Assembly: GCA_029856145.1 (NCBI GenBank) | Contig: JAHQWK010000030.1 | Span: forward strand, 1 to 64,000 | Direction: 5' to 3' | DNA from: Promethearchaeia archaeon | Lineage (GTDB): Archaea > Asgardarchaeota > Lokiarchaeia > Sigyniarchaeales > SOKP01 | DNA length: 64,000 nt | Shown: piece by piece, positions 1-64,000 of the stretch | How positions within the stretch are numbered: position 1 is the first letter of the stretch | Layout of the letters: each line of letters starts with the position of its first letter | The notes under the pieces: generated by a model | Seen by the model: the letters and a program-made list of their open reading frames with translations, nothing else | What the model was told of the DNA's origin: nothing | Database searches by the model: none | Made by a program: the position numbers and the translations under genes

Positions 1-1237
1 TGTTCAGTATTTTATCATCTTCATTTAAATCTTTTTTAACACTTAAGAATTTTCTAGCACCAAGAGTAGGTTTTACAGCCACTTGCTCTGTCTCGGGTTT
101 AGTTTCTATCCTCGGTTTTTCTTTTTCCTCAGAATCTCTTACGATAAAGACTTTCCTCTTTTGTATAGTGTATTGAGATACTTTTTTGAGTTTAGCCAAA
201 AATAACACAGCATTCAAATTAATTGCATTAAAAGGTTCAATTTTAATATATCCCTTTTCAGCGGCGTCTTCCATGATTTCAGTGCCAATACCAGTTCTAG
301 AAAACACGGTATTTTTATTTGCTCCACTCCCAACAGAGCCAATAGAGAGGTCTGCATTTTCAGCAGTCAAATCTGTACAAAAATTGCAACTCGAAGATTT
401 AAACTTATCCAATTGTTTAATAGTGTATGATTTAATTGGTTCTCCCTGTGGAGAATCATATATGTGGAATTTCCCCTTATTAATATCCATTTTTACTACT
501 TTTGATAAATCTATACCTTCTTTCTCAAAGAACGGATAAATAGCCTCAGGTGCAAATGAATCCATACAAAATAGTCCGATTTTAAGAACATGACAACGCA
601 TAAAATATTTCAACATCCCGGTTGGGCTGTCGAACATTTTTGCAACCGCATCTATATTACATGGAGTTCCAACAAATGCAATCGACCTAAAATCTTGTCT
701 AACCGCATCCATAAGAGCTTCGACTGTTTGAGAGTGACAATAAATCGACCCTGAAGATTTTATAGCATCATCTTTGCTTGTAATTATTTGAGCAACTGGA
801 TGCCAAGGGTTTTTTGGGTTCTTCATGGTGACCACTGCTGCGTCAATTAGATGTTCATCGAATAGATAACATAATAAGCTCGTTACTGTTCCACCATCTT
901 GCCCACCAATAACCTCAGGTATACTAGTATTCGACACATAACCTGTTCTAAAATCTCCCATGAGTTGATAAGGATCTGTAATCGTTCTTGGACATTGATT
1001 ATAGCAAATCCCACACCCGGTACATTTACCAACTAACTTCGGTTGTCCTACGAGATGATCCCATTCTAGAACAGCACAGACCGCTGCGCATGTACCGCAC
1101 TCAGTACAGATCCCAGTTCGTACGATCTCTTTCATCAGCATGCCGAACGAATCCTTTGAGCCTTGGAGCTTCTTCTGAATATATTCAAAAGAATATTCAT
1201 ATGGCGTTTCGGATTTATCTGATTTATCTTCAGTCAT
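1..1237 (-). CDS. F420 hydrogenase/dehydrogenase beta subunit (FrhB/FdhB family) with 2x[4Fe-4S]; 3' end runs off the window
   Basis: Absent from the ORF track because it has no stop in the window. Manual translation from ATG 1237 gives MTEDKSDK..., CTECGTCAAVC, CTGCGICYNQCP, QDGGTVTSLL, VGTPC, IGLFCMDSF and CNFCTDLTAENADLSIGSVGS. Confidence 0.9.
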   Translation of the reverse strand, partial: MTEDKSDKSETPYEYSFEYIQKKLQGSKDSFGMLMKEIVRTGICTECGTCAAVCAVLEWDHLVGQPKLVGKCTGCGICYNQCPRTITDPYQLMGDFRTGYVSNTSIPEVIGGQDGGTVTSLLCYLFDEHLIDAAVVTMKNPKNPWHPVAQIITSKDDAIKSSGSIYCHSQTVEALMDAVRQDFRSIAFVGTPCNIDAVAKMFDSPTGMLKYFMRCHVLKIGLFCMDSFAPEAIYPFFEKEGIDLSKVVKMDINKGKFHIYDSPQGEPIKSYTIKQLDKFKSSSCNFCTDLTAENADLSIGSVGSGANKNTVFSRTGIGTEIMEDAAEKGYIKIEPFNAINLNAVLFLAKLKKVSQYTIQKRKVFIVRDSEEKEKPRIETKPETEQVAVKPTLGARKFLSVKKDLNEDDKILN

Positions 1238-1396
1238 GATTTTTTATTGAAACACTAAATTGATTATTAAATATTTGAAAGTTCCAATTAATAAAATAGG
1301 CTTTGTAAAAAAAATATTATTAAATTGAGGAAAAATAAACTAGCTCTTTTTGAAAAATAAGTCAAAAAAGTTAAATCATAACTTCTGCCAAATGCA

Positions 1397-2995
1397 CTAA
1401 GAATTTTCTAATTCAAGTCTTTCCTCAATTTTCTTAATCGCATTTGATGCATAAATTCGCACAACTCTGTGGAAATCATTAACCCTTTTGATTAATGCAT
1501 TAAGAGCTGGCTCTCCACCAAAACTTTCTAATAGTTTGATTAAACTAAGTTTTACTTTATAGTTTTCACTTTCTCTTGTTCGTAAGAAATCTGCAAGAAT
1601 TGCACTATTTTTATTTAATATTCTAGTTATCTCTTGCTCACTATCTTTTACCCTATACCAATTTCTTTGAAAGATATTATACATAGCATCAGTAGCAACT
1701 TTTTTAATTAACCAGTAAGATTTTTCATCTTGCAGGATTTTAAATAAATCTTCTAAAGCTTCGATACTCCCGATTTTTCCCAAGGCTATTATAGTATTTT
1801 TTTTTACATCTAAATTCCTTATTTTTAATAAATCTATTAATGGCCCTATAGATTCTTCGTTACCTATCTCACCTAAAATAAAGGCAATGCTTTCTTTAAT
1901 TGTATTATTATCTTTAGCTAAAGATGAATATAAGTAATCAAAGGAAGCCTTTTTATTACTTATATAAACCTTTTTTATCGCATCTAAAATATAGAGCTTC
2001 ATATCTAAATCGGTATACTCGAAACTTATATCTTCGATATCTAGGATGTCAATAAGCTCTGGTATTGCGGACAAATCTCCAATTTCACCTAAGGCTTCAA
2101 TTGCCGCTATACTTACTTCATTATAAATATTATCCAAATTAGAAATCAATAAATCTACAGCATCTTTAAGTTTTAATCTCCCGCATAATACAACGGCATT
2201 TTTCTTAACAATAAAATCATCACGTAGCAATAATTTAAGAAGGTCTTTCTTAACCTCCTTTTCTAATAATTTTAAAATTGAAATCGCTGAATCAATTAAA
2301 CTGGAATCTTCTTCTTTTAAAATTTGGGTAAGAACTTCTAATATAACATCTTTATTTTGTATTAAATCAGATAAAATTTCTGGATATTTTATTTTAATAT
2401 AGCTTACATCTTCGAAAGAAACGTTTATACTCGAAATTTCATATCCAATTAATTTTATCAATTCAACTTTATGATTATTAGAAAACTTCTTGTTTTTTAA
2501 CGAATCTAATAGCAAATTGATGAGTCTTTCTGGACTTAAACTTAATAATTGAATTGATACATATTCCTTAATTGAATTATAGCTATTATCTAATTCATTA
2601 ATAAATAGTTTTATTTCAGGATCTTCAAATCTCGTTTTTCTTATGGCTTTTAAAACTGAGTTTTTGATATTATAATCAGTAAGTCCTTGTTCCAATACCC
2701 ATTTTAATGGCTTCAACGCTTTTTGATGTTTTATCCTCCCTAATGCTTTTGCTGCTTCACACTTAATCTCAATTATATCGTCAGAAATTAATAGATTCTC
2801 AAATGTTTCAAAACACTCATTCTTTAATTTTATTGAATTACTACTGACTAATCCTAAATATTTAATTGCTTCTCTTCGTTTATTATTATCTTTTTCTTTT
2901 TCGATAATTTCAGTTAGCATATTAGCTGAATTTTCTAATCCAAACTCTTCACTTCTCTGATATATTTCACGAGGCTGAATTTTTACTTTTAGCAT
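1397..2995 (-). CDS. HEAT/PBS-lyase repeat protein
   Basis: Repeated helical units such as AAKALGRI, AIEALGEIGD, IAFILGEIGN and IIALGKIGS. Confidence 0.85.
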   Translation of the reverse strand: MLKVKIQPREIYQRSEEFGLENSANMLTEIIEKEKDNNKRREAIKYLGLVSSNSIKLKNECFETFENLLISDDIIEIKCEAAKALGRIKHQKALKPLKWVLEQGLTDYNIKNSVLKAIRKTRFEDPEIKLFINELDNSYNSIKEYVSIQLLSLSPERLINLLLDSLKNKKFSNNHKVELIKLIGYEISSINVSFEDVSYIKIKYPEILSDLIQNKDVILEVLTQILKEEDSSLIDSAISILKLLEKEVKKDLLKLLLRDDFIVKKNAVVLCGRLKLKDAVDLLISNLDNIYNEVSIAAIEALGEIGDLSAIPELIDILDIEDISFEYTDLDMKLYILDAIKKVYISNKKASFDYLYSSLAKDNNTIKESIAFILGEIGNEESIGPLIDLLKIRNLDVKKNTIIALGKIGSIEALEDLFKILQDEKSYWLIKKVATDAMYNIFQRNWYRVKDSEQEITRILNKNSAILADFLRTRESENYKVKLSLIKLLESFGGEPALNALIKRVNDFHRVVRIYASNAIKKIEERLELENS

Positions 2996-3286
2996 AACCT
3001 ATTACTTAAAACATGCTTTTTTAAAATAAAACTAATTTTCTGATTAATTATCAATTATTGATCACTAATTATAAAAATATTACTAGATCCAAACATAACG
3101 CTAGTAATGACATACCAAGACTAGTAAAAATAATCGAAATTGATAAGCCCTTAAGAAGAAAATTACGGATCGCTACTATATTCTAAATTTATCTCATACT
3201 GAAAGGGAAATTTTTTATAACCTTCTGAGATTTTTAATAACCTTTTATCAAATATATTTTAATAAAAATAGATAATAAACACTACT

Positions 3287-4006
3287 ATGACAGTACGTCA
3301 ATCAATTAATAAGGCTAGAGCTAAGTTTTACAATGTAGTAACAAATTACAAATTTGTTAAGAAAATTTCTCTTTTTGTTATATCAGTTTATCTTTCTCTC
3401 CTTTTAATTGCGGTAGTAATCGCAGCAATATGGGGTCCTTATGGATATAAGATTTGGACACGTATGATTTCAGACTTAGGAGGAAGTAATTATACTCCTG
3501 TACCAATCTTATTTGATATCGCATGTGTATTTGCAGGAATCCTGACCATCCCATTAACATTTTATATTGAAAATCTATTTGCACCATTACCAAAAAGGAA
3601 AAATTTAAGAGAGCAACATTTCTCTCGTTTGAGATTTAGACTAGGGAGTAATGCATTTTTCTTTAGCTTAATGGGAAACATTGGTTATATTTTTGTGGGG
3701 ATTTTTAGCGAAGATCGGAATTATCCATTATTAGATTTCGCTAGTTATCATGATGTATTCTCCTTTTTCTCATTCACAGGATTTGCGTTTGGAGCCTTCT
3801 TCATTGGATGGATAATTGTACTTTATGATACTAATATACCAAAATTATTTGGAATTTATGGGATAATAGGACCTCCTAGTATGCTATTCGCTTTCCTCTT
3901 TACGATGGAAGCATTATGGGAATGGATATTATTATTCTCGATTCTTCTGTGGATAATACCACTTGTATTTATGATAATGCGGAAACCAGAATTAAGACCA
4001 ATATAA
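3287..4006 (+). CDS. Multi-pass membrane protein (DUF998/Frag1-like), paralog 1
   Basis: About 6 hydrophobic segments, ISDLG and GIFS motifs, similar to the next gene. Confidence 0.7.
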   Translation: MTVRQSINKARAKFYNVVTNYKFVKKISLFVISVYLSLLLIAVVIAAIWGPYGYKIWTRMISDLGGSNYTPVPILFDIACVFAGILTIPLTFYIENLFAPLPKRKNLREQHFSRLRFRLGSNAFFFSLMGNIGYIFVGIFSEDRNYPLLDFASYHDVFSFFSFTGFAFGAFFIGWIIVLYDTNIPKLFGIYGIIGPPSMLFAFLFTMEALWEWILLFSILLWIIPLVFMIMRKPELRPI

Positions 4007-4119
4007 AAAATATTAAATCTCTTTTTTTTATAAAACGCTTTTTTTTACTGAAAAAAAATATCTAAAATATAATCATATTTATATTGGCTTAAATTGAATA
4101 TGATTAATAAAAATCGAAA

Positions 4120-4875
4120 ATGAACATTAAAATGACAGTACGCGAATCAATAAATAAAGTTAGGGCAAAAATGTACAAATTCGCAACAAATTTTAATGTT
4201 GTGAAAATCTGTGCAATGGGTGTTATGTTCGGATATATACTATTACTCATAATTGGGGTTATCGTAGCAGCACTACTTGATCCAGATGGATATACTATTT
4301 GGGAGAACTGGATTTCCGATCTTGGTTCAATTAATGACACTCCCGCTCCAATCTTATATGATATAGCATGTATTGTAGCAGGTTCTATGACTATTCCACT
4401 TACATACTATATGGAGAAATTACTTGCTCCATTGCCGAAGAGAACTAAAATGAGAGGAGAGCATTATTCTCGATTGCGTTTTCGATTAAGCAGTTTTGCA
4501 TTCTTCTTTAGTATTATTGGGAATTTTGGCTATATTGGGGTAGGAATCTTTAGTGCGGATCGTGATTATGATTTCTTATCAGTTTTAGGAATGGGACCAC
4601 ACGGTCTTATGTCATATCTCGCTTTTGGTGGTTTTACTTTTGGAGCTTTCTTTATGGGCTGGTTAATTATTTTATACGATACGAAAATACCAAAAATTTT
4701 GGGAATCTATGGAATATTTGGGCCATTAATTGTTGCTATTTTGAATTTAATAGATAGTACTCCATTTTTGGAATGGATGCTACTTTTCTCAATATTGATC
4801 TGGGTAATCCCTCTTTCACTTATTGTACTAATGAAACCGGAGTTAATCCCTAAGAGAACAGAAATAAAAAAATAA
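4120..4875 (+). CDS. Multi-pass membrane protein (DUF998/Frag1-like), paralog 2
   Basis: Tandem paralog of 3287-4006 (MTVR.SINK.RAK, ISDLG, SRLRFRL, EW.LLFSIL.W). Confidence 0.7.
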   Translation: MNIKMTVRESINKVRAKMYKFATNFNVVKICAMGVMFGYILLLIIGVIVAALLDPDGYTIWENWISDLGSINDTPAPILYDIACIVAGSMTIPLTYYMEKLLAPLPKRTKMRGEHYSRLRFRLSSFAFFFSIIGNFGYIGVGIFSADRDYDFLSVLGMGPHGLMSYLAFGGFTFGAFFMGWLIILYDTKIPKILGIYGIFGPLIVAILNLIDSTPFLEWMLLFSILIWVIPLSLIVLMKPELIPKRTEIKK

Positions 4876-4948
4876 ATCTTAACATTTATTAATTTTATTT
4901 TTTTTTATAGATATGAGTTAAATTCTATTATTTTTTGATGAATCCAAG

Positions 4949-5860
4949 ATGGTAAGATTCTGTACGAATTGTGGAAGTCCTTTAGAAGAAGATACTAAAT
5001 TTTGCGTCAAATGTGGTAGCTCTATTCCCAAAGATGTTTTGAAAAGAAGTGAGACAACTAAAGATGAAATTAGCCCCTCTAAAAAAAAGATAAAATATGC
5101 TCTTAGTTCTACGCAACGCAATATCTTTTTACTAAGAGTTTTACCAACAATATTAGCAGGTTCAATAATTTGGTTAATTAGTGAAATAATATTTAGTTCA
5201 ATCTTTATAGAAATTGAATTTAATGAGATATTTTTAGCTTTTTACATTAGTATGATCATAATTGAAGCACTTTTATTTACTTCACTATATTTTATGTCTA
5301 AAAATAATAAAACGTATATAGCTCTACTTATCTTCTTTTTGTTTAGTTTTATCGCAGGTATTCTTAGTCTCCCTATAATAATGATGACAGAATTTTTACT
5401 TCAAGTTCATATGTTTGTGAGCCTTTCTGTTGGAGCCTTATTAATCATTTGTTTTATTGGATTAATATTAAGAGATAATTATTTTGGGAAAGGATATATA
5501 TGGGCTCATATTGTCCTATTCTTAATTGGTACAGCCTTAGTAGAAATTGTTTTTATTTTAATTTTTGATATACATAATTTTCTATTAACCATTTCACTTT
5601 CTTTAGCATACATACCAATTGTAGCACTTACAACCATGTTTTACGGCTCTAAGGTTGTGCAGAAAAATGAAAAAAAGCCTTGGATGTTAATTTTTTATAG
5701 AATAGAAGGGATATTACTCCTTTCTTTAATCATAGCCGCTGTTATTGCTGCTATAGTACTTGTTCTTGTAGGAATCGGTATTGCTTGCGGTGGTTCGGAT
5801 TTTGATCTCTCAGGATTAGGAGGAGGAGGCTCCAAAAGGAAAAAAAAGAAAAGCAATTAG
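4949..5860 (+). CDS. Zinc-ribbon domain plus ~7-TM membrane protein
   Basis: FCTNCG...FCVKCG N-terminus, multiple TM helices and a basic C-terminal tail. Confidence 0.7.
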   Translation: MVRFCTNCGSPLEEDTKFCVKCGSSIPKDVLKRSETTKDEISPSKKKIKYALSSTQRNIFLLRVLPTILAGSIIWLISEIIFSSIFIEIEFNEIFLAFYISMIIIEALLFTSLYFMSKNNKTYIALLIFFLFSFIAGILSLPIIMMTEFLLQVHMFVSLSVGALLIICFIGLILRDNYFGKGYIWAHIVLFLIGTALVEIVFILIFDIHNFLLTISLSLAYIPIVALTTMFYGSKVVQKNEKKPWMLIFYRIEGILLLSLIIAAVIAAIVLVLVGIGIACGGSDFDLSGLGGGGSKRKKKKSN

Positions 5861-5936
5861 AATTGAACGACTCATCAACCAATCTCTGTTAGATTTATCT
5901 TTATTGTAAAAGGATCTTTTAAATTTTAAATTAATC

Positions 5937-6617
5937 TTAATTATATTTTCCAAAGAAAAACTCCATTGCTGTATTTTCTGCTTTCTTTAAAAGCTTGTTA
6001 ACAGCGGAAACTGAAATTCCAAAATATTCTGCTATTTTAGATGCACTAATTTTTTTTGGTGATTGAAAATAACCCTTTTTAGCCGCATAATTGGCTATAT
6101 CTTTCTGACGTTTTGTAAATTCTGGAAATGGCATTGCAGATCTCCAGAGTGTGTTATCAAATTTATCTAATTTATCTACATCTGTCATCCCTATGATTTT
6201 ATAGTTTTTTGTAAATGATGAAATTATTTTAAATAATTTATCAATATATTCATTTTGAGAAATAATATTTATTAATAATACCTGTTGAGAGATGTGGATT
6301 GGGAATAAGAGAGCCCAAGGTCCTGAATCAAATATAGGAAAAAATCCCGATGATTTACTTTGATTCATAATGCATATTATCTCTTTACCAGATTGAGCTA
6401 AAAGTTGAAATGCTTGTGGTTGAAAATATTTTCGTATATATTTATCAATTTCCCCAAGTACTTCATGTTTAAATCTAATTTTTTGTAAAGCAAAAAAATG
6501 CTTCTGATCATATTGAAATGCATTTAATATTTCTACAAAATCCAATTCTTGAAACAAATCAGCAAACCCAATATGCTCAAGAAAATTACCCGGGATTTGC
6601 AATCGTATAATTTTCAT
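5937..6617 (-). CDS. HTH_10 (bacterio-opsin activator-type) transcriptional regulator
   Basis: C-terminal FTKRQKDIANYAAKKGYFQSPKKISASKIAEYFGISVSAVNKLLKKAE. Confidence 0.8.
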   Translation of the reverse strand: MKIIRLQIPGNFLEHIGFADLFQELDFVEILNAFQYDQKHFFALQKIRFKHEVLGEIDKYIRKYFQPQAFQLLAQSGKEIICIMNQSKSSGFFPIFDSGPWALLFPIHISQQVLLINIISQNEYIDKLFKIISSFTKNYKIIGMTDVDKLDKFDNTLWRSAMPFPEFTKRQKDIANYAAKKGYFQSPKKISASKIAEYFGISVSAVNKLLKKAENTAMEFFFGKYN

Positions 6618-6680
6618 TATAAGTTTATTCTTTCAAATTGATTCACTTTATATTTATATAAGTCCTTATACATTATTATA

Positions 6681-6696
6681 GGTTGCGATCACAACC
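6681..6696. promoter_or_regulatory. Imperfect palindrome GGTTGCGATCACAACC, candidate operator of the HTH_10 regulator
   Basis: GC-rich 16-bp inverted repeat in the AT-rich divergent region, about 10 nt upstream of a TATA-like ATATAAAT. Confidence 0.5.
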
Positions 6697-6852
6697 CTAG
6701 AACATAAATATAAATTCTTTTATTACTTTATTAAGGGTCAATAATAATTTCTACCAGAAGAATAAAAGTTGGCCATATAAGAGTACATCTACTATATTCA
6801 TTAATGTTCAACGTTAATCTACTAGTTAATTTTAGAATAAAAGGTGATAAGG

Positions 6853-7839
6853 ATGAAGGTTTTGCTTACGGGTGCATTTGGTAATGTTGGATTAAGTACG
6901 TTAAAAGAACTCATTAAAAGAAATCATGAAATTCGAGTATTTGATATTAGAACCAAAAAAAATAAAAGACTCGCAAACAAATACAAAAGAGACATTGAAA
7001 TCGTTTGGGGCGATTTAAGAAACTATAGCGATGTAGAAAAAGCTGTTTCTGATAGAGAAGTAGTTATACATGTTGCTGCGATTATTCCTCCTCTTGCCGA
7101 TAAAAAACCAAAGTTCGCAGAATCTGTAAATGTTGGAGGAGCAGCTAATATTATTGAAGCGATGGAAAATCAGCCTAAAAAACCAAAACTTATTTTTACA
7201 TCTTCAGTTGCAGTCTATGGAGATAGACTTGAACACCCTTTGATAAGGCCTGAAGAGTTACCAAATCCAAATCCAGATGATGAGTATGCTAAGCAGAAAA
7301 TAAAATGCGAAGAATTAATTAAAAATTCTCACTTAGAATGGGCAATCTTTCGGTTAACCTATATCGTCTCATTAAATAAATTAAAAATGGATCCACTTAT
7401 GTTTGAAATGCCCCTTAATACTTGTATCGAAATTTGTGATACAAATGATGTTGGTCTCGCACTCGCGAATGCTGTAGAAAATGCTGAGATCTGGGGAGAA
7501 ATAATGCATATAGCCGGAGGAGAACGATGTCGGATTTCATATAGGGAATATCTTAATGAAATGTTAAATATTTTTGGTATTGGTTTTAAAGAATTACCTG
7601 AAGAAGCTTTCAGGCGAGATAGGGGATTTCATTGTGGTTTTATGACAACAGATAAAAGTCAAACACTTCTGAATTATCAAAGATATACTCTCGATAATTA
7701 TTTCAATGCGGTGAGAAAAAAAGTCGCTTTTTCAAGGATCTTTACTACGATGTTCAAGGCACTCGCTCAAAAATACCTTTTAAATAAATCTAATTATTAC
7801 AAAGAACATTTAAATAGCAATTCTCCCGGATCTCTATAA
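6853..7839 (+). CDS. NAD(P)-dependent epimerase/dehydratase (extended SDR)
   Basis: TGAFGNVG, HVAA, SSVAVYG and YAKQK motifs. SD AGGTGA precedes ATG 6853. Confidence 0.9.
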   Translation: MKVLLTGAFGNVGLSTLKELIKRNHEIRVFDIRTKKNKRLANKYKRDIEIVWGDLRNYSDVEKAVSDREVVIHVAAIIPPLADKKPKFAESVNVGGAANIIEAMENQPKKPKLIFTSSVAVYGDRLEHPLIRPEELPNPNPDDEYAKQKIKCEELIKNSHLEWAIFRLTYIVSLNKLKMDPLMFEMPLNTCIEICDTNDVGLALANAVENAEIWGEIMHIAGGERCRISYREYLNEMLNIFGIGFKELPEEAFRRDRGFHCGFMTTDKSQTLLNYQRYTLDNYFNAVRKKVAFSRIFTTMFKALAQKYLLNKSNYYKEHLNSNSPGSL

Positions 7840-8253
7840 TTTAATTGAAAACTTTTAAAAATAAGTCGAATGAAAAAATGTGCGAAACCATATTAGAAAA
7901 ATTAAAACTTAGAAAAGCGGAATGGTTATTAAAATTTAATTCTATACCTAGAGAAATCATTATCATAAATTCTCACATTTTTGTTTAAATTTTTTCATGA
8001 AAATATGCAAAAATGATCAATTCTCCCTTTCTTTCTTAATGCTTATCGAAATTTCTTGTTCTTAAACTTTCATTAAGATAAAATTTGTTTTGAATCTATA
8101 ATCATAATCTAAAATTTTGCTTACATAGATAAATAGTAAGAAATAAAAATATTAAAAAGAATAAAATCTAAAAGATATAATATTAATTAATGTTATTAAA
8201 TTAAGATTCTACAATCTTGTATAAAAAAATTAGAGGTTGATGTGATAAGAGGA

Positions 8254-10194
8254 ATGGAAAATAAAACTCATCGGATTGGATACTATGCTTGTCAATGAGG
8301 CGTAAATATTAAGACTAAAGTAGGTTGCGATGAATTAGTGGAATATGTGAAAAATCTTGGAGATGAAATCATTATATCAAAGAAAAATTCATTTCTTTGA
8401 ACTGATAATGCTCAAAACGAAATAATTGAGGATATTAACGAAAAGAATTTAAACAGAATTGTGGCATCAGCTTGAACACCGCGCACACACGAGGTGATCT
8501 ACCGAGGGACCATCGCTAAGACAGATTTAAATCCTTATTACTTTCAAATGGTTAATGTACGGGAACATTGTTCTTGGTGTACAGATAGTAAAGAAGAAGC
8601 TACAGAAAAGGCAAAAATCTTAGTGAAAAGTGGTATTGAGAGAGCAAAACTATTGGAGCCAGTTCCTATTAAAACTGTCCCTGTCACTAAAGCTACTTTA
8701 GTTGTAGGAGGTGGAATTGGCGGTATGAATGCAGCTTTGGATCTTGCTAACCAAGGTATTAAAGTCTATCTTGTCGAACAAAAAACTACGATAGGGGGGA
8801 GAATGTCTCAACTTGACAGAACTTTTCCTACAGATGACTGTGCGATATGAATTTGCGGGCCTGTTATGCTCAATATCAATAGAAATGAGAATATTGAATT
8901 ATTAAGCTTTAGCGAAGTAAAGAAAATTGAAGGATATGTGGGTAATTATACTGTTACCATTGAAAAGAAACCACGTTATACAACAGATGAATGTAATGGG
9001 TGTGGAGCTTGTGCTGAAGTGTGTCCAGTTTACACAACAAATTATTTCGACGAAAATTTAGGGGCACGGAGAGCAATTGACATATCATTTGATCAAGCAG
9101 TACCGTTTTTATATGATATAGACAGGAATGCTTGTATAGAATGTTTCTCGTGTGTAGACGCTTGTGAATTAGATGCTATTGATTTTAGTCAAATACCAAA
9201 AGAAGTCAATATTGAAGTTGGGACAGTAATAATAGCAACAGGTTGGGATATTCATGAACCTTATGGTGAATATGGATATGGTGAAATCGAGAATGTTATA
9301 ACTCAAGTTCAACTAGAACGGATTTTAGCTCCAAATGGACCACTTGAAGGCCATGTGCACCGAATTTCAGATGATAAAGAGCCTAAAGAAATTGTTTTTA
9401 TACAGTGCGTGGGAAGTCGAGAAACAGAAAGAACCTATTGTAGTGGTGTATGTTGTATGCTTGCATTAAAAAATGGGCGATTATTACTGGAAGAATTTCC
9501 CGATGCGAACATAACAATCTGTTATATTGATATAAGAACTCCTGAAAAAGGATTTGAAGAATACTATGAACGAGCTAAAGATGCAGGTATTAGAATGATT
9601 CGTGGAAAAGTTGGTGAAATCTCTGAAGATCCTGAAACTAAAAATGTGAAAGTTCGCGTATATTCATCTCTCACAGATAAGATTGTAAAAATTGATGCTG
9701 ATTTAGTTGTTTTATCTACAGCAGCACTCCCTTCAAAAGGTACTGAACAGATTGTAAAAGTATTAAATCTTGATACTAATATGTATGGCTTTCTTACAGA
9801 ATCACATTTCGGTTTAATGCCACAAGAAACAAAGGAAAAAGGAATTTTTATTGCTGGATTTGCTCAGGGACCGAAAAATATTTCTTATTCAGTTTCTCAA
9901 GCTAGAGCTGCGGCTAGTAAAGTTGCTGAGTTAACATCACCAGGAGAAATCGATATAGAACTTATTACTGCGGAGGTGGACAGTGAATTCTGCATTTCTT
10001 GTAGACGATGCGAAAAAGAATGTCCTAAAAATGCCATTAGGATTGAAAAGGATATCGGTGCGTTTATTGATGAAATAAATTGTGACGGATGCGGTATTTG
10101 TGCTACGTGTTGTCCTACTCAAGCAATTGATATCAGATATTATCGAGATCATCAATTATTTGCTGAAATTGATGGTCTTTTAGGAGGTGGTTAA
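8254..10194 (+). CDS. hdrA: Selenocysteine-containing heterodisulfide reductase subunit A (646 aa, 4 Sec: U15, U49, U74, U199)
   Basis: One frame joins ATG 8254 with ORFs 8494-8850 and 8866-10194. In-frame TGA at 8296 (CQUG vs CHCG), 8398 (FLUT vs YTCS), 8473 (SAUTPRTHE vs ASCTPRTHE) and 8848 (DDCAIUI vs NDCAICI), all aligned to Cys of the HdrA paralogs in this window. GGGIGG FAD motif and ferredoxin motifs are intact. Confidence 0.93.
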
Positions 10195-10200
10195 ACAAAC

Positions 10201-10662
10201 ATGAATAATACTTATAATATGATCGTGTTTGCTTGCTTAAAATGAGGATATAGCGCGGCTGATTTAGCTGGGGTTTCCCGATTAAAGTATACTCCTGCGG
10301 TAAAAATTATCAAAGTAAGATGTACCGGTAGAGTTGACATTAAGCACATTTTGTATAGCATTCGTGCGGGAGCTGATGGTGTTATGATTGTCGGTTGAAG
10401 ACCTAATGAATGTCAATTTAAAAACGGTAATTTCACAGCCGAAAGGCATGTTGATTTAGCAAATAGAATCTTAGAATCTAGAGGTTTCGGTAGTCAAAGA
10501 ATAAATATGTATTGGTTAAGTGGAGGAGATGCTGGGAAATTTGTCGAATCTGTCGAGGATGCTTACGAAAAGGTAAAAAAAGCTGGACCAAGTCCACTGA
10601 ACTTAGAACCCGAAGAAATGAAAGTTGATACAAAACAAGTTATAACTACCCCTACAGAATGA
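10201..10662 (+). CDS. mvhD: Selenocysteine-containing MvhD/VhuD [2Fe-2S] subunit (153 aa, 2 Sec: U15, U66)
   Basis: Missed by the ORF track. Translation MNNTYNMIVFACLKUGYSAADLAGVSRLKYTP...VRCTGRVD...GADGVMIVGURPNECQF. TGA 10243 and 10396 align to Cys in CNWCSY and GCHIGDC of the paralogs at 17748 and 30312. Confidence 0.93.
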
Positions 10663-10715
10663 TTCTTATAAACAAATTCTAGTTATAAGAAGACTAACCT
10701 TGCAAGGGAAGGGGT
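10648..10715 (+). ncRNA. Eukaryote-like (Lokiarchaeota-type) SECIS element
   Basis: ATGA (10659-62), stem TTCTTATAA (10663-71), apical region ACAAATTCTAG with unpaired AAA, stem TTATAAGAA (10683-91), GA (10692-93). Lower helix ACCCCT (10648-53) pairs with AGGGGT (10710-15). Lies directly 3' of two UGA-containing genes. Confidence 0.85.
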
Positions 10716-10780
10716 TTTTAAATAGTATTCAATTAAAAATAAAAATTTTTATAGAAAATGTAATCCAAAAGGATGAAAAT

Positions 10781-12277
10781 ATGGTTCAAATTTCAAGAAC
10801 TATCAATTTCAATGGAATATCGCCAAGAAATTTAATGGATGCCACCTATAAAGCAGTCGAAAACTTTCAAATTAGGGCATTTTTCGAAGCAAAAGATGAA
10901 ATTTTGAAAACTGGAAAATATTCTGAAGAAGAATTTTATGAAATATTAGATACTATGATCGATGCTGAAACAGAGCGTAAATTAGTGTTAGAGGCATTAA
11001 TAGGTAAAGAACCGTTATTTTTAGAGGAAATTTCAAAAACTCTAAAAGATTTTCCACCAGAAAACGTCATTCGTGATATTATTTATCTTAAAGAACAAGG
11101 ATATATTGAAGAACATATTGAAATAAAAACTAAAACAGTCATTAAGAAAATAAAGGGAGAAGAAAAAGAAGTCGAGGAAAAAGAATATTTCTATAGGTAT
11201 CAAGTTAAAGAGATACCTGATGGTTTTATTGAACATTTTTTTGAAACCGTTTCTATTGTGTTTGATTTTAAAGTATGCTGTCAATGTGGTTGGTGCTCAT
11301 CAATTTGCCCTGTTAATGCAATTACAGTCACCGCAGACACTTTAGAGATTGATGATGAAACTTGTATAAAATGTGGCTTATGTTATTCTGTTTGTCCGAG
11401 ATCTTTTTCAATTGAACAAGCAGGTAAAAGTATAAATAAACTTGATAAATCTTTAAAATTTTCAGAAAAAATTAATAGTTATATTAATACATATTCTGCC
11501 ACCACCACTAAGGATGAAATTAAAAAAGTTCGACAAGATGGTGGGATTGTAACTTCTCTACTCGAATATTTACTCAAAAATAAATTAGTTGACGCCATTG
11601 TAGCAGTACAACATTCGAAGGACTTATGGAAACCAGAACCAGTAATAGTAGAAGACATTAAAGATTTGTACAAAACTAGTGGAACTAAATACGCAAATGC
11701 ATCAACATTAAGTATAATCGATGAAACAAAAAAGTACGATAATATTGCGATTGTAGGTGTCCCGTGTATGATGAACGCTTTAGAAAAAGGAAATTTATTT
11801 CCAAGTAGACTGCCTTTTTTCAAGAATATCAAATATAGAATAGGACTTTTCTGCATGGAATCTTTTCCTTACGAGGGCGTCCTTAACTTAATTAAAGAAC
11901 AATTTCAAACAGATTTTAAAAAAGTAACAAAAATGGATATAAGTGGAGGTAAATTCATTATATACTTAGATTCTGGTGAGGACTTAAGAGTACCCTTAAA
12001 GGAAGTTAAATCTTATGCTCGGTACAATTGTCATTTTTGCGAGGATCTAACATGCGATTTTGCAGATGTCAGTATTGGCTCAATTGGTTCACCCAGTGGG
12101 TGGTCTTCGGTAATAACGAGAACTAAATTAGGCGATAAACTTTTTAAGGACGCTATTAAGAAAGGATTAATTGAATCTAAAAGTTTAAAGGATGTTAAAC
12201 CTGGACAACCCTTACTTGAACGGATAGCTGGAATAAAAAGAAAAAATTGTAAACCAATCAAATTGGAAAAGGAGTAA
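10781..12277 (+). CDS. FrhB-family F420-binding subunit with N-terminal helical/wHTH extension and 2x[4Fe-4S]
   Basis: CCQCGWCSSICP, CIKCGLCYSVCP, QDGGIVT, GVPC, IGLFCMESF and CHFCEDLT motifs. ATG 10781 is preferred over TTG 10700, which lies inside the SECIS. Confidence 0.88.
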   Translation: MVQISRTINFNGISPRNLMDATYKAVENFQIRAFFEAKDEILKTGKYSEEEFYEILDTMIDAETERKLVLEALIGKEPLFLEEISKTLKDFPPENVIRDIIYLKEQGYIEEHIEIKTKTVIKKIKGEEKEVEEKEYFYRYQVKEIPDGFIEHFFETVSIVFDFKVCCQCGWCSSICPVNAITVTADTLEIDDETCIKCGLCYSVCPRSFSIEQAGKSINKLDKSLKFSEKINSYINTYSATTTKDEIKKVRQDGGIVTSLLEYLLKNKLVDAIVAVQHSKDLWKPEPVIVEDIKDLYKTSGTKYANASTLSIIDETKKYDNIAIVGVPCMMNALEKGNLFPSRLPFFKNIKYRIGLFCMESFPYEGVLNLIKEQFQTDFKKVTKMDISGGKFIIYLDSGEDLRVPLKEVKSYARYNCHFCEDLTCDFADVSIGSIGSPSGWSSVITRTKLGDKLFKDAIKKGLIESKSLKDVKPGQPLLERIAGIKRKNCKPIKLEKE

Positions 12278-12293
12278 TGTAAAAGTTATTATT

Positions 12294-13406
12294 ATGAGTA
12301 TAAAAACTTTTCAAGATTTAATTAAGGAAGTTCACGAAAAAGGAATCTGCCAAGAATGTGGAGGATGCACTTCTTTCTGTTCAGCAGCATTCGAAACTGT
12401 TATAGGCTTCAAAAAACCTAATTCTCCTCCTGAATACATAAACAAAGATGCATGCCTTGAGTGCGGTATATGTTATTACTTATGCCCTCAAACACATATC
12501 TTAGATGATGACCTAAATAATACTTATCAATTCACTGATTTTACATCAATGCCTTACGGATTTGCTGAAGATGTCTATTCTTGTCAGACTATAGATGAAG
12601 AATTTCTTAAACATGGGACAGATGGAGGTGTGGTAAATACACTTTTAAATTTCTTATTAGAAAATAAAATTATCGATGGAGCAATAGTCTCTAAAGTTGA
12701 GAGTCCATTTTCTCGAGAAGCCATGTTAGCAGAGAATAAAGGTGACCTAATTAAAGCATCGGGTACAATTTTGAATGTATCTCCACAAGTAGATGAAATA
12801 CAAAGGTTTAGCACTTATACACGCTCAATTCCTCAATTAAGTCATTATAAATTTAAAAAGTTAGCAATTGTGGGAACACCTTGTCAAATTTATACTATTA
12901 GATGTATGCAAACTTTAGGTGTTACCCCTTCGGAACATATTGAGATTTGTTTTGGTTTATTCTGTTATCATAATTTTCTATTTGAAAAATCTCAAATCGA
13001 GAAATTTGAAAAAGAGTTTAAGGTAAAATTTGAAGATATAAAAAAAATAAACATTAAGGAAGATTTAATTCTAAAGGTAGAGGATAAAAACTCAAAAGAA
13101 AAGATAATTCATATTCCTTTTAATAAATTAGTTAATTATATACGCCCAGCTTGCCATTCCTGTCTTGATTTTACTAATGTTTATTCAGATATTTCGTTTG
13201 GAGGGCTTGGATCTCCAGACAAATTTACCACTGTAATTCCTCGTACTGAAAAAGGTAAACAATTATTCCAAAAAGCATTAGATAAAAATATAATTAAGAA
13301 TCTAAAACTTGATGAAAATGTAAAAAGAAATATGAAAACCCTAATAACAAAGTTTTCTAAATCAAAAATTGAACGAAGAAATGAATTCATGAAAAACTTA
13401 AAATAA
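12294..13406 (+). CDS. FrhB-family F420-binding subunit
   Basis: CQECGGC, CLECGICYYLCP, TDGGVV, GTPCQ, GLFC and CHSCLDF motifs. Confidence 0.88.
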   Translation: MSIKTFQDLIKEVHEKGICQECGGCTSFCSAAFETVIGFKKPNSPPEYINKDACLECGICYYLCPQTHILDDDLNNTYQFTDFTSMPYGFAEDVYSCQTIDEEFLKHGTDGGVVNTLLNFLLENKIIDGAIVSKVESPFSREAMLAENKGDLIKASGTILNVSPQVDEIQRFSTYTRSIPQLSHYKFKKLAIVGTPCQIYTIRCMQTLGVTPSEHIEICFGLFCYHNFLFEKSQIEKFEKEFKVKFEDIKKINIKEDLILKVEDKNSKEKIIHIPFNKLVNYIRPACHSCLDFTNVYSDISFGGLGSPDKFTTVIPRTEKGKQLFQKALDKNIIKNLKLDENVKRNMKTLITKFSKSKIERRNEFMKNLK

Positions 13407-13410
13407 GGAA

Positions 13411-14688
13411 GTGAATTTTATAGTAGAAATTGAAAGATCTAAAAGGGCAAAATTGGAAGCAGATGAATTTGATTCGTACTTAAGAAAGATATATGAACCA
13501 AATTTAATTGATTTATTGAAAAAATGCTATCAATGCGCCCGTTGCTCAGGTGTATGTCAAATCAGTAAAGTTCAAAAATTTACACCTAGTAGAATCATTC
13601 AAATGATATTAGAAGGTTTTGAAGATGAGATAATTAATAGTCAGGTATTATGGGATTGTTTAATGTGCAATAGTTGCTTACAACATTGCCCTAAAGATAT
13701 TAATTTTGCTGATATTGTCAGAATGGCTAGATATAAAATGCGAACAAAAGATATCCAAAATCCTGATCGTTCTATTGCTCATAAAGGTATTTATCCTCTA
13801 ATGTCAGAACTTATGATTCAAAAAAATATTAAAATTGAAAGACCTTTAGATTGGATTCCAAAAGGCTGTAAAATTTCAAATAAAGGAGATATTTTATATT
13901 ATGTAGGATGTTTACCTTTCTTTAATTATGAATTTCAAGACTCAAATTCCATAGCAGAAAGCACTTTAAAGATTATTTGTCAATTAGAAAAAGATCCAGT
14001 AGTTATTCTTAAAGATGAAATATGTTGTGGTCACGATTTATATTGGGGTCAAGCAAAATTCGAAGTTTTTATCGAATTAGCAAAAAAAAATATAAATATC
14101 TTTGAAAAAGCAGGAATCTCAAAAATAGTTACTGCATGTGCTGAATGTTATAGAACTTTTAAAATTGATTACCCGAAGCTTTTTGAAGATTTTAATGAAA
14201 AATTTGAAGTTAAACACATAATTGAATATATATATGATAAGTGGAAGCAGGGAAAAGTCCAATTTAAAAATCCTAATGAATCTAGTGATGTTATTCCTTT
14301 CACTTATCATGACCCTTGTAGATTAAGTAGATTTTTACCAAAGGATAATAAAATTATTGAGAAAGTCCGAGAAATCTTCAAACATTTGAAGACAATAGGA
14401 TATAATTTTAATGAAATGGAACATAATAAAGAAAATTCCTATTGTTGTGGAGTAAATTCTTGGATGAATTGTAATGAAAAGTCTAAAGCTTTACGATATA
14501 AGCGTCTTTTAGAAGCTAAAGCTGCTGGAACAAAAATGATTACAGCATGCCCAAAATGTCGAATGCACTTAAATTGTCTAAAAAAAGACTATGAAGACTT
14601 CTCCTCTATTGAAATCTTAGATTTTTCAGAATTCTTAGTGGATTTTATAAAAATAATAGAACCTAATCAAACAGTTGAGGAGAAGTAA
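13411..14688 (+). CDS. HdrD/GlpC-like Fe-S oxidoreductase (2x[4Fe-4S] plus two CCG domains)
   Basis: CYQCARCSGVC, CLMCNSCLQHCP, YVGC...CCG...CAEC and HDPC...CCG...CPKC motifs. Confidence 0.88.
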   Translation: MNFIVEIERSKRAKLEADEFDSYLRKIYEPNLIDLLKKCYQCARCSGVCQISKVQKFTPSRIIQMILEGFEDEIINSQVLWDCLMCNSCLQHCPKDINFADIVRMARYKMRTKDIQNPDRSIAHKGIYPLMSELMIQKNIKIERPLDWIPKGCKISNKGDILYYVGCLPFFNYEFQDSNSIAESTLKIICQLEKDPVVILKDEICCGHDLYWGQAKFEVFIELAKKNINIFEKAGISKIVTACAECYRTFKIDYPKLFEDFNEKFEVKHIIEYIYDKWKQGKVQFKNPNESSDVIPFTYHDPCRLSRFLPKDNKIIEKVREIFKHLKTIGYNFNEMEHNKENSYCCGVNSWMNCNEKSKALRYKRLLEAKAAGTKMITACPKCRMHLNCLKKDYEDFSSIEILDFSEFLVDFIKIIEPNQTVEEK

Positions 14689-17600
14689 TGGAGAAAGTCG
14701 GCGCTGTCTTAGTTATTGGTGGCGGAATTGCAGGGATCCAAACTTCTATAGATTTAGCAGATTCAGGTTATAAAGTTTATCTAGCAGAATCGACAACCAG
14801 TATAGGTGGGGTTATGTCTCAATTAGATAAGACATTTCCAACTAATGACTGTGCAATATGTATACTTGCCCCAAAATTGGTACAAACTGGTCGACATGAA
14901 AATATCGATATTTTAATTAATTCATCAATTGAAAAAATTGAAGGTGTTCCTGGTAATTTTAATCTTGATTTAACTCAAAGAACGCTTCTTTTGGATCATA
15001 ATAAATGTACAGGGTGCGGGTTATGTGCTCAACATTGTCCTATAGAGGCTATAGATTTTTTTAATGAGAAGCTTTCTAATATTGCAGCAATATCTGTAAA
15101 ATTTCCTCAAGCAGTTCCATTAGTGTTCTCAATTAATAAAGAAAAATGTATAGGTTGCGGTATTTGTAAAGGAATTTGTAAAGCAAAAGCTATAGATTAC
15201 GAACTTCAAAATGAATTAATTAACCTCAATGTAGGAGCTGTAGTATTAGCAATTGGGTTTGATGAATACGATCCTACACCTTTAACGCAATTTGGTTACG
15301 GTAAGCATTTAAATGTGATTACTAGTATTGAATTTGAACGTATACTCAGTGCTAGTGGACCACACTCAGGTTTAATAATTCGCCCTTCTGATGGAATTAT
15401 CCCTAGAAAAATTGCCTTTTTACATTGTATAGGGTCAAGGGATAGAAAACATAGAATTGAATACTGCTCTTCTGTGTGTTGTATGTATACTACAAAGGAA
15501 GCAGTAATAGCAAAAGAGCATATGAATATTATAGAACCAACTATTTTTACAATGGATGTCAGAGCATATGGTAAAGATTTTGATAAATATATTGAACGAG
15601 CGAAGAATGAGTATGGAGTAAGATATATCAGACGTAGAATATCTTCTATTAAGGAAATTCCGGACTCTAAAGATTTAAAGGTTTATTATGAAACAGGAAA
15701 TGGAAAAATTATTGAAGAAATTTTTAATCTAGTCGTCCTTTCTGTAGGAATGCAACCTAATCAACAAGCAAAAGAACTAGCACAGAAATTAAATATCCAG
15801 TTAAATGAATATGGGTTTTGTAAAACTGGAACTTTTAACCCAGTAGAAACTTCAAGACCAGGGATTTATGTTTGTGGGTCTTTCGCAACACCTAAAGATA
15901 TTCCAGAAACTGTTATTGAAGCTAGTGCTGCTGCTGGATGTGTAAATGTTCTTTTATCAGAAGCAAGAAACAAATTAGTCTCTAAGAAAGAACTTCCCGA
16001 GGAAATAGATGTAAGTGATCAACCACCGCGAATAGGAGTATTTATATGTCATTGCGGGATAAATATTGGTGGGGTTGTTGATGTTCCTGATGTAGTTGAA
16101 TATGTGAAAACTTTACCTGATGTAGTTTATGCAGAACATAATTTATATACCTGTTCAGCAGATACTCAGACTATTATTAAAGAAAAAATCGAAGAAAACC
16201 AACTCAATAGAGTTATCGTTGCCTCATGTACTCCAAGAACACATGAACCTTTATTTCAAGCAACAATCAGGGAGGTTGGTTTAAATAAATATCTTTTTGA
16301 AATGGTTAATATTCGAGATCAATGTTCATGGGTTCATATGCATGAACCTGAAAGAGCAACCGCAAAATCAAAAGATTTATTGCGTATGTCAGTGGCGAAG
16401 GCTAGTCAATTAATCCCGTTACAGGAACAAGAAATCACTGTAATAAATAAAGGGCTAATTATAGGCGGGGGTGTATCTGGAATGTCAGCAGCATTAAATT
16501 TAGCTTCTCAAGGGTATGAAGTTTTCTTAATTGAAAAGGAAGAAGCTCTAGGTGGGCTTGCTAAAAATATTTATCGAACCCTCGAAAATGATGATACCCA
16601 GGAATATCTTGAAAACCTAATTAAAAATGTTGAAGATAATCAACTAATTCAAGTATATAAAAATGCTCAAATCAATTCAATATCAGGATATATAGGAAAT
16701 TTTTCCACAAATGTAAGCTACGGAAATAATAGCAAAAGTGTTGATCTAGAACATGGGATAATCATTGTAGCTACTGGCGCAAAAGAATATCAACCAAAAG
16801 AATATAGTTTCGGGCAAGATCAAAGAATTATATCTCAAACTGAATTTGAAAAAGATCTTTTTACTACGGATAAAATAAAAGGATTGAAATCAGTTGTTAT
16901 GATTCAATGCGTTGGATCTAGAAATGAAGATCACTCCTACTGTAGCAGAATCTGCTGTTCAGAAGCCATTAAAAATGCGTTGAAAGCAAAAGAAATCAAT
17001 CCTAATATAGAAATAGTGATTCTATATCGTGATATTCGAACATATGGTTTTAAAGAAAAATACTATAACTTAGCACGAGATAAAAAGATTATTTTCATTA
17101 GATTTGATGAAACTAAACTTCCTGAATTAAATATTAAAAATAAACAGTTAATAATAACAGTAAACAATCCAGATTTAGGAGAACTTGAAATAAATCCAGA
17201 TTTAATTGTGTTAAGTACGGGGCTTGTAGCACCCATAAAAGAAAACGAAGAGTTAGCAAAAATGTTAAAAGTTCCACTTAATGAGGATAAATTCTTTTTA
17301 GAAGCTCATGTTAAATTGAGACCAATTGATTTTGCAACAGACGGTATATATTTATGTGGGTGTGCACATTCGCCTAAAGATCTTCGAGAATCAATTGCCC
17401 AATCTAATGGAGCTGCTGGTCAAGCAGTTAAAATCTTAAGTGCTAAAAAACTTGTAACATCTGGGCTTGTAGCTGTCGTAATAGAGGAAAATTGCATTGG
17501 CTGTGGAAGCTGTATGGAAGTCTGTCAATTTAATGCTATAGAATTAATAGAGGAAGAAAGAACATTTGAAGATTTCACAATGACTATAAAGAAATCCCAC

Positions 17601-17729
17601 ATAAATCCAGCGCTTTGTAAAGGTTGTGGCACATGTGGTGCTCAATGCCCTAATTCAACAATAGTTATTAAACATTTTGGTTTTGAGCAAATTCACGCTA
17701 TGATTTCTGCTCTTTTAGTCCAAAGTTAA
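14688..17729 (+). CDS. hdrA: Large double-FAD HdrA-family protein (Cys form)
   Basis: Two GGG.xG FAD motifs, QLDKTFPTNDC, internal CHCG/CS/CTPRTHE/RDQCSW domain and ferredoxin motifs. Confidence 0.9.
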   Translation: MEKVGAVLVIGGGIAGIQTSIDLADSGYKVYLAESTTSIGGVMSQLDKTFPTNDCAICILAPKLVQTGRHENIDILINSSIEKIEGVPGNFNLDLTQRTLLLDHNKCTGCGLCAQHCPIEAIDFFNEKLSNIAAISVKFPQAVPLVFSINKEKCIGCGICKGICKAKAIDYELQNELINLNVGAVVLAIGFDEYDPTPLTQFGYGKHLNVITSIEFERILSASGPHSGLIIRPSDGIIPRKIAFLHCIGSRDRKHRIEYCSSVCCMYTTKEAVIAKEHMNIIEPTIFTMDVRAYGKDFDKYIERAKNEYGVRYIRRRISSIKEIPDSKDLKVYYETGNGKIIEEIFNLVVLSVGMQPNQQAKELAQKLNIQLNEYGFCKTGTFNPVETSRPGIYVCGSFATPKDIPETVIEASAAAGCVNVLLSEARNKLVSKKELPEEIDVSDQPPRIGVFICHCGINIGGVVDVPDVVEYVKTLPDVVYAEHNLYTCSADTQTIIKEKIEENQLNRVIVASCTPRTHEPLFQATIREVGLNKYLFEMVNIRDQCSWVHMHEPERATAKSKDLLRMSVAKASQLIPLQEQEITVINKGLIIGGGVSGMSAALNLASQGYEVFLIEKEEALGGLAKNIYRTLENDDTQEYLENLIKNVEDNQLIQVYKNAQINSISGYIGNFSTNVSYGNNSKSVDLEHGIIIVATGAKEYQPKEYSFGQDQRIISQTEFEKDLFTTDKIKGLKSVVMIQCVGSRNEDHSYCSRICCSEAIKNALKAKEINPNIEIVILYRDIRTYGFKEKYYNLARDKKIIFIRFDETKLPELNIKNKQLIITVNNPDLGELEINPDLIVLSTGLVAPIKENEELAKMLKVPLNEDKFFLEAHVKLRPIDFATDGIYLCGCAHSPKDLRESIAQSNGAAGQAVKILSAKKLVTSGLVAVVIEENCIGCGSCMEVCQFNAIELIEEERTFEDFTMTIKKSHINPALCKGCGTCGAQCPNSTIVIKHFGFEQIHAMISALLVQS

Positions 17730-17747
17730 ATTATAAGGTATTAATTT

Positions 17748-18179
17748 ATGTCTAAGTCAAAAAAGAAAGTAAATAAAAAGGATTTTCACCCTAATATATT
17801 GTGTTTTTGTTGTAATTGGTGTAGTTATGCTGGGGCAGATTTAGCTGGCGTATCTCGTTTTCAATACCCTCCCACTATTAGAATAGTAAGAGTAATGTGC
17901 TCTGGTAGAGTAGACCCGGCTTTTATTTTAGAAGCATTTAGAGATGGGATTGACGGAGTCATTGTGACAGGCTGTCACATTGGTGACTGTCATTATCTGA
18001 AAGGAAATGAGTTTGCAAGAGATAGGTTTGAAAATTTTCAGGAAGTTCTAAAAATATTCAATCTTGAAAAAAGATTTAGACTTGAATGGGTTAGTGCGTC
18101 TGAAGGAAAAAGATTTGCTGAAGTTATTACGGAATTTACAAATGAAATTAAAAAACTAGGTCCATTACAAGCAATTTAA
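17748..18179 (+). CDS. mvhD: MvhD [2Fe-2S] subunit (Cys form)
   Basis: CCNWCSYAGADLAG, VMCSGRVD, GCHIGDCHY and WVSASEG motifs. Confidence 0.93.
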   Translation: MSKSKKKVNKKDFHPNILCFCCNWCSYAGADLAGVSRFQYPPTIRIVRVMCSGRVDPAFILEAFRDGIDGVIVTGCHIGDCHYLKGNEFARDRFENFQEVLKIFNLEKRFRLEWVSASEGKRFAEVITEFTNEIKKLGPLQAI

Positions 18180-18274
18180 CATACAATTTTTATTGATTTA
18201 AAAAATTCCATCTCTCTTTCTTATTAACTTTAAATTATATTAAAATTATCCACCTCTACAGACACGTATGAAAT

Positions 18275-18326
18275 GGTAAATTCAGAGTCTGATTTCAATG
18301 AAAACTCAATGAAAAATGATAAAGTG
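18275..18326. repeat. Direct repeat, copy 1 (30-bp core GGTAAATTCAGAGTCTGATTTCAATGAAAA plus degenerate extension)
   Basis: Core is 29/30 identical to 20870-20899. Confidence 0.85.
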
Positions 18327-18381
18327 GTAGTCTAAAACTGTAGAAAAAGAAATATAAAAAAAAGTTTTAATACGAATTTAA

Positions 18382-20706
18382 TTATTGTTTTCTTTTCTTT
18401 TTTCTTCTAATTAACAATATGCTTGCTATACCTATCACTGCTCCTCCACCAATAATCGAAGCTAGAATAATTAATTCGATAGGAATAGCTCCATCTGCTG
18501 TTATTTCTCCAACAGTCATAGTAACTGTGTGGGTCGTAAAATGACTATAAATATCCGTAAAATTCACCGTATAGATATATTGACCTTTGGATAGACCATC
18601 TGGAACATTATACGAAATTGCCGTGCCATTTGACCACATACTCGGACCAACTACGATACCAGACCCCTGAAGCTCAATCGTGAAATTGCTTGGGTTTGGA
18701 TCTACTGCCGTCCATGAAATATTTTGCCCTGTATAACCGAGTTCTACACTGAAGTCACTTGGTGAGCTTGTTAATATCGGGTTTACAACATGACTTCGAA
18801 TTTGAATGATGGCCAAACCTGGATAAAAATCTGCTAAATAGGCATAATCTCCGCTCACCCAAATGTCTGTAGAGATTCCATCCGTATTTTCGTATATGGG
18901 CATTCCTGGATTGGTAGGGTCAGAAATGTCAATAACCGCTAAACCTGAGGTACCATCAGCTACATAGGCGTAATCTCCGCTCACGTGAACGTCCCGTGCT
19001 ACACCAGCTGTATCCATATATATAGGTACCCCTGGATTAGTCGGGTCGGAAATGTCAATGATCGCTAAGCCTGAAAGTCCATCTGCTATATAGGCATAAT
19101 CTCCGCTTATGTAGACATCATTTGCAGAATGAGCCGTATTTCTATATATGGGTGTCCCAGGATTGGTAGGGTCAGAAATGTCAAGAATCGCCAAGCCTGA
19201 ATTTTCAACTCCTACATAAGCATAATCCCCCTCCACGTAAACACTAAGTGCAAAACCAGCTAAGCCTACGCCTTTAGGCAGTCCTGGGTTGGTTGGATCA
19301 GAAACATCAATGATCTCCAAACCTGGGGTACCATCAGCTACATAGGCATAATCTCCGCTCACATAAACATCATTTGCAATAAAACCCGTATCTTCATACA
19401 CGGGTGTTCCCGGGTTGGTCGGGTCAGATATATTAATGATCGCTAAGCCCGACGTATCAACCGCTACATAGGCGTAATCTCCGTCCACGTAAACCTTACG
19501 TGCAGCTCCGCTTGTACTCTCATGTATGGCTATTCCGGGATTGATTGGATCAGAAATATCAATGATAGCTAAGCCTCCAAGACGAGAAGCCATATAAGCA
19601 TAATTACCGCTAACATAAACTCCATCTGCATGAGAATTAGTGTTTTCATATACAGGGGTTGTTGGATTTATCGGTTCGGAAATTTCAACGACTGCTAAAC
19701 CCGCATTTTCCTCAGCCACATAGGCATAATCCCCGTCTACGTAAACTCCATGTGCAGAATCCGCTGTGTTTTCGTATACATGCAGTCCTGGGTTGGTTGG
19801 ATCAGAAATGTCAATAACCGCTAAGCCTGAAAGACTATCCGCTACATAGGCATAATCTCCATATACGTAAACATCATATGCTGATCCGGTCGTATCTTCA
19901 TAAACGGGCGTTCCCGGGTTGGTAGGATCGGAAATGTCAATAACCGCCAAGCCTGAAAGACTATCCGCTACATAGGCATAATCTCCGGTCACATAAACGC
20001 CCACTGCACTTCCGATCGTGTCTTCGTAGATGGGTGTTCCTGGATTGGTTGGGTTGGATATATCAATGACCGCTAAACCTTCATCTCCATCTGCTACATA
20101 GACAAAATCTCCACTCACGTAAACATCAAATGCAAGTCCGATCGTATCTTCGTAAAAAGGCGTTCCCGGGTCAGTCGGGTCGGATATATTGATAACCGCT
20201 AAGCCTGAGCCATAATCAGCCATATAGGCAAAATCTCCGCTCACGTAAACATTATATGACGATCCGGTTGTATCTTCGTAAAATGGCGTTCCCGGGTCAG
20301 TCGGGTTGGATATATTGATAACCGCTAAGCCAGACCCATAATCTGCCACATAGGCATAATCTCCATACACGTAAACATCATATGCTGATCCGGTCGTATC
20401 TTCGTAAAATGGCGTTCCCGGGTCGGTCGGGACTGAAATATTAATTACTGCTAAGCCCGAAGAACCATCTGCTACATAGACATAATCTCCACTCACGTAA
20501 ACACTTTTTGCCTGTCCAGTTGTATCTTCGTGGAATACATTAGATATTTTAAGGATAGATGTAGTAATATCTTCTATTATCTTTGCGTTACTTCTTCTAT
20601 TACTTGCTAATAAATTTGGGATTATGACTAATGTTATAAAAATCGTGATTACAAACCAAATATTTACTTTTTTCCTCTTATTTGTTTTATATTTGCAATT
20701 TTTCAT
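18382..20706 (-). CDS. LVIVD-repeat beta-propeller surface protein with Ig-like domain and C-terminal TM anchor
   Basis: N-terminal hydrophobic segment, 14 repeats of ~42 aa (VYVSGDYAYVAD..SGLAVIDISDPTNPG), C-terminal TM and RRKKKRKQ. The start is ATG 20706 or 20745. Confidence 0.9.
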   Translation of the reverse strand: MKNCKYKTNKRKKVNIWFVITIFITLVIIPNLLASNRRSNAKIIEDITTSILKISNVFHEDTTGQAKSVYVSGDYVYVADGSSGLAVINISVPTDPGTPFYEDTTGSAYDVYVYGDYAYVADYGSGLAVINISNPTDPGTPFYEDTTGSSYNVYVSGDFAYMADYGSGLAVINISDPTDPGTPFYEDTIGLAFDVYVSGDFVYVADGDEGLAVIDISNPTNPGTPIYEDTIGSAVGVYVTGDYAYVADSLSGLAVIDISDPTNPGTPVYEDTTGSAYDVYVYGDYAYVADSLSGLAVIDISDPTNPGLHVYENTADSAHGVYVDGDYAYVAEENAGLAVVEISEPINPTTPVYENTNSHADGVYVSGNYAYMASRLGGLAIIDISDPINPGIAIHESTSGAARKVYVDGDYAYVAVDTSGLAIINISDPTNPGTPVYEDTGFIANDVYVSGDYAYVADGTPGLEIIDVSDPTNPGLPKGVGLAGFALSVYVEGDYAYVGVENSGLAILDISDPTNPGTPIYRNTAHSANDVYISGDYAYIADGLSGLAIIDISDPTNPGVPIYMDTAGVARDVHVSGDYAYVADGTSGLAVIDISDPTNPGMPIYENTDGISTDIWVSGDYAYLADFYPGLAIIQIRSHVVNPILTSSPSDFSVELGYTGQNISWTAVDPNPSNFTIELQGSGIVVGPSMWSNGTAISYNVPDGLSKGQYIYTVNFTDIYSHFTTHTVTMTVGEITADGAIPIELIILASIIGGGAVIGIASILLIRRKKKRKQ

Positions 20707-20869
20707 TAATTCGCACCTTTTTCTAAAATTATGTAAATAGTCCATAAGCTTGATCGTTTATATGTTTTTGTTAAATTTTAAATTATTTTACATTAAGTTT
20801 TATTCCTTTTTAGAATATGTAGGACAAATTCTTAACTATTAAGATTAGAATTTTGTAAAATTCCTGAAA

Positions 20870-20921
20870 GGTAAATTCAGAGTCTGATTTTAATGAAAAT
20901 TTAGTAGAAAAAGAAAAAGTG
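20870..20921. repeat. Direct repeat, copy 2
   Basis: GGTAAATTCAGAGTCTGATTTTAATGAAAA matches 18275-18304. Confidence 0.85.
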
Positions 20922-20980
20922 TAAGAAATAATCACAGAAGTATTGCTTTAATAAGATGGAAAAATAGTAAAAATAATATA

Positions 20981-21529
20981 TCACATTTGTTTTTTTGGAA
21001 ATCCTATCCAACGTGATACTTGATTCATGTAATCTTTATATTCTTCTTCAAATTCTAATATCAAGTATTTTTCTTCATAATGGGCAAAGTATGAATAAAG
21101 TGCGAATATTCCCATAGAATAAATAAATCCAATAACTGAAAATGTCGCGATATTAAGACTAAAATACAATAATATAGCGCTTAAATACATGGGATGACGG
21201 GAGTATCGAAATGGTCCATTTCTAATCACATGTGGAGGTGTTCGAATCTCACCATATATAATTTTCAGACTTTTTTTTGCAATTCTAAGAGCAATGATGA
21301 TAATTGGAACAGCAATTATTAGTCTGAAATACCATTTTAAGATATTTTGAATTGATGACATCAATTGAATTAGATTTAAATCTATTAGTATTGCAATTAT
21401 GAATCCAGTAAAACAGATTATTTGCTTTAAATCACATTTTGATGAGGTTTTTCCCAAATCAATACGATCTTGATATTTAACTTGATTCGCTTTTAATCCT
21501 TTACTGCTTGAATTTTTGTTTGTTATCAT
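20981..21529 (-). CDS. Isoprenylcysteine carboxyl methyltransferase/PEMT family membrane protein
   Basis: NGPFRYSRHPMYLS and EEKYL..EF.EEYKDY...V.RW motifs. Confidence 0.85.
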   Translation of the reverse strand: MITNKNSSSKGLKANQVKYQDRIDLGKTSSKCDLKQIICFTGFIIAILIDLNLIQLMSSIQNILKWYFRLIIAVPIIIIALRIAKKSLKIIYGEIRTPPHVIRNGPFRYSRHPMYLSAILLYFSLNIATFSVIGFIYSMGIFALYSYFAHYEEKYLILEFEEEYKDYMNQVSRWIGFPKKQM

Positions 21530-21613
21530 TTTGTTTTAGGTATATTTTTTATATTTACTATAATATTAATATTTAATACATTATTTATAAATCAAAAAGT
21601 GCGATTTGAATGA

Positions 21614-21637
21614 GTAAGTATAAGTTCTTATACTTAC
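21614..21637. promoter_or_regulatory. Perfect palindrome GTAAGTATAAG-TT-CTTATACTTAC, candidate HxlR-family operator
   Basis: 11-bp perfect arms between the divergent methyltransferase and hxlR-like genes. Confidence 0.7.
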
Positions 21638-21670
21638 ACTATTTTAATCCAAATTTCATGGGTGGTAAAA

Positions 21671-22126
21671 ATGGGATATTCTTTAGAAAAGAAAAAAGAG
21701 GAATTAAAAGAAATGATTGAATTAATTCCAAAAATGCAAGAATCTGTTCGAAATGGATTAAAAAAGCATTTCCAAGGATTAAATAAACAAAATAAGGGTT
21801 CTATTGAATTTGAATTACATTCATTACGAAAGGCGATAGAAATTCTTGATTCAAAATATGTTTTAGACATTATATTCGTTTTAAGTAGAGAGGGGGAAAG
21901 TTTTTTTTTTAATGAATTAAAATCCATGTTATCTCATGTTAATGTAGGAACATTATCAAAACGGCTGAAAGAATTGGAAAAGGATAAAGTTATTGATCGA
22001 AAAGTGTATCCTAATGAACGTCCAATTCGTGTGAGTTACAGCTTAACTAAAATGGGGTATGGCATGTTTTATTTACTTCTTCCAATGTTGGTTTATGTTA
22101 CCTATATTGATGAATTTCTTAATTGA
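21671..22126 (+). CDS. HxlR/DUF24-family winged-helix regulator
   Basis: FNELK...VNVGTLSKRLKELEKDKVIDRKVYPNERPIRVSYSLTKMG. Confidence 0.85.
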   Translation: MGYSLEKKKEELKEMIELIPKMQESVRNGLKKHFQGLNKQNKGSIEFELHSLRKAIEILDSKYVLDIIFVLSREGESFFFNELKSMLSHVNVGTLSKRLKELEKDKVIDRKVYPNERPIRVSYSLTKMGYGMFYLLLPMLVYVTYIDEFLN

Positions 22127-22683
22127 ACTAATCCTCCCTAAAATCGATATAATGGCTAAGTCATGTTGTATTTGGTAGTCTATCTCTAATTTGATTTAAT
22201 ATCTTAATAATAAACTCTTCTCCAGTAGCAACATCAATGCTTTCTCCATTTTCTGCATTATTTTAATGATTCTTGATCGATTCTGCTAACTTTAATGAGA
22301 AATGTGTTGGAGATGGATCATAATATTATTTATTATTATCATCATCTAACATTATGTAGACAATGGACAATTTTAAAATATTCTCCTACTCAAATCCATC
22401 ATTTCCACAAGAAAAGTTCCCAATTTGGATCTCATTCTTTTAATTACTTAACAAAAACGAACAAAACATTCAGAAAGTCTAAAGAAAGATGGGAATTATG
22501 ACCGATTACGAAAAATCAAACACAAAAGATGTTTGGGACTGATCATTCACAAAGTGAAAAATGTAGGATATTGATCATTTATTATAAAAATATTTATATA
22601 ATTACATTTCTTTATTTTTTAATCAACGGAAAAAAAGATGCGGAAAACAACTCTTTATCAAAAAAATTAAAAAGTGTTAAATA

Positions 22684-25600
22684 ATGGAAGGATCAGTATT
22701 AGTTATTGGTGGGGGGATTGCAGGGATACAAACTTCTTTGGATTTAACTGAATTAGGCTTTAAAGTTTACTTAGTAGAAAAGACTCCTTCAATTGGAGGA
22801 AGAATGGCTCAACTTGATAAAACCTTTCCAACAAATGATTGCAGTTTATGTATTCTTGCCCCTAAAATGGTGGAAGTATTTAGAAATCCTAACATTGAAT
22901 TAATGACTTATCATGAAGTTCAAAAAGTCTCTGGAAAGCCAGGAAATTTTGTGGCTACAGTCTTTAAGAAACCTCGTTATATTGATGAGACTAAATGTAA
23001 AGGATGTGGTGACTGTGCTACTAAATGTCCAAAAATTGAATTCCCTAACATATTTGATATGAATCTAGGTAAAAGAAAATCTATTTACATTCCATTTCCT
23101 CAAGCAGTACCCCCTGTATATTTAATTGACCCTGAATTATGTTTAAAACTCACTAAAGGAGTATGCGGAGTTTGTGAAAAAGTTTGTAAGGCAGAAGCAA
23201 TAGATTTTGAACAAAAACCTCAAGAAATTAAATTAAACGTTGGTGCTATCGTTGTTGCTACTGGATATGATGTATTAGGAGAAGAGTTAACCTCAAGATG
23301 GGGTTATAATTATAAAAATGTAGTAAATGCTTTAGAATATGAAAGGATGCTGTCTGCGTCTGGTCCGTTTGGAGGTCACATTTTAAGACCAAGTGATGAG
23401 AAAGAGCCAGAAATAATAGGATTTATTCAATGTGCGGGGTCAAGGGATTTACGCGAGGGAATTCCCTATTGCTCTTCAGTTTGTTGTATGTATATAGCTA
23501 AGGAAGCAATCATAACTAAGGAACACTCTGAACAATCCAAATGTTTTGTATTCAGGCATGATGTTAGAGCTTATGGTAAAAACTTTTATGAATTTACCCA
23601 GAGAGCTCAGGAAGAATATGGAGTAAAATATTTCCAGACTAAAATTAGTAGAATAATAGAAGATCCAGAAACAAATGATTTAGTAATTCATTATGAAGAT
23701 CTAAAAACGGGTGAATTTAAGGATTTTAAGGCAAATCTAGTGGTGTTAGCTACACCTCTTGTCCCTTCAGCTGGAACTAAGGAATTAGCGAAAGTTGTAG
23801 ATATCGAGTTGGATGATTATAATTTTTTTAAAGAGAAATCATATTATAATAAATCTTTATCCTCTAAAGAGGGCTTTTTTTTAGCTGGTTTTTGTCAAGG
23901 TCCAATGGATATACCAGAAACGGTAGCTGACGCTAGTGGGGTAGCTTCACAAGTAGCGATTCTACTTAATTCCTTTAAATTTACTGAAACAAAAGAGAAA
24001 ATTATTGAGATACCAGAAAAAATAGTTAAAGAAACAGATATAACCAGAATTGGAGTCATTATCTGTCATTGTGGTATCAATATTGGAAAATACATTGATA
24101 TTCCTCAAGTTATAGAACACATAAAAACATTGCCTAATGTAGTCTTTTGTGAAGATAATTTGTATTCTTGTAGTTCAGATTCTCAAGAACGAATTAAAGA
24201 AGTAATAGGTGAATATAATTTAAATAGATTTATTGTAGCTTCTTGTACGCCAAGAACACACGAATCTCTATTCCAGGAGACATGCCAAGAAGCGGGATTA
24301 AATAAATACTTATTTGAAATGGTGAATATCCGTGATCAATGTTCATGGGTACATATGACAGAAAAAGAGCTTGCTACGGAAAAAGCAATTGATTTAATAA
24401 GAATGGGTGTTGCTAAATCAAGATTATTAAAATCACAAGAAGAAAAGAAATTGAAAATCACTCAAACTGCAATGGTAATCGGTGGAGGAATATCCGGAAT
24501 GACTGCTGCATTAAACATAGCTAATCAAGGATTTATTGTTTATCTTATAGAAAAAGAGAAATATTTAGGTGGAAATTTAAGATACTTAAATATGCTATAT
24601 CCTACTCAAGAGGATGCTTCAGTCTTACTAAACGAAACCATAGAAAAGGTTGAACAGAATAAGAATATTCAAATCTTTTCAAATTCTGATTTAAAAGATA
24701 TTAATGGATATCTTGGTAATTATAATGTTTCACTTATCGATTCAGATAATAAAATTCATGAGTTAAAAATTGGCACTATTATTGTTGCCACTGGAGGACA
24801 AGAATTAAAACCTAATGAATTTTTTGAATATAAATATACGAACCACAATGTAATTACACAATTACAACTAGAACAGAAATTAAAGGATGAAGATAATTCA
24901 TGGCTTGATAAACTTAATCACATTACTACTCTATTATGTGTTAATGCTAGACAAGAAAAAGGGATAACATATTGTTCAAATATATGTTGTGAAAGTGCTA
25001 TAAAGAATATTAATATCTTAAAGGAATTAAAGCAAGACCTTAAACTAATTGTTCTTTATAGAGATCTTCAAATGGCAAAGAAAGAATTTGAAAGATATTA
25101 TCGTGAACGAAGAAAAGATGCCATTTTTTTGAGATATGATTTAGATAATCCGCCTGTAATTAAAGAGAAAAATAGTGGAACAAGTAAGTTTGAAATTAAA
25201 GTATTTGATACCAATTTACAAGATAATATCAAATTTGATACAGATTTATTAGTATTATCCACACCTATGATTCCCGCTGACAATTTAGATGAGCTAGCAA
25301 AAATGCTCAAGGTTCCTCTAGACAAAAATGGTTTCTTTTTAGAGGCTCATGTTAAATTGAGACCGTTAGATTTTGCTACTGATGGAATATTCTTATGTGG
25401 ATGTGCCCAATGGCCAAAAAATATACAAGATTCAATATCACAAGGAAATGGTGCCGCAGGAAGAGCATGTAGGTTTTTAAGCGCAGAGGAAATTACCACA
25501 TCTGGATTAATAGCGGAAGTAGATCCAGAGATGTGTATCGGATGTGGAACATGTGAGGAAGCATGTTCCTATAGCGCAATAGAAATTATAAGTGTCATGA

Positions 25601-25764
25601 AGGAATTTGAAGAAGTAAGTCTACCAATAAAAAAATCTTCTGTAAATTCAAGTTTATGCAAAGGATGTGGTACTTGTGCGGTGAATTGTCCAGTTGGGGC
25701 AATTTCTATTAAGCATTACGATTTTGAACAAATAAATGCTATGATTAGGACATTAGCAATGTAA
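22684..25764 (+). CDS. hdrA: Large double-FAD HdrA-family protein (Cys form)
   Basis: Same architecture as 14688 and closely similar to 27194. Confidence 0.9.
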   Translation: MEGSVLVIGGGIAGIQTSLDLTELGFKVYLVEKTPSIGGRMAQLDKTFPTNDCSLCILAPKMVEVFRNPNIELMTYHEVQKVSGKPGNFVATVFKKPRYIDETKCKGCGDCATKCPKIEFPNIFDMNLGKRKSIYIPFPQAVPPVYLIDPELCLKLTKGVCGVCEKVCKAEAIDFEQKPQEIKLNVGAIVVATGYDVLGEELTSRWGYNYKNVVNALEYERMLSASGPFGGHILRPSDEKEPEIIGFIQCAGSRDLREGIPYCSSVCCMYIAKEAIITKEHSEQSKCFVFRHDVRAYGKNFYEFTQRAQEEYGVKYFQTKISRIIEDPETNDLVIHYEDLKTGEFKDFKANLVVLATPLVPSAGTKELAKVVDIELDDYNFFKEKSYYNKSLSSKEGFFLAGFCQGPMDIPETVADASGVASQVAILLNSFKFTETKEKIIEIPEKIVKETDITRIGVIICHCGINIGKYIDIPQVIEHIKTLPNVVFCEDNLYSCSSDSQERIKEVIGEYNLNRFIVASCTPRTHESLFQETCQEAGLNKYLFEMVNIRDQCSWVHMTEKELATEKAIDLIRMGVAKSRLLKSQEEKKLKITQTAMVIGGGISGMTAALNIANQGFIVYLIEKEKYLGGNLRYLNMLYPTQEDASVLLNETIEKVEQNKNIQIFSNSDLKDINGYLGNYNVSLIDSDNKIHELKIGTIIVATGGQELKPNEFFEYKYTNHNVITQLQLEQKLKDEDNSWLDKLNHITTLLCVNARQEKGITYCSNICCESAIKNINILKELKQDLKLIVLYRDLQMAKKEFERYYRERRKDAIFLRYDLDNPPVIKEKNSGTSKFEIKVFDTNLQDNIKFDTDLLVLSTPMIPADNLDELAKMLKVPLDKNGFFLEAHVKLRPLDFATDGIFLCGCAQWPKNIQDSISQGNGAAGRACRFLSAEEITTSGLIAEVDPEMCIGCGTCEEACSYSAIEIISVMKEFEEVSLPIKKSSVNSSLCKGCGTCAVNCPVGAISIKHYDFEQINAMIRTLAM

Positions 25765-25904
25765 GGTTAAATTAAAAAGAATTTAACGCTATCATATCTA
25801 TAATTTCTCATTTGACAATAGAGTTATTAATTCTAATCAGAAAAAATAAATTCTTTCTATTTTTTTTCTAATCATTATCAATTCAATTTTTAAAATTTGA
25901 ATAA

Positions 25905-27194
25905 TTGAATGAAGTGAATATTATTACTGAGACTAAAAAAACAGATGATTCAGAAGAACTCAGCGATGACATCAATTCTTACATTGAAAAAGTTTATGAA
26001 CCAAATATAAGGAAATTATTGTATAGATGTTATCAATGTGTTCGCTGTAGTGGTGTCTGTCAACTCAGCAAGGTTCAGACTTTTGAACCTAGTAGAATAA
26101 TTCAAATGATATTAGAGGGTTTTGAAGATAAAATTATTGAGAGTGGCATTTTATGGGATTGTTTAACTTGTAATGCTTGTCTTCAAAATTGTCCTGAAGG
26201 AATTAATTTTGCAGATATTGTTAGAATGACAAAATATAAAATGCGAGAATCGTATAATCAAAACCCGGATGATTTTATTGCTCATAAAGGTGTATATACC
26301 ACTATCTCAGAGATAATGAGTGAATCTCATATAATTCCAGAAAGATCCCTTGAATGGGTTCCTAAGGGATGTGAAATTTCAAAACAAGGAAAGATTATGT
26401 TTTATGTTGGGTGTTTACCCTATTTTAATTTTGAGTTTGAAAATTCAGATTCTATAGCAGAAAGCACTTTAAGCATACTTTGCCAGATTGAAAAAGAGCC
26501 AATTGTAGTTCTTCAAGATGAAATTTGTTGTGGACATGACCTTTATTGGGGTCAAGGAAAACTCAAAGAATTTATCAATTTGGGGAAGAGGAATATTAAA
26601 AGAATTGAAGAAACTGGAGTTAAGACAATAATTACGGCATGTGCTGAATGTTATAGGACATTTAAAGTAGATTATCCGAATTTATTTGAAAATTTTAATA
26701 AAAAATTCGTTATCAAACATTTAATTGAGTATGTCTATGAAAATTGGAAAGCAAATAAAATTGAATTTAAGAACCCATCTGAAAAAGAACAACCAATTCC
26801 ATTTACTTATCATGACCCATGTCGTCTAAGTAGATTTTTACCGAAAGATAGTAAGATAATAGATAATGTACGTGAAATTTTTTCTCATTTAAAGCAAATA
26901 GGATATGAATTTTCTGAAATGCTACATAATAAAACTGATGCTTTGTGCTGTGGAGTAAGTTCCTGGATGAATTGCAATGATCGCTCAAAAGCCTTACGCT
27001 ATAAAAGGTTATTAGAAGCAAAAGATGCAGGGGAAATAATGGTCACTTCATGTCCTAAGTGTAAAATACATTTGTCTTGTCTACAAGAAGACTATGAAGA
27101 TATCGCATCAATAGAAATAGTAGATTTTTCTGAATTCTTAGTTAATCTAATAACTATTGTAGATTCTAATCAAAAGGTGGAGGGAGAAAAATAA
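25905..27194 (+). CDS. HdrD/GlpC-like Fe-S oxidoreductase, paralog of 13411
   Basis: CYQCVRCSGVC, CLTCNACLQNCP and two CCG domains. Start position is uncertain. Confidence 0.88.
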   Translation: MNEVNIITETKKTDDSEELSDDINSYIEKVYEPNIRKLLYRCYQCVRCSGVCQLSKVQTFEPSRIIQMILEGFEDKIIESGILWDCLTCNACLQNCPEGINFADIVRMTKYKMRESYNQNPDDFIAHKGVYTTISEIMSESHIIPERSLEWVPKGCEISKQGKIMFYVGCLPYFNFEFENSDSIAESTLSILCQIEKEPIVVLQDEICCGHDLYWGQGKLKEFINLGKRNIKRIEETGVKTIITACAECYRTFKVDYPNLFENFNKKFVIKHLIEYVYENWKANKIEFKNPSEKEQPIPFTYHDPCRLSRFLPKDSKIIDNVREIFSHLKQIGYEFSEMLHNKTDALCCGVSSWMNCNDRSKALRYKRLLEAKDAGEIMVTSCPKCKIHLSCLQEDYEDIASIEIVDFSEFLVNLITIVDSNQKVEGEK

Positions 27195-30100
27195 TGGAGG
27201 GTTCAGTGTTAGTCATTGGAGGAGGTATAGCAGGAATTCAAATTTCTCTTGATCTCACCGAATTAGGATTTAAAGTTTATTTAGTGGAAAAATCACCTTC
27301 AATTGGAGGAAGAATGGCTCAATTGGATAAAACATTTCCAACATTAGATTGCTCTTTATGTATCTTAGCCCCAAAAATGGTTGAAGTGTTTCGGAATCCC
27401 AATATTGAATTGATGACTTACCATGAGGTTCTTCATATTGATGGTGAACCTGGTAATTTTACTGCCAAAATTCTAAAGAAACCTCGATATGTTGACGAGG
27501 AAAAATGTAAAGGTTGTGGTGATTGTGCTAATAAGTGTCCAAAAATTTTGGCTCCAAATCCTTTTGAAATGAATATTGGTAAAAGAAAATCTGTATATAT
27601 TCCTTTTCCTCAAGCGGTACCTCCTATCTACTTAATTGACTCAGAGATGTGTTTGTATTTACAAAAAGGAGTATGTCAAGTATGTAAAAAAGTATGCACT
27701 GCAGAAGCAATCGATTTTGAACAGAAACCTGAAGAATTTGACATTAAAGTTGGAGCTGTAGTGGTCGCAACTGGTTTTGAGATGCCTGCTGAAAACTTAT
27801 CTTCAAGATGGGGTTATAGATACGAAAATGTTGTAAGTGCTCTTGAATATGAAAGGATATTATGCGCATCTGGACCATTTGATGGGCATGTCATGAGATT
27901 AAGCGATGATAAAGAACCTGAGGTTATCGCTTTTGTTCAATGTGCAGGTTCAAGAGATCTTCATGAAAATGTACCTTTTTGTTCTAGCGTTTGTTGCACT
28001 TATACGGCAAAACAAGCAATAATAACCCAAGAACATTCGGATAATTCAGAATGTTATGTCTTTCGGCATGACATTCGTGCGTATGGTAAAAATTTCTATG
28101 AATTCACACAAAGAGCGCAAAAAGAATATGGAGTAAAATATTTTCAATCAAAAATAAGTACAATTAAAGAAGATCCTGATACTCAAGATCTATTCATACA
28201 TTATGAGGATTTAAAGACAGGTGAATTTAAAGATTTTCGTGCTAATTTGGTTGTTTTAGCATCACCCTTAGTTCCATCAAAAGGAGTTAAAGAATTAGGA
28301 TACTCTTTAGGAATTGAGTTAGATAAGTATAATTTTTTCCAAGAAAAGTCATATTTTGATAAATTAAAGTCTTCTAGAGATGGAGTTTTCTTATGTGGAT
28401 TTTGCCAAGGACCAATGGATATTCCAGAGACAGTTGCAGACGCTAGTGGAGTAGCAGCACAAATTGCTAATTTATTAAATTCCGTCAAATTTACTCAAAT
28501 GAAAGAGAAAGTATTTGATGTACCGGAAAAAGAAATTAAAATTACAGATGAACCAAGAATAGGAGTAATGGTTTGTCATTGTGGAATTAATATTGGAAAC
28601 TATGTAGATGTGCCAAGAGTAGTAGAATATGTTAAGGAATTACAAAATGTAGTGGTTTGTGAAGCAAATTTATACTCTTGTTCTTCTGATTCTCAAATAA
28701 GGATTAAGGAATTAATTGCTGAATATGATTTAAATCGGTTTATCGTAGCATCTTGCACTCCTAGGACCCACGAATCATTATTTCAAGAAACATGCCAAGA
28801 AGGAGGTCTGAACAAATATCTTTTTGAGCTTGTAAATATTCGAGATCAATGTTCCTGGGTTCACATGACAGAAAAAGAAGCAGCTACAGAAAAAGCTATA
28901 GATTTAATTAGGATGCATGTTGCTAAATCAAAATTATTAAAGCCACAAAAGGAAGATAAAGTTGACATTACACATACAGCATTAATTATTGGTGGGGGCG
29001 TTTCTGGTATGACCGCAGCGTTAAATATTGCTAATCAAGGATTTAAAGCATACCTTGTCGAAAAGGAAAGCGAATTAGGTGGAAACCTAAAATTTCTAAA
29101 TGTTTTGTATCCAGTTCATAAGAATGCCTTAGAATTTTTACGTGAATTAAAAGAGAAAATAGATAAAAACAACAATATTCAAGTATTCTTAAATGGTGGA
29201 ATTAAAAATATCAAAGGTTATGTTGGAAATTATGACGTAGTTATAAATGATTCAAATAACGAAATTCATGATGTAAAAATTGGAACAATAATAGTTGCTA
29301 CTGGAGGCCAAGAATTTAAACCATCAGGTCTTTTTGGGTATAATGATAAAAATAAGAATGTAATGACTCAATTGGAGTTAGAACAGAAATTACAAAATAA
29401 GGATCATTCATGGTTAGATCAAATTAATCGAGTAACAATAATTTTATGCGTAAATGCTAGACAAGATGAAGGTATAACCTACTGTTCTAATATCTGTTGT
29501 GCGAATTCAATAAAAAATGTTAGAATATTAAAAGAATTGAAGCCTGAATTAGAAATTGTTGTAATTTACAGAGATTTACAAATGGCTAAGAAAGAATTCG
29601 AGGAATACTATCGTGAACGTAGAAAGGACGCAATTTTTCTTAGATATGACTTAGAAAAGCTACCAGAAGTAAAAAAGAAAAAAGGTACTCCCGAAAAATT
29701 TCAGATAATAGTATTCGATACTAATTTAAAAGACAATCTTGAATTTGAAACAGATTTAATATTACTTTCGACACCCATGATTCCCGCAGATAATTTGAAA
29801 GAATTAGCAATGATGCTTAAAGTTCCATTAGATAAGAATGGTTTCTTCTTAGAAGCACATGTTAAATTACGACCTTTGGATTTTGCTACAGAAGGAATTT
29901 TCTTATGTGGATGTGCTCAATGGCCAAAGAATATTCAGGATTCAATTTCACAAGCTAATGGTGCTGCCGGTAGAGCAAGTAGGTTCCTAAGTGCAGATAA
30001 AATTACCACATCTGGATTAGTAGCTGAAGTCTCAGAAGAGAAATGCATTGGATGTGGAAAATGTGAAGATGTATGTCCTTATAAAGCAATAAGTCTCATA

Positions 30101-30295
30101 GAAATAATAAAAGAATTTGAGGATATCAGTATTAAAGTCAATAAATCTAATATCAATGCTGCTGTATGTAAAGGTTGTGGAACATGTGCTGCAACATGCC
30201 CCGTTGGAGCTATAATGGTAAAACATTATGATTTTGATCAAATTTCTACAATGATTGATTCCTACTTATTAGAAAAGGAGGAAGTTAAGAATTAG
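27194..30295 (+). CDS. hdrA: Large double-FAD HdrA-family protein (Cys form)
   Basis: QLDKTFPTLDC, CHCG, CTPRTHE and C-terminal ferredoxin motifs. Coupled to the upstream gene by a TAATG overlap. Confidence 0.9.
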   Translation: MEGSVLVIGGGIAGIQISLDLTELGFKVYLVEKSPSIGGRMAQLDKTFPTLDCSLCILAPKMVEVFRNPNIELMTYHEVLHIDGEPGNFTAKILKKPRYVDEEKCKGCGDCANKCPKILAPNPFEMNIGKRKSVYIPFPQAVPPIYLIDSEMCLYLQKGVCQVCKKVCTAEAIDFEQKPEEFDIKVGAVVVATGFEMPAENLSSRWGYRYENVVSALEYERILCASGPFDGHVMRLSDDKEPEVIAFVQCAGSRDLHENVPFCSSVCCTYTAKQAIITQEHSDNSECYVFRHDIRAYGKNFYEFTQRAQKEYGVKYFQSKISTIKEDPDTQDLFIHYEDLKTGEFKDFRANLVVLASPLVPSKGVKELGYSLGIELDKYNFFQEKSYFDKLKSSRDGVFLCGFCQGPMDIPETVADASGVAAQIANLLNSVKFTQMKEKVFDVPEKEIKITDEPRIGVMVCHCGINIGNYVDVPRVVEYVKELQNVVVCEANLYSCSSDSQIRIKELIAEYDLNRFIVASCTPRTHESLFQETCQEGGLNKYLFELVNIRDQCSWVHMTEKEAATEKAIDLIRMHVAKSKLLKPQKEDKVDITHTALIIGGGVSGMTAALNIANQGFKAYLVEKESELGGNLKFLNVLYPVHKNALEFLRELKEKIDKNNNIQVFLNGGIKNIKGYVGNYDVVINDSNNEIHDVKIGTIIVATGGQEFKPSGLFGYNDKNKNVMTQLELEQKLQNKDHSWLDQINRVTIILCVNARQDEGITYCSNICCANSIKNVRILKELKPELEIVVIYRDLQMAKKEFEEYYRERRKDAIFLRYDLEKLPEVKKKKGTPEKFQIIVFDTNLKDNLEFETDLILLSTPMIPADNLKELAMMLKVPLDKNGFFLEAHVKLRPLDFATEGIFLCGCAQWPKNIQDSISQANGAAGRASRFLSADKITTSGLVAEVSEEKCIGCGKCEDVCPYKAISLIEIIKEFEDISIKVNKSNINAAVCKGCGTCAATCPVGAIMVKHYDFDQISTMIDSYLLEKEEVKN

Positions 30296-30311
30296 TTCTT
30301 AGGTGATAATC

Positions 30312-30746
30312 ATGTCGAAATCAAATAAGAAAGCAAAACAAGAAGGATTTGAACCCAACATTTTGGTTTTTTGTTGTAATTGGTGTAGCTATGCTGGAGC
30401 AGATTTAGCAGGGGTTTCACGATTTCAATATCCCCCCAATATCAGGATAATAAGGGTAATGTGTTCTGGACGAGTAGATCCTTCATTTGTGTTAAAAGCT
30501 TTAAAGAACGGTGTTGATGGAGTCCTTGTAAGTGGATGCCATATAGGCGATTGTCATTATATTACAGGAAATGAATATACACAGGAAAGATTTGAAAGAC
30601 TACATTCAATTTTAATAAAACAATTGGGAGTAGATCCTAAACGAGTACGACTAGAATGGGTAAGTGCGTCTGAAGGAAAGAGATTTGCTGAAGTAATAAC
30701 AGAATTTACTAATCAAATTAAAGAATTAGGGCCATTAAGACCTTAG
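30312..30746 (+). CDS. mvhD: MvhD [2Fe-2S] subunit (Cys form)
   Basis: CCNWCSYAGADLAG and GCHIGDCHY motifs. SD AGGTGA precedes ATG 30312. Confidence 0.93.
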   Translation: MSKSNKKAKQEGFEPNILVFCCNWCSYAGADLAGVSRFQYPPNIRIIRVMCSGRVDPSFVLKALKNGVDGVLVSGCHIGDCHYITGNEYTQERFERLHSILIKQLGVDPKRVRLEWVSASEGKRFAEVITEFTNQIKELGPLRP

Positions 30747-30968
30747 TATTTCTAATGCTTCATTGATAGGTAAATGATTTAACTTAATTGCTTTATTATA
30801 ATGTTTTTTGCAAAACCATTCCGCGTTTGGTGGATGTCCTACGCCTCCAATTTTTTCCATTCTTTTTTCCCATTCTATATCAGATGGACGTTTCTTAAAG
30901 TATATCAACCCGCCATCATCCATATCCACTAATTTCTTATCACATATTCTACATATAGGGGGTTTCAT
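30735..30968 (-). CDS. Small putative zinc-binding protein
   Basis: CRIC...GHPP...WFCKKH, ATG start. Confidence 0.65.
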   Translation of the reverse strand: MKPPICRICDKKLVDMDDGGLIYFKKRPSDIEWEKRMEKIGGVGHPPNAEWFCKKHYNKAIKLNHLPINEALEILRS

Positions 30969-31078
30969 AATATCAATTTTTTAAACATTTATTTAATATT
31001 TTATTATTGATAAAAGAAATTTAAATTAAATTATCTAATTTTTAAGTAATTTAAGTTAAATTTCATGAGTTGATCAAT

Positions 31079-31816
31079 ATGGAAAAAAAATATCAATTTA
31101 TCAATATTGAGAAGAAAGGTAAAATCTCAATAATTAAATTTAATCGCGCAGAAAAGAAAAATGCTTTAAGTGAAACTATGAGAGCAGAAATTATTGAAGC
31201 TTTAAATTCACTTAAAGATGAAAAAAGAGTTAAAGCTGTAATTTTTTATGGAGGAGAAGAATTCTTTTCCGCTGGATTTGATAGAGATGAAGTACAAGCA
31301 ATTGTACAAGGAAAGGGGGATTACCAGCAATTTATCGATTCTAATCATCTTTTTCATCAGACAATTTTTGAGTTTCCGAAATTATTAATTGCTGCCATCA
31401 ATGGGTATGCTCTAGCAGGAGCATTTGACCTTGCTGTTATTTGTCACCTTCGGGTTGCTTCAAAAGGTTCACTTTTTGGACATCCTGAGATAAGATTCGG
31501 TGCATGTCCTTTGTTTTTTCCCTATATGACACTTGTGGGGCGCGGAAAAGCTCTAGAACTTACATTAAATACAGGAAATCGAGAAACTTTTCTCACCGCT
31601 GATGAAGCTTATCGTTTGAACATTATAAATAAATTAGTTGAAAAAAGAGAGGTTTTAAATGAAGCAATTAATTTGGCAAAACAAATCACTCAATCACCTG
31701 AATATGTTATAAAACAATTGCTTCAAGTAAACAATATTTTCTTCGATCAAGTTAAAATATTTGACACTGAAATCAAAACCATCCTTAAAAGTATGAGTAC
31801 GTTATTAGGGATTTAA
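31079..31816 (+). CDS. Enoyl-CoA hydratase/isomerase family protein
   Basis: NRAEKKNALS, FSAGFD, AAINGYALAGA and FGHPEIRFG motifs. Confidence 0.9.
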   Translation: MEKKYQFINIEKKGKISIIKFNRAEKKNALSETMRAEIIEALNSLKDEKRVKAVIFYGGEEFFSAGFDRDEVQAIVQGKGDYQQFIDSNHLFHQTIFEFPKLLIAAINGYALAGAFDLAVICHLRVASKGSLFGHPEIRFGACPLFFPYMTLVGRGKALELTLNTGNRETFLTADEAYRLNIINKLVEKREVLNEAINLAKQITQSPEYVIKQLLQVNNIFFDQVKIFDTEIKTILKSMSTLLGI

Positions 31817-31916
31817 ATTCCTTTTTTTTTACATTTTATTCCTAAATTTACAAAAAGTATATTATTTTTTTTAAATAAATGATATAAAAGAAGAAATATT
31901 TTGAGATGATTATTCT

Positions 31917-32900
31917 ATTAGAGCTGCTGTTATTGAAGATATCCAAAAATTAGTATATAAGGAGGATTATCCAAAACCTATTCCGGGTCCAGAGGAAGCC
32001 TTGGTTAAAGTTCATTACTGTGGAATTTGTGGAAGCGATATTACAAATTTCAAGTATAAAATGTATAATTTTCCATTAATAATGGGACATGAAATCACAG
32101 GTGTCGTTGAAGAAATTGGAGAAAATATTTCGAATGTAAAGGTGGGAGATAGAGTTATCTGTGTGAACGTATCACTTGATGTTAGCCAAGGTCAATTAAA
32201 AGGGATGGGTATGTTTCAAGATGGGGGTTTTGCTGAATATGTAAAAGTTCCAAAGATATCTTTATTTCCAATACCTGCAAATACTACAATTAAAGATGCT
32301 GTAATGGTAGAAACATTTGCATTAATAATGAGAGCTTTTAAACTTTCGAAAATTGAGAAAGGGGAAAATGTGCTTATTATTGGAGGCGGAAATGTTGGGT
32401 TAGCAGCTCTCAAGACATTATTAATTGAAAAAAGTCCTAATTATGTTGTTGTAGTTGAACCCAATGAGTTTTTAAGGAAAGAGGCTTTAGCAATGGGAGC
32501 AACTGATGCGGTTGGTACAAGTCGAGCTAAAGTAAAAAAGGCTACTAAAAAGCTTGGAACACCTAATTTTATATTTGATTGTGTTGGAAATGAAGAAACA
32601 ATATCTAATGCTGTCAATTTCATTAAAAAAGGCGGTACGATCCTACTAGAAGGAATTCATAAAGGAAGCATAACATTCCCTTTGTTTATGTTAAATTCTA
32701 AAGAGGTCACCTTGAAAGGATGTCTAGGTCATGATCGAGATGACATAATAGCTGCTATTGATTTGTTTGCTAAGAATAAAGTTGATGCTAATGAATTTAT
32801 TTCTGAAGTGATTCGTTTAGAAGATATGCAGAAAACATTTGAAAGATTTCTAAAACCGAGTGGTCGGAATTTTGTTAAAATTTTAGTCGATATCAAGTAA
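31917..32900 (+). CDS. Zinc-binding alcohol dehydrogenase (MDR family), probable ATT start
   Basis: CGICGSD, GHE and GGGNVG motifs. The frame extends upstream of TTG 32001 as (I)RAAVIEDIQKLVYKEDYPKPIPGPEEALVKV, bounded by in-frame TGA 31902. Confidence 0.85.
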   Translation: MRAAVIEDIQKLVYKEDYPKPIPGPEEALVKVHYCGICGSDITNFKYKMYNFPLIMGHEITGVVEEIGENISNVKVGDRVICVNVSLDVSQGQLKGMGMFQDGGFAEYVKVPKISLFPIPANTTIKDAVMVETFALIMRAFKLSKIEKGENVLIIGGGNVGLAALKTLLIEKSPNYVVVVEPNEFLRKEALAMGATDAVGTSRAKVKKATKKLGTPNFIFDCVGNEETISNAVNFIKKGGTILLEGIHKGSITFPLFMLNSKEVTLKGCLGHDRDDIIAAIDLFAKNKVDANEFISEVIRLEDMQKTFERFLKPSGRNFVKILVDIK

Positions 32901-33038
32901 TTTTTTACTCGAAATTATCTTTTTTATGATTTTAATGTAATGATGAGAAAAGATATATAGATTAAAAAACAAGCAATTATTTCTGAAACTATTGCTTAAT
33001 ATACATATTATCAAGATTAACCTCTATGTAAGATCATC

Positions 33039-33995
33039 ATGTCATTTAAAGGGATACAGAACGCTTATAAGAGAATTAAATCACATGCTAACAAAACCCC
33101 AGTAATGACATCTAGCACGTTAAATAAAATAACAAATGCTAAAATCTATTTTAAGTGTGAAAACTTTCAGAAAGTAGGTGCTTTTAAGTTCCGCGGAGCT
33201 TTTAATGCATTAAGTATGCTTACAAATGATCAAAAGAAGCGTGGTGTTATAACACATTCCAGTGGAAATCATGCTCAAGCTGTTGCCTTAGCAGCATCAA
33301 TTTTAGGGATTGTTGCGACTATTGTAATGCCAAAAGGAGCCCCGAAGAACAAAATAAATGCAACAAAAGGATACAATGCTAAAATTGAATTTTGTGAGAA
33401 TACACTCGAAGCGAGAGTTCAAAAAACAGAAGATATAATAAAACAAAAGAAACGTATTTTAATTCATCCATATGATAATGATACTATTATTAATGGTCAA
33501 GGAACTGCGGCTTATGAATTAATTGAAGAGGTTAGTAAATTAGATATTGTCATTACTCCACTTGGAGGTGGAGGTTTATTAAGTGGGACAGTTATCGCTA
33601 CTAAAGGTTTATGTCCAAATGCAAGAGTTATTGGAGTTGAACCATCATTAGCAGATGATGCGCTTAGGTCACTTAAAGCGGGTTATATCATACCAAGTAC
33701 CTATCCAGATACTATAGCTGATGGTTTACGTACTTCTCTTTGTGAAAGAACATTCAATATCATTCGAAAAAATGTTGATGATATAATAACTGTTTCTGAA
33801 ATGGAGATAATCGAAGCAATGAGATTTCTCTGGGAGCGTATGAAGATTGTCGTAGAACCTTCAGGAGCAGTTCCATTAGCAGCTATATTATCAAAAAAAG
33901 TCTCAGTAGAAAGTAAAAAGATCGGAGTGATTTTGAGTGGTGGCAATATTGATGTTGAACCTTTCTTTCAATTATTAGAAAAAAAAATTGTATGA
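33039..33995 (+). CDS. PLP-dependent threonine/serine dehydratase (serine racemase-like)
   Basis: KCENFQKVGAFKFRGA, SSGNHAQ, GGGGL and SGGN motifs. Confidence 0.9.
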   Translation: MSFKGIQNAYKRIKSHANKTPVMTSSTLNKITNAKIYFKCENFQKVGAFKFRGAFNALSMLTNDQKKRGVITHSSGNHAQAVALAASILGIVATIVMPKGAPKNKINATKGYNAKIEFCENTLEARVQKTEDIIKQKKRILIHPYDNDTIINGQGTAAYELIEEVSKLDIVITPLGGGGLLSGTVIATKGLCPNARVIGVEPSLADDALRSLKAGYIIPSTYPDTIADGLRTSLCERTFNIIRKNVDDIITVSEMEIIEAMRFLWERMKIVVEPSGAVPLAAILSKKVSVESKKIGVILSGGNIDVEPFFQLLEKKIV

Positions 33996-33998
33996 ATT

Positions 33999-35273
33999 AT
34001 GTTAGACTCACTAAGTAAATTATTTAAAAACATAGAACTTTCTTGGATTGATTCAGTAGCTAATATTGATAGTTCTGATGAGTTTTCTGATCTTATCTCA
34101 ATATTTCCAAACTTAGAGAGAATTTTTCAAGACGCTCGAGAGAAAAATAGAGATGAAATTCAAAGAACAATAAGACACATATTTAGATCGTATAAAATTT
34201 TCTTTTTGATAAAAAGTGGAAAGTTCTCTCATGAAACTCTTTCACAAGAATCTATAACTAAAATCCGAGAAAAAGTTTTGAATCAACATTCTAAAAACCA
34301 GTTAATCATCCCAATAATTTTAATGTATCATGATATTGGAAGATATGTTGATAATAAAAAACATCCATATCATAGTTATAATCTTATATCACGCATGGAT
34401 TTGCTTGAACTATTTGAGCTTTCAGATATCGAGAAATTACTTATCAAAAATATAGTCCACTATCACTTACTTATTGCTACTATATATACCGGAGAATCTA
34501 CTTTTTATGGAATCTATTCACTATTTAATGATCCTGAATTCATTAAGCTCCTCTCATATGAAAATATCATTAACAGATTCATTGATCTCTTAGAAGTTTT
34601 TACATATATTGATATTCTTGGCTACTATTATACTAAAATCTTTGACCATTACATTAAGTATTATGATGAGATCAGTTCAAAATTGAAGATGATTTTGAGG
34701 TTTTTACCAGATAAAGAGTTGGCTTTAAAGAAAGCAAAAGAATATTCACATGAATGGTTAGAATGGAGGCTTGCAGGTGCCCTTAGAATATTCCAATTTG
34801 TTGAAACAAAACCACATTTAACCAAAGAATTTTATTACAATAAATTAAAAGAAAGTATAAAGGAATGTGGTAATCAACTACTCAGTGAACTCAATTGGGA
34901 TTCATTAAAAGATCAATATTTAACCCATTCTTATAAAATTCAAATGAGATATTCTCTAGCTTTGTTAATGATTCTAGCATTTGGGAGCTTTCAACGCATG
35001 GGATTAAAAATTAATACTGGTGTTTCATACAAATTAATTTTATTTTGGACTCTGCTTTCTAAAGAAGTAAAATCAAGATCCGGAAATAATTCTAAATCTC
35101 TATGGAACGTATTTTTAGAGGGCATACCTCATTGGTCAAAAATTGATAAATCATTTATTGAAAAAATAAATGAGGACAAGATCGAAATTATAATTCATAA
35201 CGCCAACCATGAATTTGATGAAACTAAAGGAGAATTTACCTTATACTTAGATTTTAATCAAGTTGCCAATTAA
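33999..35273 (+). CDS. Hypothetical protein with HD-domain-like motif
   Basis: RHI...MYHDIGRY...HPYHS...VHYH...DILG pattern. Confidence 0.55.
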   Translation: MLDSLSKLFKNIELSWIDSVANIDSSDEFSDLISIFPNLERIFQDAREKNRDEIQRTIRHIFRSYKIFFLIKSGKFSHETLSQESITKIREKVLNQHSKNQLIIPIILMYHDIGRYVDNKKHPYHSYNLISRMDLLELFELSDIEKLLIKNIVHYHLLIATIYTGESTFYGIYSLFNDPEFIKLLSYENIINRFIDLLEVFTYIDILGYYYTKIFDHYIKYYDEISSKLKMILRFLPDKELALKKAKEYSHEWLEWRLAGALRIFQFVETKPHLTKEFYYNKLKESIKECGNQLLSELNWDSLKDQYLTHSYKIQMRYSLALLMILAFGSFQRMGLKINTGVSYKLILFWTLLSKEVKSRSGNNSKSLWNVFLEGIPHWSKIDKSFIEKINEDKIEIIIHNANHEFDETKGEFTLYLDFNQVAN

Positions 35274-35429
35274 ATCATCCAATTCTTCAAAGCTTTCCGA
35301 TTACACAAATTAATTAATTACATTTTCTTCAAACATTTTTTACTTTTTTTTCTAGTTAAACTTTTAGAATAAGAAGGATTTTTTTCACTTGAAAAAAGAA
35401 TAATTATTTTCTTTAGAACAACAATTGGA

Positions 35430-36479
35430 TTGGTTGCATTGTCGGATATATTTAATAGATCAGTGGAAAAAAACCCCTCTGAGTTTTTATGCGTTGTATA
35501 TGTCATGTTTTTCGATGAAAAACGTGGACAGGTACCTTTATTAATGTATCCTGACGACAGACTTAGAAACGATAAAAGATACATGCGACCAGTAAATTAT
35601 CATCCGGTCTGGTTTTTAGAGACTGAAGAACTTGATCACATTGATTTGGAATATAAAGGGTATGCATTTTTTGGGAAAAAATTTCTTGTAAAATCAGAAA
35701 GACCAAAACGTAGGGCTGGACTTGAGGAGGAAAGTCCAGAGACGATCGTTATTATTGTTTCTCTTCCTGTTGAAATAGAGATTTTTGGTGATGATCTCAT
35801 TAAAGTATTGACGGAAAAATTACGTGAGAACTTCGAAGATCAGGTATCTGACGTCATAGAAAGCGAGATTGCTTCTGAAACTGTGATAAAGACACCGAAA
35901 ATTCAAGAACGTATATCTAAAGGAACTAAAATTAAGGTATTTATGAGGGAATTAATTGACAAGACTATTAAAGGATATTTTTCAAAAACTATTGAAAAAA
36001 GATCTGAATCCCCTTCTCTTAAAAACCAAAAAGCAATTTCTTATTTCTCTCTAAAGGGTTTTGAGTTTTCTCCTCTTAGTAGTTTAAAAGGAGAAAGTGG
36101 ATTTGCTGATGTAGATCTTTTTGATCCTATAAAAAAAATAAGTGAAGAGCTTGCAACCAAACCTTTACTTTCAGTTACTAACATTAATTATATTGAGAAT
36201 AGCCAAGAACTTGAAATTACAGTTCAAAATAATATAGATAAGGAATTGAAAAATTTAGCTATAACAATAACACATATCAAAGATTATTTTGAAAAAGAAG
36301 TAATGCATCAAGAGGTTAACTTTTGGTTCCCTCAAGAGGAGCTCTTGTTTGTTACACCAATAGTTCCTCATATTGATGAATATTTGTTTTCTATTAAGAA
36401 AGAAGATGATAGTGGGAATGATCTAAAGGTCTTTACCCAAAGAATTGATTTAAAATTAATTAATAAAATAACAAGTTAA
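35430..36479 (+). CDS. Putative uDENN/longin-like protein
   Basis: N-terminal VVYVMFFDEKRGQVPLLMYP resembles the FDxxxGxxxxxxYP start of DENN/AVL9-type longin domains. Confidence 0.5.
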   Translation: MVALSDIFNRSVEKNPSEFLCVVYVMFFDEKRGQVPLLMYPDDRLRNDKRYMRPVNYHPVWFLETEELDHIDLEYKGYAFFGKKFLVKSERPKRRAGLEEESPETIVIIVSLPVEIEIFGDDLIKVLTEKLRENFEDQVSDVIESEIASETVIKTPKIQERISKGTKIKVFMRELIDKTIKGYFSKTIEKRSESPSLKNQKAISYFSLKGFEFSPLSSLKGESGFADVDLFDPIKKISEELATKPLLSVTNINYIENSQELEITVQNNIDKELKNLAITITHIKDYFEKEVMHQEVNFWFPQEELLFVTPIVPHIDEYLFSIKKEDDSGNDLKVFTQRIDLKLINKITS

Positions 36480-36481
36480 AG

Positions 36482-36970
36482 ATGGAAAGTATAATGTCAA
36501 ATGATGAAATTAAAGAAGAAGATATTATAATCAGGAATTATCGTACTTCAGATTATCAAGTAACTTTAGAAATTTTAAAAGAGCTTCAGGATCAGTATGA
36601 TATCGGCTTTAGTGAACAACAATGGAGAGAATCTTCAGGATTAAGGCAATTTAAACCAAATCTAAAGCGAATCACATTAATTGCGGAATTAAAATCTACA
36701 GGTCAAGTTGTAAGTATGGGAATGGTTGAAGCAGTAAAAAATACACTTGGACGCTATATTGGTTATTTAGACAATTGGGCTACTAAAAAAGAATTTATTG
36801 GTAAAGGTATAGGTAAACTTTTAGCAGACAGAGCTACTCAAATTCTCGAGTCATGGGGTTGCGATTCTATCAGAATTAACCTTGCATATAAATCAACAAA
36901 AAAATTACTTGATGTTTTTGGTAAAGCAGGTTTTCAACCAATTATTACCATACTTGAAAAAAGGTTTTAG
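36482..36970 (+). CDS. GNAT family N-acetyltransferase
   Basis: IIIRNY and KEFIGKGIGKLL (motif A). Confidence 0.8.
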   Translation: MESIMSNDEIKEEDIIIRNYRTSDYQVTLEILKELQDQYDIGFSEQQWRESSGLRQFKPNLKRITLIAELKSTGQVVSMGMVEAVKNTLGRYIGYLDNWATKKEFIGKGIGKLLADRATQILESWGCDSIRINLAYKSTKKLLDVFGKAGFQPIITILEKRF

Positions 36971-36974
36971 GTTA

Positions 36975-38351
36975 TTAAAGAGTAAGTTGTTCGAATCTAG
37001 CCTGGAAAAACCGCAAATGTTTAGGCTCAAAAACCATTTTCAAGCCAGGTATGGTATCTCTCTTCTCATAGAGTCTAGCTATAGAATCCGCGATATATTC
37101 CATATGCGTATTAGTATAAACTCTACGTGGAATTGTAAGTCTAACAAGTTCTAATTTTGGAAATATATTATCACCCGTTTCTTTATCTCTGCCTTTAGAG
37201 ACGGCCCCTCTTTCCATAGTCCTAACAGCGGAGTCTTCATAGATGGCAGCTGAAAGAGTTTGTGCTGGCCATTGGTCCCGTGGAAGGTGAGGCAAGAATT
37301 TTAAAGCATCAAGAAAGACACCATGACCACCAATTGGTTTTACTATAGAAACTCCCGCTTTCATCAATAACTCGCCTAAATAACGCACTTGATTAATTCG
37401 ATATTTCAGATACTCATAATCAGCACCTTCCCTTAAGCCACGAGCAACGGCTTCCAGATCTCGGCCCGCAAGCCCACCATAGGTATGAAGCCCTTCAAAT
37501 AAAACAACCATCCCCCTCGTATAATCGAAAATATCTTTACTATGGGTTGCTAAAAAGCCTCCAATATTCACTAGACAATCCTTCTTCGCACTGTATATAC
37601 ACCCATCCGAATAGCTCATCATTTCTCTTAGTATATCGATAATGGGCGTACTTTCATAACCTTTTTCTCGCTCTCTAATAAAGTAAGCATTTTCACTTGA
37701 CCTAGTGGCGTCGAATATTATTTTTAGTTTATATTCATCACAGTATTCTTTTAATTTTCTCAAGTTCTTCATTGAGACTGGCTGTCCAGCTGCCATGTTA
37801 ACGTTTAATTCCACGTTTACAAACGCAATCTTTTCTGGTCCATACTCATCAATTAGATTTTGAAGCTTTTTAAAATCAATATCTCCTTTAAAAGGATTTT
37901 CATTCTCAGGATCATGAGCGTCATCAATAATAACATCAAGCATGGTTCCTCCTGCTAATTCTACATGAGCTTTTGAGGTCGTGAAATACATGTTTCTAGG
38001 AACAATTTGTCCAGGATTAGTAAGATGACCATACATTAAATGTTCAGCACCACGTCCTTGATGAGTAGGTACAACATATTTATACCCTAAAACATCTTGT
38101 ATTGCTTTTTCAAGGTTATAAAAGTTTTTACTGCCTGCGTATGCCTCATCTCCGAGCATAATGCCTGCCCATTGGTTATCAGACATAGCAGTAGTTCCAG
38201 AATCTGTTAATAAATCAATAAATACATCATCAGAATAAAGTAAGAATGTATTAAATCCAGCTTCTCTAATTGCTTCTTTTCTCCTCTTTTCAGAGGGTAT
38301 TTTTACATGTTCGATCATCTTAATCTTAAAAGGTTCAACGGGACCATTCAC
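36975..38351 (-). CDS. tpl: Tyrosine phenol-lyase (beta-eliminating lyase family)
   Basis: IDLLTDSGT, THQGRGAE and SAKKD (PLP lysine). MERG and LRFF motifs favour TPL over tryptophanase (VEIG/LRHF). Confidence 0.8.
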   Translation of the reverse strand: MNGPVEPFKIKMIEHVKIPSEKRRKEAIREAGFNTFLLYSDDVFIDLLTDSGTTAMSDNQWAGIMLGDEAYAGSKNFYNLEKAIQDVLGYKYVVPTHQGRGAEHLMYGHLTNPGQIVPRNMYFTTSKAHVELAGGTMLDVIIDDAHDPENENPFKGDIDFKKLQNLIDEYGPEKIAFVNVELNVNMAAGQPVSMKNLRKLKEYCDEYKLKIIFDATRSSENAYFIREREKGYESTPIIDILREMMSYSDGCIYSAKKDCLVNIGGFLATHSKDIFDYTRGMVVLFEGLHTYGGLAGRDLEAVARGLREGADYEYLKYRINQVRYLGELLMKAGVSIVKPIGGHGVFLDALKFLPHLPRDQWPAQTLSAAIYEDSAVRTMERGAVSKGRDKETGDNIFPKLELVRLTIPRRVYTNTHMEYIADSIARLYEKRDTIPGLKMVFEPKHLRFFQARFEQLTL

Positions 38352-38637
38352 AATAATTCTCCCTCAAAATTTTTTTTATTTAATTAGATAATTATATCAC
38401 AACTGAAAAATATTTCTGTAATGCCTTACCCACTTGTTTCCCCTATAAATACGATAATGACCAGTATTAACAATTGAGGTAAAATTCAGAAGAATAGAAC
38501 TAGAAAACAATAATTACTTATGTGTAAAATTTTGATTATTAAATTTCTCACTCTGATTTAATGAAATATATTAATTTTAAAAAATTCAAAATTATAATAT
38601 AAATTAATTTTCAAAATAAAAAGGGAGAAAAAATAAA

Positions 38638-40074
38638 TTGATTGGAATTAAATCATATGGAGCTTATTTACCTAAGTATTTATTACCTAGGGATTTAATT
38701 GCTAAGGCTTGGGATTTTCCGTCTATGCCGGGTACTAAAGCACTAGCTAATGCTGACGAAGACAGCATTACAATGGGAGTTGAGGCTGGTTTGGATTGTT
38801 TATATGGGATTGACCCTAAAACTATTGATGGTCTTTTCTATGCTACAACCACTCAGGTTTATACTGAAAAAAATTCAGCATCGTTTATTGCTAACGTCTT
38901 GGATTTAAGGGATGATATTGTAACTACAGACTTCACAGACTCGTTAAGGGCAGGGACAACTGCAGTATGCAGAGCAGTAGATACTATAAAAGCAAATAAT
39001 GATATAAAAAGGATTCTTGTTATTGCTGCTGATACTAGAGAACCTGAACCAGGAACATTTTGGGAATACGGTTTATCTGATGGTGCTGCTGCCTTACTTA
39101 TTGCCGAAGAAGATTTACTACCAATCTCAATTGAGGATTACTATTCAGTTTCGGCAAATGTTACTGGTCCTTGGAAAAATGTTGGAGATAAATTCATTAA
39201 AACATTTCAGGATAAAATGGATAATAAATTTTATTTTCAAAGCTTAACAAAAGTTATAACTGTACTTTTAGAAAAAAATAATCTAAAACCTGAAGAAATT
39301 GCTACTGCTGCATATCATTATCATGATCCTAGGGTACTTGGCGGAGTCGCGAAGATGGTGAAATTTCCTCCAGGGGTTGCTCAAAATGGGTTATTCCTTC
39401 AAATAGGTTGTACTGGAACTCCAATGGCATTCTTACTTTTAATAGCTGCTCTGAGAAGACCTAAACCTGATGCAAAAATAATTTTCGCAGGGTATGGCGA
39501 TGGAGCAGATGCGATTTTATTACAAGTAAGAGATAAAAACCTTTTAAAAGACGCTTCAAAAGGTCGAATGGGTTTATTAAAACATCAGAAATCGATGAAA
39601 CCAATAGAAAATTATAATACATTGATTGAAAATAAGAAGCTTATTGAAAGAAATAGATATACAAGAAGGAGTTCGGCTGTTACAATCTGGCGTGACACGA
39701 AATCTTTATATCAGATGTATGGGATTAAATGCAAAAAATGCGGAACTATTCAATATCCAATGATGTATAAGAGTTGTTATAATTGCAGAACAGATGACCA
39801 GTTTGATCTTATAAAACTTGCTTTAAAGGGTACTGTTTTTACTTATACCTTAGATCATTTATATGGAGGTGCTTACTTAAATACTCCTGTTCCGAGATGT
39901 GTAATTGATCTGGAGGGTGGTGGTCGTGTAATGTTAGATATGACTGAAATTGAAAAACCAGAGGAAAATGTCAAAATTGATATGCCTGTTGAATTAACCT
40001 TTCGGTTAATGCATGAAGGTGGAGGATTTCGTAATTATTATTGGAAATGCCGCCCTGTGAGGGGGAGGCCTTAA
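38638..40074 (+). CDS. HMG-CoA-synthase-like domain fused to a DUF35 Zn-ribbon/OB-fold
   Basis: GIKSYGAYLP, DEDSITMGVEA, GYGDGADA, then CKKCG..YP...CYNC and VELTFR...YYWKCRP. Confidence 0.85.
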   Translation: MIGIKSYGAYLPKYLLPRDLIAKAWDFPSMPGTKALANADEDSITMGVEAGLDCLYGIDPKTIDGLFYATTTQVYTEKNSASFIANVLDLRDDIVTTDFTDSLRAGTTAVCRAVDTIKANNDIKRILVIAADTREPEPGTFWEYGLSDGAAALLIAEEDLLPISIEDYYSVSANVTGPWKNVGDKFIKTFQDKMDNKFYFQSLTKVITVLLEKNNLKPEEIATAAYHYHDPRVLGGVAKMVKFPPGVAQNGLFLQIGCTGTPMAFLLLIAALRRPKPDAKIIFAGYGDGADAILLQVRDKNLLKDASKGRMGLLKHQKSMKPIENYNTLIENKKLIERNRYTRRSSAVTIWRDTKSLYQMYGIKCKKCGTIQYPMMYKSCYNCRTDDQFDLIKLALKGTVFTYTLDHLYGGAYLNTPVPRCVIDLEGGGRVMLDMTEIEKPEENVKIDMPVELTFRLMHEGGGFRNYYWKCRPVRGRP

Positions 40075-40089
40075 AAGAGGTGAAAAAAA

Positions 40090-41265
40090 ATGGTTAGAAA
40101 AGGAATTGCAGATAAAATTGCTATAATAGGGTGCGACGCAACAAAATTTGGTGAATTATGGGACAAAAATCAATATGATTTACTCTTCGAGGCAGTTCAA
40201 GGTGCTAATAAAGATGCGGGGATAACTAAGGATGAGATAGATGCGGTTTGGGTTGGAATATTTTATTTCTTTACAGGACTTTCAGGTGCTACAGTAGAAG
40301 ATATTTTAAGATTAGATGGTAAACCAATTACTAGAACGGAAAATTATTGTGCTTCGGGGATGGATGCTTTCAGAAATGCGTGCTTTGCTCTTGCTAGTGG
40401 TGCCTATGATGTTGTTCTCGCTTGTGGTGTGGAAAAACTAATGGATGAGTCCTCTAGTGGATTACCCGGCTTTGATTTATTTGGCCATCCAACATTACCT
40501 ATACCTTCTGCCCCTGCGATGTTTAGCATGGCAGCAACAAGATCTTTTCATGAATGGGGTTGGAGTAAGGAAGATTTAGCTCGAGTTGCTGTTAAAAACC
40601 ACGATAACGGATCTCATCATCCTAAAGCACATTTTCGAAGACCAACTACAATTGAAAAAGTAATGAGGGATGTTATGATTGCGGACCCATTGGGGCGTAG
40701 CGATTGTTGTGCTATGAGTGATGGTGCTGCAGCACTGATTTTAACAAGAGTAGAAGATGCTCCAAGTTATGCTCATTCAGATGACTACATTGTTGTAAAA
40801 GCGAATGCTATATCTTGTCAAACAAATACTCCTTGGTATCAGCCATCCCATACCTTCACAAAATTCCCAGCAACACTAAAGGCAGGGGAAATGGCCTATA
40901 AAGAAGCAGGGATTACAAATCCTAGAAAACAAATTGATTGTGCAGAAGTCCATGATTGTTTTACAATTACTGAACTTTTAAACTGTCAAGATTTAAAGTT
41001 TTGCGACAGTGGAATGGCAGCTGAAGAATTAAAGAATGGTACATTTAATTGGGATGGTGAAACTGCTGTTAATCCCTCTGGAGGCTTAAAAGCCTTCGGA
41101 CATCCAATAGGTGCTACTGGCTGTAGAATGTTACAAGAAGTAACAAAACAACTTCAAGGAAGAGCAGAAGGAAGACAAGTGCCAGATGCTAAAATAGGAT
41201 TAGCACATAACCTTGGTGGAGCATTTTGCGTTTGTAGCGTTAGTATTTTAGGTCAAGCAGATTGA
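40090..41265 (+). CDS. Thiolase (SCP2/archaeal type acetyl-CoA acyltransferase)
   Basis: ENYCASG, EVHDCFT, GHPIGATG and HNLGG motifs. SD GAGGTGA. Confidence 0.9.
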   Translation: MVRKGIADKIAIIGCDATKFGELWDKNQYDLLFEAVQGANKDAGITKDEIDAVWVGIFYFFTGLSGATVEDILRLDGKPITRTENYCASGMDAFRNACFALASGAYDVVLACGVEKLMDESSSGLPGFDLFGHPTLPIPSAPAMFSMAATRSFHEWGWSKEDLARVAVKNHDNGSHHPKAHFRRPTTIEKVMRDVMIADPLGRSDCCAMSDGAAALILTRVEDAPSYAHSDDYIVVKANAISCQTNTPWYQPSHTFTKFPATLKAGEMAYKEAGITNPRKQIDCAEVHDCFTITELLNCQDLKFCDSGMAAEELKNGTFNWDGETAVNPSGGLKAFGHPIGATGCRMLQEVTKQLQGRAEGRQVPDAKIGLAHNLGGAFCVCSVSILGQAD

Positions 41266-41298
41266 GATATTAAAATTAAACTTATTTTTCTTTTTATT

Positions 41299-41997
41299 TC
41301 ATTTAAAATCTTTAAACCTAGTCTTTAAATTAGAGTGAATAGATTTGTATAAAACGCTTTCACTTTCTACTAAATTATTTTCTTCCAAAATCATTTTTGC
41401 TTTTTTAAAGTTTTTTTTTGCTTTTCCAAAGGATGAGCTTCCTAGATTATAATCTATTGTTATAAGTTTATCAACTCCATATGCATCGTTTAGGGGTATT
41501 TTATTGATATAAGTTAAACCAATTTGATTGTAGATCTTTGCTTGTTCAGCATGCAAACCCATTTCTTCATATATCTTTTCAGCCTTCTTAAAGTGGTTAA
41601 TGGCTTGTTTAAACTTATCTTGAAGATGTTTCACTCTTCCTAATTTAAAATGATTTTCAGCTAATATCCCATAAAATTTTTTTTTGGTTGCTTTTTTAAT
41701 AGAAGAGTTATAAGCTTCATATGCTTCGTCAAGCAACCCAAGTTCAAAATTGAAGTCTCCCAAATATTTATAAAATTCATGAAGATTCTGAGAAGCAGAA
41801 CTTTTTTTACTAAGCTCTATTGCTTCTTGAACATATTTTAAACCTAACTCATTAGCTTTAATTTCATAGCATAATTCACCTAGTTTTAATAAAAAATGAA
41901 AGATTTCCGAAATACTACCTGAATTTTTAGCAATTTCTAAAGCTTTCTCCAAATTTTTTAACTTTTCATATGGTTTTTCTTCATTTGGATTACTCAT
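41299..41997 (-). CDS. TPR-repeat protein
   Basis: Repeated LG..Y...G....A...Y..A units. Confidence 0.75.
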   Translation of the reverse strand: MSNPNEEKPYEKLKNLEKALEIAKNSGSISEIFHFLLKLGELCYEIKANELGLKYVQEAIELSKKSSASQNLHEFYKYLGDFNFELGLLDEAYEAYNSSIKKATKKKFYGILAENHFKLGRVKHLQDKFKQAINHFKKAEKIYEEMGLHAEQAKIYNQIGLTYINKIPLNDAYGVDKLITIDYNLGSSSFGKAKKNFKKAKMILEENNLVESESVLYKSIHSNLKTRFKDFK

Positions 41998-42162
41998 ATA
42001 GAACACTAATATGAATTATAAATAAAATAATTTAAAACTTCTCATATAAAGAACTATTAAATTTACTATCTCATTAGGTATTAAGTTTTTTCAATAAGTA
42101 TTATAGGGAAAACTGAATAATAAAGAAAAAAAAAGATGTATTAGATTTTTAAGACTAGACTT

Positions 42163-42537
42163 TTATTCAAGTCCTATTTTCGCAGCGTACTTTACTATAA
42201 GAAATATTATAAGCGCTATAATTATGAAATTGATGAAAGCTGCTATGAAATTTCCTATCCCAAATACACCAATTCTAATATCCTGAATACTTTCAAAACC
42301 AGGGATAAATATTCCGATTATTGGTGTTATTATATCTTGAGCTAATGATATAATTAGCGCATTTACAGCGAGACCGAGAATAAACGCTGAAGCTAATCCA
42401 AGAACTTTATATTTCTTGATAAATTGTAAAAATTCAGCAGCAAGATTCTTTGGTTTTTTTGGTTCAGGTTCTGGTTTTGGAGTCAAGAGTTCGCGAATTT
42501 TCTTTAATTCATCTAACATATCATTTTCTTTTGACAT
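42163..42537 (-). CDS. mscL: Large-conductance mechanosensitive channel family protein
   Basis: EFLQFIKKYKVLGLASAFILG...DIITPII...GNFIAAFINFIIIALIIF. Confidence 0.85.
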   Translation of the reverse strand: MSKENDMLDELKKIRELLTPKPEPEPKKPKNLAAEFLQFIKKYKVLGLASAFILGLAVNALIISLAQDIITPIIGIFIPGFESIQDIRIGVFGIGNFIAAFINFIIIALIIFLIVKYAAKIGLE

Positions 42538-42670
42538 ACTATTTTTCTCCTTAATTTAACTTTTTATGAAATTTCTATATATATAAAAATATTGTAAGTT
42601 ATGATTTTTTCACGATTATTTAAAACTTATCTCTATTTTTTAGAAAAAGGAATTCTTATAGAACTTGTTC

Positions 42671-43306
42671 TTAAAAAAATAAGTCCATTATGTCATATAA
42701 TTCGATAAGTTTCTCTATAGTAAGATTTGCTTCTGCCTTTAGATCATCTAAAGTTTTGTTTAAGAGAGATTTTTGCTCTTTCCAAAACACGGTATAAATC
42801 AATCCAAGATACTTTCCATAGACTAATAACCCTCCTTCGAAATCGGAATCTCTTTCTATGGATATTGCTCCAAAAGTATTATCTTCTTCATACTCAGTTA
42901 AGAAATCAACTAAAGATAAATAAAATTTAGAACTCAAAAATGCCCTATCTGAAACACTAGCTACTTTATGTTCAAATCCCCTTCCTCCTTTCCGAGGGAC
43001 TTTAAGATGGTAAAATCTTATATCATCTTTTAACTCATTTATTCGATTTCGAGCATTTTCAAGTAACTGATCATTAAGAGAAATTTCTTCGTCAGCTTCA
43101 ACATCATCTATTTTTTGAGAACCTCTATGCTTGCCATTGTTATCTATAAAAGCAATAAAAGGAGGACAGCTTGAATTATCTGAATGATTTTTTATTAATA
43201 TTGTAAAAAGACCACTCTTTTTTTCATATTCTACATGCTTTCTGAAACTTTCTTTGCAGTAAGGACAAATCATATTGATCAAAGTTGAATCTTCATAACT
43301 ATTCAT
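42671..43306 (-). CDS. Hypothetical protein with N-terminal CxxC/H/C putative zinc site
   Basis: ICPYCK...KNH.....CPPF in a 211-aa ORF. Confidence 0.6.
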   Translation of the reverse strand: MNSYEDSTLINMICPYCKESFRKHVEYEKKSGLFTILIKNHSDNSSCPPFIAFIDNNGKHRGSQKIDDVEADEEISLNDQLLENARNRINELKDDIRFYHLKVPRKGGRGFEHKVASVSDRAFLSSKFYLSLVDFLTEYEEDNTFGAISIERDSDFEGGLLVYGKYLGLIYTVFWKEQKSLLNKTLDDLKAEANLTIEKLIELYDIMDLFF

Positions 43307-43474
43307 GTCTTCTCAAAACGATAATCAAGTGAGAATTTATAAATTTTAGTAAAAAGAAAAAGAATCAAGTACTGATGCATGTTTAGTGGAATTATTTCAT
43401 TTCTTGATTTATTAAATTGAATTTAATAAAAAATATCAAAAAAATATTTAATTTTAAATTAATTTCATTTAATT

Positions 43475-44329
43475 ATGAGTAATAAGGGTTTTAATAAATT
43501 CAAAGGAGACGTTAAAACTGAGAATGTGAAATATCTTGCTGACCCTCAGCTTAGAAATATTGTAAATGTCTCAATAGCTCTAGCACGCCCTTTATTAGTA
43601 AAAGGAGAGCCAGGAACCGGAAAAACCATGCTTGCGCATGCCATAGCTGAAAGTCTAAATAAAAAATTAATGATTTGGAACATTAAAAGCACAAGTGAGG
43701 CCATTGATGGTTGTTACATGTATGATACAGTTCAAAGATTGAATGACAGTAGGTTTGGTTGTGATGACCGAGATGTTGATAACATTCATGACTATATAAC
43801 TCTTGGCCCATTGGGAGAGGCTTTTGTTTCTGATGAACAAGTTGTTCTCTTATTAGATGAGATTGATAAAGCTGATATTGAATTTCCCAATGACCTATTA
43901 CAAGAATTAGATGTTATGGAATTTTATATTAAAGAAACTAAAGAATTCGTGAAAGCTAAAACTAGACCAATTGTAATAATTACATCCAATAATGAGAAAG
44001 AATTACCTGATGCTTTCTTAAGAAGATGTGTATTTCATTGGATAGAATTTCCTTCTAAAGACTTTATGGCAGATATTTGTAAATTACATTATCCTGACTT
44101 AAAGCAACACTTACTGAATCAATGTTTACAACATTTTTATGCATTAAGGGCTATAACAAAAATGAGAAAAATGCCTTCTACTTCTGAACTTCTTGATTGG
44201 ATTGGAGTGTTGTTGAAAAGTGGAATCACAATGGAAGAACTGAAAAAAGAAATACCATTCTTAGGAGTTTTAATTAAAAAGGAAAAAGATTTTGAAATAG
44301 CATTGGATAAAGTAAAATTTCCTACATAA
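43475..44329 (+). CDS. MoxR-family AAA+ ATPase (CoxD-like)
   Basis: GEPGTGKT, LLDEIDKAD.EFPNDLL and ELPDAFLRRC motifs. Confidence 0.9.
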   Translation: MSNKGFNKFKGDVKTENVKYLADPQLRNIVNVSIALARPLLVKGEPGTGKTMLAHAIAESLNKKLMIWNIKSTSEAIDGCYMYDTVQRLNDSRFGCDDRDVDNIHDYITLGPLGEAFVSDEQVVLLLDEIDKADIEFPNDLLQELDVMEFYIKETKEFVKAKTRPIVIITSNNEKELPDAFLRRCVFHWIEFPSKDFMADICKLHYPDLKQHLLNQCLQHFYALRAITKMRKMPSTSELLDWIGVLLKSGITMEELKKEIPFLGVLIKKEKDFEIALDKVKFPT

Positions 44330-44584
44330 AGATAAAATTTCTTTTTCTTATTTCTTGTCATTAAACATGAAAAGAATTATGTTTATACTTTCTAATCGCG
44401 TCTAAATATAACTTCTTTATTATTTTCATAAAATGGTAAGTTAATCTTGACACAACGTAATATCAAGAATAAGAGATACAATGTTTAAAATTCTTTTAAA
44501 AGTTGAAATTTAATCTAAAACTATTAGAGTAATTTTCTATCAAAATCTTGAATAAAATATTTTAGAAAAATAAGTTAGATTAAA

Positions 44585-45511
44585 ATGGAATCTTATAGTA
44601 CATATTTAGATTTTAAATATAGATATAGAACAGTTTCTGTTGATCATTTAGAAGAGTTGCAAGAGGATATCGATAAATTGCGCCGTGAGGGAAAACTCAG
44701 CAATAATGAAGTCTATAGGAGCTATATTGATAGTAAAAAGTTTGAAATCCCCGAAAACCTTCCTAATGCTAAATCGATAATAGTACTTGCGATATTTAGC
44801 AAGTTAGCATTAGTAAATTTTCATTTAGATGGTAAAAAACATGAAATTATGATACCCCCAAATTATTATAATGATGGAACAACATTCGAAGACTTCGAGA
44901 GTCTCATATTAAAAGAGATAATAAAGGAACCAGGCTTTAAAATTGAATATACAAATAAACTTCATGTAAAATTATTAGCTGTCAGAAGTGGGCTTGGAAA
45001 ATATGGTAGGAATAATATTTGTTATGTTGATAAATGGGGTAGCATGATAAATTTATTTGCTTACTTTACGGATTTTCAATTTAAAGAAGATAATTGGACT
45101 GAGATGAGAATGATGGACCAGTGTAAAAATTGTTCTATCTGTATTAAAAAATGTCCCACCGGTGCAATCCCAACACCCTCTGATGAGAATTTTGTAATAA
45201 ATGCAGGTAAATGCATTTCTGTGTATAATGAAATAAAAGGGATAATTCCTGATTGGGTTCCTTCTGATGCACATAACGCTTTAATAGGTTGTATGAGATG
45301 TCAAAAACTTTGTCCAAGCAATCGCGAAGTAATCGGGTTGACAGAAATATTTGAAGATATTACAGAAGAAGAAACTAAAATGATATTAGATGGAATCAGT
45401 GATCAGAAATTGGTAGATTCTCTCTCTAAGAAGCTCAAAATGTTCACTCCTTCTGAGGCAGAACGAGTACTTCCTGTTATTAAAAGAAATCTTTCAGTTT
45501 TGGTGCAATAA
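44585..45511 (+). CDS. QueG/reductive-dehalogenase-like 4Fe-4S protein
   Basis: KLLAVRSGLGKYGRNN, CKNCSICIKKCP and GCMRCQKLCP motifs. Confidence 0.75.
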   Translation: MESYSTYLDFKYRYRTVSVDHLEELQEDIDKLRREGKLSNNEVYRSYIDSKKFEIPENLPNAKSIIVLAIFSKLALVNFHLDGKKHEIMIPPNYYNDGTTFEDFESLILKEIIKEPGFKIEYTNKLHVKLLAVRSGLGKYGRNNICYVDKWGSMINLFAYFTDFQFKEDNWTEMRMMDQCKNCSICIKKCPTGAIPTPSDENFVINAGKCISVYNEIKGIIPDWVPSDAHNALIGCMRCQKLCPSNREVIGLTEIFEDITEEETKMILDGISDQKLVDSLSKKLKMFTPSEAERVLPVIKRNLSVLVQ

Positions 45512-45840
45512 ACTTCTTAGAATTTATTTGGGTTTATTTTAAAATAAATATAAAAATTGTATTTTTCAATTTTATTGAAGTAAATTAGTATGGATATGTA
45601 TAAACTTCTTCAAGATATAAATCAAAAGATGATATGAGTCGACTTACAATATAATCAATAGATGAATCCGAAATTTTTTCAGCTCTTTTTATCATAGAAA
45701 CTTTTCTAATAAATTTGAGTTAACAAAAAAAATTAGTTAAATCAGCATAAACTTTAAATAATACCAGTTAATTATAATTAATTAATCTCAATTACATTTA
45801 ATTAAATATAATTATAATAATAAATATCGGTTTAATAAAA

Positions 45841-45996
45841 ATGTCAATTGGTTGGGAAATTGGAAAAGAGGCGCAAGAATTAGATGAAAAATCAATTAAA
45901 GAAAGAATGAAGATCGAACGGCGTTCTATTAAGAGGGTCGGTTTTGCATTAATCCTTTATTCTATAACAATAATATTATTCTACTTCTGTTTATAA
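45841..45996 (+). CDS. Small 51-aa protein with a single C-terminal TM helix
   Basis: MSIGWEIGKEAQELDEKSIKERMKIERRSIKRVGFALILYSITIILFYFCL*. Ends 12 nt before the TauE gene and is not in the ORF track. Confidence 0.55.
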   Translation: MSIGWEIGKEAQELDEKSIKERMKIERRSIKRVGFALILYSITIILFYFCL

Positions 45997-46008
45997 GGTT
46001 CTACCCTC

Positions 46009-46800
46009 ATGGAATTATTTTTAATTATTATCATTTTAGCCTTTATCTTTGAATCTATGGATTCTATGGCTGGTATGGGTTTTGGCACAGCATTATCACC
46101 GCTTCTATTCTTATTAGGGTATACTCCACTTCAAGTTGTTCCAACTATCCTCATTTCAGAAGCAATAACTGGCATAGTTGATACTTTTTTTGATCATGAA
46201 TTTAAGAATGTTCAATATTCTTTCCGTCCCTTAAATGATGCCACAAAAATAGGGCTAATAATGGCTTTCTTTGGATGTATAGCTATATTTATATCGGTTC
46301 TTCTAGGCTATTTTGCTATAAAATTCCCTGTTATTGTAATTAAAACCTATGTCGCAATATTAGTCCTTTTTATGGGTATTTCAGGATTCATTAGAGTTAA
46401 ATTAAGAAAAATAGAGTTTTCTAAAACACACCCTAAATTACTTATTGGATTTTCGGCATTAGCAGGTTTTAATAAGGGAATTGGAGGAGGAGGATACGGC
46501 CCCGTAATTACCATGGGACAAATTTTTTCTGGTGTTTATGAAAAAAGCGCAACGGCTATTGTATCATTCTCAGAATCAATAGTTTCAGTTGTAGGGATTT
46601 TGACATTTTTTTTAGTTAGTTTTGCAGGTGTCCAAATAGATTTGGTTCTTTTACCATCAATATTTACAGGAGGGTTTATAGCAGCGCTTTCAGCCCCATA
46701 TTTAGTAAGGGTACTACCAAATAAAATTTGGAAATATTTCATACCATCATATGCATTTGGAATTGGAATATTTTTATTAGTAAAAATAATAATGCTATAA
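46009..46800 (+). CDS. TauE/SafE family permease
   Basis: DSMAGMGFGTALSPLL and GIGGGGYGP repeats, about 8 TM segments. Confidence 0.85.
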   Translation: MELFLIIIILAFIFESMDSMAGMGFGTALSPLLFLLGYTPLQVVPTILISEAITGIVDTFFDHEFKNVQYSFRPLNDATKIGLIMAFFGCIAIFISVLLGYFAIKFPVIVIKTYVAILVLFMGISGFIRVKLRKIEFSKTHPKLLIGFSALAGFNKGIGGGGYGPVITMGQIFSGVYEKSATAIVSFSESIVSVVGILTFFLVSFAGVQIDLVLLPSIFTGGFIAALSAPYLVRVLPNKIWKYFIPSYAFGIGIFLLVKIIML

Positions 46801-46959
46801 ATTGTAATCTCTAATAAGGTGTCCAAATTAATTTTAACTCGACTAAAGATTATAATAAAAGGAAAAAAAAGAATCTCAAGATTAATTTATGTCTAGGTTA
46901 AAAAATGAATAATTTGAAATATCACTACAAAAAAGACCAATCCACATACTAATCCAACT

Positions 46960-47409
46960 CTATCTTACAACCAATACATCACATCGAGCATATTTTACAA
47001 CTTTAGTCGAGACAGTCCCCAATAACACTTCTTTTATCTTAGAATGGTATCCCTTTGAACCCAAAACTACAAGATCAAAATTCTCTTTTTCAACAATTCG
47101 TGCAATATATTCCTCAGGCGATTCATCCTCAATTAAGCGAGTTTCGGCGGGAAGTTGTGATTTATCGAAAACCTTTTTAGTCTTTTCAAGTAAAACTTCT
47201 CCTGCTTTTTTACTAACTTCTTCAATATTACAATAAATTTTTACAGGAAGAAATGCGTCAGGATATAATGATTTTGGAAGTTTATGATGTTTTATTGAAT
47301 GAAATATCACCACCTTGCAATTCCATAACTTTTGGAATTCTAGAACTTGTTCAGTTGCATTATTGGAATGGAATGACCCATCAACGGCAAGTAAAATCTT
47401 TTTATATAT
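46960..47409 (-). CDS. Universal stress protein (UspA family)
   Basis: YKKILLAVDGS, DLVVLGSKG and LLGTVSTKVV motifs. The start is ATA 47409 or GTG 47418. Confidence 0.88.
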   Translation of the reverse strand: MYKKILLAVDGSFHSNNATEQVLEFQKLWNCKVVIFHSIKHHKLPKSLYPDAFLPVKIYCNIEEVSKKAGEVLLEKTKKVFDKSQLPAETRLIEDESPEEYIARIVEKENFDLVVLGSKGYHSKIKEVLLGTVSTKVVKYARCDVLVVR

Positions 47410-47441
47410 CTTTATCACCTTGAATTGATTAATTATTAAAC

Positions 47442-47633
47442 TTAATCCTTCAACTTCGCGAAGCAATCTTCACAAAAAAAAATCCTTCGTACTTTAGTAG
47501 CATCCCAAACCATATGACCTGATTTATGCTTCGTTTCGCAACCCCAACACAGTTTAAATACTTTAGTATCAACAAGATAAACATCTTCTGCTTTAAAAAT
47601 ATCGTCTTTTATTATCTCTTTATAACTTTTCAA
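47442..47633 (-). CDS. Small CxxC...CxxC zinc-finger protein
   Basis: CWGC...CEDC, TTG start. Confidence 0.6.
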   Translation of the reverse strand: MKSYKEIIKDDIFKAEDVYLVDTKVFKLCWGCETKHKSGHMVWDATKVRRIFFCEDCFAKLKD

Positions 47634-47663
47634 TTTTTTAACAACTCATTTCTATATTGATTT

Positions 47664-47792
47664 TGAATGAATATTCAATATTATAGACTATGTAATATAT
47701 ATCAGTACAGCAATTTAAGAGTTGTGAATAATCATTCAATTTGTAGTTATAAATGCTAATCATTAAATTTAAGTTTTAAGAATAATTATTCA
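47664..47792. promoter_or_regulatory. Three copies of the 14-bp palindrome TGAATAATTATTCA (47664, 47725, 47779)
   Basis: TGAATGAATATTCA, TGAATAATCATTCA and AGAATAATTATTCA in a divergent promoter. Confidence 0.75.
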
Positions 47793-47853
47793 CAAACCAT
47801 AATTGTTTTTTTTAAAAATTTAAAAAACAATAATAAGAATATGTGTGAGAAAT

Positions 47854-48234
47854 ATGAATAGAATAATTGGAATTCCTTCTGATGGCCCTGAAACTTCTGA
47901 TAGCATATCACCCCATTTTGGACATTGTAGCTATTTCGTTGGAATTGAAATCTATGATGATGGTAAGTTCAAAAAGGTTTTTGCATTACCTAATGGTGGT
48001 GATTCTGGCTGTAAGGAACCGGTTATGAACATGAAACAAAAAAATGTTACCGATATGATTTTAACTGGTATAGGGATGCGTCCATTCATGGGTTTTCAAC
48101 AAGTTAACATAAATTTATTTCAAGGTGTCAATGGAAGCATTGAAAGAAATGTGAGAATGTTATTAGATGACCAATTAACATCTTTAAACAACTCTAGCTG
48201 TGGAGATAACTCAGAACATGCTCACACTCATTAA
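47854..48234 (+). CDS. NifB/NifX-family (dinitrogenase FeMo-cofactor-binding-like) protein 1
   Basis: ISPHFGHCSYF, GIGMRP and a C-terminal CGDNSEHAHTH. Confidence 0.85.
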   Translation: MNRIIGIPSDGPETSDSISPHFGHCSYFVGIEIYDDGKFKKVFALPNGGDSGCKEPVMNMKQKNVTDMILTGIGMRPFMGFQQVNINLFQGVNGSIERNVRMLLDDQLTSLNNSSCGDNSEHAHTH

Positions 48235-48274
48235 TTTGAAATAAAAAATTATATTTTAAAATAGATGAATTTAA

Positions 48275-48775
48275 ATGCCAAGTTTTAAAGAAACATATGA
48301 AGCCATTAAGGCAGATTGGAATGCTGGTGAAAAAAATTTCAATGTAAAGTGTTCAATGCTTAATGAGGGAATGCAGTGTGAAGTTACTATGGGCGCAAAA
48401 CCACATGTAATGATAATTGATGCCCCGGGTGGATTAGATGGTACTGATGAGGGGCCTTCTCCGTTATTAGCAATTTTAGGAGCCATTGGTGCTTGCATTA
48501 TAGCAGTAACAAAATTTTGGGCAAAAATAATGGATATTAAGATTAATGAACTTGAAGTTTTTTCACGAGGACATATCAACCTAGGTGCTCTCTTTGGGAT
48601 TGATGATTCAAAATTAGCAGGTTATGATAAACTTGAACCTGTCATTAGAATTAAAGCAGATGCTCCCGAAGAAAAAATCAACGAATTGATGGATAAAGTT
48701 CTCACCCATTGCCCTGTAATTACTAATTTTAATGGAGCTTCTCCAATCAAACCAAAGGTTCAGATTAAAAAATAA
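48275..48775 (+). CDS. OsmC family protein
   Basis: DAPGGLDGTDEGPSP, GAC and HCPV motifs. Confidence 0.85.
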   Translation: MPSFKETYEAIKADWNAGEKNFNVKCSMLNEGMQCEVTMGAKPHVMIIDAPGGLDGTDEGPSPLLAILGAIGACIIAVTKFWAKIMDIKINELEVFSRGHINLGALFGIDDSKLAGYDKLEPVIRIKADAPEEKINELMDKVLTHCPVITNFNGASPIKPKVQIKK

Positions 48776-48841
48776 ATAATATTCTCAATTTTTTTTTATT
48801 TTAAATTAGAAAGTAATTTCTTTAATTTATATAAAATTATC

Positions 48842-49279
48842 ATGGAAGATGAGAAACTATTTCCTATATATATTAATCCAAATTTATGCGTATTATGTCA
48901 GCGATGCATGTATAGCTGTCCAAGTAAAGCCATTTTTTTTAGAAATTCACTCCGATATGTGAATTATGATAAATGTCAAGGATGCTTAAAATGTGTAGAT
49001 GTATGTGAGCATGGTGCCATTGAGGTTATCTCGATTAAGGAAGGGAAATTAACAGGTTTTCACATTGATCAAGATAAATGCGAATTATGTAAACTCTGTC
49101 TAGAGGAGGATTTCTGCTTTCAAAATTTATTTGAACTGAAAAAAAATAAAAATACTGATAATGAGTGGATTGAATTTCGGAAAGAAAATCTTTCAAATTG
49201 CTTCAAATGCTTAAAATGTTTTAAAAATTGTCCAAACAATGCAATAATTCCTGAAATTATCAATAAAATTATTAGTTAG
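48842..49279 (+). CDS. Polyferredoxin (about 4x[4Fe-4S])
   Basis: Four CxxCxxC...C motifs. Confidence 0.85.
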   Translation: MEDEKLFPIYINPNLCVLCQRCMYSCPSKAIFFRNSLRYVNYDKCQGCLKCVDVCEHGAIEVISIKEGKLTGFHIDQDKCELCKLCLEEDFCFQNLFELKKNKNTDNEWIEFRKENLSNCFKCLKCFKNCPNNAIIPEIINKIIS

Positions 49280-49340
49280 CAAAATTATTATTCTCGATAT
49301 AATAACTATAATAAAACTAGGTTGAAGGCTATAAGCAAAA

Positions 49341-49547
49341 TTGAAACCTAAAGATAAAACATGTAAATGGTATCAAGGTTGCCCAATTAAACTTTTTGTT
49401 GAAAGTGGTAAACTAGACAAAAAATGGGTCGAAGACTATTGTTTAATTGGAAATAAAGATTGTGTGAGATATCAATTAGAAGAAAATGGAAAGTATCATC
49501 CCGATAATCTGCTACCTAATGGTGATATTAAAAATGATCTTTCTTAG
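49341..49547 (+). CDS. Small Cys-rich conserved protein
   Basis: CKWY..CP...W.EDYC.....CVRY......HPDNLLPNG. Confidence 0.7.
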   Translation: MKPKDKTCKWYQGCPIKLFVESGKLDKKWVEDYCLIGNKDCVRYQLEENGKYHPDNLLPNGDIKNDLS

Positions 49548-49561
49548 TTCTAATTAATCAT

Positions 49562-49966
49562 TTAATCATGATGATGATGTTCATGGTTATCATCAGCATC
49601 AGTATGAATTTTTTCAACACCATATCCTTTACCACCCCCTGGAGCACAAAGACTTTCTCCTCCTTCTAAAGTTCCGTCTAGTATCTTTTTGATAACATCA
49701 TCAATTTTACCAGAAATTCCTACAATTACTTCAATTCCATATTGATTAAAAAAAGCTTCAGCTCTGCGACCCATTCCTCCCGCTATCATGTATTTCGCTC
49801 CCTGTTGGTTTACAAATTCGGGTATACTGCCTACAGAATGACCTGGATTTTGAAGTACTTCTTTTTCTATTACTTGGTTATTTTCGATCGTAACAAGAGT
49901 AAACTCTGGCGCTCGGCCAAAGTGAGCGCAAACATTTCCTGAATCTGTACTAATAGCTATTTTCAT
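49562..49966 (-). CDS. NifB/NifX-family protein 2 with His-rich tail
   Basis: MKIAISTD, AHFGRAPEF, AGGMGRRA and C-terminal HEHHHHD. Confidence 0.88.
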   Translation of the reverse strand: MKIAISTDSGNVCAHFGRAPEFTLVTIENNQVIEKEVLQNPGHSVGSIPEFVNQQGAKYMIAGGMGRRAEAFFNQYGIEVIVGISGKIDDVIKKILDGTLEGGESLCAPGGGKGYGVEKIHTDADDNHEHHHHD

Positions 49967-50018
49967 TTTTTTATCAACTCTGTTATATATTTGATTAATA
50001 TATAATTATATTTATAAT

Positions 50019-50038
50019 TTATGAATAATTATTCATAA
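50019..50038. promoter_or_regulatory. Perfect 20-bp palindrome TTATGAATAATTATTCATAA
   Basis: Lies between the divergent nifX-like and DUF134 genes. Confidence 0.8.
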
Positions 50039-50228
50039 TAAATATTATGTGTATAAATTTGTATAAAACCATATAATATATTAAGTATAAAGATGAAAAG
50101 AACTAAAATATTTCTTTATAAATATTTTCTTATAATTTTGAATAATTAATAATAAAAATCTAAATTAATACTTTTATATAGTATATCAATTGGAAATATT
50201 GTTATAATCATTTTTTTGGTGATTCGAT

Positions 50229-50648
50229 ATAGGAAGAAACAGACATCGACGATGGGTTAATCAAACTCCTAATAATACTTATTTCCCTGGAGATTCACCT
50301 AAAACCCAAGATTCGATAATAATAACTGTTGCTGAATTTGAAGCTATGAGATTAAAACATTATTTAGGCTTGAATCAGAAAGCAGCTGCTGAAAGAATGG
50401 ATATAAGTCAACCTACATTTTCAAGAATTCTTGAAAGCGCTCATCAAAAAAACACCTTAGCTCTGCTTGAGGGGAAAGAAATTAAAGTCTATGGTGGGAA
50501 TTTTGATTATAAGTTAAGCTTTAAGGGATATGGATGTCATAACTGTAATCATGAGTGGGAAGATCCTAATGCGTCCAAGAATGGAAAAGTTAATTGCATT
50601 AAATGTAATTCCAATAACGTATATCATCTTATTAGAGAATACATGTAG
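50229..50648 (+). CDS. DUF134-family HTH protein with C-terminal Zn ribbon, probable ATA start
   Basis: (I)GRNRHRRWV...P....YFP...ITVAEFEAMRL...GLNQKAAAERMDISQPTFSRIL and CHNC...CIKC. SD GGTGA lies 6 nt before ATA 50229, with an in-frame stop at 50220. Confidence 0.85.
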   Translation: MGRNRHRRWVNQTPNNTYFPGDSPKTQDSIIITVAEFEAMRLKHYLGLNQKAAAERMDISQPTFSRILESAHQKNTLALLEGKEIKVYGGNFDYKLSFKGYGCHNCNHEWEDPNASKNGKVNCIKCNSNNVYHLIREYM

Positions 50649-50670
50649 ATTCTTATTTTAAATAAAAAGA

Positions 50671-51603
50671 TTAAATTAAAGTTTTATTCCATAATATTTC
50701 TTTTAAATTTTGATAAATCATTTTAATAGATAAACTTGCTTTAGAATCTGGGGCAAAATCTACAACTGGTTCAGCAAAAGACATTGCTTTCGGGATTGAT
50801 AAGTCGAATGGAATTTTTCCCAAGATGTCAAACCCCGTATTGTCGATGTAATCCTTGAATTTATCTTGAAAAGGGCTTTTCAAATCAGATTTATTAATTA
50901 TTATCCCAAACGGAATTTTAAATTGCTGTACGACTTCTATCGCCCGTATTAGGTCGTGTAATCCAGAAGGAGTAGGTTCGGTTACGGTAATGACATAATC
51001 CAAGCCTGAAACGGTCGCAATTACGGGGCAGCCAATTCCCGGAGGGCCATCTATTAATGTTAAATTGGTTTCTTCGAACTCTTTTAAGTTCTTCACAAAT
51101 TCTTTAGTATCCGAGACTAACTTTCCGGATGTTGAGCTTCCTAAAATGGTTTTGCCATAAACTAGCGGTGAGCCCATCTCTGAAATGTAAGAAACGATAA
51201 CTCCGCTTTTAACGGAATTTATTTCAAAGGCGTGCTCAGGACATAAAAACTTACAAGCCCCACATCCCTCACACGCTAAATAATCCACTACTGGAACTTG
51301 ATTATCATCGTCCCATCCTAACGCGTGAAACTCACAAAAATGCTCGTCAATGCATTTCTTACAATTAACACATTTTTGTTCGAGGAATGTAGCTTTTAGA
51401 GTAACATAAATGTCTTGACTCTTTATTGTATCTTCAGCCATCGCCGGAAGTATTAAAGATAGATTAGGAGCGTCTACATCACAATCAAGTACGATTGTTT
51501 TTAAATCCGGATCCTTATTGGCTAAACTTGCCAAGGATGCAACCAGAGAAGTTTTACCTACTCCACCTTTCCCCGAAATGATTCCAACATTCTTTTTTTC
51601 CAT
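50671..51603 (-). CDS. MinD/ParA-type P-loop ATPase with inserted ferredoxin (COG1149-like) 1
   Basis: SGKGGVGKT, DCDVDAPNL, CEGCGACKFLCP, DGPPGIGCP and VTEPTPSGLHDL motifs. Confidence 0.9.
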   Translation of the reverse strand: MEKKNVGIISGKGGVGKTSLVASLASLANKDPDLKTIVLDCDVDAPNLSLILPAMAEDTIKSQDIYVTLKATFLEQKCVNCKKCIDEHFCEFHALGWDDDNQVPVVDYLACEGCGACKFLCPEHAFEINSVKSGVIVSYISEMGSPLVYGKTILGSSTSGKLVSDTKEFVKNLKEFEETNLTLIDGPPGIGCPVIATVSGLDYVITVTEPTPSGLHDLIRAIEVVQQFKIPFGIIINKSDLKSPFQDKFKDYIDNTGFDILGKIPFDLSIPKAMSFAEPVVDFAPDSKASLSIKMIYQNLKEILWNKTLI

Positions 51604-51607
51604 TACT

Positions 51608-52546
51608 TTAGCTCCCCTCACCTTGTTCTTTAGTTTCCATCCATTCGATTAAATTCTCAAATATCCTTTTAAATGCTTTATACCCCTTTCCATTCTTGTC
51701 AGTTTCGCTATTTCCATCCATTAAAGGCACGCCTATACAATACGAATGTACGATGTCGTCATCTAAAGGAATGTCGCCAAGAATTATTATATTCTTTTCT
51801 TTTAACTCCTTTAAGAATTCGTCTCTGAAGCCCAATAACGAAGATCTATTAACAATAGCTCGATGATCTTTATTCAATAATTCAATTAGTTCTATTATCC
51901 GGATCAAGTCTAACTTACCAAACCTAGTTGGCTCTGTAACGGGAATTACTAAATCGGCCTTATTGATTAAGGCTTCTACATCACAATGCGCCCCTGGAGA
52001 GGTATCTAGAATGACTACATCGAACCTATCCGGATCATCTTTTATAATCTTGTCAAGTTCTTCGAGGAGCGTTTCTACAATTGCTACCGAACGAGCCTCT
52101 GCCGGTTTTAATTCACCTATTAAAAGAGAAATCCCGTTTACTTTTGTCGAATAAGTCCAGCCTATTACTTTTGAATCAGCTTCAATTGCCTCTTCCGGAC
52201 ATATCTTATAACATAATTGGCATCCAGAACATAAGGCTAATACTGGAATGGGAAATGAATCTGTTATGTGTAATAAAGCATGCGGCGCACAATTTTGAGC
52301 ACATAATCCACATTTAGAGCATTTACTTTCAATAATTTTAGGTTTGAAAAATGGAACATCTCTCTTATTTTCAAGCCTTCCATTTAATAATAAATATGTA
52401 TTAGGATTTTCTACATCACCATCAATAAGAAGAACCTTTTTTCCCTCATTTTTAAACATGACAGCAAGATTAACAGCACATAAAGTTTTACCAGTTCCTC
52501 CTTTACCTCCCGTAATACAAATTATTTTGGATTTATTGCTACTCAT
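51608..52546 (-). CDS. MinD/ParA-type P-loop ATPase with inserted ferredoxin (COG1149-like) 2
   Basis: GGKGGTGKT, DGDVENPN, CSKCGLCAQNC, DTSPGAHC and VTEPTRFG motifs. Confidence 0.9.
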   Translation of the reverse strand: MSSNKSKIICITGGKGGTGKTLCAVNLAVMFKNEGKKVLLIDGDVENPNTYLLLNGRLENKRDVPFFKPKIIESKCSKCGLCAQNCAPHALLHITDSFPIPVLALCSGCQLCYKICPEEAIEADSKVIGWTYSTKVNGISLLIGELKPAEARSVAIVETLLEELDKIIKDDPDRFDVVILDTSPGAHCDVEALINKADLVIPVTEPTRFGKLDLIRIIELIELLNKDHRAIVNRSSLLGFRDEFLKELKEKNIIILGDIPLDDDIVHSYCIGVPLMDGNSETDKNGKGYKAFKRIFENLIEWMETKEQGEGS

Positions 52547-52584
52547 AAGAGATATCTTTTTTTTCTAATTATCTTTTAGTTCTT

Positions 52585-53046
52585 CTAGGGTTGATTATCT
52601 CTTCCCATACCTTGACCTCGTCCTCCCATGCCTCTACCACCACCCCCCATACCTCGACCACCTCCCATTCCATAGTGTGAAGCGACATTTGAGGTAGCAA
52701 TCGGTTGTAATTTTCCTTCTATATAGAGATTCATAACTTCTTTTATCGTAATTGCTTGATTTGGAGCTTGAAAGATTTTTATATTTAAAGCATTAAGCCC
52801 ACTAGCTGCATTAGGACCTAAAAACCCTACGATTATAACAGTAGCACCATTATTACCAATTATTTGAGTAGCTTGTACACCAGCTCCCCCCATCGCATTT
52901 GCTGCAGGATTTGGAACCGCTTTAACGGCTTTAATCTCGTTATTTTCCAATTCAACAAATGTGAAACTTACACATCTTCCAAAACGAGGACTCATTTGAT
53001 CATTTAAGCCTCCACTTCCCATTGAAGGAATTGCAATAATACTCAT
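52585..53046 (-). CDS. NifB/NifX-family protein 3 with Gly/Arg/Met-rich tail
   Basis: SPRFGRC, GGAGVQA, GPNA and tail GMGGGRGMGGGGRGMGGRG. Confidence 0.88.
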   Translation of the reverse strand: MSIIAIPSMGSGGLNDQMSPRFGRCVSFTFVELENNEIKAVKAVPNPAANAMGGAGVQATQIIGNNGATVIIVGFLGPNAASGLNALNIKIFQAPNQAITIKEVMNLYIEGKLQPIATSNVASHYGMGGGRGMGGGGRGMGGRGQGMGRDNQP

Positions 53047-53106
53047 TCTTTTTTACACCATTTTTCTTTTTTTTTTTTAGTAACTTTTTTAACTTTTGAA
53101 TAATTT

Positions 53107-53120
53107 TGAATAATTATTCA
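53107..53120. promoter_or_regulatory. Palindrome TGAATAATTATTCA
   Basis: Perfect copy between the divergent nifX-like and mrp genes. Confidence 0.78.
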
Positions 53121-53274
53121 TTACTAGAAAAAACTTGAAAATATTTAAATTTAACTTATTTAGATTAAAATTACATTTAATTTAATAAAAATTAAGAGGT
53201 AAACGAATATTCAAGAAAAAAAAATTCCAGATATTGATTTAAAGAAGACAGTTGAACAAGGAAAGAAAGAAAAA

Positions 53275-54081
53275 ATGGATGAATTAACGGAGAATATTAA
53301 CAAAAACATGGATAAAATTAAGCACAAAATCGTTGTTATATCAGGTAAAGGTGGAGTCGGAAAAACCACAGTAGCTATAAACCTTGCTATGAGTTTAGTA
53401 AGCGTTGGATTGAGGGTTGGAATCTTAGATGTGGATATAACAGGTCCAAATGTACTGAAGATGCTGGGTATTGACCCAAATCTTAAACCGAGGGTTGATG
53501 CTGAAAAGAAAAGATTTTATCCCGTTAATGGGCCCTTAAATCTTAAAGTAATGAGCATGGCTTTTCTCATTGAAAGTTCAGACTCACCAGTTATTTGGAG
53601 GGGTCCAATGAAAATGAGTGCAGTAAGACAGTTTTTAGGGGAGGCTATTTGGGGTGAATTAGACTATTTAATTTGTGATTTACCACCAGGAACATCAGAT
53701 GAAACCTTAGATATTTTACAACTTATTCCCGACGAGAATGTTATCGTAGTTTCGACACCTCAAGAAGTTGCGTTAATGGATGCTCGAAAAACTATTAGAA
53801 TGGCTCAGATAATGGAAAGAAAAGTACTTGGTTTAATAGAAAACATGTCTGGCTTCGATTGTCCTCATTGTGGAGAACATATTGATTTGTATCCCCCCGG
53901 TGGTGTAGAAAAGGCATCTCAGGATTTTGAAATTCAATTATTAGGTAAAATACCTTTTGAAGTTGAAGTAAGCCAGCAAGGTGATAGGGGCTTACCTTTT
54001 GTATTAAAATATCCTGAAAGTAAATCATCCAAAGCATTTAAAGAGACAGTAAAAAAGATTCGAGGAATACTGGAAAATTAA
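53275..54081 (+). CDS. mrp: Mrp/NBP35 Fe-S cluster carrier ATPase
   Basis: SGKGGVGKTT, VIWRGPMK, DLPPGTSD and ENMS...CPHC motifs. Confidence 0.92.
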   Translation: MDELTENINKNMDKIKHKIVVISGKGGVGKTTVAINLAMSLVSVGLRVGILDVDITGPNVLKMLGIDPNLKPRVDAEKKRFYPVNGPLNLKVMSMAFLIESSDSPVIWRGPMKMSAVRQFLGEAIWGELDYLICDLPPGTSDETLDILQLIPDENVIVVSTPQEVALMDARKTIRMAQIMERKVLGLIENMSGFDCPHCGEHIDLYPPGGVEKASQDFEIQLLGKIPFEVEVSQQGDRGLPFVLKYPESKSSKAFKETVKKIRGILEN

Positions 54082-54167
54082 AAGAATAATTTTTATAAAT
54101 TTTCAAAATTTTCAAATCAATAATAAATCAAGCTTTTATTGAAAAACCTCGAAGTAGTAATAATAAA

Positions 54168-54608
54168 ATGCCACCAGATAATTTAGATAAATGGGTAGAA
54201 GAAATTCAAAAAGAAATCATAGAAGAGGAAATTAAAAGATATAATAAATATATTGTTGAATTACTTCAAAATCCAAAAAATTGGGGTAAACCAAAAGATG
54301 ATGAAATAAGTGCATGGCATACATATGAAGGATCATGCGGGGATACAATGCAATTCTTTCTGAAGATCAAGGAAAGTATAATTGAAAAAGCGAATTTTAT
54401 TACAGATGGCTGTGGTGCTACAGTAGCAGCGGGAAGTCAAACTACTATGATGGTAGAAGGCAAAGTATTAGAATTTGCTGAGAATTTACAACCAATTGAT
54501 GTCGAAAATGCTTTAGGTGGCTTACCTGATGATCATAAACATTGTGCTGAATTAGCAGTAACTACTTTAAAACGTGCGATTGAGAAATACAAAATACAAA
54601 GTTCTTGA
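54168..54608 (+). CDS. IscU/NifU-like Fe-S scaffold
   Basis: CGDTM, DGCGATVA and HKHCAELA motifs. Confidence 0.88.
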   Translation: MPPDNLDKWVEEIQKEIIEEEIKRYNKYIVELLQNPKNWGKPKDDEISAWHTYEGSCGDTMQFFLKIKESIIEKANFITDGCGATVAAGSQTTMMVEGKVLEFAENLQPIDVENALGGLPDDHKHCAELAVTTLKRAIEKYKIQSS

Positions 54609-54630
54609 TAAAGGTTCTTAATAGAAAAAT

Positions 54631-55566
54631 ATGAAATATGTATATGGACCTGTTCCTAGCAGGAGATTAGGAAATTCATTAGGAATTGATCCAATCCCTT
54701 CTAAGACATGTAATTATCAATGTATCTATTGTCAATTAGGTAAAACAACTAATTTTACTAATATCCGGAAGAATTACTTCCCGAAGAAAGATATCACTGC
54801 TGAAATCGAAAAAGCAATCAAATTAAATGAAAATAAATTCGATTATATAACCTTTGTAGGTAGTGGCGAACCTACATTATATAAAGATTTAAAGGATTTG
54901 ATAATAAAAACTAAAGAGTTATCTGAAAAACCTTTATGCGTGATTACTAATGGAAGTTTACTTTATGAAAAAGGAGTTCAGAATGCTTTAATATATTCAG
55001 ATGTAGTTTTACCTAGTTTAGATGCTGGAGATGAAAAATCATTCCTAAGAATAAATCGCCCTCATCCCTCTATTAATTTTGAAAAATTAATTCAAGGTTT
55101 TATAGATTTTAAGAAGAAATTCGAGGGGAGATTTTGGATAGAAGTGATGTTAATGAAGGGGATTAATGATTCTAAAGAAGAATTATTCAAAATTAAAGAA
55201 AAAATTGATATAATAAAACCAGATAAAATAGATATCAATGTTCCAATAAGACCTCCAGTAGAAAAATGGGTTGAAATTCCTGATAACAGTATATTTTTGA
55301 TTTTAAATGAAATTTTTGGTGATTATTCTAATATAAGTTTTCCTGAGAAAGGATTATTCAGGACCCATTCTTTAGATTTCGAAAAAGAGGTTCTATCTAT
55401 ACTTGAGAGACATCCAATGAGACAAGATCAAATAATTGAAACATTTTCTACTTCTGGTTTGAATAAAGAAATGATTATAACGGGATTAAAAAAGCTTAAA
55501 TCTCAAGAAAGAATTAAAGAGATTCTCTATAATAAGCAAACCTTTTGGAAATTAAATCTTGATTAA
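54631..55566 (+). CDS. Radical SAM protein (COG0731-like)
   Basis: YGPVPSRRLGNSLGID, CNYQCIYC and GSGEPTL motifs. Confidence 0.88.
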   Translation: MKYVYGPVPSRRLGNSLGIDPIPSKTCNYQCIYCQLGKTTNFTNIRKNYFPKKDITAEIEKAIKLNENKFDYITFVGSGEPTLYKDLKDLIIKTKELSEKPLCVITNGSLLYEKGVQNALIYSDVVLPSLDAGDEKSFLRINRPHPSINFEKLIQGFIDFKKKFEGRFWIEVMLMKGINDSKEELFKIKEKIDIIKPDKIDINVPIRPPVEKWVEIPDNSIFLILNEIFGDYSNISFPEKGLFRTHSLDFEKEVLSILERHPMRQDQIIETFSTSGLNKEMIITGLKKLKSQERIKEILYNKQTFWKLNLD

Positions 55567-55943
55567 TATTCAAGTATTAGATTTTCTAATGCATTAGATA
55601 CTTCAGGATTTAAATGATGTTCAATTTCACAAGATAATTTATGGACAATTGATTCATTTTTCAACTTTAGAACATGTACAAAAAACTTGAATAAGCAATT
55701 ATAGTTTCTAATAGTGCTTAGAGCAATTCCCTTTCCTTTTTTAGTTAATCTTAAAGATTTTCTAGGTTTCCATGCAATGAGCTCATTTTCTTTTAAATTA
55801 TATAACATGTTAGTCACTGAGGATGGTTTGACGTTTAAAAAATTTGAGATTTCAGAATTGGATGTCCAACCACCCTTATTACCTTTTGAAATTAAATAAA
55901 TTGCTTTGAGATAATTTTCATAACTTTCATGAATTTCTGACAT
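55563..55943 (-). CDS. DtxR/MntR family metal-dependent repressor
   Basis: ENYLKAIY, VKPSSVTNML and SCEIEHHL motifs. Confidence 0.9.
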   Translation of the reverse strand: MSEIHESYENYLKAIYLISKGNKGGWTSNSEISNFLNVKPSSVTNMLYNLKENELIAWKPRKSLRLTKKGKGIALSTIRNYNCLFKFFVHVLKLKNESIVHKLSCEIEHHLNPEVSNALENLILEY

Positions 55944-55980
55944 TTTATCACTTAATATTTAAAAAAAAAAAATAAAGAAT

Positions 55981-56361
55981 TTATTCTTTCTTTTCTAAAT
56001 CTTCAATTCTTTTAGAGATATCATCCATTGCGCTTTTAATTCCATTCATTTCTGATTCTAGATATTCTTTTTCTTGCTTAAGCATCGTTAACTGATTCTC
56101 TGGCGTGATTTTTGGTATAATACCTGATGGATATGGAGCATAAACAGGTGCATAGATTGGAGCTCTATAACCCAAACCATAACCTCTACCATACCCATAA
56201 CCTCTACCATACCCCATTCCCCTACCTCGTCCCCAACCTCGACCAAGTCCCATTCCAGGACCCCTTGTATATCCTGGTGAATCATAACCCGCACAATATC
56301 CTAAACCTCTACCAGTCATTGAACCTAATCCTCTAGGTCCAGTTCTATCTCCACTTGGCAT
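55981..56361 (-). CDS. DUF5320-family protein (RG/YG-rich region plus coiled coil)
   Basis: MPSGDRTGPRGLGSMTGRGLGYCAG, GRG repeats and a C-terminal coiled coil. Confidence 0.85.
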   Translation of the reverse strand: MPSGDRTGPRGLGSMTGRGLGYCAGYDSPGYTRGPGMGLGRGWGRGRGMGYGRGYGYGRGYGLGYRAPIYAPVYAPYPSGIIPKITPENQLTMLKQEKEYLESEMNGIKSAMDDISKRIEDLEKKE

Positions 56362-56385
56362 ATTTTTTCCTCCTAAGATTTTTTA

Positions 56386-56460
56386 TGAATGATTATTCAT
56401 TATTATATATTATAATAATAGTATTAAACTACTTATTTAAGTGTTATGAATATATATTCA
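56386..56460. promoter_or_regulatory. Two copies of the 14-bp palindrome (56386 TGAATGATTATTCA; 56447 TGAATATATATTCA)
   Basis: Upstream of the DUF5320 gene. Confidence 0.75.
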
Positions 56461-56649
56461 GAATACCTTAAAAATTTTATCATCAATTATAAAATTTTAC
56501 AATAATATTCTAACTCATTTCTATAATATTAGAATAAATTGTTGCTGAAATTTAAATATTGTCGAAATTAATAATAATCTAATTATGGATTGATTCAATT
56601 TTTCATCGATTTTAAGAAAAATATAAAAAAAACAAAAGAAAACTTACAT

Positions 56650-56669
56650 TTATTAGGCATAACTAATAA
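56650..56669. promoter_or_regulatory. DtxR/MntR-type box TTATTAGGCATAACTAATAA
   Basis: 7-bp arms with a TTAGG-N4-ACTAA core, immediately upstream of TATA-like TTTAAATA (56671) before feoA. Confidence 0.7.
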
Positions 56670-56734
56670 CTTTAAATATAATTAAACTTATATTTCAATA
56701 GGGAAAAAAAAGTTATTTTTCACAATAAAATACC

Positions 56735-57052
56735 ATGAAATCAAAATTCGAAAGTTCGAAGGTTCATTTCAAGAGAAAAAGAAAAGTTGAACCACTAATA
56801 AATCGCTTGATTGACTGTCCAATCGGAGTAAAACTAAAAGTATTAAGAGTAAATACCGGTCATCATGGTCATCATGGTCATCATGCTAAAAGAAGGCTTG
56901 CTAATTTAGGAATTATACCAGGTGTTCAAATAATTAAAAGAAAAGCTGCTCCTTTTCGAGGTCCTATTGAAATAATTGTAAAAGGATCCTTATTAGTTAT
57001 TGGCAGAGGTTTAGCAGCTAGAATAATTGTAATTAATGAAAATTCTGAATAA
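56735..57052 (+). CDS. feoA: Ferrous iron transport protein A
   Basis: RRLANLGIIPG, APFRGPIEIIVKG and IGRGLAARI motifs, with a GHHGHHGHH insert. Confidence 0.9.
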   Translation: MKSKFESSKVHFKRKRKVEPLINRLIDCPIGVKLKVLRVNTGHHGHHGHHAKRRLANLGIIPGVQIIKRKAAPFRGPIEIIVKGSLLVIGRGLAARIIVINENSE

Positions 57053-57111
57053 TTCTTTTAAAACAATTTGATAATTTAACCATAAAATATCTATATTTTT
57101 TAGAAAGAGAA

Positions 57112-59241
57112 ATGCAGATCAATAAAACTAAGAAAAAGCAGAATACGAAACCCAATAAAGTCAAAAATATTATTAATATTGCTTTAGCTGGTAACGCAAA
57201 CGTTGGCAAATCAGTGATTTTTAATCAACTTACTGGACTTTCTCAAACTATAGGAAATTGGCCTGGAAAAACTGTAGAAAAAATGGAAGGACATTTGAAT
57301 TTTTTAGGGTATAGATTTAATATTGTAGATTTACCGGGAATTTATTCCCTATCAACCTACTCACTAGAGGAAATTATTAGTAGAGAGTACATAGTATCGG
57401 AAGAAGTAGATATTATTATTAATGTAATAGATGCTACGAATCTTGAGCGTAATTTATTCTTTACATTCCAACTATTAGAATTAAAAGTCCCGATGATATT
57501 AGCTATCAATCAAATGGATATATTACGAAAGAGAAATCTAGAACTAAATTTTAAGAAGTTAGAAGAGATTTTCAAATTACCTGTTATTCCTGTTGTAGCA
57601 GTTCATGGTATAGGTGTTCATCAATTACTTGAAGAAGCAATAGAATTAGCAGTTTATCACCAACCTACTTCCCATTATACTCAAGATGGCAAAAAAATTC
57701 ATGATAAATTATCTCATGATGATAAAAAATTCAAAAATAAATTATCTACTAAAAAAACCTTCAAATTTCCAGATTTGTCTTCAATATTGACGTATGGTAA
57801 AGAAGTCGAAACTAGAGTAAATGAATTAATTAGAAACATTGATATGTATCCAGAATATTTCTCAAGATTTAATTACGTCTCAAAATTCTTAGCTAATAAG
57901 ATTTTAGAAAACGATGAAGAAATTGAAAAAATTTTCAAGGCTAACCAGGAAACATCTTATATAATTGATTTAGCTGATAAATATCGAACAGAGTTAGAAG
58001 AAATACATGGGGAAGATATCAGTACAATCATCTCTTCTGAAATTTATACAAATATTCATAAAATCATTGAAGAAGTTGTCATTGTTAAAGGTCGTGGTGA
58101 AAAAAAACTTGGTTGGGCTGATAAACTAGATCACTTAACTACTCATTCTCTTTGGGGTTATGTCATATTAATTTTAATCCTTTTTGGGATATATTATTTT
58201 ACGTTCCTTATTGGAGATTTCTTTGGTGGAGTTATTGAGGATTTCTTTGAGGTTTTAAGCAACATTATCTATGATATTTTTGGAGAGGATGATTTGGGGG
58301 TTAAAATATTTTGGGAAGGTGGTATAGGAGGAATTTTTGGAGCATTAGGTGGTGTTTTGGTATATGTTGTCCCTTTCTTTTTAATTATTGAATTTTTACA
58401 AGATTCCGGTTATTTACCACGAGCAGCATACCTCATGGATAGATTCATGCATTTCTTAGGTGTTCATGGAAAAACTATTATTCCTATGATATTGGGATTT
58501 GGATGTAATGTTCCTGCATGTACTGGATGTAGAATCATGGAAACAGAACGGGAAAAGAAAATTTCAATTGCATTAACCTCTCTAGTTCCATGTGCAGCAG
58601 TAATGACTGTAGTTTTAGGCTTGGTTGGACGGTATATAGGTATAACTTGGGTATTAATATTGTTTGGAATAAATTTCATTGTCATAATAATTACTGGAAA
58701 AATATTAAATAAGGTTTTACCTGGTCAATGTACTGAGTTAATTATGGAAATGCATGAATATCGTGTTCCAAATTATTCTGTTATTGCAAAACAAACCTGG
58801 GTAAGAACTAAAGAATTCATCTTTAAAGCAATGCCTATTATTGTTATATCAGGAGTCTTATTAGAGATTTTCTTTATGTTCCGATTATTAGATCCTATCA
58901 ATTTCATTTTATCACCAATTACTGTCTTTTGGTTAGGATTACCAGCTATTACTGGAATCTTTTTAATATATGGGATTCTTAGGAAGGAATTAACTTTAGT
59001 TCTTTTAGCTTTATTAGCAAATTCAATGGGTACTACTCTCCTAGGATTACTTACTCCAGTCCAGATGATCACATTCAGTTTAGTAACAATGCTTTATATC
59101 CCTTGCTTCGCAACTGTAGTTCTAATTGCTAAAGAAACTAATTGGAAATATGCTATACAAATAGCTGGTCTTGAAATAGGAATGGCATTATTAATAGGAG
59201 GAGTGGTTAATTGGGGATTATTCTTCTTTATGAGTTTTTAA
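57112..59241 (+). CDS. feoB: Ferrous iron transport protein B
   Basis: [32 protein letters not shown] and LYIPCFAT motifs. Confidence 0.95.
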
Positions 59242-59381
59242 ATTTCACTTTTTAGAACTAATTAAAAATCATTTTTCCCTCCAAAATATTCATTTTTTAA
59301 GATTAGTATTGAAAACTACATAACTAAAAGAGTTTTTAACAAACAACCTAAAAATCTTAATTTTTCTGATCTTAAATAAAC

Positions 59382-59455
59382 TGAATAATGTTCGATTCAA
59401 ATAATTATATCTAACATATCGTACGATGATATAGGCAATAATCGAATTAACTTCG
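59382..59455. promoter_or_regulatory. Three Lrp/FFRP-type 13-bp boxes at 31- and 30-bp spacing
   Basis: TGAATAATGTTCG (59382), AACATATCGTACG (59413) and CGAATTAACTTCG (59443), each followed by AT. TATA-like TTTAAATA at 59461. Confidence 0.6.
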
Positions 59456-59590
59456 ATAGGTTTAAATATTATAATCTATATATTTTATATTAGAGAAACT
59501 AAATTGTTATAAAATCAAGAAAAATAATAAATGAATTTTATTCAGATTTATAATAAAAAAAAATTTTAAATTTTAATTAATACAAACGAG

Positions 59591-60184
59591 TTGATTGTTT
59601 TGGTAACCTGTCCTAAATGTGGAGAAGAATACTCATTAGGTAGAAAAATTTATCATAGTTGTGAAGGGTTTTCAATATCTCACGGTGTTGTTTTTAATGA
59701 TGATCGTGAAAATCGTCCTTGGAATTGTCATTCTATAGATGAAACGGATAAGGAAATTTTAAATATTTTACAGGAGAATAATAAAATTTCATATCGGGAA
59801 TTAGCAGAGAAGCTAAAATTAGCTGCGAGTACGATTCATAATAGAGTACAAAAGATGATTGAAGAAGAAATAATAAAGCAATTTGGAGCTATAGTAGATC
59901 CCGTGAAAATTGGCTATAACACCATAGCACTAGTAGGCCTTTCAGTCGATCCAGTAAAAATGAATGAAATTGCAGAGATAATTGCATCATTTGATGAAAC
60001 TCAACTTGTAGCGATTTCATCAGGAGATCATGACATTATCGCTCAGATCATTGCTAAGGATGAAAAATCACTCTGGAACTTTATAAATATAAAAATAAAG
60101 ACAATAAGTGGAATAAAACCTCAAATTCATGTATCAAACTTTCTAGATATATTCAAATCTACACATTCAATAAAAATCGCCTAA
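59591..60184 (+). CDS. Lrp/AsnC regulator with N-terminal zinc ribbon
   Basis: CPKCG...HSC followed by IDETDKEILNILQEN.KISYRELAEKLKLAASTIHNRV. Confidence 0.88.
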   Translation: MIVLVTCPKCGEEYSLGRKIYHSCEGFSISHGVVFNDDRENRPWNCHSIDETDKEILNILQENNKISYRELAEKLKLAASTIHNRVQKMIEEEIIKQFGAIVDPVKIGYNTIALVGLSVDPVKMNEIAEIIASFDETQLVAISSGDHDIIAQIIAKDEKSLWNFINIKIKTISGIKPQIHVSNFLDIFKSTHSIKIA

Positions 60185-60241
60185 TAATAATTTAAATAAA
60201 TAAAATCGTTTTATTCTTCTTTTTAGAAACCTATCTTATAT

Positions 60242-60688
60242 TTAATCATCCTCAAAATGCTTTACAACTGTAAACCAAAAGTTTATTATTGAATTAATAA
60301 TTCTGTAAAATTCCTTCATTTCTAAAGGTTTAATTATATAACAATTAGCATGAAGATTATAAGCTTTTATTAAATCTTCTCTTACATCAGATACTGTTAA
60401 GATTACCACAGGAATCCTTTTTAATTCTTCATCATGTTTCATTTCTTTCAATACATCAAAACCATTCCTCTTTGGCAAATTTAAATCTAAAAGGATTAGG
60501 TTTGGTTTACTAGCATTAGAAAATTTACCTCTCTTCTTTAAGAAATCAATCGCTTCAGCACCGTCCCTTACAATATCTAAACTACCTACAATTTTATTCT
60601 CTTGAAGAACTTTCTTGGTAAGACGAATATCTGCAGCATTATCTTCAACGAGTAAGATTTTAGCCTTAGTTCTTTTATATTCATTCAT
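60242..60688 (-). CDS. Single-domain response regulator (CheY/Rcp1-like)
   Basis: LLVEDN, LLDLNLP, ILTVS and YIIKP motifs. Confidence 0.92.
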   Translation of the reverse strand: MNEYKRTKAKILLVEDNAADIRLTKKVLQENKIVGSLDIVRDGAEAIDFLKKRGKFSNASKPNLILLDLNLPKRNGFDVLKEMKHDEELKRIPVVILTVSDVREDLIKAYNLHANCYIIKPLEMKEFYRIINSIINFWFTVVKHFEDD

Positions 60689-60707
60689 AATTATATACCA
60701 TTATTCT

Positions 60708-61769
60708 TTATTTTTTTTTTGGAAAAATTGTAAAGAAGAAGGTTGATCCTTTACCAAATTCTGATTTTACCCATATTTTTCCACCATATCGTTGTACTAT
60801 CTTCTTACATATAGGTAATCCTATACCTGTACCAGGATATTCTTCTTTAGTGTGTAACCGGTAAAAAATATTAAAAAGTTTATCAAAAAATGTTGATTCA
60901 ATACCTATGCCATTATCTTTTATAGAGAATAACCACTCATCATTAATTTTTTTTACTCCAACATGAATTTTAGGTGTTTCTTGGCTTCGGAATTTTATAG
61001 CGTTACTAAGTAGATTCTGAAATAATTGTATAAATTGAGTTTTATCAACATTTAGTATCGGCATTTTGTCATGAGTTATAACAGCACCACTTTCTTTTAT
61101 TGCCTCTTGTAAGTTAAATAAAGCATCTTCTAAAATCTTCTCAAGATTAGTTAATTTTGAAGGTTTAGCATGTGTAGTGATCCTTGAATATGATAATAGA
61201 TCTTTTATAAGAGTATTCATTTTTTTTGCGCCGTCTGTAATAAAGTGAATGAATTCTTTACCTTCCTTATTTATTTGATCTTGATATTCTTCTTCAAGAA
61301 GTTGAGAAAAGCTTACAATTGCTCTTAAAGGTTCTTGTAGATCATGAGATGCTACATAGGCAAATTGTTGTAAATCTTCGTTAGAACGCCTTAAATCCTC
61401 CATTATTACATTGAATTCAATTTCTCTTTTTGAAATATGCTCAGATAGGAATGATACTACTATTCCAACAATTATTAATGAGATAGCTCTCAGAAAATTA
61501 TTAATGGTTTCTAAATTAAAAAACTCATTTTCTGGGATAAAATGAAATATAATTATTATTGCAGCTAATAAAACCGGAATAATTAAACCTTTTCTTTTCC
61601 ACCATAAACATGCTAAAATTGAAGGAAAATAAAAAAAATGCGCAACTAGAATAGAAGTTCTAAGTACTACATCGAAATAATAAATTAATAAAAATGATAA
61701 AATCATTAAAATAAAAATAATTAATATTCTCAATCTCTCTTCTTTAAGTTTCAGGTTCATTACAATCAT
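60708..61769 (-). CDS. Membrane sensor histidine kinase
   Basis: Four TM segments, ASHDLQEPL H-box, NLLSNAIKF, DNGIGI and GTGIGL motifs. Confidence 0.92.
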   Translation of the reverse strand: MIVMNLKLKEERLRILIIFILMILSFLLIYYFDVVLRTSILVAHFFYFPSILACLWWKRKGLIIPVLLAAIIIIFHFIPENEFFNLETINNFLRAISLIIVGIVVSFLSEHISKREIEFNVIMEDLRRSNEDLQQFAYVASHDLQEPLRAIVSFSQLLEEEYQDQINKEGKEFIHFITDGAKKMNTLIKDLLSYSRITTHAKPSKLTNLEKILEDALFNLQEAIKESGAVITHDKMPILNVDKTQFIQLFQNLLSNAIKFRSQETPKIHVGVKKINDEWLFSIKDNGIGIESTFFDKLFNIFYRLHTKEEYPGTGIGLPICKKIVQRYGGKIWVKSEFGKGSTFFFTIFPKKK

Positions 61770-62033
61770 TTCTCATCTTTTATTACATATTCTTTAATAT
61801 GTGATTTTTTTAAAACGAATTGGTAAAAAATCATAGGAAAAAATCATAATTAATAAGAATATTATCCAATATAAAATAAATTTTATCGAACAAAAATATC
61901 ACTAATTATAGTCTAGAAAATGAGCTTTCAGTTTAAAAATTAGAAAAACAATAATAGTATTCTTTATACATTTAAAAATTTTATAACTAAAATGATTCAT
62001 TTGAATTATAGATAAAATAATTATTTATATTAA

Positions 62034-62050
62034 ACTGAATATTATTCAGT
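62034..62050. promoter_or_regulatory. Palindrome ACTGAATATTATTCAGT (FFRP-type 5-3-5 core)
   Basis: Directly downstream of TATA-like TTTATATT and upstream of the REC-Lrp gene. Confidence 0.55.
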
Positions 62051-62120
62051 ATAAGGAAAATAGAGATGGAAAAAATTTTAATTTTTAAAATGTCCTAAAA
62101 ACATTTTCGGGTGAACAAAT

Positions 62121-63020
62121 ATAGAGAATAAAAAACTCGATATCCTACTAATTGAAGATAATACTGCTGATGTGCGCCTTATTGAAAAATTATTAAAAAC
62201 TTCCGCAGAATTCAAATTTGATTTAGAAGCTTATCCTAGACTTTCAGAAAGTCTGAATCATCTTAAGACTAAAAACTTTGATATTATTTTATTAGATTTA
62301 ACTCTACCAGATAGCGAGAGAGAATCTACTTTAGAAAGAGTTTTAAGTTTTACTGTTGCAATTCCTATAATAATTTTAACTGGATTAGATGATAAGGAAT
62401 TAGCCTTACGATCTCTTCAAAAGGGAGCCCAAGATTATATAGTAAAAAGTGAACTTAATGGACAAAGTTTAACACGAGCTATCTTATATGCAATTGAACG
62501 ACACAGAATTGAAAGCGAAAAAGAAAGAGATAAGGCGTTTAAAACGCAATTTGATGAAAAAGATAAAGAAATTCTTAATTTTCTACAAGAAAATTACAAA
62601 ATCTCTTATAAAGATTTAAGTAAAAAAGTAAATCTAGCTGCTAGTACTATTCATAATCGAGTACAAAATATGATAAAAGAGGGAATCATAAGAAAATTTG
62701 ATACACTCGTAGATCCATTTAAAGTTGGATATGAATCTATAGCTATTCTTGGTCTATCTATTGATCCAATGAAATTGGATGAAGTCGCAAAAAGGCTAAC
62801 CGAATATGATGATATACAATTGGTTGCATCATCAACTGGAGATCATAATTTATTAATAAAAATTATTGCTAAGGATGAAAAAAATCTCTGGAGATTTATT
62901 AATGATGAGATTAAAATATTAGATGGAATTCAACTACCAATGCGTGTATCAAGTTTTATTGATATTTTTAAAATGACTCAGAAAATAAATTTTGATATTG
63001 GAAAAAATAATAAATCCTAA
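62121..63020 (+). CDS. Response regulator with REC domain fused to a full Lrp/AsnC domain, probable ATA start
   Basis: (I)ENKKLDILLIEDN...LLDLTLPD...ILTG...YIVK, then FDEKDKEILNFLQEN...AASTIHNRV. SD GGGTGA lies 6 nt before ATA 62121, with an in-frame stop at 62112. Confidence 0.88.
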   Translation: MENKKLDILLIEDNTADVRLIEKLLKTSAEFKFDLEAYPRLSESLNHLKTKNFDIILLDLTLPDSERESTLERVLSFTVAIPIIILTGLDDKELALRSLQKGAQDYIVKSELNGQSLTRAILYAIERHRIESEKERDKAFKTQFDEKDKEILNFLQENYKISYKDLSKKVNLAASTIHNRVQNMIKEGIIRKFDTLVDPFKVGYESIAILGLSIDPMKLDEVAKRLTEYDDIQLVASSTGDHNLLIKIIAKDEKNLWRFINDEIKILDGIQLPMRVSSFIDIFKMTQKINFDIGKNNKS

Positions 63021-64000
63021 GGGAAAATTCCTCTCAATTCAATTGCTTTAGCTAATCTTGATATAGCAATCATATATGAGGCTATTCTTAGACTAGCATT
63101 CTTTTCTTTTGATAGATTATAAACATCCTCGAATGCACTAACAAGAATATTTTTTAATTCCTGATTAATTCTTTCTAATTTCCAAAAATAGCTATGAATA
63201 TCTTGAATGTATTCAAAATACGAGACACATACGCCTCCAGCATTAGCAAGAATATCAGGGACTACAATTATCCCTTTTTTCTCTAGAATATTATCTGCTC
63301 CTGGAGTAGTTGGACCATTAGCACCTTCTAATATAATTTTACAATTTATTCTATTTGCATTTGATCGGGTTATTTGGTTTTCTATTGCAGCAGGAATTAA
63401 GATATCACATTTTAAAGTAAGTATATCTTCATTACTGACGAATTTATAGCCTTTACCTTGAAAATCTTTTAAATAATTACTTTCATCTCTCCATTTTAAT
63501 AATTGGTCGATATTTAATCCGCCTTTGGCATATAAACCTCCACTAATGTCTGACACAGCTATAATTTTACATCCTTTCTCATATAAAATTTTTGCAATAT
63601 TTCCTCCAACATTGCCAAATCCTTGAATAACAATATCCTGGGGGTTTAGATCTAAATTAATTTTATTGCATAAAGCTTCGAGTACAAAAAATAATCCCAT
63701 TCCAGTTGCAGATTCTCTCCCAACTGAACCTCCTATTTCTATTGGTTTCCCCGTAACGACCCCAGGAACAGCCCTCCCTTTATGCATCGAATAAGTATCC
63801 ATAATCCACGCCATGATCTGAGGATTTGTATTTACATCAGGAGCTGGAATATCCTTATCGGGGCCTATAAAATTTATGATTTCTGAAGTGTATCTCCTAG
63901 TTAGCCTTTCTAATTCCTCTTTTGATAATTTTCTGGGGTCAACACATACACCACCTTTTGCTCCTCCAAGAGGTAAATTTAATAAGCTACATTTCCAAGT
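63017..64000 (-). CDS. gdhA: Glu/Leu/Phe/Val dehydrogenase (glutamate dehydrogenase), 5' end outside the window
   Basis: TWKC...PLGGAKGG, DIPAPDVNT, GFGNVG, EGANGP and NAGGV motifs. The frame is open to the window edge. Confidence 0.92.
   Translation of the reverse strand, partial: TWKCSLLNLPLGGAKGGVCVDPRKLSKEELERLTRRYTSEIINFIGPDKDIPAPDVNTNPQIMAWIMDTYSMHKGRAVPGVVTGKPIEIGGSVGRESATGMGLFFVLEALCNKINLDLNPQDIVIQGFGNVGGNIAKILYEKGCKIIAVSDISGGLYAKGGLNIDQLLKWRDESNYLKDFQGKGYKFVSNEDILTLKCDILIPAAIENQITRSNANRINCKIILEGANGPTTPGADNILEKKGIIVVPDILANAGGVCVSYFEYIQDIHSYFWKLERINQELKNILVSAFEDVYNLSKEKNASLRIASYMIAISRLAKAIELRGIFP

Follow-up and report, generated by a model that had tools for sequence, protein, structure and literature searches.

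An hdrA frame with four in-frame UGA codons

The window, by which we mean the whole 64,000-nucleotide stretch analysed here, carries on its forward strand (+) an hdrA gene at positions 8254-10194. When TGA is read as U, the frame runs for 646 codons and closes with a TAA terminator. It holds exactly four in-frame TGAs, at 8296, 8398, 8473 and 8848 (codons 15, 49, 74 and 199); it has no other stop, and no frameshift interrupts it. Under table 11 the same DNA yields just two fragments, 8494-8850 and 8866-10194, and public protein collections contain only a 442-aa C-terminal piece, named either '4Fe-4S binding protein' or 'heterodisulfide reductase subunit A'. A first-pass annotation of this DNA had described an HdrA with four selenocysteines (Sec) that is hidden in the ORF track as fragments, and its coordinates and counts were exact.

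Over its whole length the translated frame aligns with solved HdrA proteins, among them 9sfi_A (E 8.5e-195, residues 7-644) and 5odc_A (E 7e-189); 8rvu and 7bkb match as well. Pfam assigns Pyr_redox_2/FAD domains and Fer4 domains at residues 240-313 and 570-630, and the HdrA domain set is complete: an N-terminal 4-Cys domain, an FAD-binding TrxR-like domain (GxGxxG), the CxxC/U pair, a C-x11-C-x3-CC cluster motif, and inserted and C-terminal 2x[4Fe-4S] ferredoxin domains. In the translation, the stretches CQU, FPTDDCAIU and CVGSR...YCSGVCC align with their counterparts in the PDB entries. The NCBIfam equivalog cut-offs for CoB-CoM HdrA/HdrA2 are not reached (NF040770, 749 against 1100 bits; NF041778, 602 against 1400), these HdrA models being about 770 positions long (771, 777 and 762), of which the 646-aa protein covers the first ~640-650 only. 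Judged by its sequence, the gene is a member of the HdrA family, and this does not imply CoM-S-S-CoB as substrate.

U15 (8296-8298) is the second Cys of the CxC motif and corresponds to Cys13 of 5odc HdrA; U49 (8398-8400) corresponds to Cys46 and U74 (8473-8475) to Cys71. The fourth, U199 (8848-8850; all four on the + strand), is the canonical HdrA Sec, with Cys197 of 5odc, Sec197 of M. maripaludis and Cys205 of M. marburgensis as its equivalents (PMC13518236, PMC13580544). In 5odc numbering, C13/U15/U49/U74/C196/U199 thus read C11/C13/C46/C71/C194/C197. All four U columns are Cys in the solved HdrA structures, except that 9sfi_A has X (Sec) at the U199 column.

vhuD and the conserved gene cluster

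Six nucleotides past the hdrA TAA starts vhuD/mvhD (FlpD family; 10201-10662, +), a gene of 153 codons that matches PF02662 with an E value of 4e-42. Its Sec codons are 15 (10243-10245) and 66 (10396-10398), and the window's two all-Cys MvhD paralogues have Cys at both columns. The vhuD stop codon, UGA at 10660-10662, is at the same time the UGA of the AUGA in the SECIS element described below.

Further downstream on the + strand lie two FrhB/FdhB-like genes (10758-13406; the first from 10700 or 10758 to 12277, the second 12294-13406), an HdrD-like gene with a ferredoxin and two CCG domains (13411-14688), and an all-Cys fused double HdrA of 1013 aa followed by an all-Cys MvhD (together 14688-18179). 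Family matches and synteny support these assignments. The order hdrA with four U, vhuD with two U, two FrhB/FdhB-like genes, HdrD-like CCG gene, fused double HdrA and MvhD is kept in four relatives. Subunits associated with HdrA are therefore found at the locus itself, vhuD right downstream and the HdrD-like CCG protein beyond it. Probably the FrhB/FdhB-like pair supplies the electron-input subunits of the hdrA operon, and the HdrD-like protein would, again probably, be the disulfide-reducing partner of HdrA.

The window encodes three fused double-HdrA proteins of 1013-1033 aa (14688-17729, 22684-25764 and 27194-30295). In these proteins the first half carries an FPTxDCxxC pair at about residue 50 and lacks the N-terminal cluster domain, whereas the second half has no CxxC pair and opens, at residue 454 or 461, with the CxC N-domain. 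This split arrangement accounts for the lack of a Cys at the U199 column in the half matching the present hdrA. The first-pass annotation had Cys in the three paralogues at every TGA position; this holds for the 13/15/49/74 columns, in the second half, but the equivalent of U199 is found in the first half instead. The fused proteins resemble the built-in heterodimers of Chadwick et al. 2022, with the halves reversed relative to the order stated there.

A single SECIS element behind both genes

A hairpin of the lokiSECIS type occupies positions 10641-10720 (+), with its core at 10659-10693. It comprises the AUGA (10659-10662) and GA (10692-10693) motifs, a lower stem in which CCCC (10649-10652) pairs with GGGG (10711-10714), a perfect 9-bp upper stem (10663-10671 with 10683-10691) and an 11-nt, A-rich apical loop (10672-10682). 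The element is kept at the equivalent place in 19 related loci. Across these 19 loci, 10 pairs have changed on both sides, compared with 2.6 in shuffles, and 92.6% of cells are paired, compared with about 50% when the partners are slid.

A covariance model built from the element gives one strong match in the window, at 101 bits, and also matches behind further hdrA-vhuD pairs with Sec in the genome. A second SECIS within or right behind hdrA was looked for; the next best match, 17 bits (E 0.057) at 11792-11865 (+), lies inside an FrhB-like gene and was taken as chance. Rfam searches of the window at gathering thresholds returned nothing, a permissive scan of 10560-10800 gave chance-level hits only (E 4-6), and the SECIS families of Rfam do not match; lokiSECIS is not an Rfam family.

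The six UGA codons (four in hdrA and two in vhuD) lie 263-2363 nt upstream of the SECIS, U15 being the furthest at 2363 nt. RNA-library contigs that are nearly identical to the window cover parts of hdrA and retain the TGA at 8848, a hint of transcription from metatranscriptome assemblies in which DNA carry-over is possible. One 816-nt metatranscriptome contig (run X16, 96% identity) corresponds to window 9985-10790 and spans the hdrA 3' end, vhuD and the SECIS. It is weakly compatible with a single hdrA-vhuD mRNA, since an assembled contig gives no strand, ends or level. Presumably hdrA and vhuD are translated from such a single mRNA, in which case one SECIS would serve six UGA codons. Decoding of the hdrA UGAs would then be directed by one eukaryote-like lokiSECIS hairpin 1.8-2.4 kb downstream.

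Selenocysteine genes and genetic code of the host

The host genome (3.55 Mb, about 30% GC, 97% complete) contains a tRNA-Sec, found by ARAGORN and by Rfam RF01852 (62 bits, cut-off 47), and adjoining it a SepSecS gene (477 bits). About 4 kb from the tRNA-Sec lies a candidate for EFSec/SelB (231 bits), and a PSTK-like gene scores 146 bits against a methanogen/bacterial model; both fall under the curated cut-off and both are the clear best candidates of the genome. The neighbourhood of SepSecS, tRNA-Sec and the EFSec/SelB candidate spans G000:C8:11546-18019. Two tandem selD/SPS genes have one in-frame TGA each (G000:C9:622849-624880) and match the duplicated Sec-SelD of Loki/Thor genomes (Huang et al. 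2024, PMC11227280). A reassigned genetic code was considered and ruled out, as TGA terminates 410 of the 2724 long frames genome-wide (about 15%).

Conservation of the UGA codons

We scanned species-representative genomes and obtained 80 loci, 76 of them full-length, whose identity is 75-94% and which all stem from Promethearchaeota/Asgard MAGs. Every full-length orthologue from these other Promethearchaeota genomes (76/76) has TGA at codons 15, 74 and 199. At codon 49, 56 have TGA and 20 have TGT/TGC, whereas C13, C196 and C201 are Cys codons throughout. Recurrence of identical TGA codons in 76/76 orthologues is far beyond chance. A search of the whole genomes of 40 relatives likewise recovered four-TGA orthologues, at 89-92% identity, in at least 15 congeners, together with many paralogues that have 1-3 TGAs. 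The first-pass annotation had named TGA/Cys conservation in Asgard genomes and Sec machinery in the host among the points on which its four-Sec reading would turn, and on both the genomes agree with it.

Compared with the window hdrA, mismatches run at 0.30-0.52 at third codon positions and at 0.07-0.26 at positions 1 and 2, and they do so in every inter-TGA segment, codons 1-14 included. This third-position bias indicates that all segments of hdrA are under protein-level selection. It bears directly on the possibility that the TGAs are true stops, either in a pseudogene undergoing decay or in a row of short, separate genes. Such a reading would account for the bare 442-aa C-terminal fragment that gene callers and public databases give, and for the use of TGA as a normal stop elsewhere in the genome. 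We give it next to no credence: the TGAs are identical in orthologues down to 75% identity, even the 14 codons before the first TGA bear the coding signature, frameshifts and further stops are absent, and the gene comes with a conserved SECIS and a genome that holds the Sec machinery.

Could the UGAs be read through without Sec-tRNA, for instance by a near-cognate Cys or Trp tRNA? This might apply to some or all four sites, particularly to those furthest from the SECIS (2.2-2.4 kb), since no archaeal system has been experimentally shown to serve distances such as that of U15, or six UGAs, and since codon 49 exchanges freely with Cys. We consider it very unlikely. In 76 genomes codons 15, 74 and 199 are strictly TGA and not TGT/TGC, which speaks for an inserted residue other than Cys that is under selection, and every published Loki hdrA-vhuD pair follows this arrangement (PMC4989117).

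Conserved TGAs, TGA/Cys exchange at codon 49, the coding signature in all inter-TGA segments, the SECIS and the complete Sec machinery lead us to regard the four UGA codons as almost certainly read as selenocysteine. With high confidence we take the gene to be an intact hdrA of Promethearchaeota (Lokiarchaeia-type Asgard) whose four UGAs are decoded as Sec by way of the lokiSECIS behind vhuD, with selenium placed on N-terminal and relay sites.

Among 46 further HdrA paralogues from the same order, those with any Sec all have it at position 199. At the other three positions these paralogues have Sec at 15 alone (19 sequences), at 15 and 49 (8), at 15 and 74 (3), at 49 and 74 (3), at 49 alone (3), at 74 alone (2) or at none of the three (5). 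Taken over about 125 HdrA orthologues and paralogues, Sec thus occurs at 15, 49 and 74 in every combination, and never at Cys13 or Cys196. Close neighbours in the chain therefore differ: Cys13, first of the CxC, and Cys196, first of the CxxU, are never Sec, whereas 15 and 199 almost always are.

A few HdrA relatives have rare extra TGAs, at codon 300 (L054, L066 and L094), 297 (L117), 613 (L057), 257 and 294 (L133) and 401 (L119). These sites are classical CxxCxxCxxxC ferredoxin ligand cysteines, or belong to the CC motif of the TrxR-domain cluster. If they are not assembly errors, they would place Sec at undisputed Fe-S ligand positions.

Comparison with known systems

Multi-Sec HdrA of Lokiarchaeota is a published protein. 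According to Mariotti et al. 2016, Loki HdrA can hold Sec at five positions, no more than four of them at once and always at the canonical one near residue 200; all Sec align to conserved Cys, and the hdrA-vhuD tandems have very short spacers, with hdrA always ending in UAA or UAG (PMC4989117). Behind vhuD they placed one lokiSECIS (AUGA/GA, 9-bp stem, A-rich 11-nt loop), which serves as many as six UGAs over about 2 kb (PMC4989117). Huang et al. 2024 catalogued 1439 Asgard selenoprotein sequences, among which HdrA and FrhD/VhuD are the most numerous (PMC11227280). With its TAA stop, and vhuD after 6 nt on the same strand, the window hdrA follows the rules of PMC4989117. It resembles the known Lokiarchaeota tandems in the canonical Sec near residue 200, the two-Sec vhuD directly downstream, the hdrA UAA stop, the vhuD UGA stop in or beside the SECIS and the single shared SECIS, whose motifs, upper stem and loop agree exactly with the published lokiSECIS. 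We find no essential difference, and the window gene is another species' copy.

A multi-Sec Loki HdrA with a SECIS common to vhuD has been known since 2016 (PMC4989117), and the core finding here is a rediscovery. What we add is a structural reading of the three N-terminal Sec, which maps them on structures solved after 2017 and contradicts the non-ligand remark of 2016, and the frequencies of Sec/Cys combinations across the orthologues and paralogues. The locus is also another instance of central energy-metabolism genes in Asgard genomes being cut short by standard gene calling. As public records hold the truncated HdrA, metabolic reconstructions may miss or mis-size this protein.

Sec-HdrA of Methanococcales/Methanopyrus, as in the Hdr-Vhu-Fwd complex of M. 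maripaludis (PMC13518236, 9sfi), shares with the window protein its family, its domain order and the CxxU Sec beside the bifurcating FAD, and in the partner VhuD the same two columns are Sec as in the window vhuD. To the one Sec of the methanogen HdrA, the window HdrA adds three in its N-terminal cluster domain. The methanogen SECIS is archaeal-type and gene-specific, while that of the window is eukaryote-like and common to two genes. Moreover, the window comes from a non-methanogen, and at this locus FrhB-like and HdrD-like proteins take the place of the methanogens' HdrBC and Vhu hydrogenase.

A more distant parallel is BamE/BamF of class II benzoyl-CoA reductase, an HdrA-type bifurcating flavoprotein in which a Cys pair relays electrons from FAD to an N-terminal-type cluster, E3 (bioRxiv 10.64898/2026.04.10.717634). 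The MvhD-like BamF has Sec at the extra Cys that corresponds to VhuD U15 here. The Bam system differs in being bacterial and in having another substrate module, and BamE has Cys, not Sec, at pair and cluster.

Selenium at the N-terminal cluster

HdrA's N-terminal domain bears a [4Fe-4S] cluster, HA3/A3 (PMC9012536, PMC13518236), which the HdrA literature regards as a low-potential electron acceptor. Across five solved HdrA sequences only four Cys are conserved in this domain, at positions 13, 15, 49 and 74, and U15, U49 and U74 are three of those four; their earlier assignment to the N-terminal Fe-S motif is thus correct at the level of sequence. C25 was considered as a fifth ligand and ruled out, as it is not conserved in 8rvu or 7bkb.

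Published accounts disagree on the fourth or fifth ligand of this cluster. Chadwick 2022 gives Cys197 as a ligand of the N-terminal cluster, whereas the cryo-EM papers of 2026 describe the pair to which it belongs with an unknown ligand or with an Se-S bond. The CxxC/U pair is described as having the FAD on one side and the MvhD [2Fe-2S] cluster or HA3 on the other, and as binding an unknown ligand (PMC13580544); in M. maripaludis, Sec197 takes part in an Se-S feature at the CxxU pair (PMC13518236). An HdrA-type pair has also been described as a relay that lies 3.4 A from the HA3-equivalent cluster (bioRxiv 10.64898/2026.04.10.717634). In some states a mobile arm moves the N-terminal cluster 16-33 A from the CxxC/U pair. 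With the arm away from the pair, the cluster would have to rely on the four N-domain residues. On the strength of conservation and the published descriptions, it is therefore plausible that two or, more likely, three ligands of the N-terminal cluster are Sec in this HdrA.

U199, as the canonical Sec of the CxxC/U pair, would sit between the bifurcating FAD and the N-terminal cluster, and selenium would be concentrated along the low-potential exit route of flavin-based electron bifurcation. Since U15, U49 and U74 are among the only four conserved Cys of the cluster domain, a selenium-rich N-terminal Fe-S site that could tune bifurcation is plausible. We propose that Se may replace S at most ligand positions of the cluster that takes the low-potential electron, and at the Cys/Sec relay beside the flavin, a step whose mechanism is still termed unresolved in the 2026 Hdr structures. 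In its full form the proposal has a largely Se-ligated N-terminal cluster that is tuned for bifurcation and approached by U199 of the partner protomer as a relay, with six Se, two of them from VhuD, lining the mobile-arm/FAD interface. We lean slightly towards this full form. A largely Se-ligated cluster is not stated in the HdrA literature examined and was explicitly denied in the 2016 description, a remark that predates the HdrA structures (PMC4989117).

The denial belongs to a different view of the three N-terminal Sec, namely that they are non-ligands whose redox-active selenols form selenenylsulfide or diselenide relays. Mariotti et al. held that the Sec sites do not coordinate clusters and proposed 'multiple catalytic Cys' (PMC4989117). 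By way of VhuD U15, HdrA U15 is homologous to Cys16 of MvhD, an 'additional', non-ligand Cys (PMC13580544), so that U15 could be a relay residue and not a ligand; the equivalent residue of BamF is Sec19, for which a selenenylsulfide intermediate has been proposed (bioRxiv 10.64898/2026.04.10.717634). The Se-S feature at Sec197 (PMC13518236) fits the same idea. So does the distribution of Sec, as C13 and C196 are never Sec in more than 120 sequences while 15, 49, 74 and 199 can be, which suggests that the Sec-prone sites share a role that is absent from C13. We nevertheless find it unlikely that all three are relays. The need of the [4Fe-4S] cluster for four ligands when the arm is away would leave at most one of the three Sec positions as a non-ligand, and the TGAs of rare relatives at undisputed ferredoxin ligands (297, 300, 613, 257 and 294) would mean that Sec is tolerated at Fe-S ligand sites in this family.

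Other frames in the window

Three further TGA-joined frames were examined as Sec genes, at 33039-35273, 21599-22141 and 22295-22684, and were set aside as ordinary neighbouring genes or as frames without a family match. Between two Hdr clusters, on the opposite strand (18382-20745, -), the window encodes a 787-aa protein that consists almost wholly of LVIVD repeats (14 stretches, E 7e-152).

Follow-up and report, generated by a model that had tools for sequence, protein, structure and literature searches.

Tandem HdrA–VhuD selenoproteins in described archaea

The closest described counterparts of the locus analysed here are the tandem HdrA–VhuD selenoproteins of Lokiarchaeota, for which Mariotti 2016 (PMC4989117) describes a VhuD of ~150 amino acids with two selenocysteines (Sec, U) alongside HdrA proteins with multiple Sec. 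In that account, the two genes stand in tandem, their junctions being very short or overlapping, and are served by one lokiSECIS element (AUGA, 9-bp stem, 11-nt loop) found only after vhuD, while hdrA stop codons are never UGA and UGA stops close to the SECIS escape recoding. Huang 2024 (PMC11227280) reported 1439 selenoprotein genes from 227 Sec-using Asgard genomes, with HdrA and FrhD/VhuD being the most numerous, always adjacent and sharing one SECIS between them, and named the pair hdrA-frhD.

Our window, meaning the whole 64,000-nucleotide stretch of DNA that was analysed, derives from contig JAHQWK010000030.1 of a Promethearchaeia archaeon, and the gene of interest occupies positions 10201–10662 on the forward strand. 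The hdrA-vhuD pair in this window agrees with the Loki tandem on each point described in Mariotti 2016, namely the shared strand, the very short gap, a non-UGA hdrA stop and an A-rich 11-nt loop SECIS after vhuD, and nothing essential was found to differ. The presence of several HdrA–VhuD pairs in the genome is likewise as described for the Loki system in Huang 2024 and Mariotti 2016. All main features of the locus have thus already been published in these two studies and are ordinary for this lineage.

More distant relatives share parts of this arrangement. Methanococcal VhuD (PDB chain 9sfi_K) resembles the window VhuD in carrying Sec at the same two positions, within a CxxU motif near the N-terminus and within G-U-[KR]-P-N-E-C, and its gene also lies beside that of a Sec-HdrA. 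The methanococcal genes, however, rely on an archaeal-type SECIS in the 3'UTR and encode a single-Sec HdrA, whereas the window has a lokiSECIS and an hdrA with four in-frame TGA codons; moreover, methanococcal VhuD docks the [NiFeSe] Vhu hydrogenase or Fdh, while the window vhuD has no hydrogenase gene nearby. In the Cys-type MvhD of Methanothermococcus and Methanothermobacter (5odc_D and 9sw2_D), the type to which both MvhD paralogs in the window belong, Cys stands at residues 16 and 67 where the window VhuD has Sec, and the MvhD residues His68 and Asp71 are conservatively replaced in the window by R67 and E70. BamF, from the class II benzoyl-CoA reductase of Geobacter metallireducens, differs further in being bacterial, with a bacterial SECIS, and in being >100 aa longer with an extra domain and a wHTH.

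Considering all the evidence below, we regard it as very probable that the gene encodes the VhuD/MvhD-type [2Fe-2S] adaptor of an HdrA complex that performs flavin-based electron bifurcation in an Asgard archaeon of the Loki type (Promethearchaeota), with its in-frame UGA codons recoded by means of a lokiSECIS.

An intact vhuD gene directly follows hdrA

The vhuD/mvhD coding sequence (10201–10662, +) comprises 153 residues and a terminal TGA (10660–10662) when internal TGA is read as U, and it constitutes a genuine, intact gene whose product, the small VhuD/MvhD iron-sulfur adaptor, feeds electrons to heterodisulfide reductase. Its product matched Pfam family PF02662 (FlpD/MvhD) with an E value of 4.4e-42 and 143.4 bits against a gathering cut-off of 22.3, with profile positions 2–123 (of 123) covering residues 8–129 and spanning both internal TGA codons. 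The top NCBIfam match was the VhuD model NF045873, yet at 154.8 bits this stayed below the cut-off of 215; it is an NCBI 'exception' model that we took to be tuned to methanogen sequences, and U was scored as C. Among PDB chains the top match was the VhuD chain 9sfi_K (134 residues, E 4.5e-39). ORF calling with translation table 11 reduced the frame to a 51-aa fragment.

Upstream on the same strand, hdrA extends over 8242–10194 (+), from a likely start at GTG 8242 or ATG 8254 to a TAA stop codon (10192–10194). Its product scored 652 bits against the HdrA chain 9sfi_A, and its frame contains four TGA codons (8296–8298, 8398–8400, 8473–8475 and 8848–8850). As read from the sequence, only the 6-nt spacer acaaac lies between the hdrA stop and the vhuD ATG at 10201, and a Shine-Dalgarno-like GGAGGTG (10183–10189, +) sits within the final hdrA codons, 11 nt 5' of that ATG, an arrangement that suggests translational coupling of hdrA and vhuD on one mRNA.

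An ortholog scan using one genome per species recovered 54 loci, nearly all labelled as Promethearchaeota or as another Asgard group, from which 48 full-length vhuD sequences, all from MAGs and 66–97% identical to the window vhuD, were assembled as the ortholog set. In all 45 loci that included enough upstream DNA, a Sec-encoding hdrA lay 3–9 nt 5' of vhuD, the gap reading as 22–23 nt in two of these where the tblastn match starts inside vhuD. The hdrA stop codon was TAA or TAG in all 45 and TGA in none, and the hdrA frame usually contained four TGA codons. One of the loci stands on a 4-kb contig (CAZYWQ010000329.1) that bears the label 'Candidatus Sumerlaeota bacterium'. The ortholog there is 74% identical and retains the SECIS as well as both TGA codons, and the contig most likely belongs to an Asgard archaeon and was misassigned during binning.

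The in-frame TGA codons fall on selenocysteine and cysteine positions

Both internal TGA codons of vhuD, codon 15 (10243–10245, +; U15 in FACLKU) and codon 66 (10396–10398, +; U66 in VGURPNEC), align to non-standard (X) residues of 9sfi_K. That chain has exactly two such residues, which we take to be the Sec residues of Methanococcus maripaludis VhuD in the Hdr-Vhu-Fwd structure. In HdrA, U203 aligns to the X residue of 9sfi_A, which we equate with Sec197 of M. maripaludis HdrA, a residue described in the structure paper as bonded to a cysteine, and U19, U53 and U78 align to conserved Cys. The five conserved Cys positions of the family are occupied in the vhuD product by C12, U15, C41, U66 and C71, which align to invariant Cys columns of the window paralogs and of chains 5odc_D, 9sw2_D and 7bkb_F. 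The two paralogs within the window (17748–18179 and 30303–30746) have Cys at the U15 and U66 columns. TGA is kept at both codons in 48 of 48 full-length orthologs with an otherwise conserved frame, which, at 66–97% identity, is more than chance would account for.

These results bear out most of the original prediction, which had placed a two-Sec MvhD/VhuD directly after a Sec-hdrA, 6 nt beyond its stop, with TGA in CLKU and GURPNEC and Cys at both positions in the two window paralogs. The PF02662 match, the translation and the 9sfi alignments agree with each of these statements. Its further claim, that selenium substitutes in both electron-entry subunits of Hdr, is likewise upheld by the coincidence of HdrA U203 with the X residue of 9sfi_A and of VhuD U15 and U66 with those of 9sfi_K. 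The comparison that it proposed, with Methanococcus VhuD and Asgard homologs, thus placed both TGA codons on Sec positions, and the accumulating disablements that it named as contrary evidence were found in none of the 48 orthologs.

It could be argued that vhuD is a pseudogene, an MvhD paralog in decay that the nearby Cys-type copies have made redundant and that carries two nonsense mutations. The gene is broken by standard ORF calling, and the genome holds 11 FlpD-family genes of which seven are Cys-type. We nonetheless give this explanation next to no credence: identical TGA pairs persist in orthologs down to 66% identity with no further disruption, the TGA codons fall precisely on Cys columns, and a covarying SECIS lies 3' of vhuD. 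Four of the 11 FlpD-family genes have two TGA codons each, and all four stand behind a Sec-hdrA, the three besides the window vhuD being directly 3' of an hdrA that bears the canonical DDCxIU selenocysteine. Both internal TGA codons of vhuD are almost certainly read as selenocysteine.

A covarying lokiSECIS overlaps the end of vhuD

A lokiSECIS element was located at 10648–10715 (+), overlapping the vhuD gene end, and was found in the same place in 49 of the 49 ortholog loci that contain this end. Its core reads ATGA TTCTTATAA ACAAATTCTAG TTATAAGAA GA (10659–10693), in which the AUGA (10659–10662) is followed by a perfect 9-bp helix II (10663–10671 with 10683–10691), an apical loop of 11 nt (10672–10682) and the core GA (10692–10693), a geometry of AUGA, 9-bp stem, 11-nt loop and GA kept in 49/49 loci. 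The element is closed by helix I, which pairs ACCCCT (10648–10653) with AGGGGT (10710–10715), and the stretch from the core GA to the 3' strand of helix I holds a mini-hairpin of three pairs with a GCAA or GCGA loop (10698–10708). The only Cys-type locus among those fetched (L055) has no lokiSECIS.

Covariation, computed on an alignment of 50 sequences, supports this structure. Helix II was paired in 95.1% of cases, with both-side changes in six of its nine pairs, and helix I also covaries, with C-G replaced by U-A or U-G and U-A by C-G. Across the whole structure the covariation score was 0.206, compared with 0.147 in shuffled alignments, and double-change cells numbered 41 against 16.7 (0/500 shuffles attained the observed value in either case); sliding the partner columns lowered pairing from 90% to 49–64%. 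When the single sequence 10640–10720 was folded, the minimum-free-energy structure contained all three helices, at a z-score of −1.29 relative to shuffles that is not significant. Scanning the whole genome for the motif on its own (ATGA, 9 bp, loop, GA/AA) returned eight matches compared with 3–11 in shuffled genomes; the motif alone is therefore unspecific, and the evidence for the element consists of its position and its covariation. Searches against Rfam gave no family at gathering score in the window and only noise at E ≤ 10 on 10560–10800, and lokiSECIS appears not to be covered by any of the curated SECIS families of Rfam 15.

The UGA portion of the AUGA core is the vhuD stop codon, and it is in frame as the stop in 46 of the 48 orthologs, the remaining two having UAA or UAG just 5' of the AUGA. 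Reading through the UGA would append >20 unconserved residues in four of those 46. Given these unconserved tails and the alternative stops immediately before the AUGA in two orthologs, the VhuD protein ends at this UGA, which is probably too near the element for recoding and would serve as a stop. In Mariotti 2016, such use of the AUGA core as a stop is reported only for VhuU.1, whereas it is the rule in the orthologous group of the window vhuD. The single eukaryote-like lokiSECIS would, under the explanation that we favour, recode UGA 15 and 66 of vhuD together with the four UGA codons of hdrA.

A second SECIS-shaped motif inside hdrA, ATGA TTCGGGGAA ... TTCTCTGAA GA, was considered and rejected, as it has no compensatory changes and encodes the peptide MIRGKVGEISE. 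This hdrA-internal motif (ATGA, 9 nt, 11 nt, 9 nt, GA; 8–9 pairs) occurs in 14 ortholog loci, including L016:2046, L021:2395, L023:2395, L024:2395, L037–L039:2396, L045–L047:2396, L049:2396 and L050:2397, and is absent from the hdrA of the window. It is probably a coding coincidence, a by-product of the conserved peptide.

Elsewhere in the genome, further lokiSECIS-like elements were observed. All five lokiSECIS found in this genome have a small hairpin beginning 4 nt after the core GA/AA (window 10694–10715, C25:80650, C2(-):223467, C2(-):139937 and C9:170922), and although the hairpin sequences differ (CCTTGCAAGG, ATGGTTGCACCAT, CCCGAGGCCCGGG, AGGATTGCTTCCT and CCTTGTGAAGG), the shape is kept. 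At least four of these elements also possess a closing lower helix and so form a three-way junction. This mini-hairpin after the core GA/AA is not mentioned in the part of the Mariotti 2016 text available to us. At C9:170437–170913 (+), equivalent to L077:538–1014, a 158-aa ORF with two adjacent in-frame TGA codons (VVHADUUADVM) is followed 9 nt after its stop by a lokiSECIS-like element; this ORF matched no Pfam family (best E 0.06).

Selenocysteine machinery is encoded and the genetic code is standard for TGA

The genome from which the window derives (3.55 Mb, 30% GC) encodes the components of a Sec pathway. A cluster within 6.5 kb on contig C8 (11546–18019) contains SepSecS (C8:11546–12703, −; 374 bits), the adjoining tRNA-Sec (C8:12919–13007, −; 62 bits against an Rfam cut-off of 47) and, ~4 kb from these two, an EFSec-like GTPase (C8:17129–18019, +) that scored 230.6 bits, slightly short of the 242 set as cut-off for bacterial selB. 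A PSTK-like kinase was represented in the same genome by a KTI12/PSTK-family match of 115 bits. The segment C9:622849–624880 holds a tandem of two selD genes with a single in-frame TGA apiece, in agreement with the two or more selD reported for many Loki and Thor genomes (Huang 2024, PMC11227280).

TGA is reassigned in some uncultured lineages, and a genome-wide or context-dependent code change, by which TGA would be decoded as Trp, Gly or Cys, could also account for in-frame TGA codons. In this genome, however, of the 1428 open frames that reach 300 codons or more, 201 (~14%) terminate in TGA, so that the genetic code is not reassigned. In addition, in-frame TGA is missing from most of the window's long ORFs, the in-frame TGA codons of hdrA and vhuD align solely to Cys or to residues given as X (Sec) in the 9sfi chains, and the Sec pathway described above includes tRNA-Sec. 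Taken together, these observations make a code change extremely improbable, and we retain decoding as selenocysteine.

Transcription and genomic neighbourhood

A T5 run (10715–10719, +) stands directly 3' of the SECIS and is kept in most orthologs, making it a possible archaeal transcription stop that would close the hdrA-vhuD unit. A TATA-like TTTTTATAG is found 5' of the next ATG (10781), and together with the T5 run after the SECIS this suggests that hdrA-vhuD forms its own transcription unit. It is most likely that vhuD is co-transcribed with the four-Sec hdrA just 5' of it, so that both would share one mRNA. A scan for sigma-70 promoters and intrinsic terminators was set aside as not informative, the host being an archaeon.

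Beyond the SECIS and T-run, the region 10781–18179 contains two FrhB-like genes, the first of which is extended N-terminally by ~160 aa and includes a 2x[4Fe-4S] domain. The region further encodes an HdrD-like CCG protein, a double HdrA of 1013 aa and the first of the Cys-type MvhD paralogs. No hydrogenase gene was detected among the downstream genes near hdrA-vhuD, and the sole match to PF00374 ([NiFe] large subunit) in the genome lies on contig C13 rather than on the hdrA-vhuD contig. 'VhuD' is accordingly a name given by orthology. In methanogens, the FrhB homologues FdhB and ElpB feed HdrA via MvhD; by analogy, and given that 10781–18179 contains no hydrogenase gene, an FrhB-type protein may be the electron donor to Hdr in this archaeon.

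Selenocysteine 15 and 66 probably have different roles

The window VhuD aligns without gaps to chain 9sw2_D, in which U15 corresponds to Cys16, U66 to Cys67, R67 to His68 and E70 to Asp71, and the numbering of this chain matches the Methanothermobacter marburgensis MvhD residues named in the published account (Cys16, His68 and Asp71). There, Cys16 is described as an additional conserved cysteine that lies between the [2Fe-2S] centre and FAD (PMC13580544). A preprint on class II benzoyl-CoA reductase describes a cysteine close to the [2Fe-2S] cluster of methanogen MvhD that does not ligate it and that is Sec19 in BamF, where it may form a selenenylsulfide (bioRxiv 10.64898/2026.04.10.717634); BamF Sec19 would then correspond to the Cys16/U15 position. 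In the window HdrA, C200 and U203 occupy the positions of Cys202 and Cys205.

On this basis, the statement in the original prediction that two of the four [2Fe-2S] ligands are Sec does not hold. Five conserved Cys positions compete for four ligand sites and U15 aligns with Cys16, described as the extra one; at most one Sec, U66, is therefore expected to ligate the cluster. A cluster with two selenolate ligands, in which Sec15 and Sec66 both bind the [2Fe-2S] centre, does find some agreement in the family, where both columns are invariant Cys/Sec and both residues lie at core beta-strand ends near the cluster. Set against the surplus of conserved Cys, the placement of Cys16 between cluster and FAD (PMC13580544) and the non-ligand cysteine of the benzoyl-CoA reductase preprint, we consider such a doubly selenolate-ligated cluster unlikely.

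The assignment that we prefer gives the two residues separate functions. U66 is the probable [2Fe-2S] ligand, assigned by elimination from the alignment and the published statements, and would bind the cluster along with C12, C41 and C71. U15, at the conserved fifth-cysteine position, is most likely not a ligand and instead part of a Cys/Sec group on the path from cluster to flavin, which would place it between the cluster and the bifurcating FAD and near the C200/U203 pair of HdrA.

A more far-reaching combined reading, which we advance tentatively as it is possible but rather doubtful, makes the non-ligand Sec15 one end of a selenol/thiol relay in which VhuD U15 acts with HdrA C200/U203 to bridge the [2Fe-2S] cluster and the bifurcating FAD. 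The gap between cluster and FAD would otherwise be too long for electron transfer, and selenium would occur at the relay positions in both Asgard archaea and Methanococcales. Separately, the SECIS would adopt a three-way junction, formed by helix I and helix II together with the conserved mini-hairpin that starts 4 nt beyond the core GA. Within the same reading, the C-terminal tail ITTPxE would be under RNA-pairing and protein constraint at once, since the UGA of the SECIS core doubles as the stop codon.

Implications for annotation and biology

For annotation, hdrA and vhuD are real genes, and their six UGA codons call for transl_except entries so that neither gene is left as fragments. The locus adds one further instance of the system on which the argument for descent of the eukaryotic SECIS from an archaeal VhuD SECIS has been built, a system in which one element has been proposed to serve for the recoding of six UGA codons across ~2.4 kb of a two-gene mRNA. 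As a refinement of the published picture, one VhuD Sec and the canonical HdrA Sec fall on residues singled out by recent cryo-EM papers, on the path from [2Fe-2S] to FAD. The placement of Sec on that path is relevant to the loading of the bifurcating flavin.

Follow-up and report, generated by a model that had tools for sequence, protein, structure and literature searches.

The window analysed here, a 64,000-nucleotide stretch of contig JAHQWK010000030.1 from a Promethearchaeia archaeon, carries on its plus strand a pair of adjacent genes with several in-frame TGA codons. The first is hdrA, encoding heterodisulfide reductase subunit A (8242..10194), which contains four such codons (8296, 8398, 8473 and 8848), ends in TAA and may have its true start at an ATG four codons inside the 8242 open reading frame. 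Separated from this TAA by a gap of six bases is mvhD, also known as vhuD or frhD (10201..10662), which encodes a protein of 153 amino acids with two further in-frame TGA codons at 10243-45 (U15) and 10396-98 (U66). The mvhD product matches the Pfam FlpD/MvhD family (PF02662) over residues 8-129 (E=4e-42) and continues for some 20 residues past that domain in a charged and variable C-terminal tail. Cys-type paralogs of hdrA are present elsewhere in the window, and the cysteines of a Cys-type mvhD paralog at 17748 align with U15 and U66. There are thus six in-frame TGA codons ahead of the mvhD stop, as a sequence-only reading of this DNA had counted, and all six are probably read as selenocysteine (Sec), with recoding directed by one element behind the hdrA-mvhD pair.

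At its 3′ end, in the frame of the 10201 open reading frame, mvhD reads GAA (10657-59), TGA (10660-62), TTC, TTA and TAA (10669-71). The TGA is also the UGA of the AUGA core (10659..10662) of a SECIS element, so that the gene ends on the core of the element itself, as the same reading had proposed. The lower, closing helix of this SECIS has its 5′ strand at 10648..10653, within codons T150-T152 of mvhD, and pairs with a 3′ strand at 10710..10715, and thus the claim that the lower helix lies inside the coding sequence holds for its 5′ strand. Between these strands the AUGA core abuts an upper stem and apical loop (10663..10691), in which 10663-71 pair with 10683-91 to enclose an 11-nt loop at 10672-82, followed by the 3′ GA of the core (10692..10693), which would form tandem G-A pairs with the AUGA in a predicted kink-turn. 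On the 3′ side of the internal loop RNAalifold predicts a side hairpin, CCU-UGCAA-GGG, at 10698..10708. Directly 3′ of the closing helix there is a short U run (10715-10719), also seen in many orthologs, which is possibly an archaeal transcription terminator ahead of an frhB-like gene at ~10781; a terminator scan of the plus strand returned no match. RNA runs gave assembled contigs of relatives in small shares, none of them extending from hdrA through the SECIS; hdrA and mvhD are presumed to share one transcript.

Comparison of 51 orthologs supports this structure. The upper stem is paired in 99.5% of cases, with two-sided changes in seven of the eight pairs counted, and the lower helix is paired in 82.7% of cells, with two-sided changes in four of six pairs. 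The AUGA core is invariant in all 51, whatever the frame in which the gene reaches it. The apical loop starts with ACAAA and ends with AG, three of its A residues and the G being invariant, and in the core dinucleotide 3′ of the stem the A is invariant, with GA in most orthologs and AA in some. As a whole the structure scores above all 500 shuffles and all slid controls, a rank that is not a probability because the sequences are related by descent. Folding energy of the hairpin alone, compared with shuffles, indicates no unusual stability (z -0.5 to -1.4).

A strict lokiSECIS pattern matches four times in the 3.55-Mb genome, each time behind a TGA-containing reading frame, and the window element is the sole match on its contig. 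A loose AUGA-stem-GA pattern gave 82 matches in the genome and was discarded as uninformative, and a pairing-free pattern applied to 151 genomes returned mostly chance matches, the loci of which were not used. An Rfam scan of the window gave no match at gathering score; in the original study, too, the Loki elements had escaped standard SECIS tools (PMC4989117). On every sequence criterion tested, the window element is a lokiSECIS, or an Asgard type I eSECIS-like element. Specifically, it has an AUGA abutting the stem, a 9-bp stem, an 11-nt loop with an A-rich start and a terminal G, and the GA, and it stands at the end of an hdrA-vhuD pair in a genome that encodes Sec machinery. This machinery comprises tRNA-Sec, SepSecS and two Sec-type selD genes, together with SelB-like and PSTK-like matches that both fall below their family cut-offs. 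The kink-turn fold and the direction of Sec insertion by this element are predicted, as they are in the papers cited here.

The side hairpin, which follows the core GA and precedes the 3′ strand of the lower helix, suggests that the SECIS is folded as a three-way junction. It is 92.7% paired in the 51 orthologs, with limited covariation, and analogous hairpins are found in 51/51, 30/30, 28/30 and 22/22 SECIS of the four mvhD paralog groups, as well as in both selD SECIS of this genome (G000:C9:623863 and 625124), with sequences that differ among the groups. The detector used is permissive, with 30-71% of shuffles passing it, and we therefore base the predicted junction on the paired fraction and covariation, on the RNAalifold fold and on the recurrence of the hairpin at one position. 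The loop of the window hairpin contains UGC. A 3′ side hairpin is absent from the portions of the text of PMC4989117 and PMC11227280 that were available (figures aside), and a literature search found nothing on it.

The genome contains four Sec-type hdrA-mvhD pairs (G000:C2:105900-108450, C2:22400-24900, C25:78200-80700 and that at 8242-10715 of the window), together with many Cys-type copies. A motif search for vhuU found none in the genome, and the search for NiFe-hydrogenase gave one partial match only. The three other Sec-mvhD copies end differently from that of the window, two of them in TAG 5 nt upstream of the core UGA and one in TAA 24 nt upstream. We measured the distance from stop to core UGA, in nucleotides upstream of the core (the offset), for the window ortholog in 55 genomes of its family and for the three further Sec-mvhD paralogs in its genus. 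These counts leave out L029, which lies at a contig end, L030, a distant homolog, and seven paralog-C loci in which a bulge or a longer loop takes the SECIS outside the pattern used.

Among the orthologs the offset is 0 in 36, 4 in six, 5 in five, 7 in one, 17 in five, 18 in one and 19 in one, so that 19 of the 55 terminate 4-19 nt ahead of the core, in any frame. In four orthologs from genus g19 the SECIS is atypical; for these the offset of 4 was scored by eye, and they stand outside the alignment and the TAA comparison described below. In L182-L185 of this genus the upper arm is elongated, partly mismatched and at odds with the 9-bp/11-nt pattern, with the AUGA, the side hairpin and the closing helix kept. 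In paralog A the stop is TAG at offset 5 in 27/30 genes and in paralog B it is the same TAG in 21/30, while in paralog C all 22 genes end at offsets 21-25 in mixed frames. Many SECIS of paralog B (L099-L125) have two or three mismatches at positions 3-5 of the upper stem and are much weaker than those of the other paralogs. Past the last Sec codon, the core UGA is hence the first in-frame stop in the window mvhD, in 36 of the 55 orthologs and in a single paralog-A gene (L098), which acquired this ending independently of the window's group. A single base in the stretch that links the lower helix to the core is sufficient to separate offset 0 from offset 5, as seen on comparing L017 with L161.

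The exact coincidence of stop and core is labile on a tree of 63 rows, built from the HdrA C-terminus and the MvhD core with a quick IQ-TREE run. The core-stop state requires 10 parsimony changes, of which at least 5 are forced by strongly supported branches, and sister genomes can be unlike in this state (L159 vs L161; L170 vs L178). The sequence-only reading had held that orthologs ending at unrelated stops, in random frames relative to the SECIS, would make the overlap coincidental. Family-wide this is largely what we find, with the 19 of 55 orthologs that use other stops or frames and about 10 switches, but it does not hold in the closest clade, a well-supported group of 24 genomes including that of the window, in which every mvhD stops on the core UGA while the tail varies to give proteins of 147 to 157 amino acids. 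This clade without exception, and the fact that 36/55 is above one in three, are the observations that speak against the coincidence of frames being unselected. However, close kin are not independent, coding tails normally change by in-frame indels, and paralogs A and B keep their offset-5 TAG as firmly as these 24 genomes keep their frame.

Our preferred reading, to which we give a probability of roughly 0.8, is that the element is an ordinary lokiSECIS serving the hdrA-mvhD pair, and that the variable tail of MvhD simply runs on to whichever stop codon comes first near the SECIS. As the tail differs in length, the frame in which it arrives would decide which stop comes first, and in the lineage of the window this would be the invariant core UGA. 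Termination there would be expected if a SECIS is unable to recode a UGA within or beside itself; with the core UGA in the ribosomal A site the core would be unfolded, allowing a release factor to win, while a UGA slightly upstream would be under the minimal UGA-to-SECIS distance. The six Sec codons, lying 264-2364 nt upstream, would by comparison face a folded SECIS, and the element would refold each time a ribosome has terminated. The stop would then be shifted by single-base indels in the C-run, in the internal loop or in the tail, giving offsets of 0, 4, 5, 7, 13-19 and 21-25, all of them apparently tolerated.

The explanation offered in the sequence-only reading, that melting of the SECIS makes this one UGA a stop, is partly compatible with this account, in that a UGA in the A site should be incompatible with a folded core. 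Core melting is, however, sufficient and not necessary for a UGA to act as stop, because 45 of 137 Sec-mvhD genes end in TGA and in 8 of these the UGA is off the core, 4 or 24 nt upstream. By comparison, every one of the 133 hdrA stops that were scored, which lie some 450 nt upstream, is TAA or TAG; two apparent hdrA TGA stops proved to be internal codons of a Cys motif, 111-116 nt upstream of the start of the mvhD match. Together, the off-core UGA endings and these 133 hdrA stops reproduce the published minimal-distance rule. In addition, 94 of the 137 Sec-mvhD stops lie at most 7 nt from the core UGA, with four g19 genes scored by eye adding 4, and some melting on termination would therefore be general to these genes and not specific to the frame seen in the window.

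A selected coupling, raised as a possibility in the sequence-only reading, is unlikely. Under it, each ribosome that stops on the core UGA would melt the SECIS and thereby adjust Sec insertion in hdrA and mvhD or act back on it, for instance by limiting recoding when mvhD translation is high. In its favour, transient melting of the SECIS would be physically expected, the core-UGA state is fixed in the 24-genome clade and the proximity of stop and core is conserved. Against it, the exact coincidence was lost or gained about 10 times, the other three Sec-mvhD copies of the same genome lack it, and the core would be melted just as well by termination at a TAG 5 nt upstream. A different SECIS, that of Methanococcus, was unimpaired in function when moved directly behind the coding region (PMC9622424). 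The comparative data do not point to recoding tuned by termination, and nothing in them calls for a coupling. A fuller version is equally improbable. In it the stop is selected to lie at or just before the core, which keeps Asgard ribosomes from translating through the three-armed SECIS and makes the core UGA the deepest stop allowed, while melting and refolding on termination govern how fast a single SECIS can serve the six upstream UGA codons of two genes. If termination did tune recoding, this would be a new control layer in a system thought to precede the eukaryotic SECIS.

A weaker form of selection can be proposed tentatively, as a supplement to the ordinary-lokiSECIS account and not as a replacement for it, whereby translation through the SECIS is selected against and the core UGA is the deepest stop that is tolerated. 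In none of the 137 genes does the stop lie beyond the core UGA on its 3′ side, in a search window that permitted such stops, whereas 111 of the 274 unused frames would do so; this count leaves aside eight loci that have no pattern-matching SECIS. The pattern suggests avoidance of translation through the whole element, although few independent events underlie it, the 137 genes descending from four paralog lineages with, by our estimate, perhaps 15-20 independent switches. It is also conceivable that longer tails were removed for reasons of the protein.

The TAA that follows two codons after the stop is indeed present, as the sequence-only reading had pointed out, but the backup role given to it there is rejected. 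It occupies positions 7-9 of the upper stem, at the stem top, where it pairs with UUA, and it is kept in 33/36 in-frame and 14/15 out-of-frame orthologs (Fisher P=1). Its retention is thus independent of frame and its presence is explained by the pairing of the stem, although it may act incidentally as a second stop; it is missing in the in-frame genes L159, L165, L167 and L098. The same TAA would provide a tidy extension of 3 residues in 33/36 in-frame orthologs if some ribosomes decoded the core UGA as a seventh Sec, which would leave a U-F-L C-terminus with a terminal Sec like that of thioredoxin reductase. We regard this as highly improbable, since the extension is translated stem and is variable (UFL, UIL, ULL, UVL, USL, UFS, UIF), and the Cys-type paralog has no counterpart of a terminal Sec. 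It would also run to between 4 and about 30 residues in the in-frame orthologs lacking the TAA (L159, L165 and L167), and orthologs in other frames keep no terminal Cys or Sec. Moreover, the SECIS in cis should be unable to remain folded while its own UGA is decoded, and the distance here is 0, against a eukaryotic minimum UGA-SECIS spacing of 51-111 nt, established for Dio1 (as cited in PMC3316567).

The overlap of stop and core had been taken to be undescribed, which is not the case, and the window is a further clean example of it. The lokiSECIS, and the hdrA-vhuD pair sharing one such element, were defined by Mariotti et al. 2016 (PMC4989117), who reported that the AUGA motif of VhuU.1 doubles as the stop codon and that SBP2 was undetected in Loki. 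More recently, Huang, Xiao and Zhang (2024), whose study covers about 1,200 Asgard selenoprotein genes, in the passages available describe UGA stops of Lokiarchaeia selenoproteins as often overlapping the AUGA motif (PMC11227280). The window element is like the lokiSECIS of Mariotti et al. in its AUGA, 9-bp stem, 11-nt A-rich loop ending in AG and GA, in standing singly behind an hdrA-vhuD pair that can have as many as six UGA-Sec codons, in partly overlapping the coding sequence, and in having a core UGA as stop behind an hdrA that never ends in UGA. It differs from their explicit example in the text available to us, VhuU.1, in that the gene here is mvhD/vhuD and the overlap is the majority state of one ortholog group. 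It also agrees with the type I eSECIS-like form, given in the passages available as common to hdrA and frhD (PMC11227280), and those passages do not count the overlap by frame or along a phylogeny as is done here, nor do they mention a side hairpin.

With the eukaryotic type I SECIS the element shares the AUGA/GA core, the apical adenines and a minimal UGA-to-SECIS distance, but the eukaryotic upper stem is longer. In mammals the SECIS is in the 3′ UTR, with a Sec-UGA distance of at least 207 nt (PMC3316567). What the comparison across genomes indicates is that the core-UGA stop is one of several interchangeable stop positions and not a special switch. The bacterial SECIS is found just 3′ of the UGA that it recodes and binds SelB directly. 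Like the bacterial in-frame element, for which refolding is described (PMC13188914), that of the window overlaps the coding sequence and would be melted by the ribosome and refold, but the UGA that it overlaps is the one that is not recoded. When genes of this kind are annotated, their final UGA should not be called Sec, and the stop offsets of 0 to 25 nt on nearly identical SECIS provide a natural series for the minimal-distance rule.

Other putative Sec codons were observed in the course of this comparison. At L036 (G000:C9:622849-624880) selD is present as a tandem pair. Both genes contain an in-frame TGA and have a type II-like SECIS of their own, the core UGA of which is in frame, 12 nt past a TAA stop. 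At L034 (G000:C9, ~170600-170990) two TGA codons stand side by side in an open frame (HAD-U-U-ADV) that is followed by a strict lokiSECIS at C9:170922, which makes it a candidate tandem-Sec selenoprotein. Finally, hdrA of L014 and L179 carries one more TGA (INCDG-U) in its C-terminal ferredoxin motif. It takes the place of the second Cys in the final CxxC cluster motif, a position that is Cys in the window protein, and appears to be a further Sec position in some HdrA orthologs.
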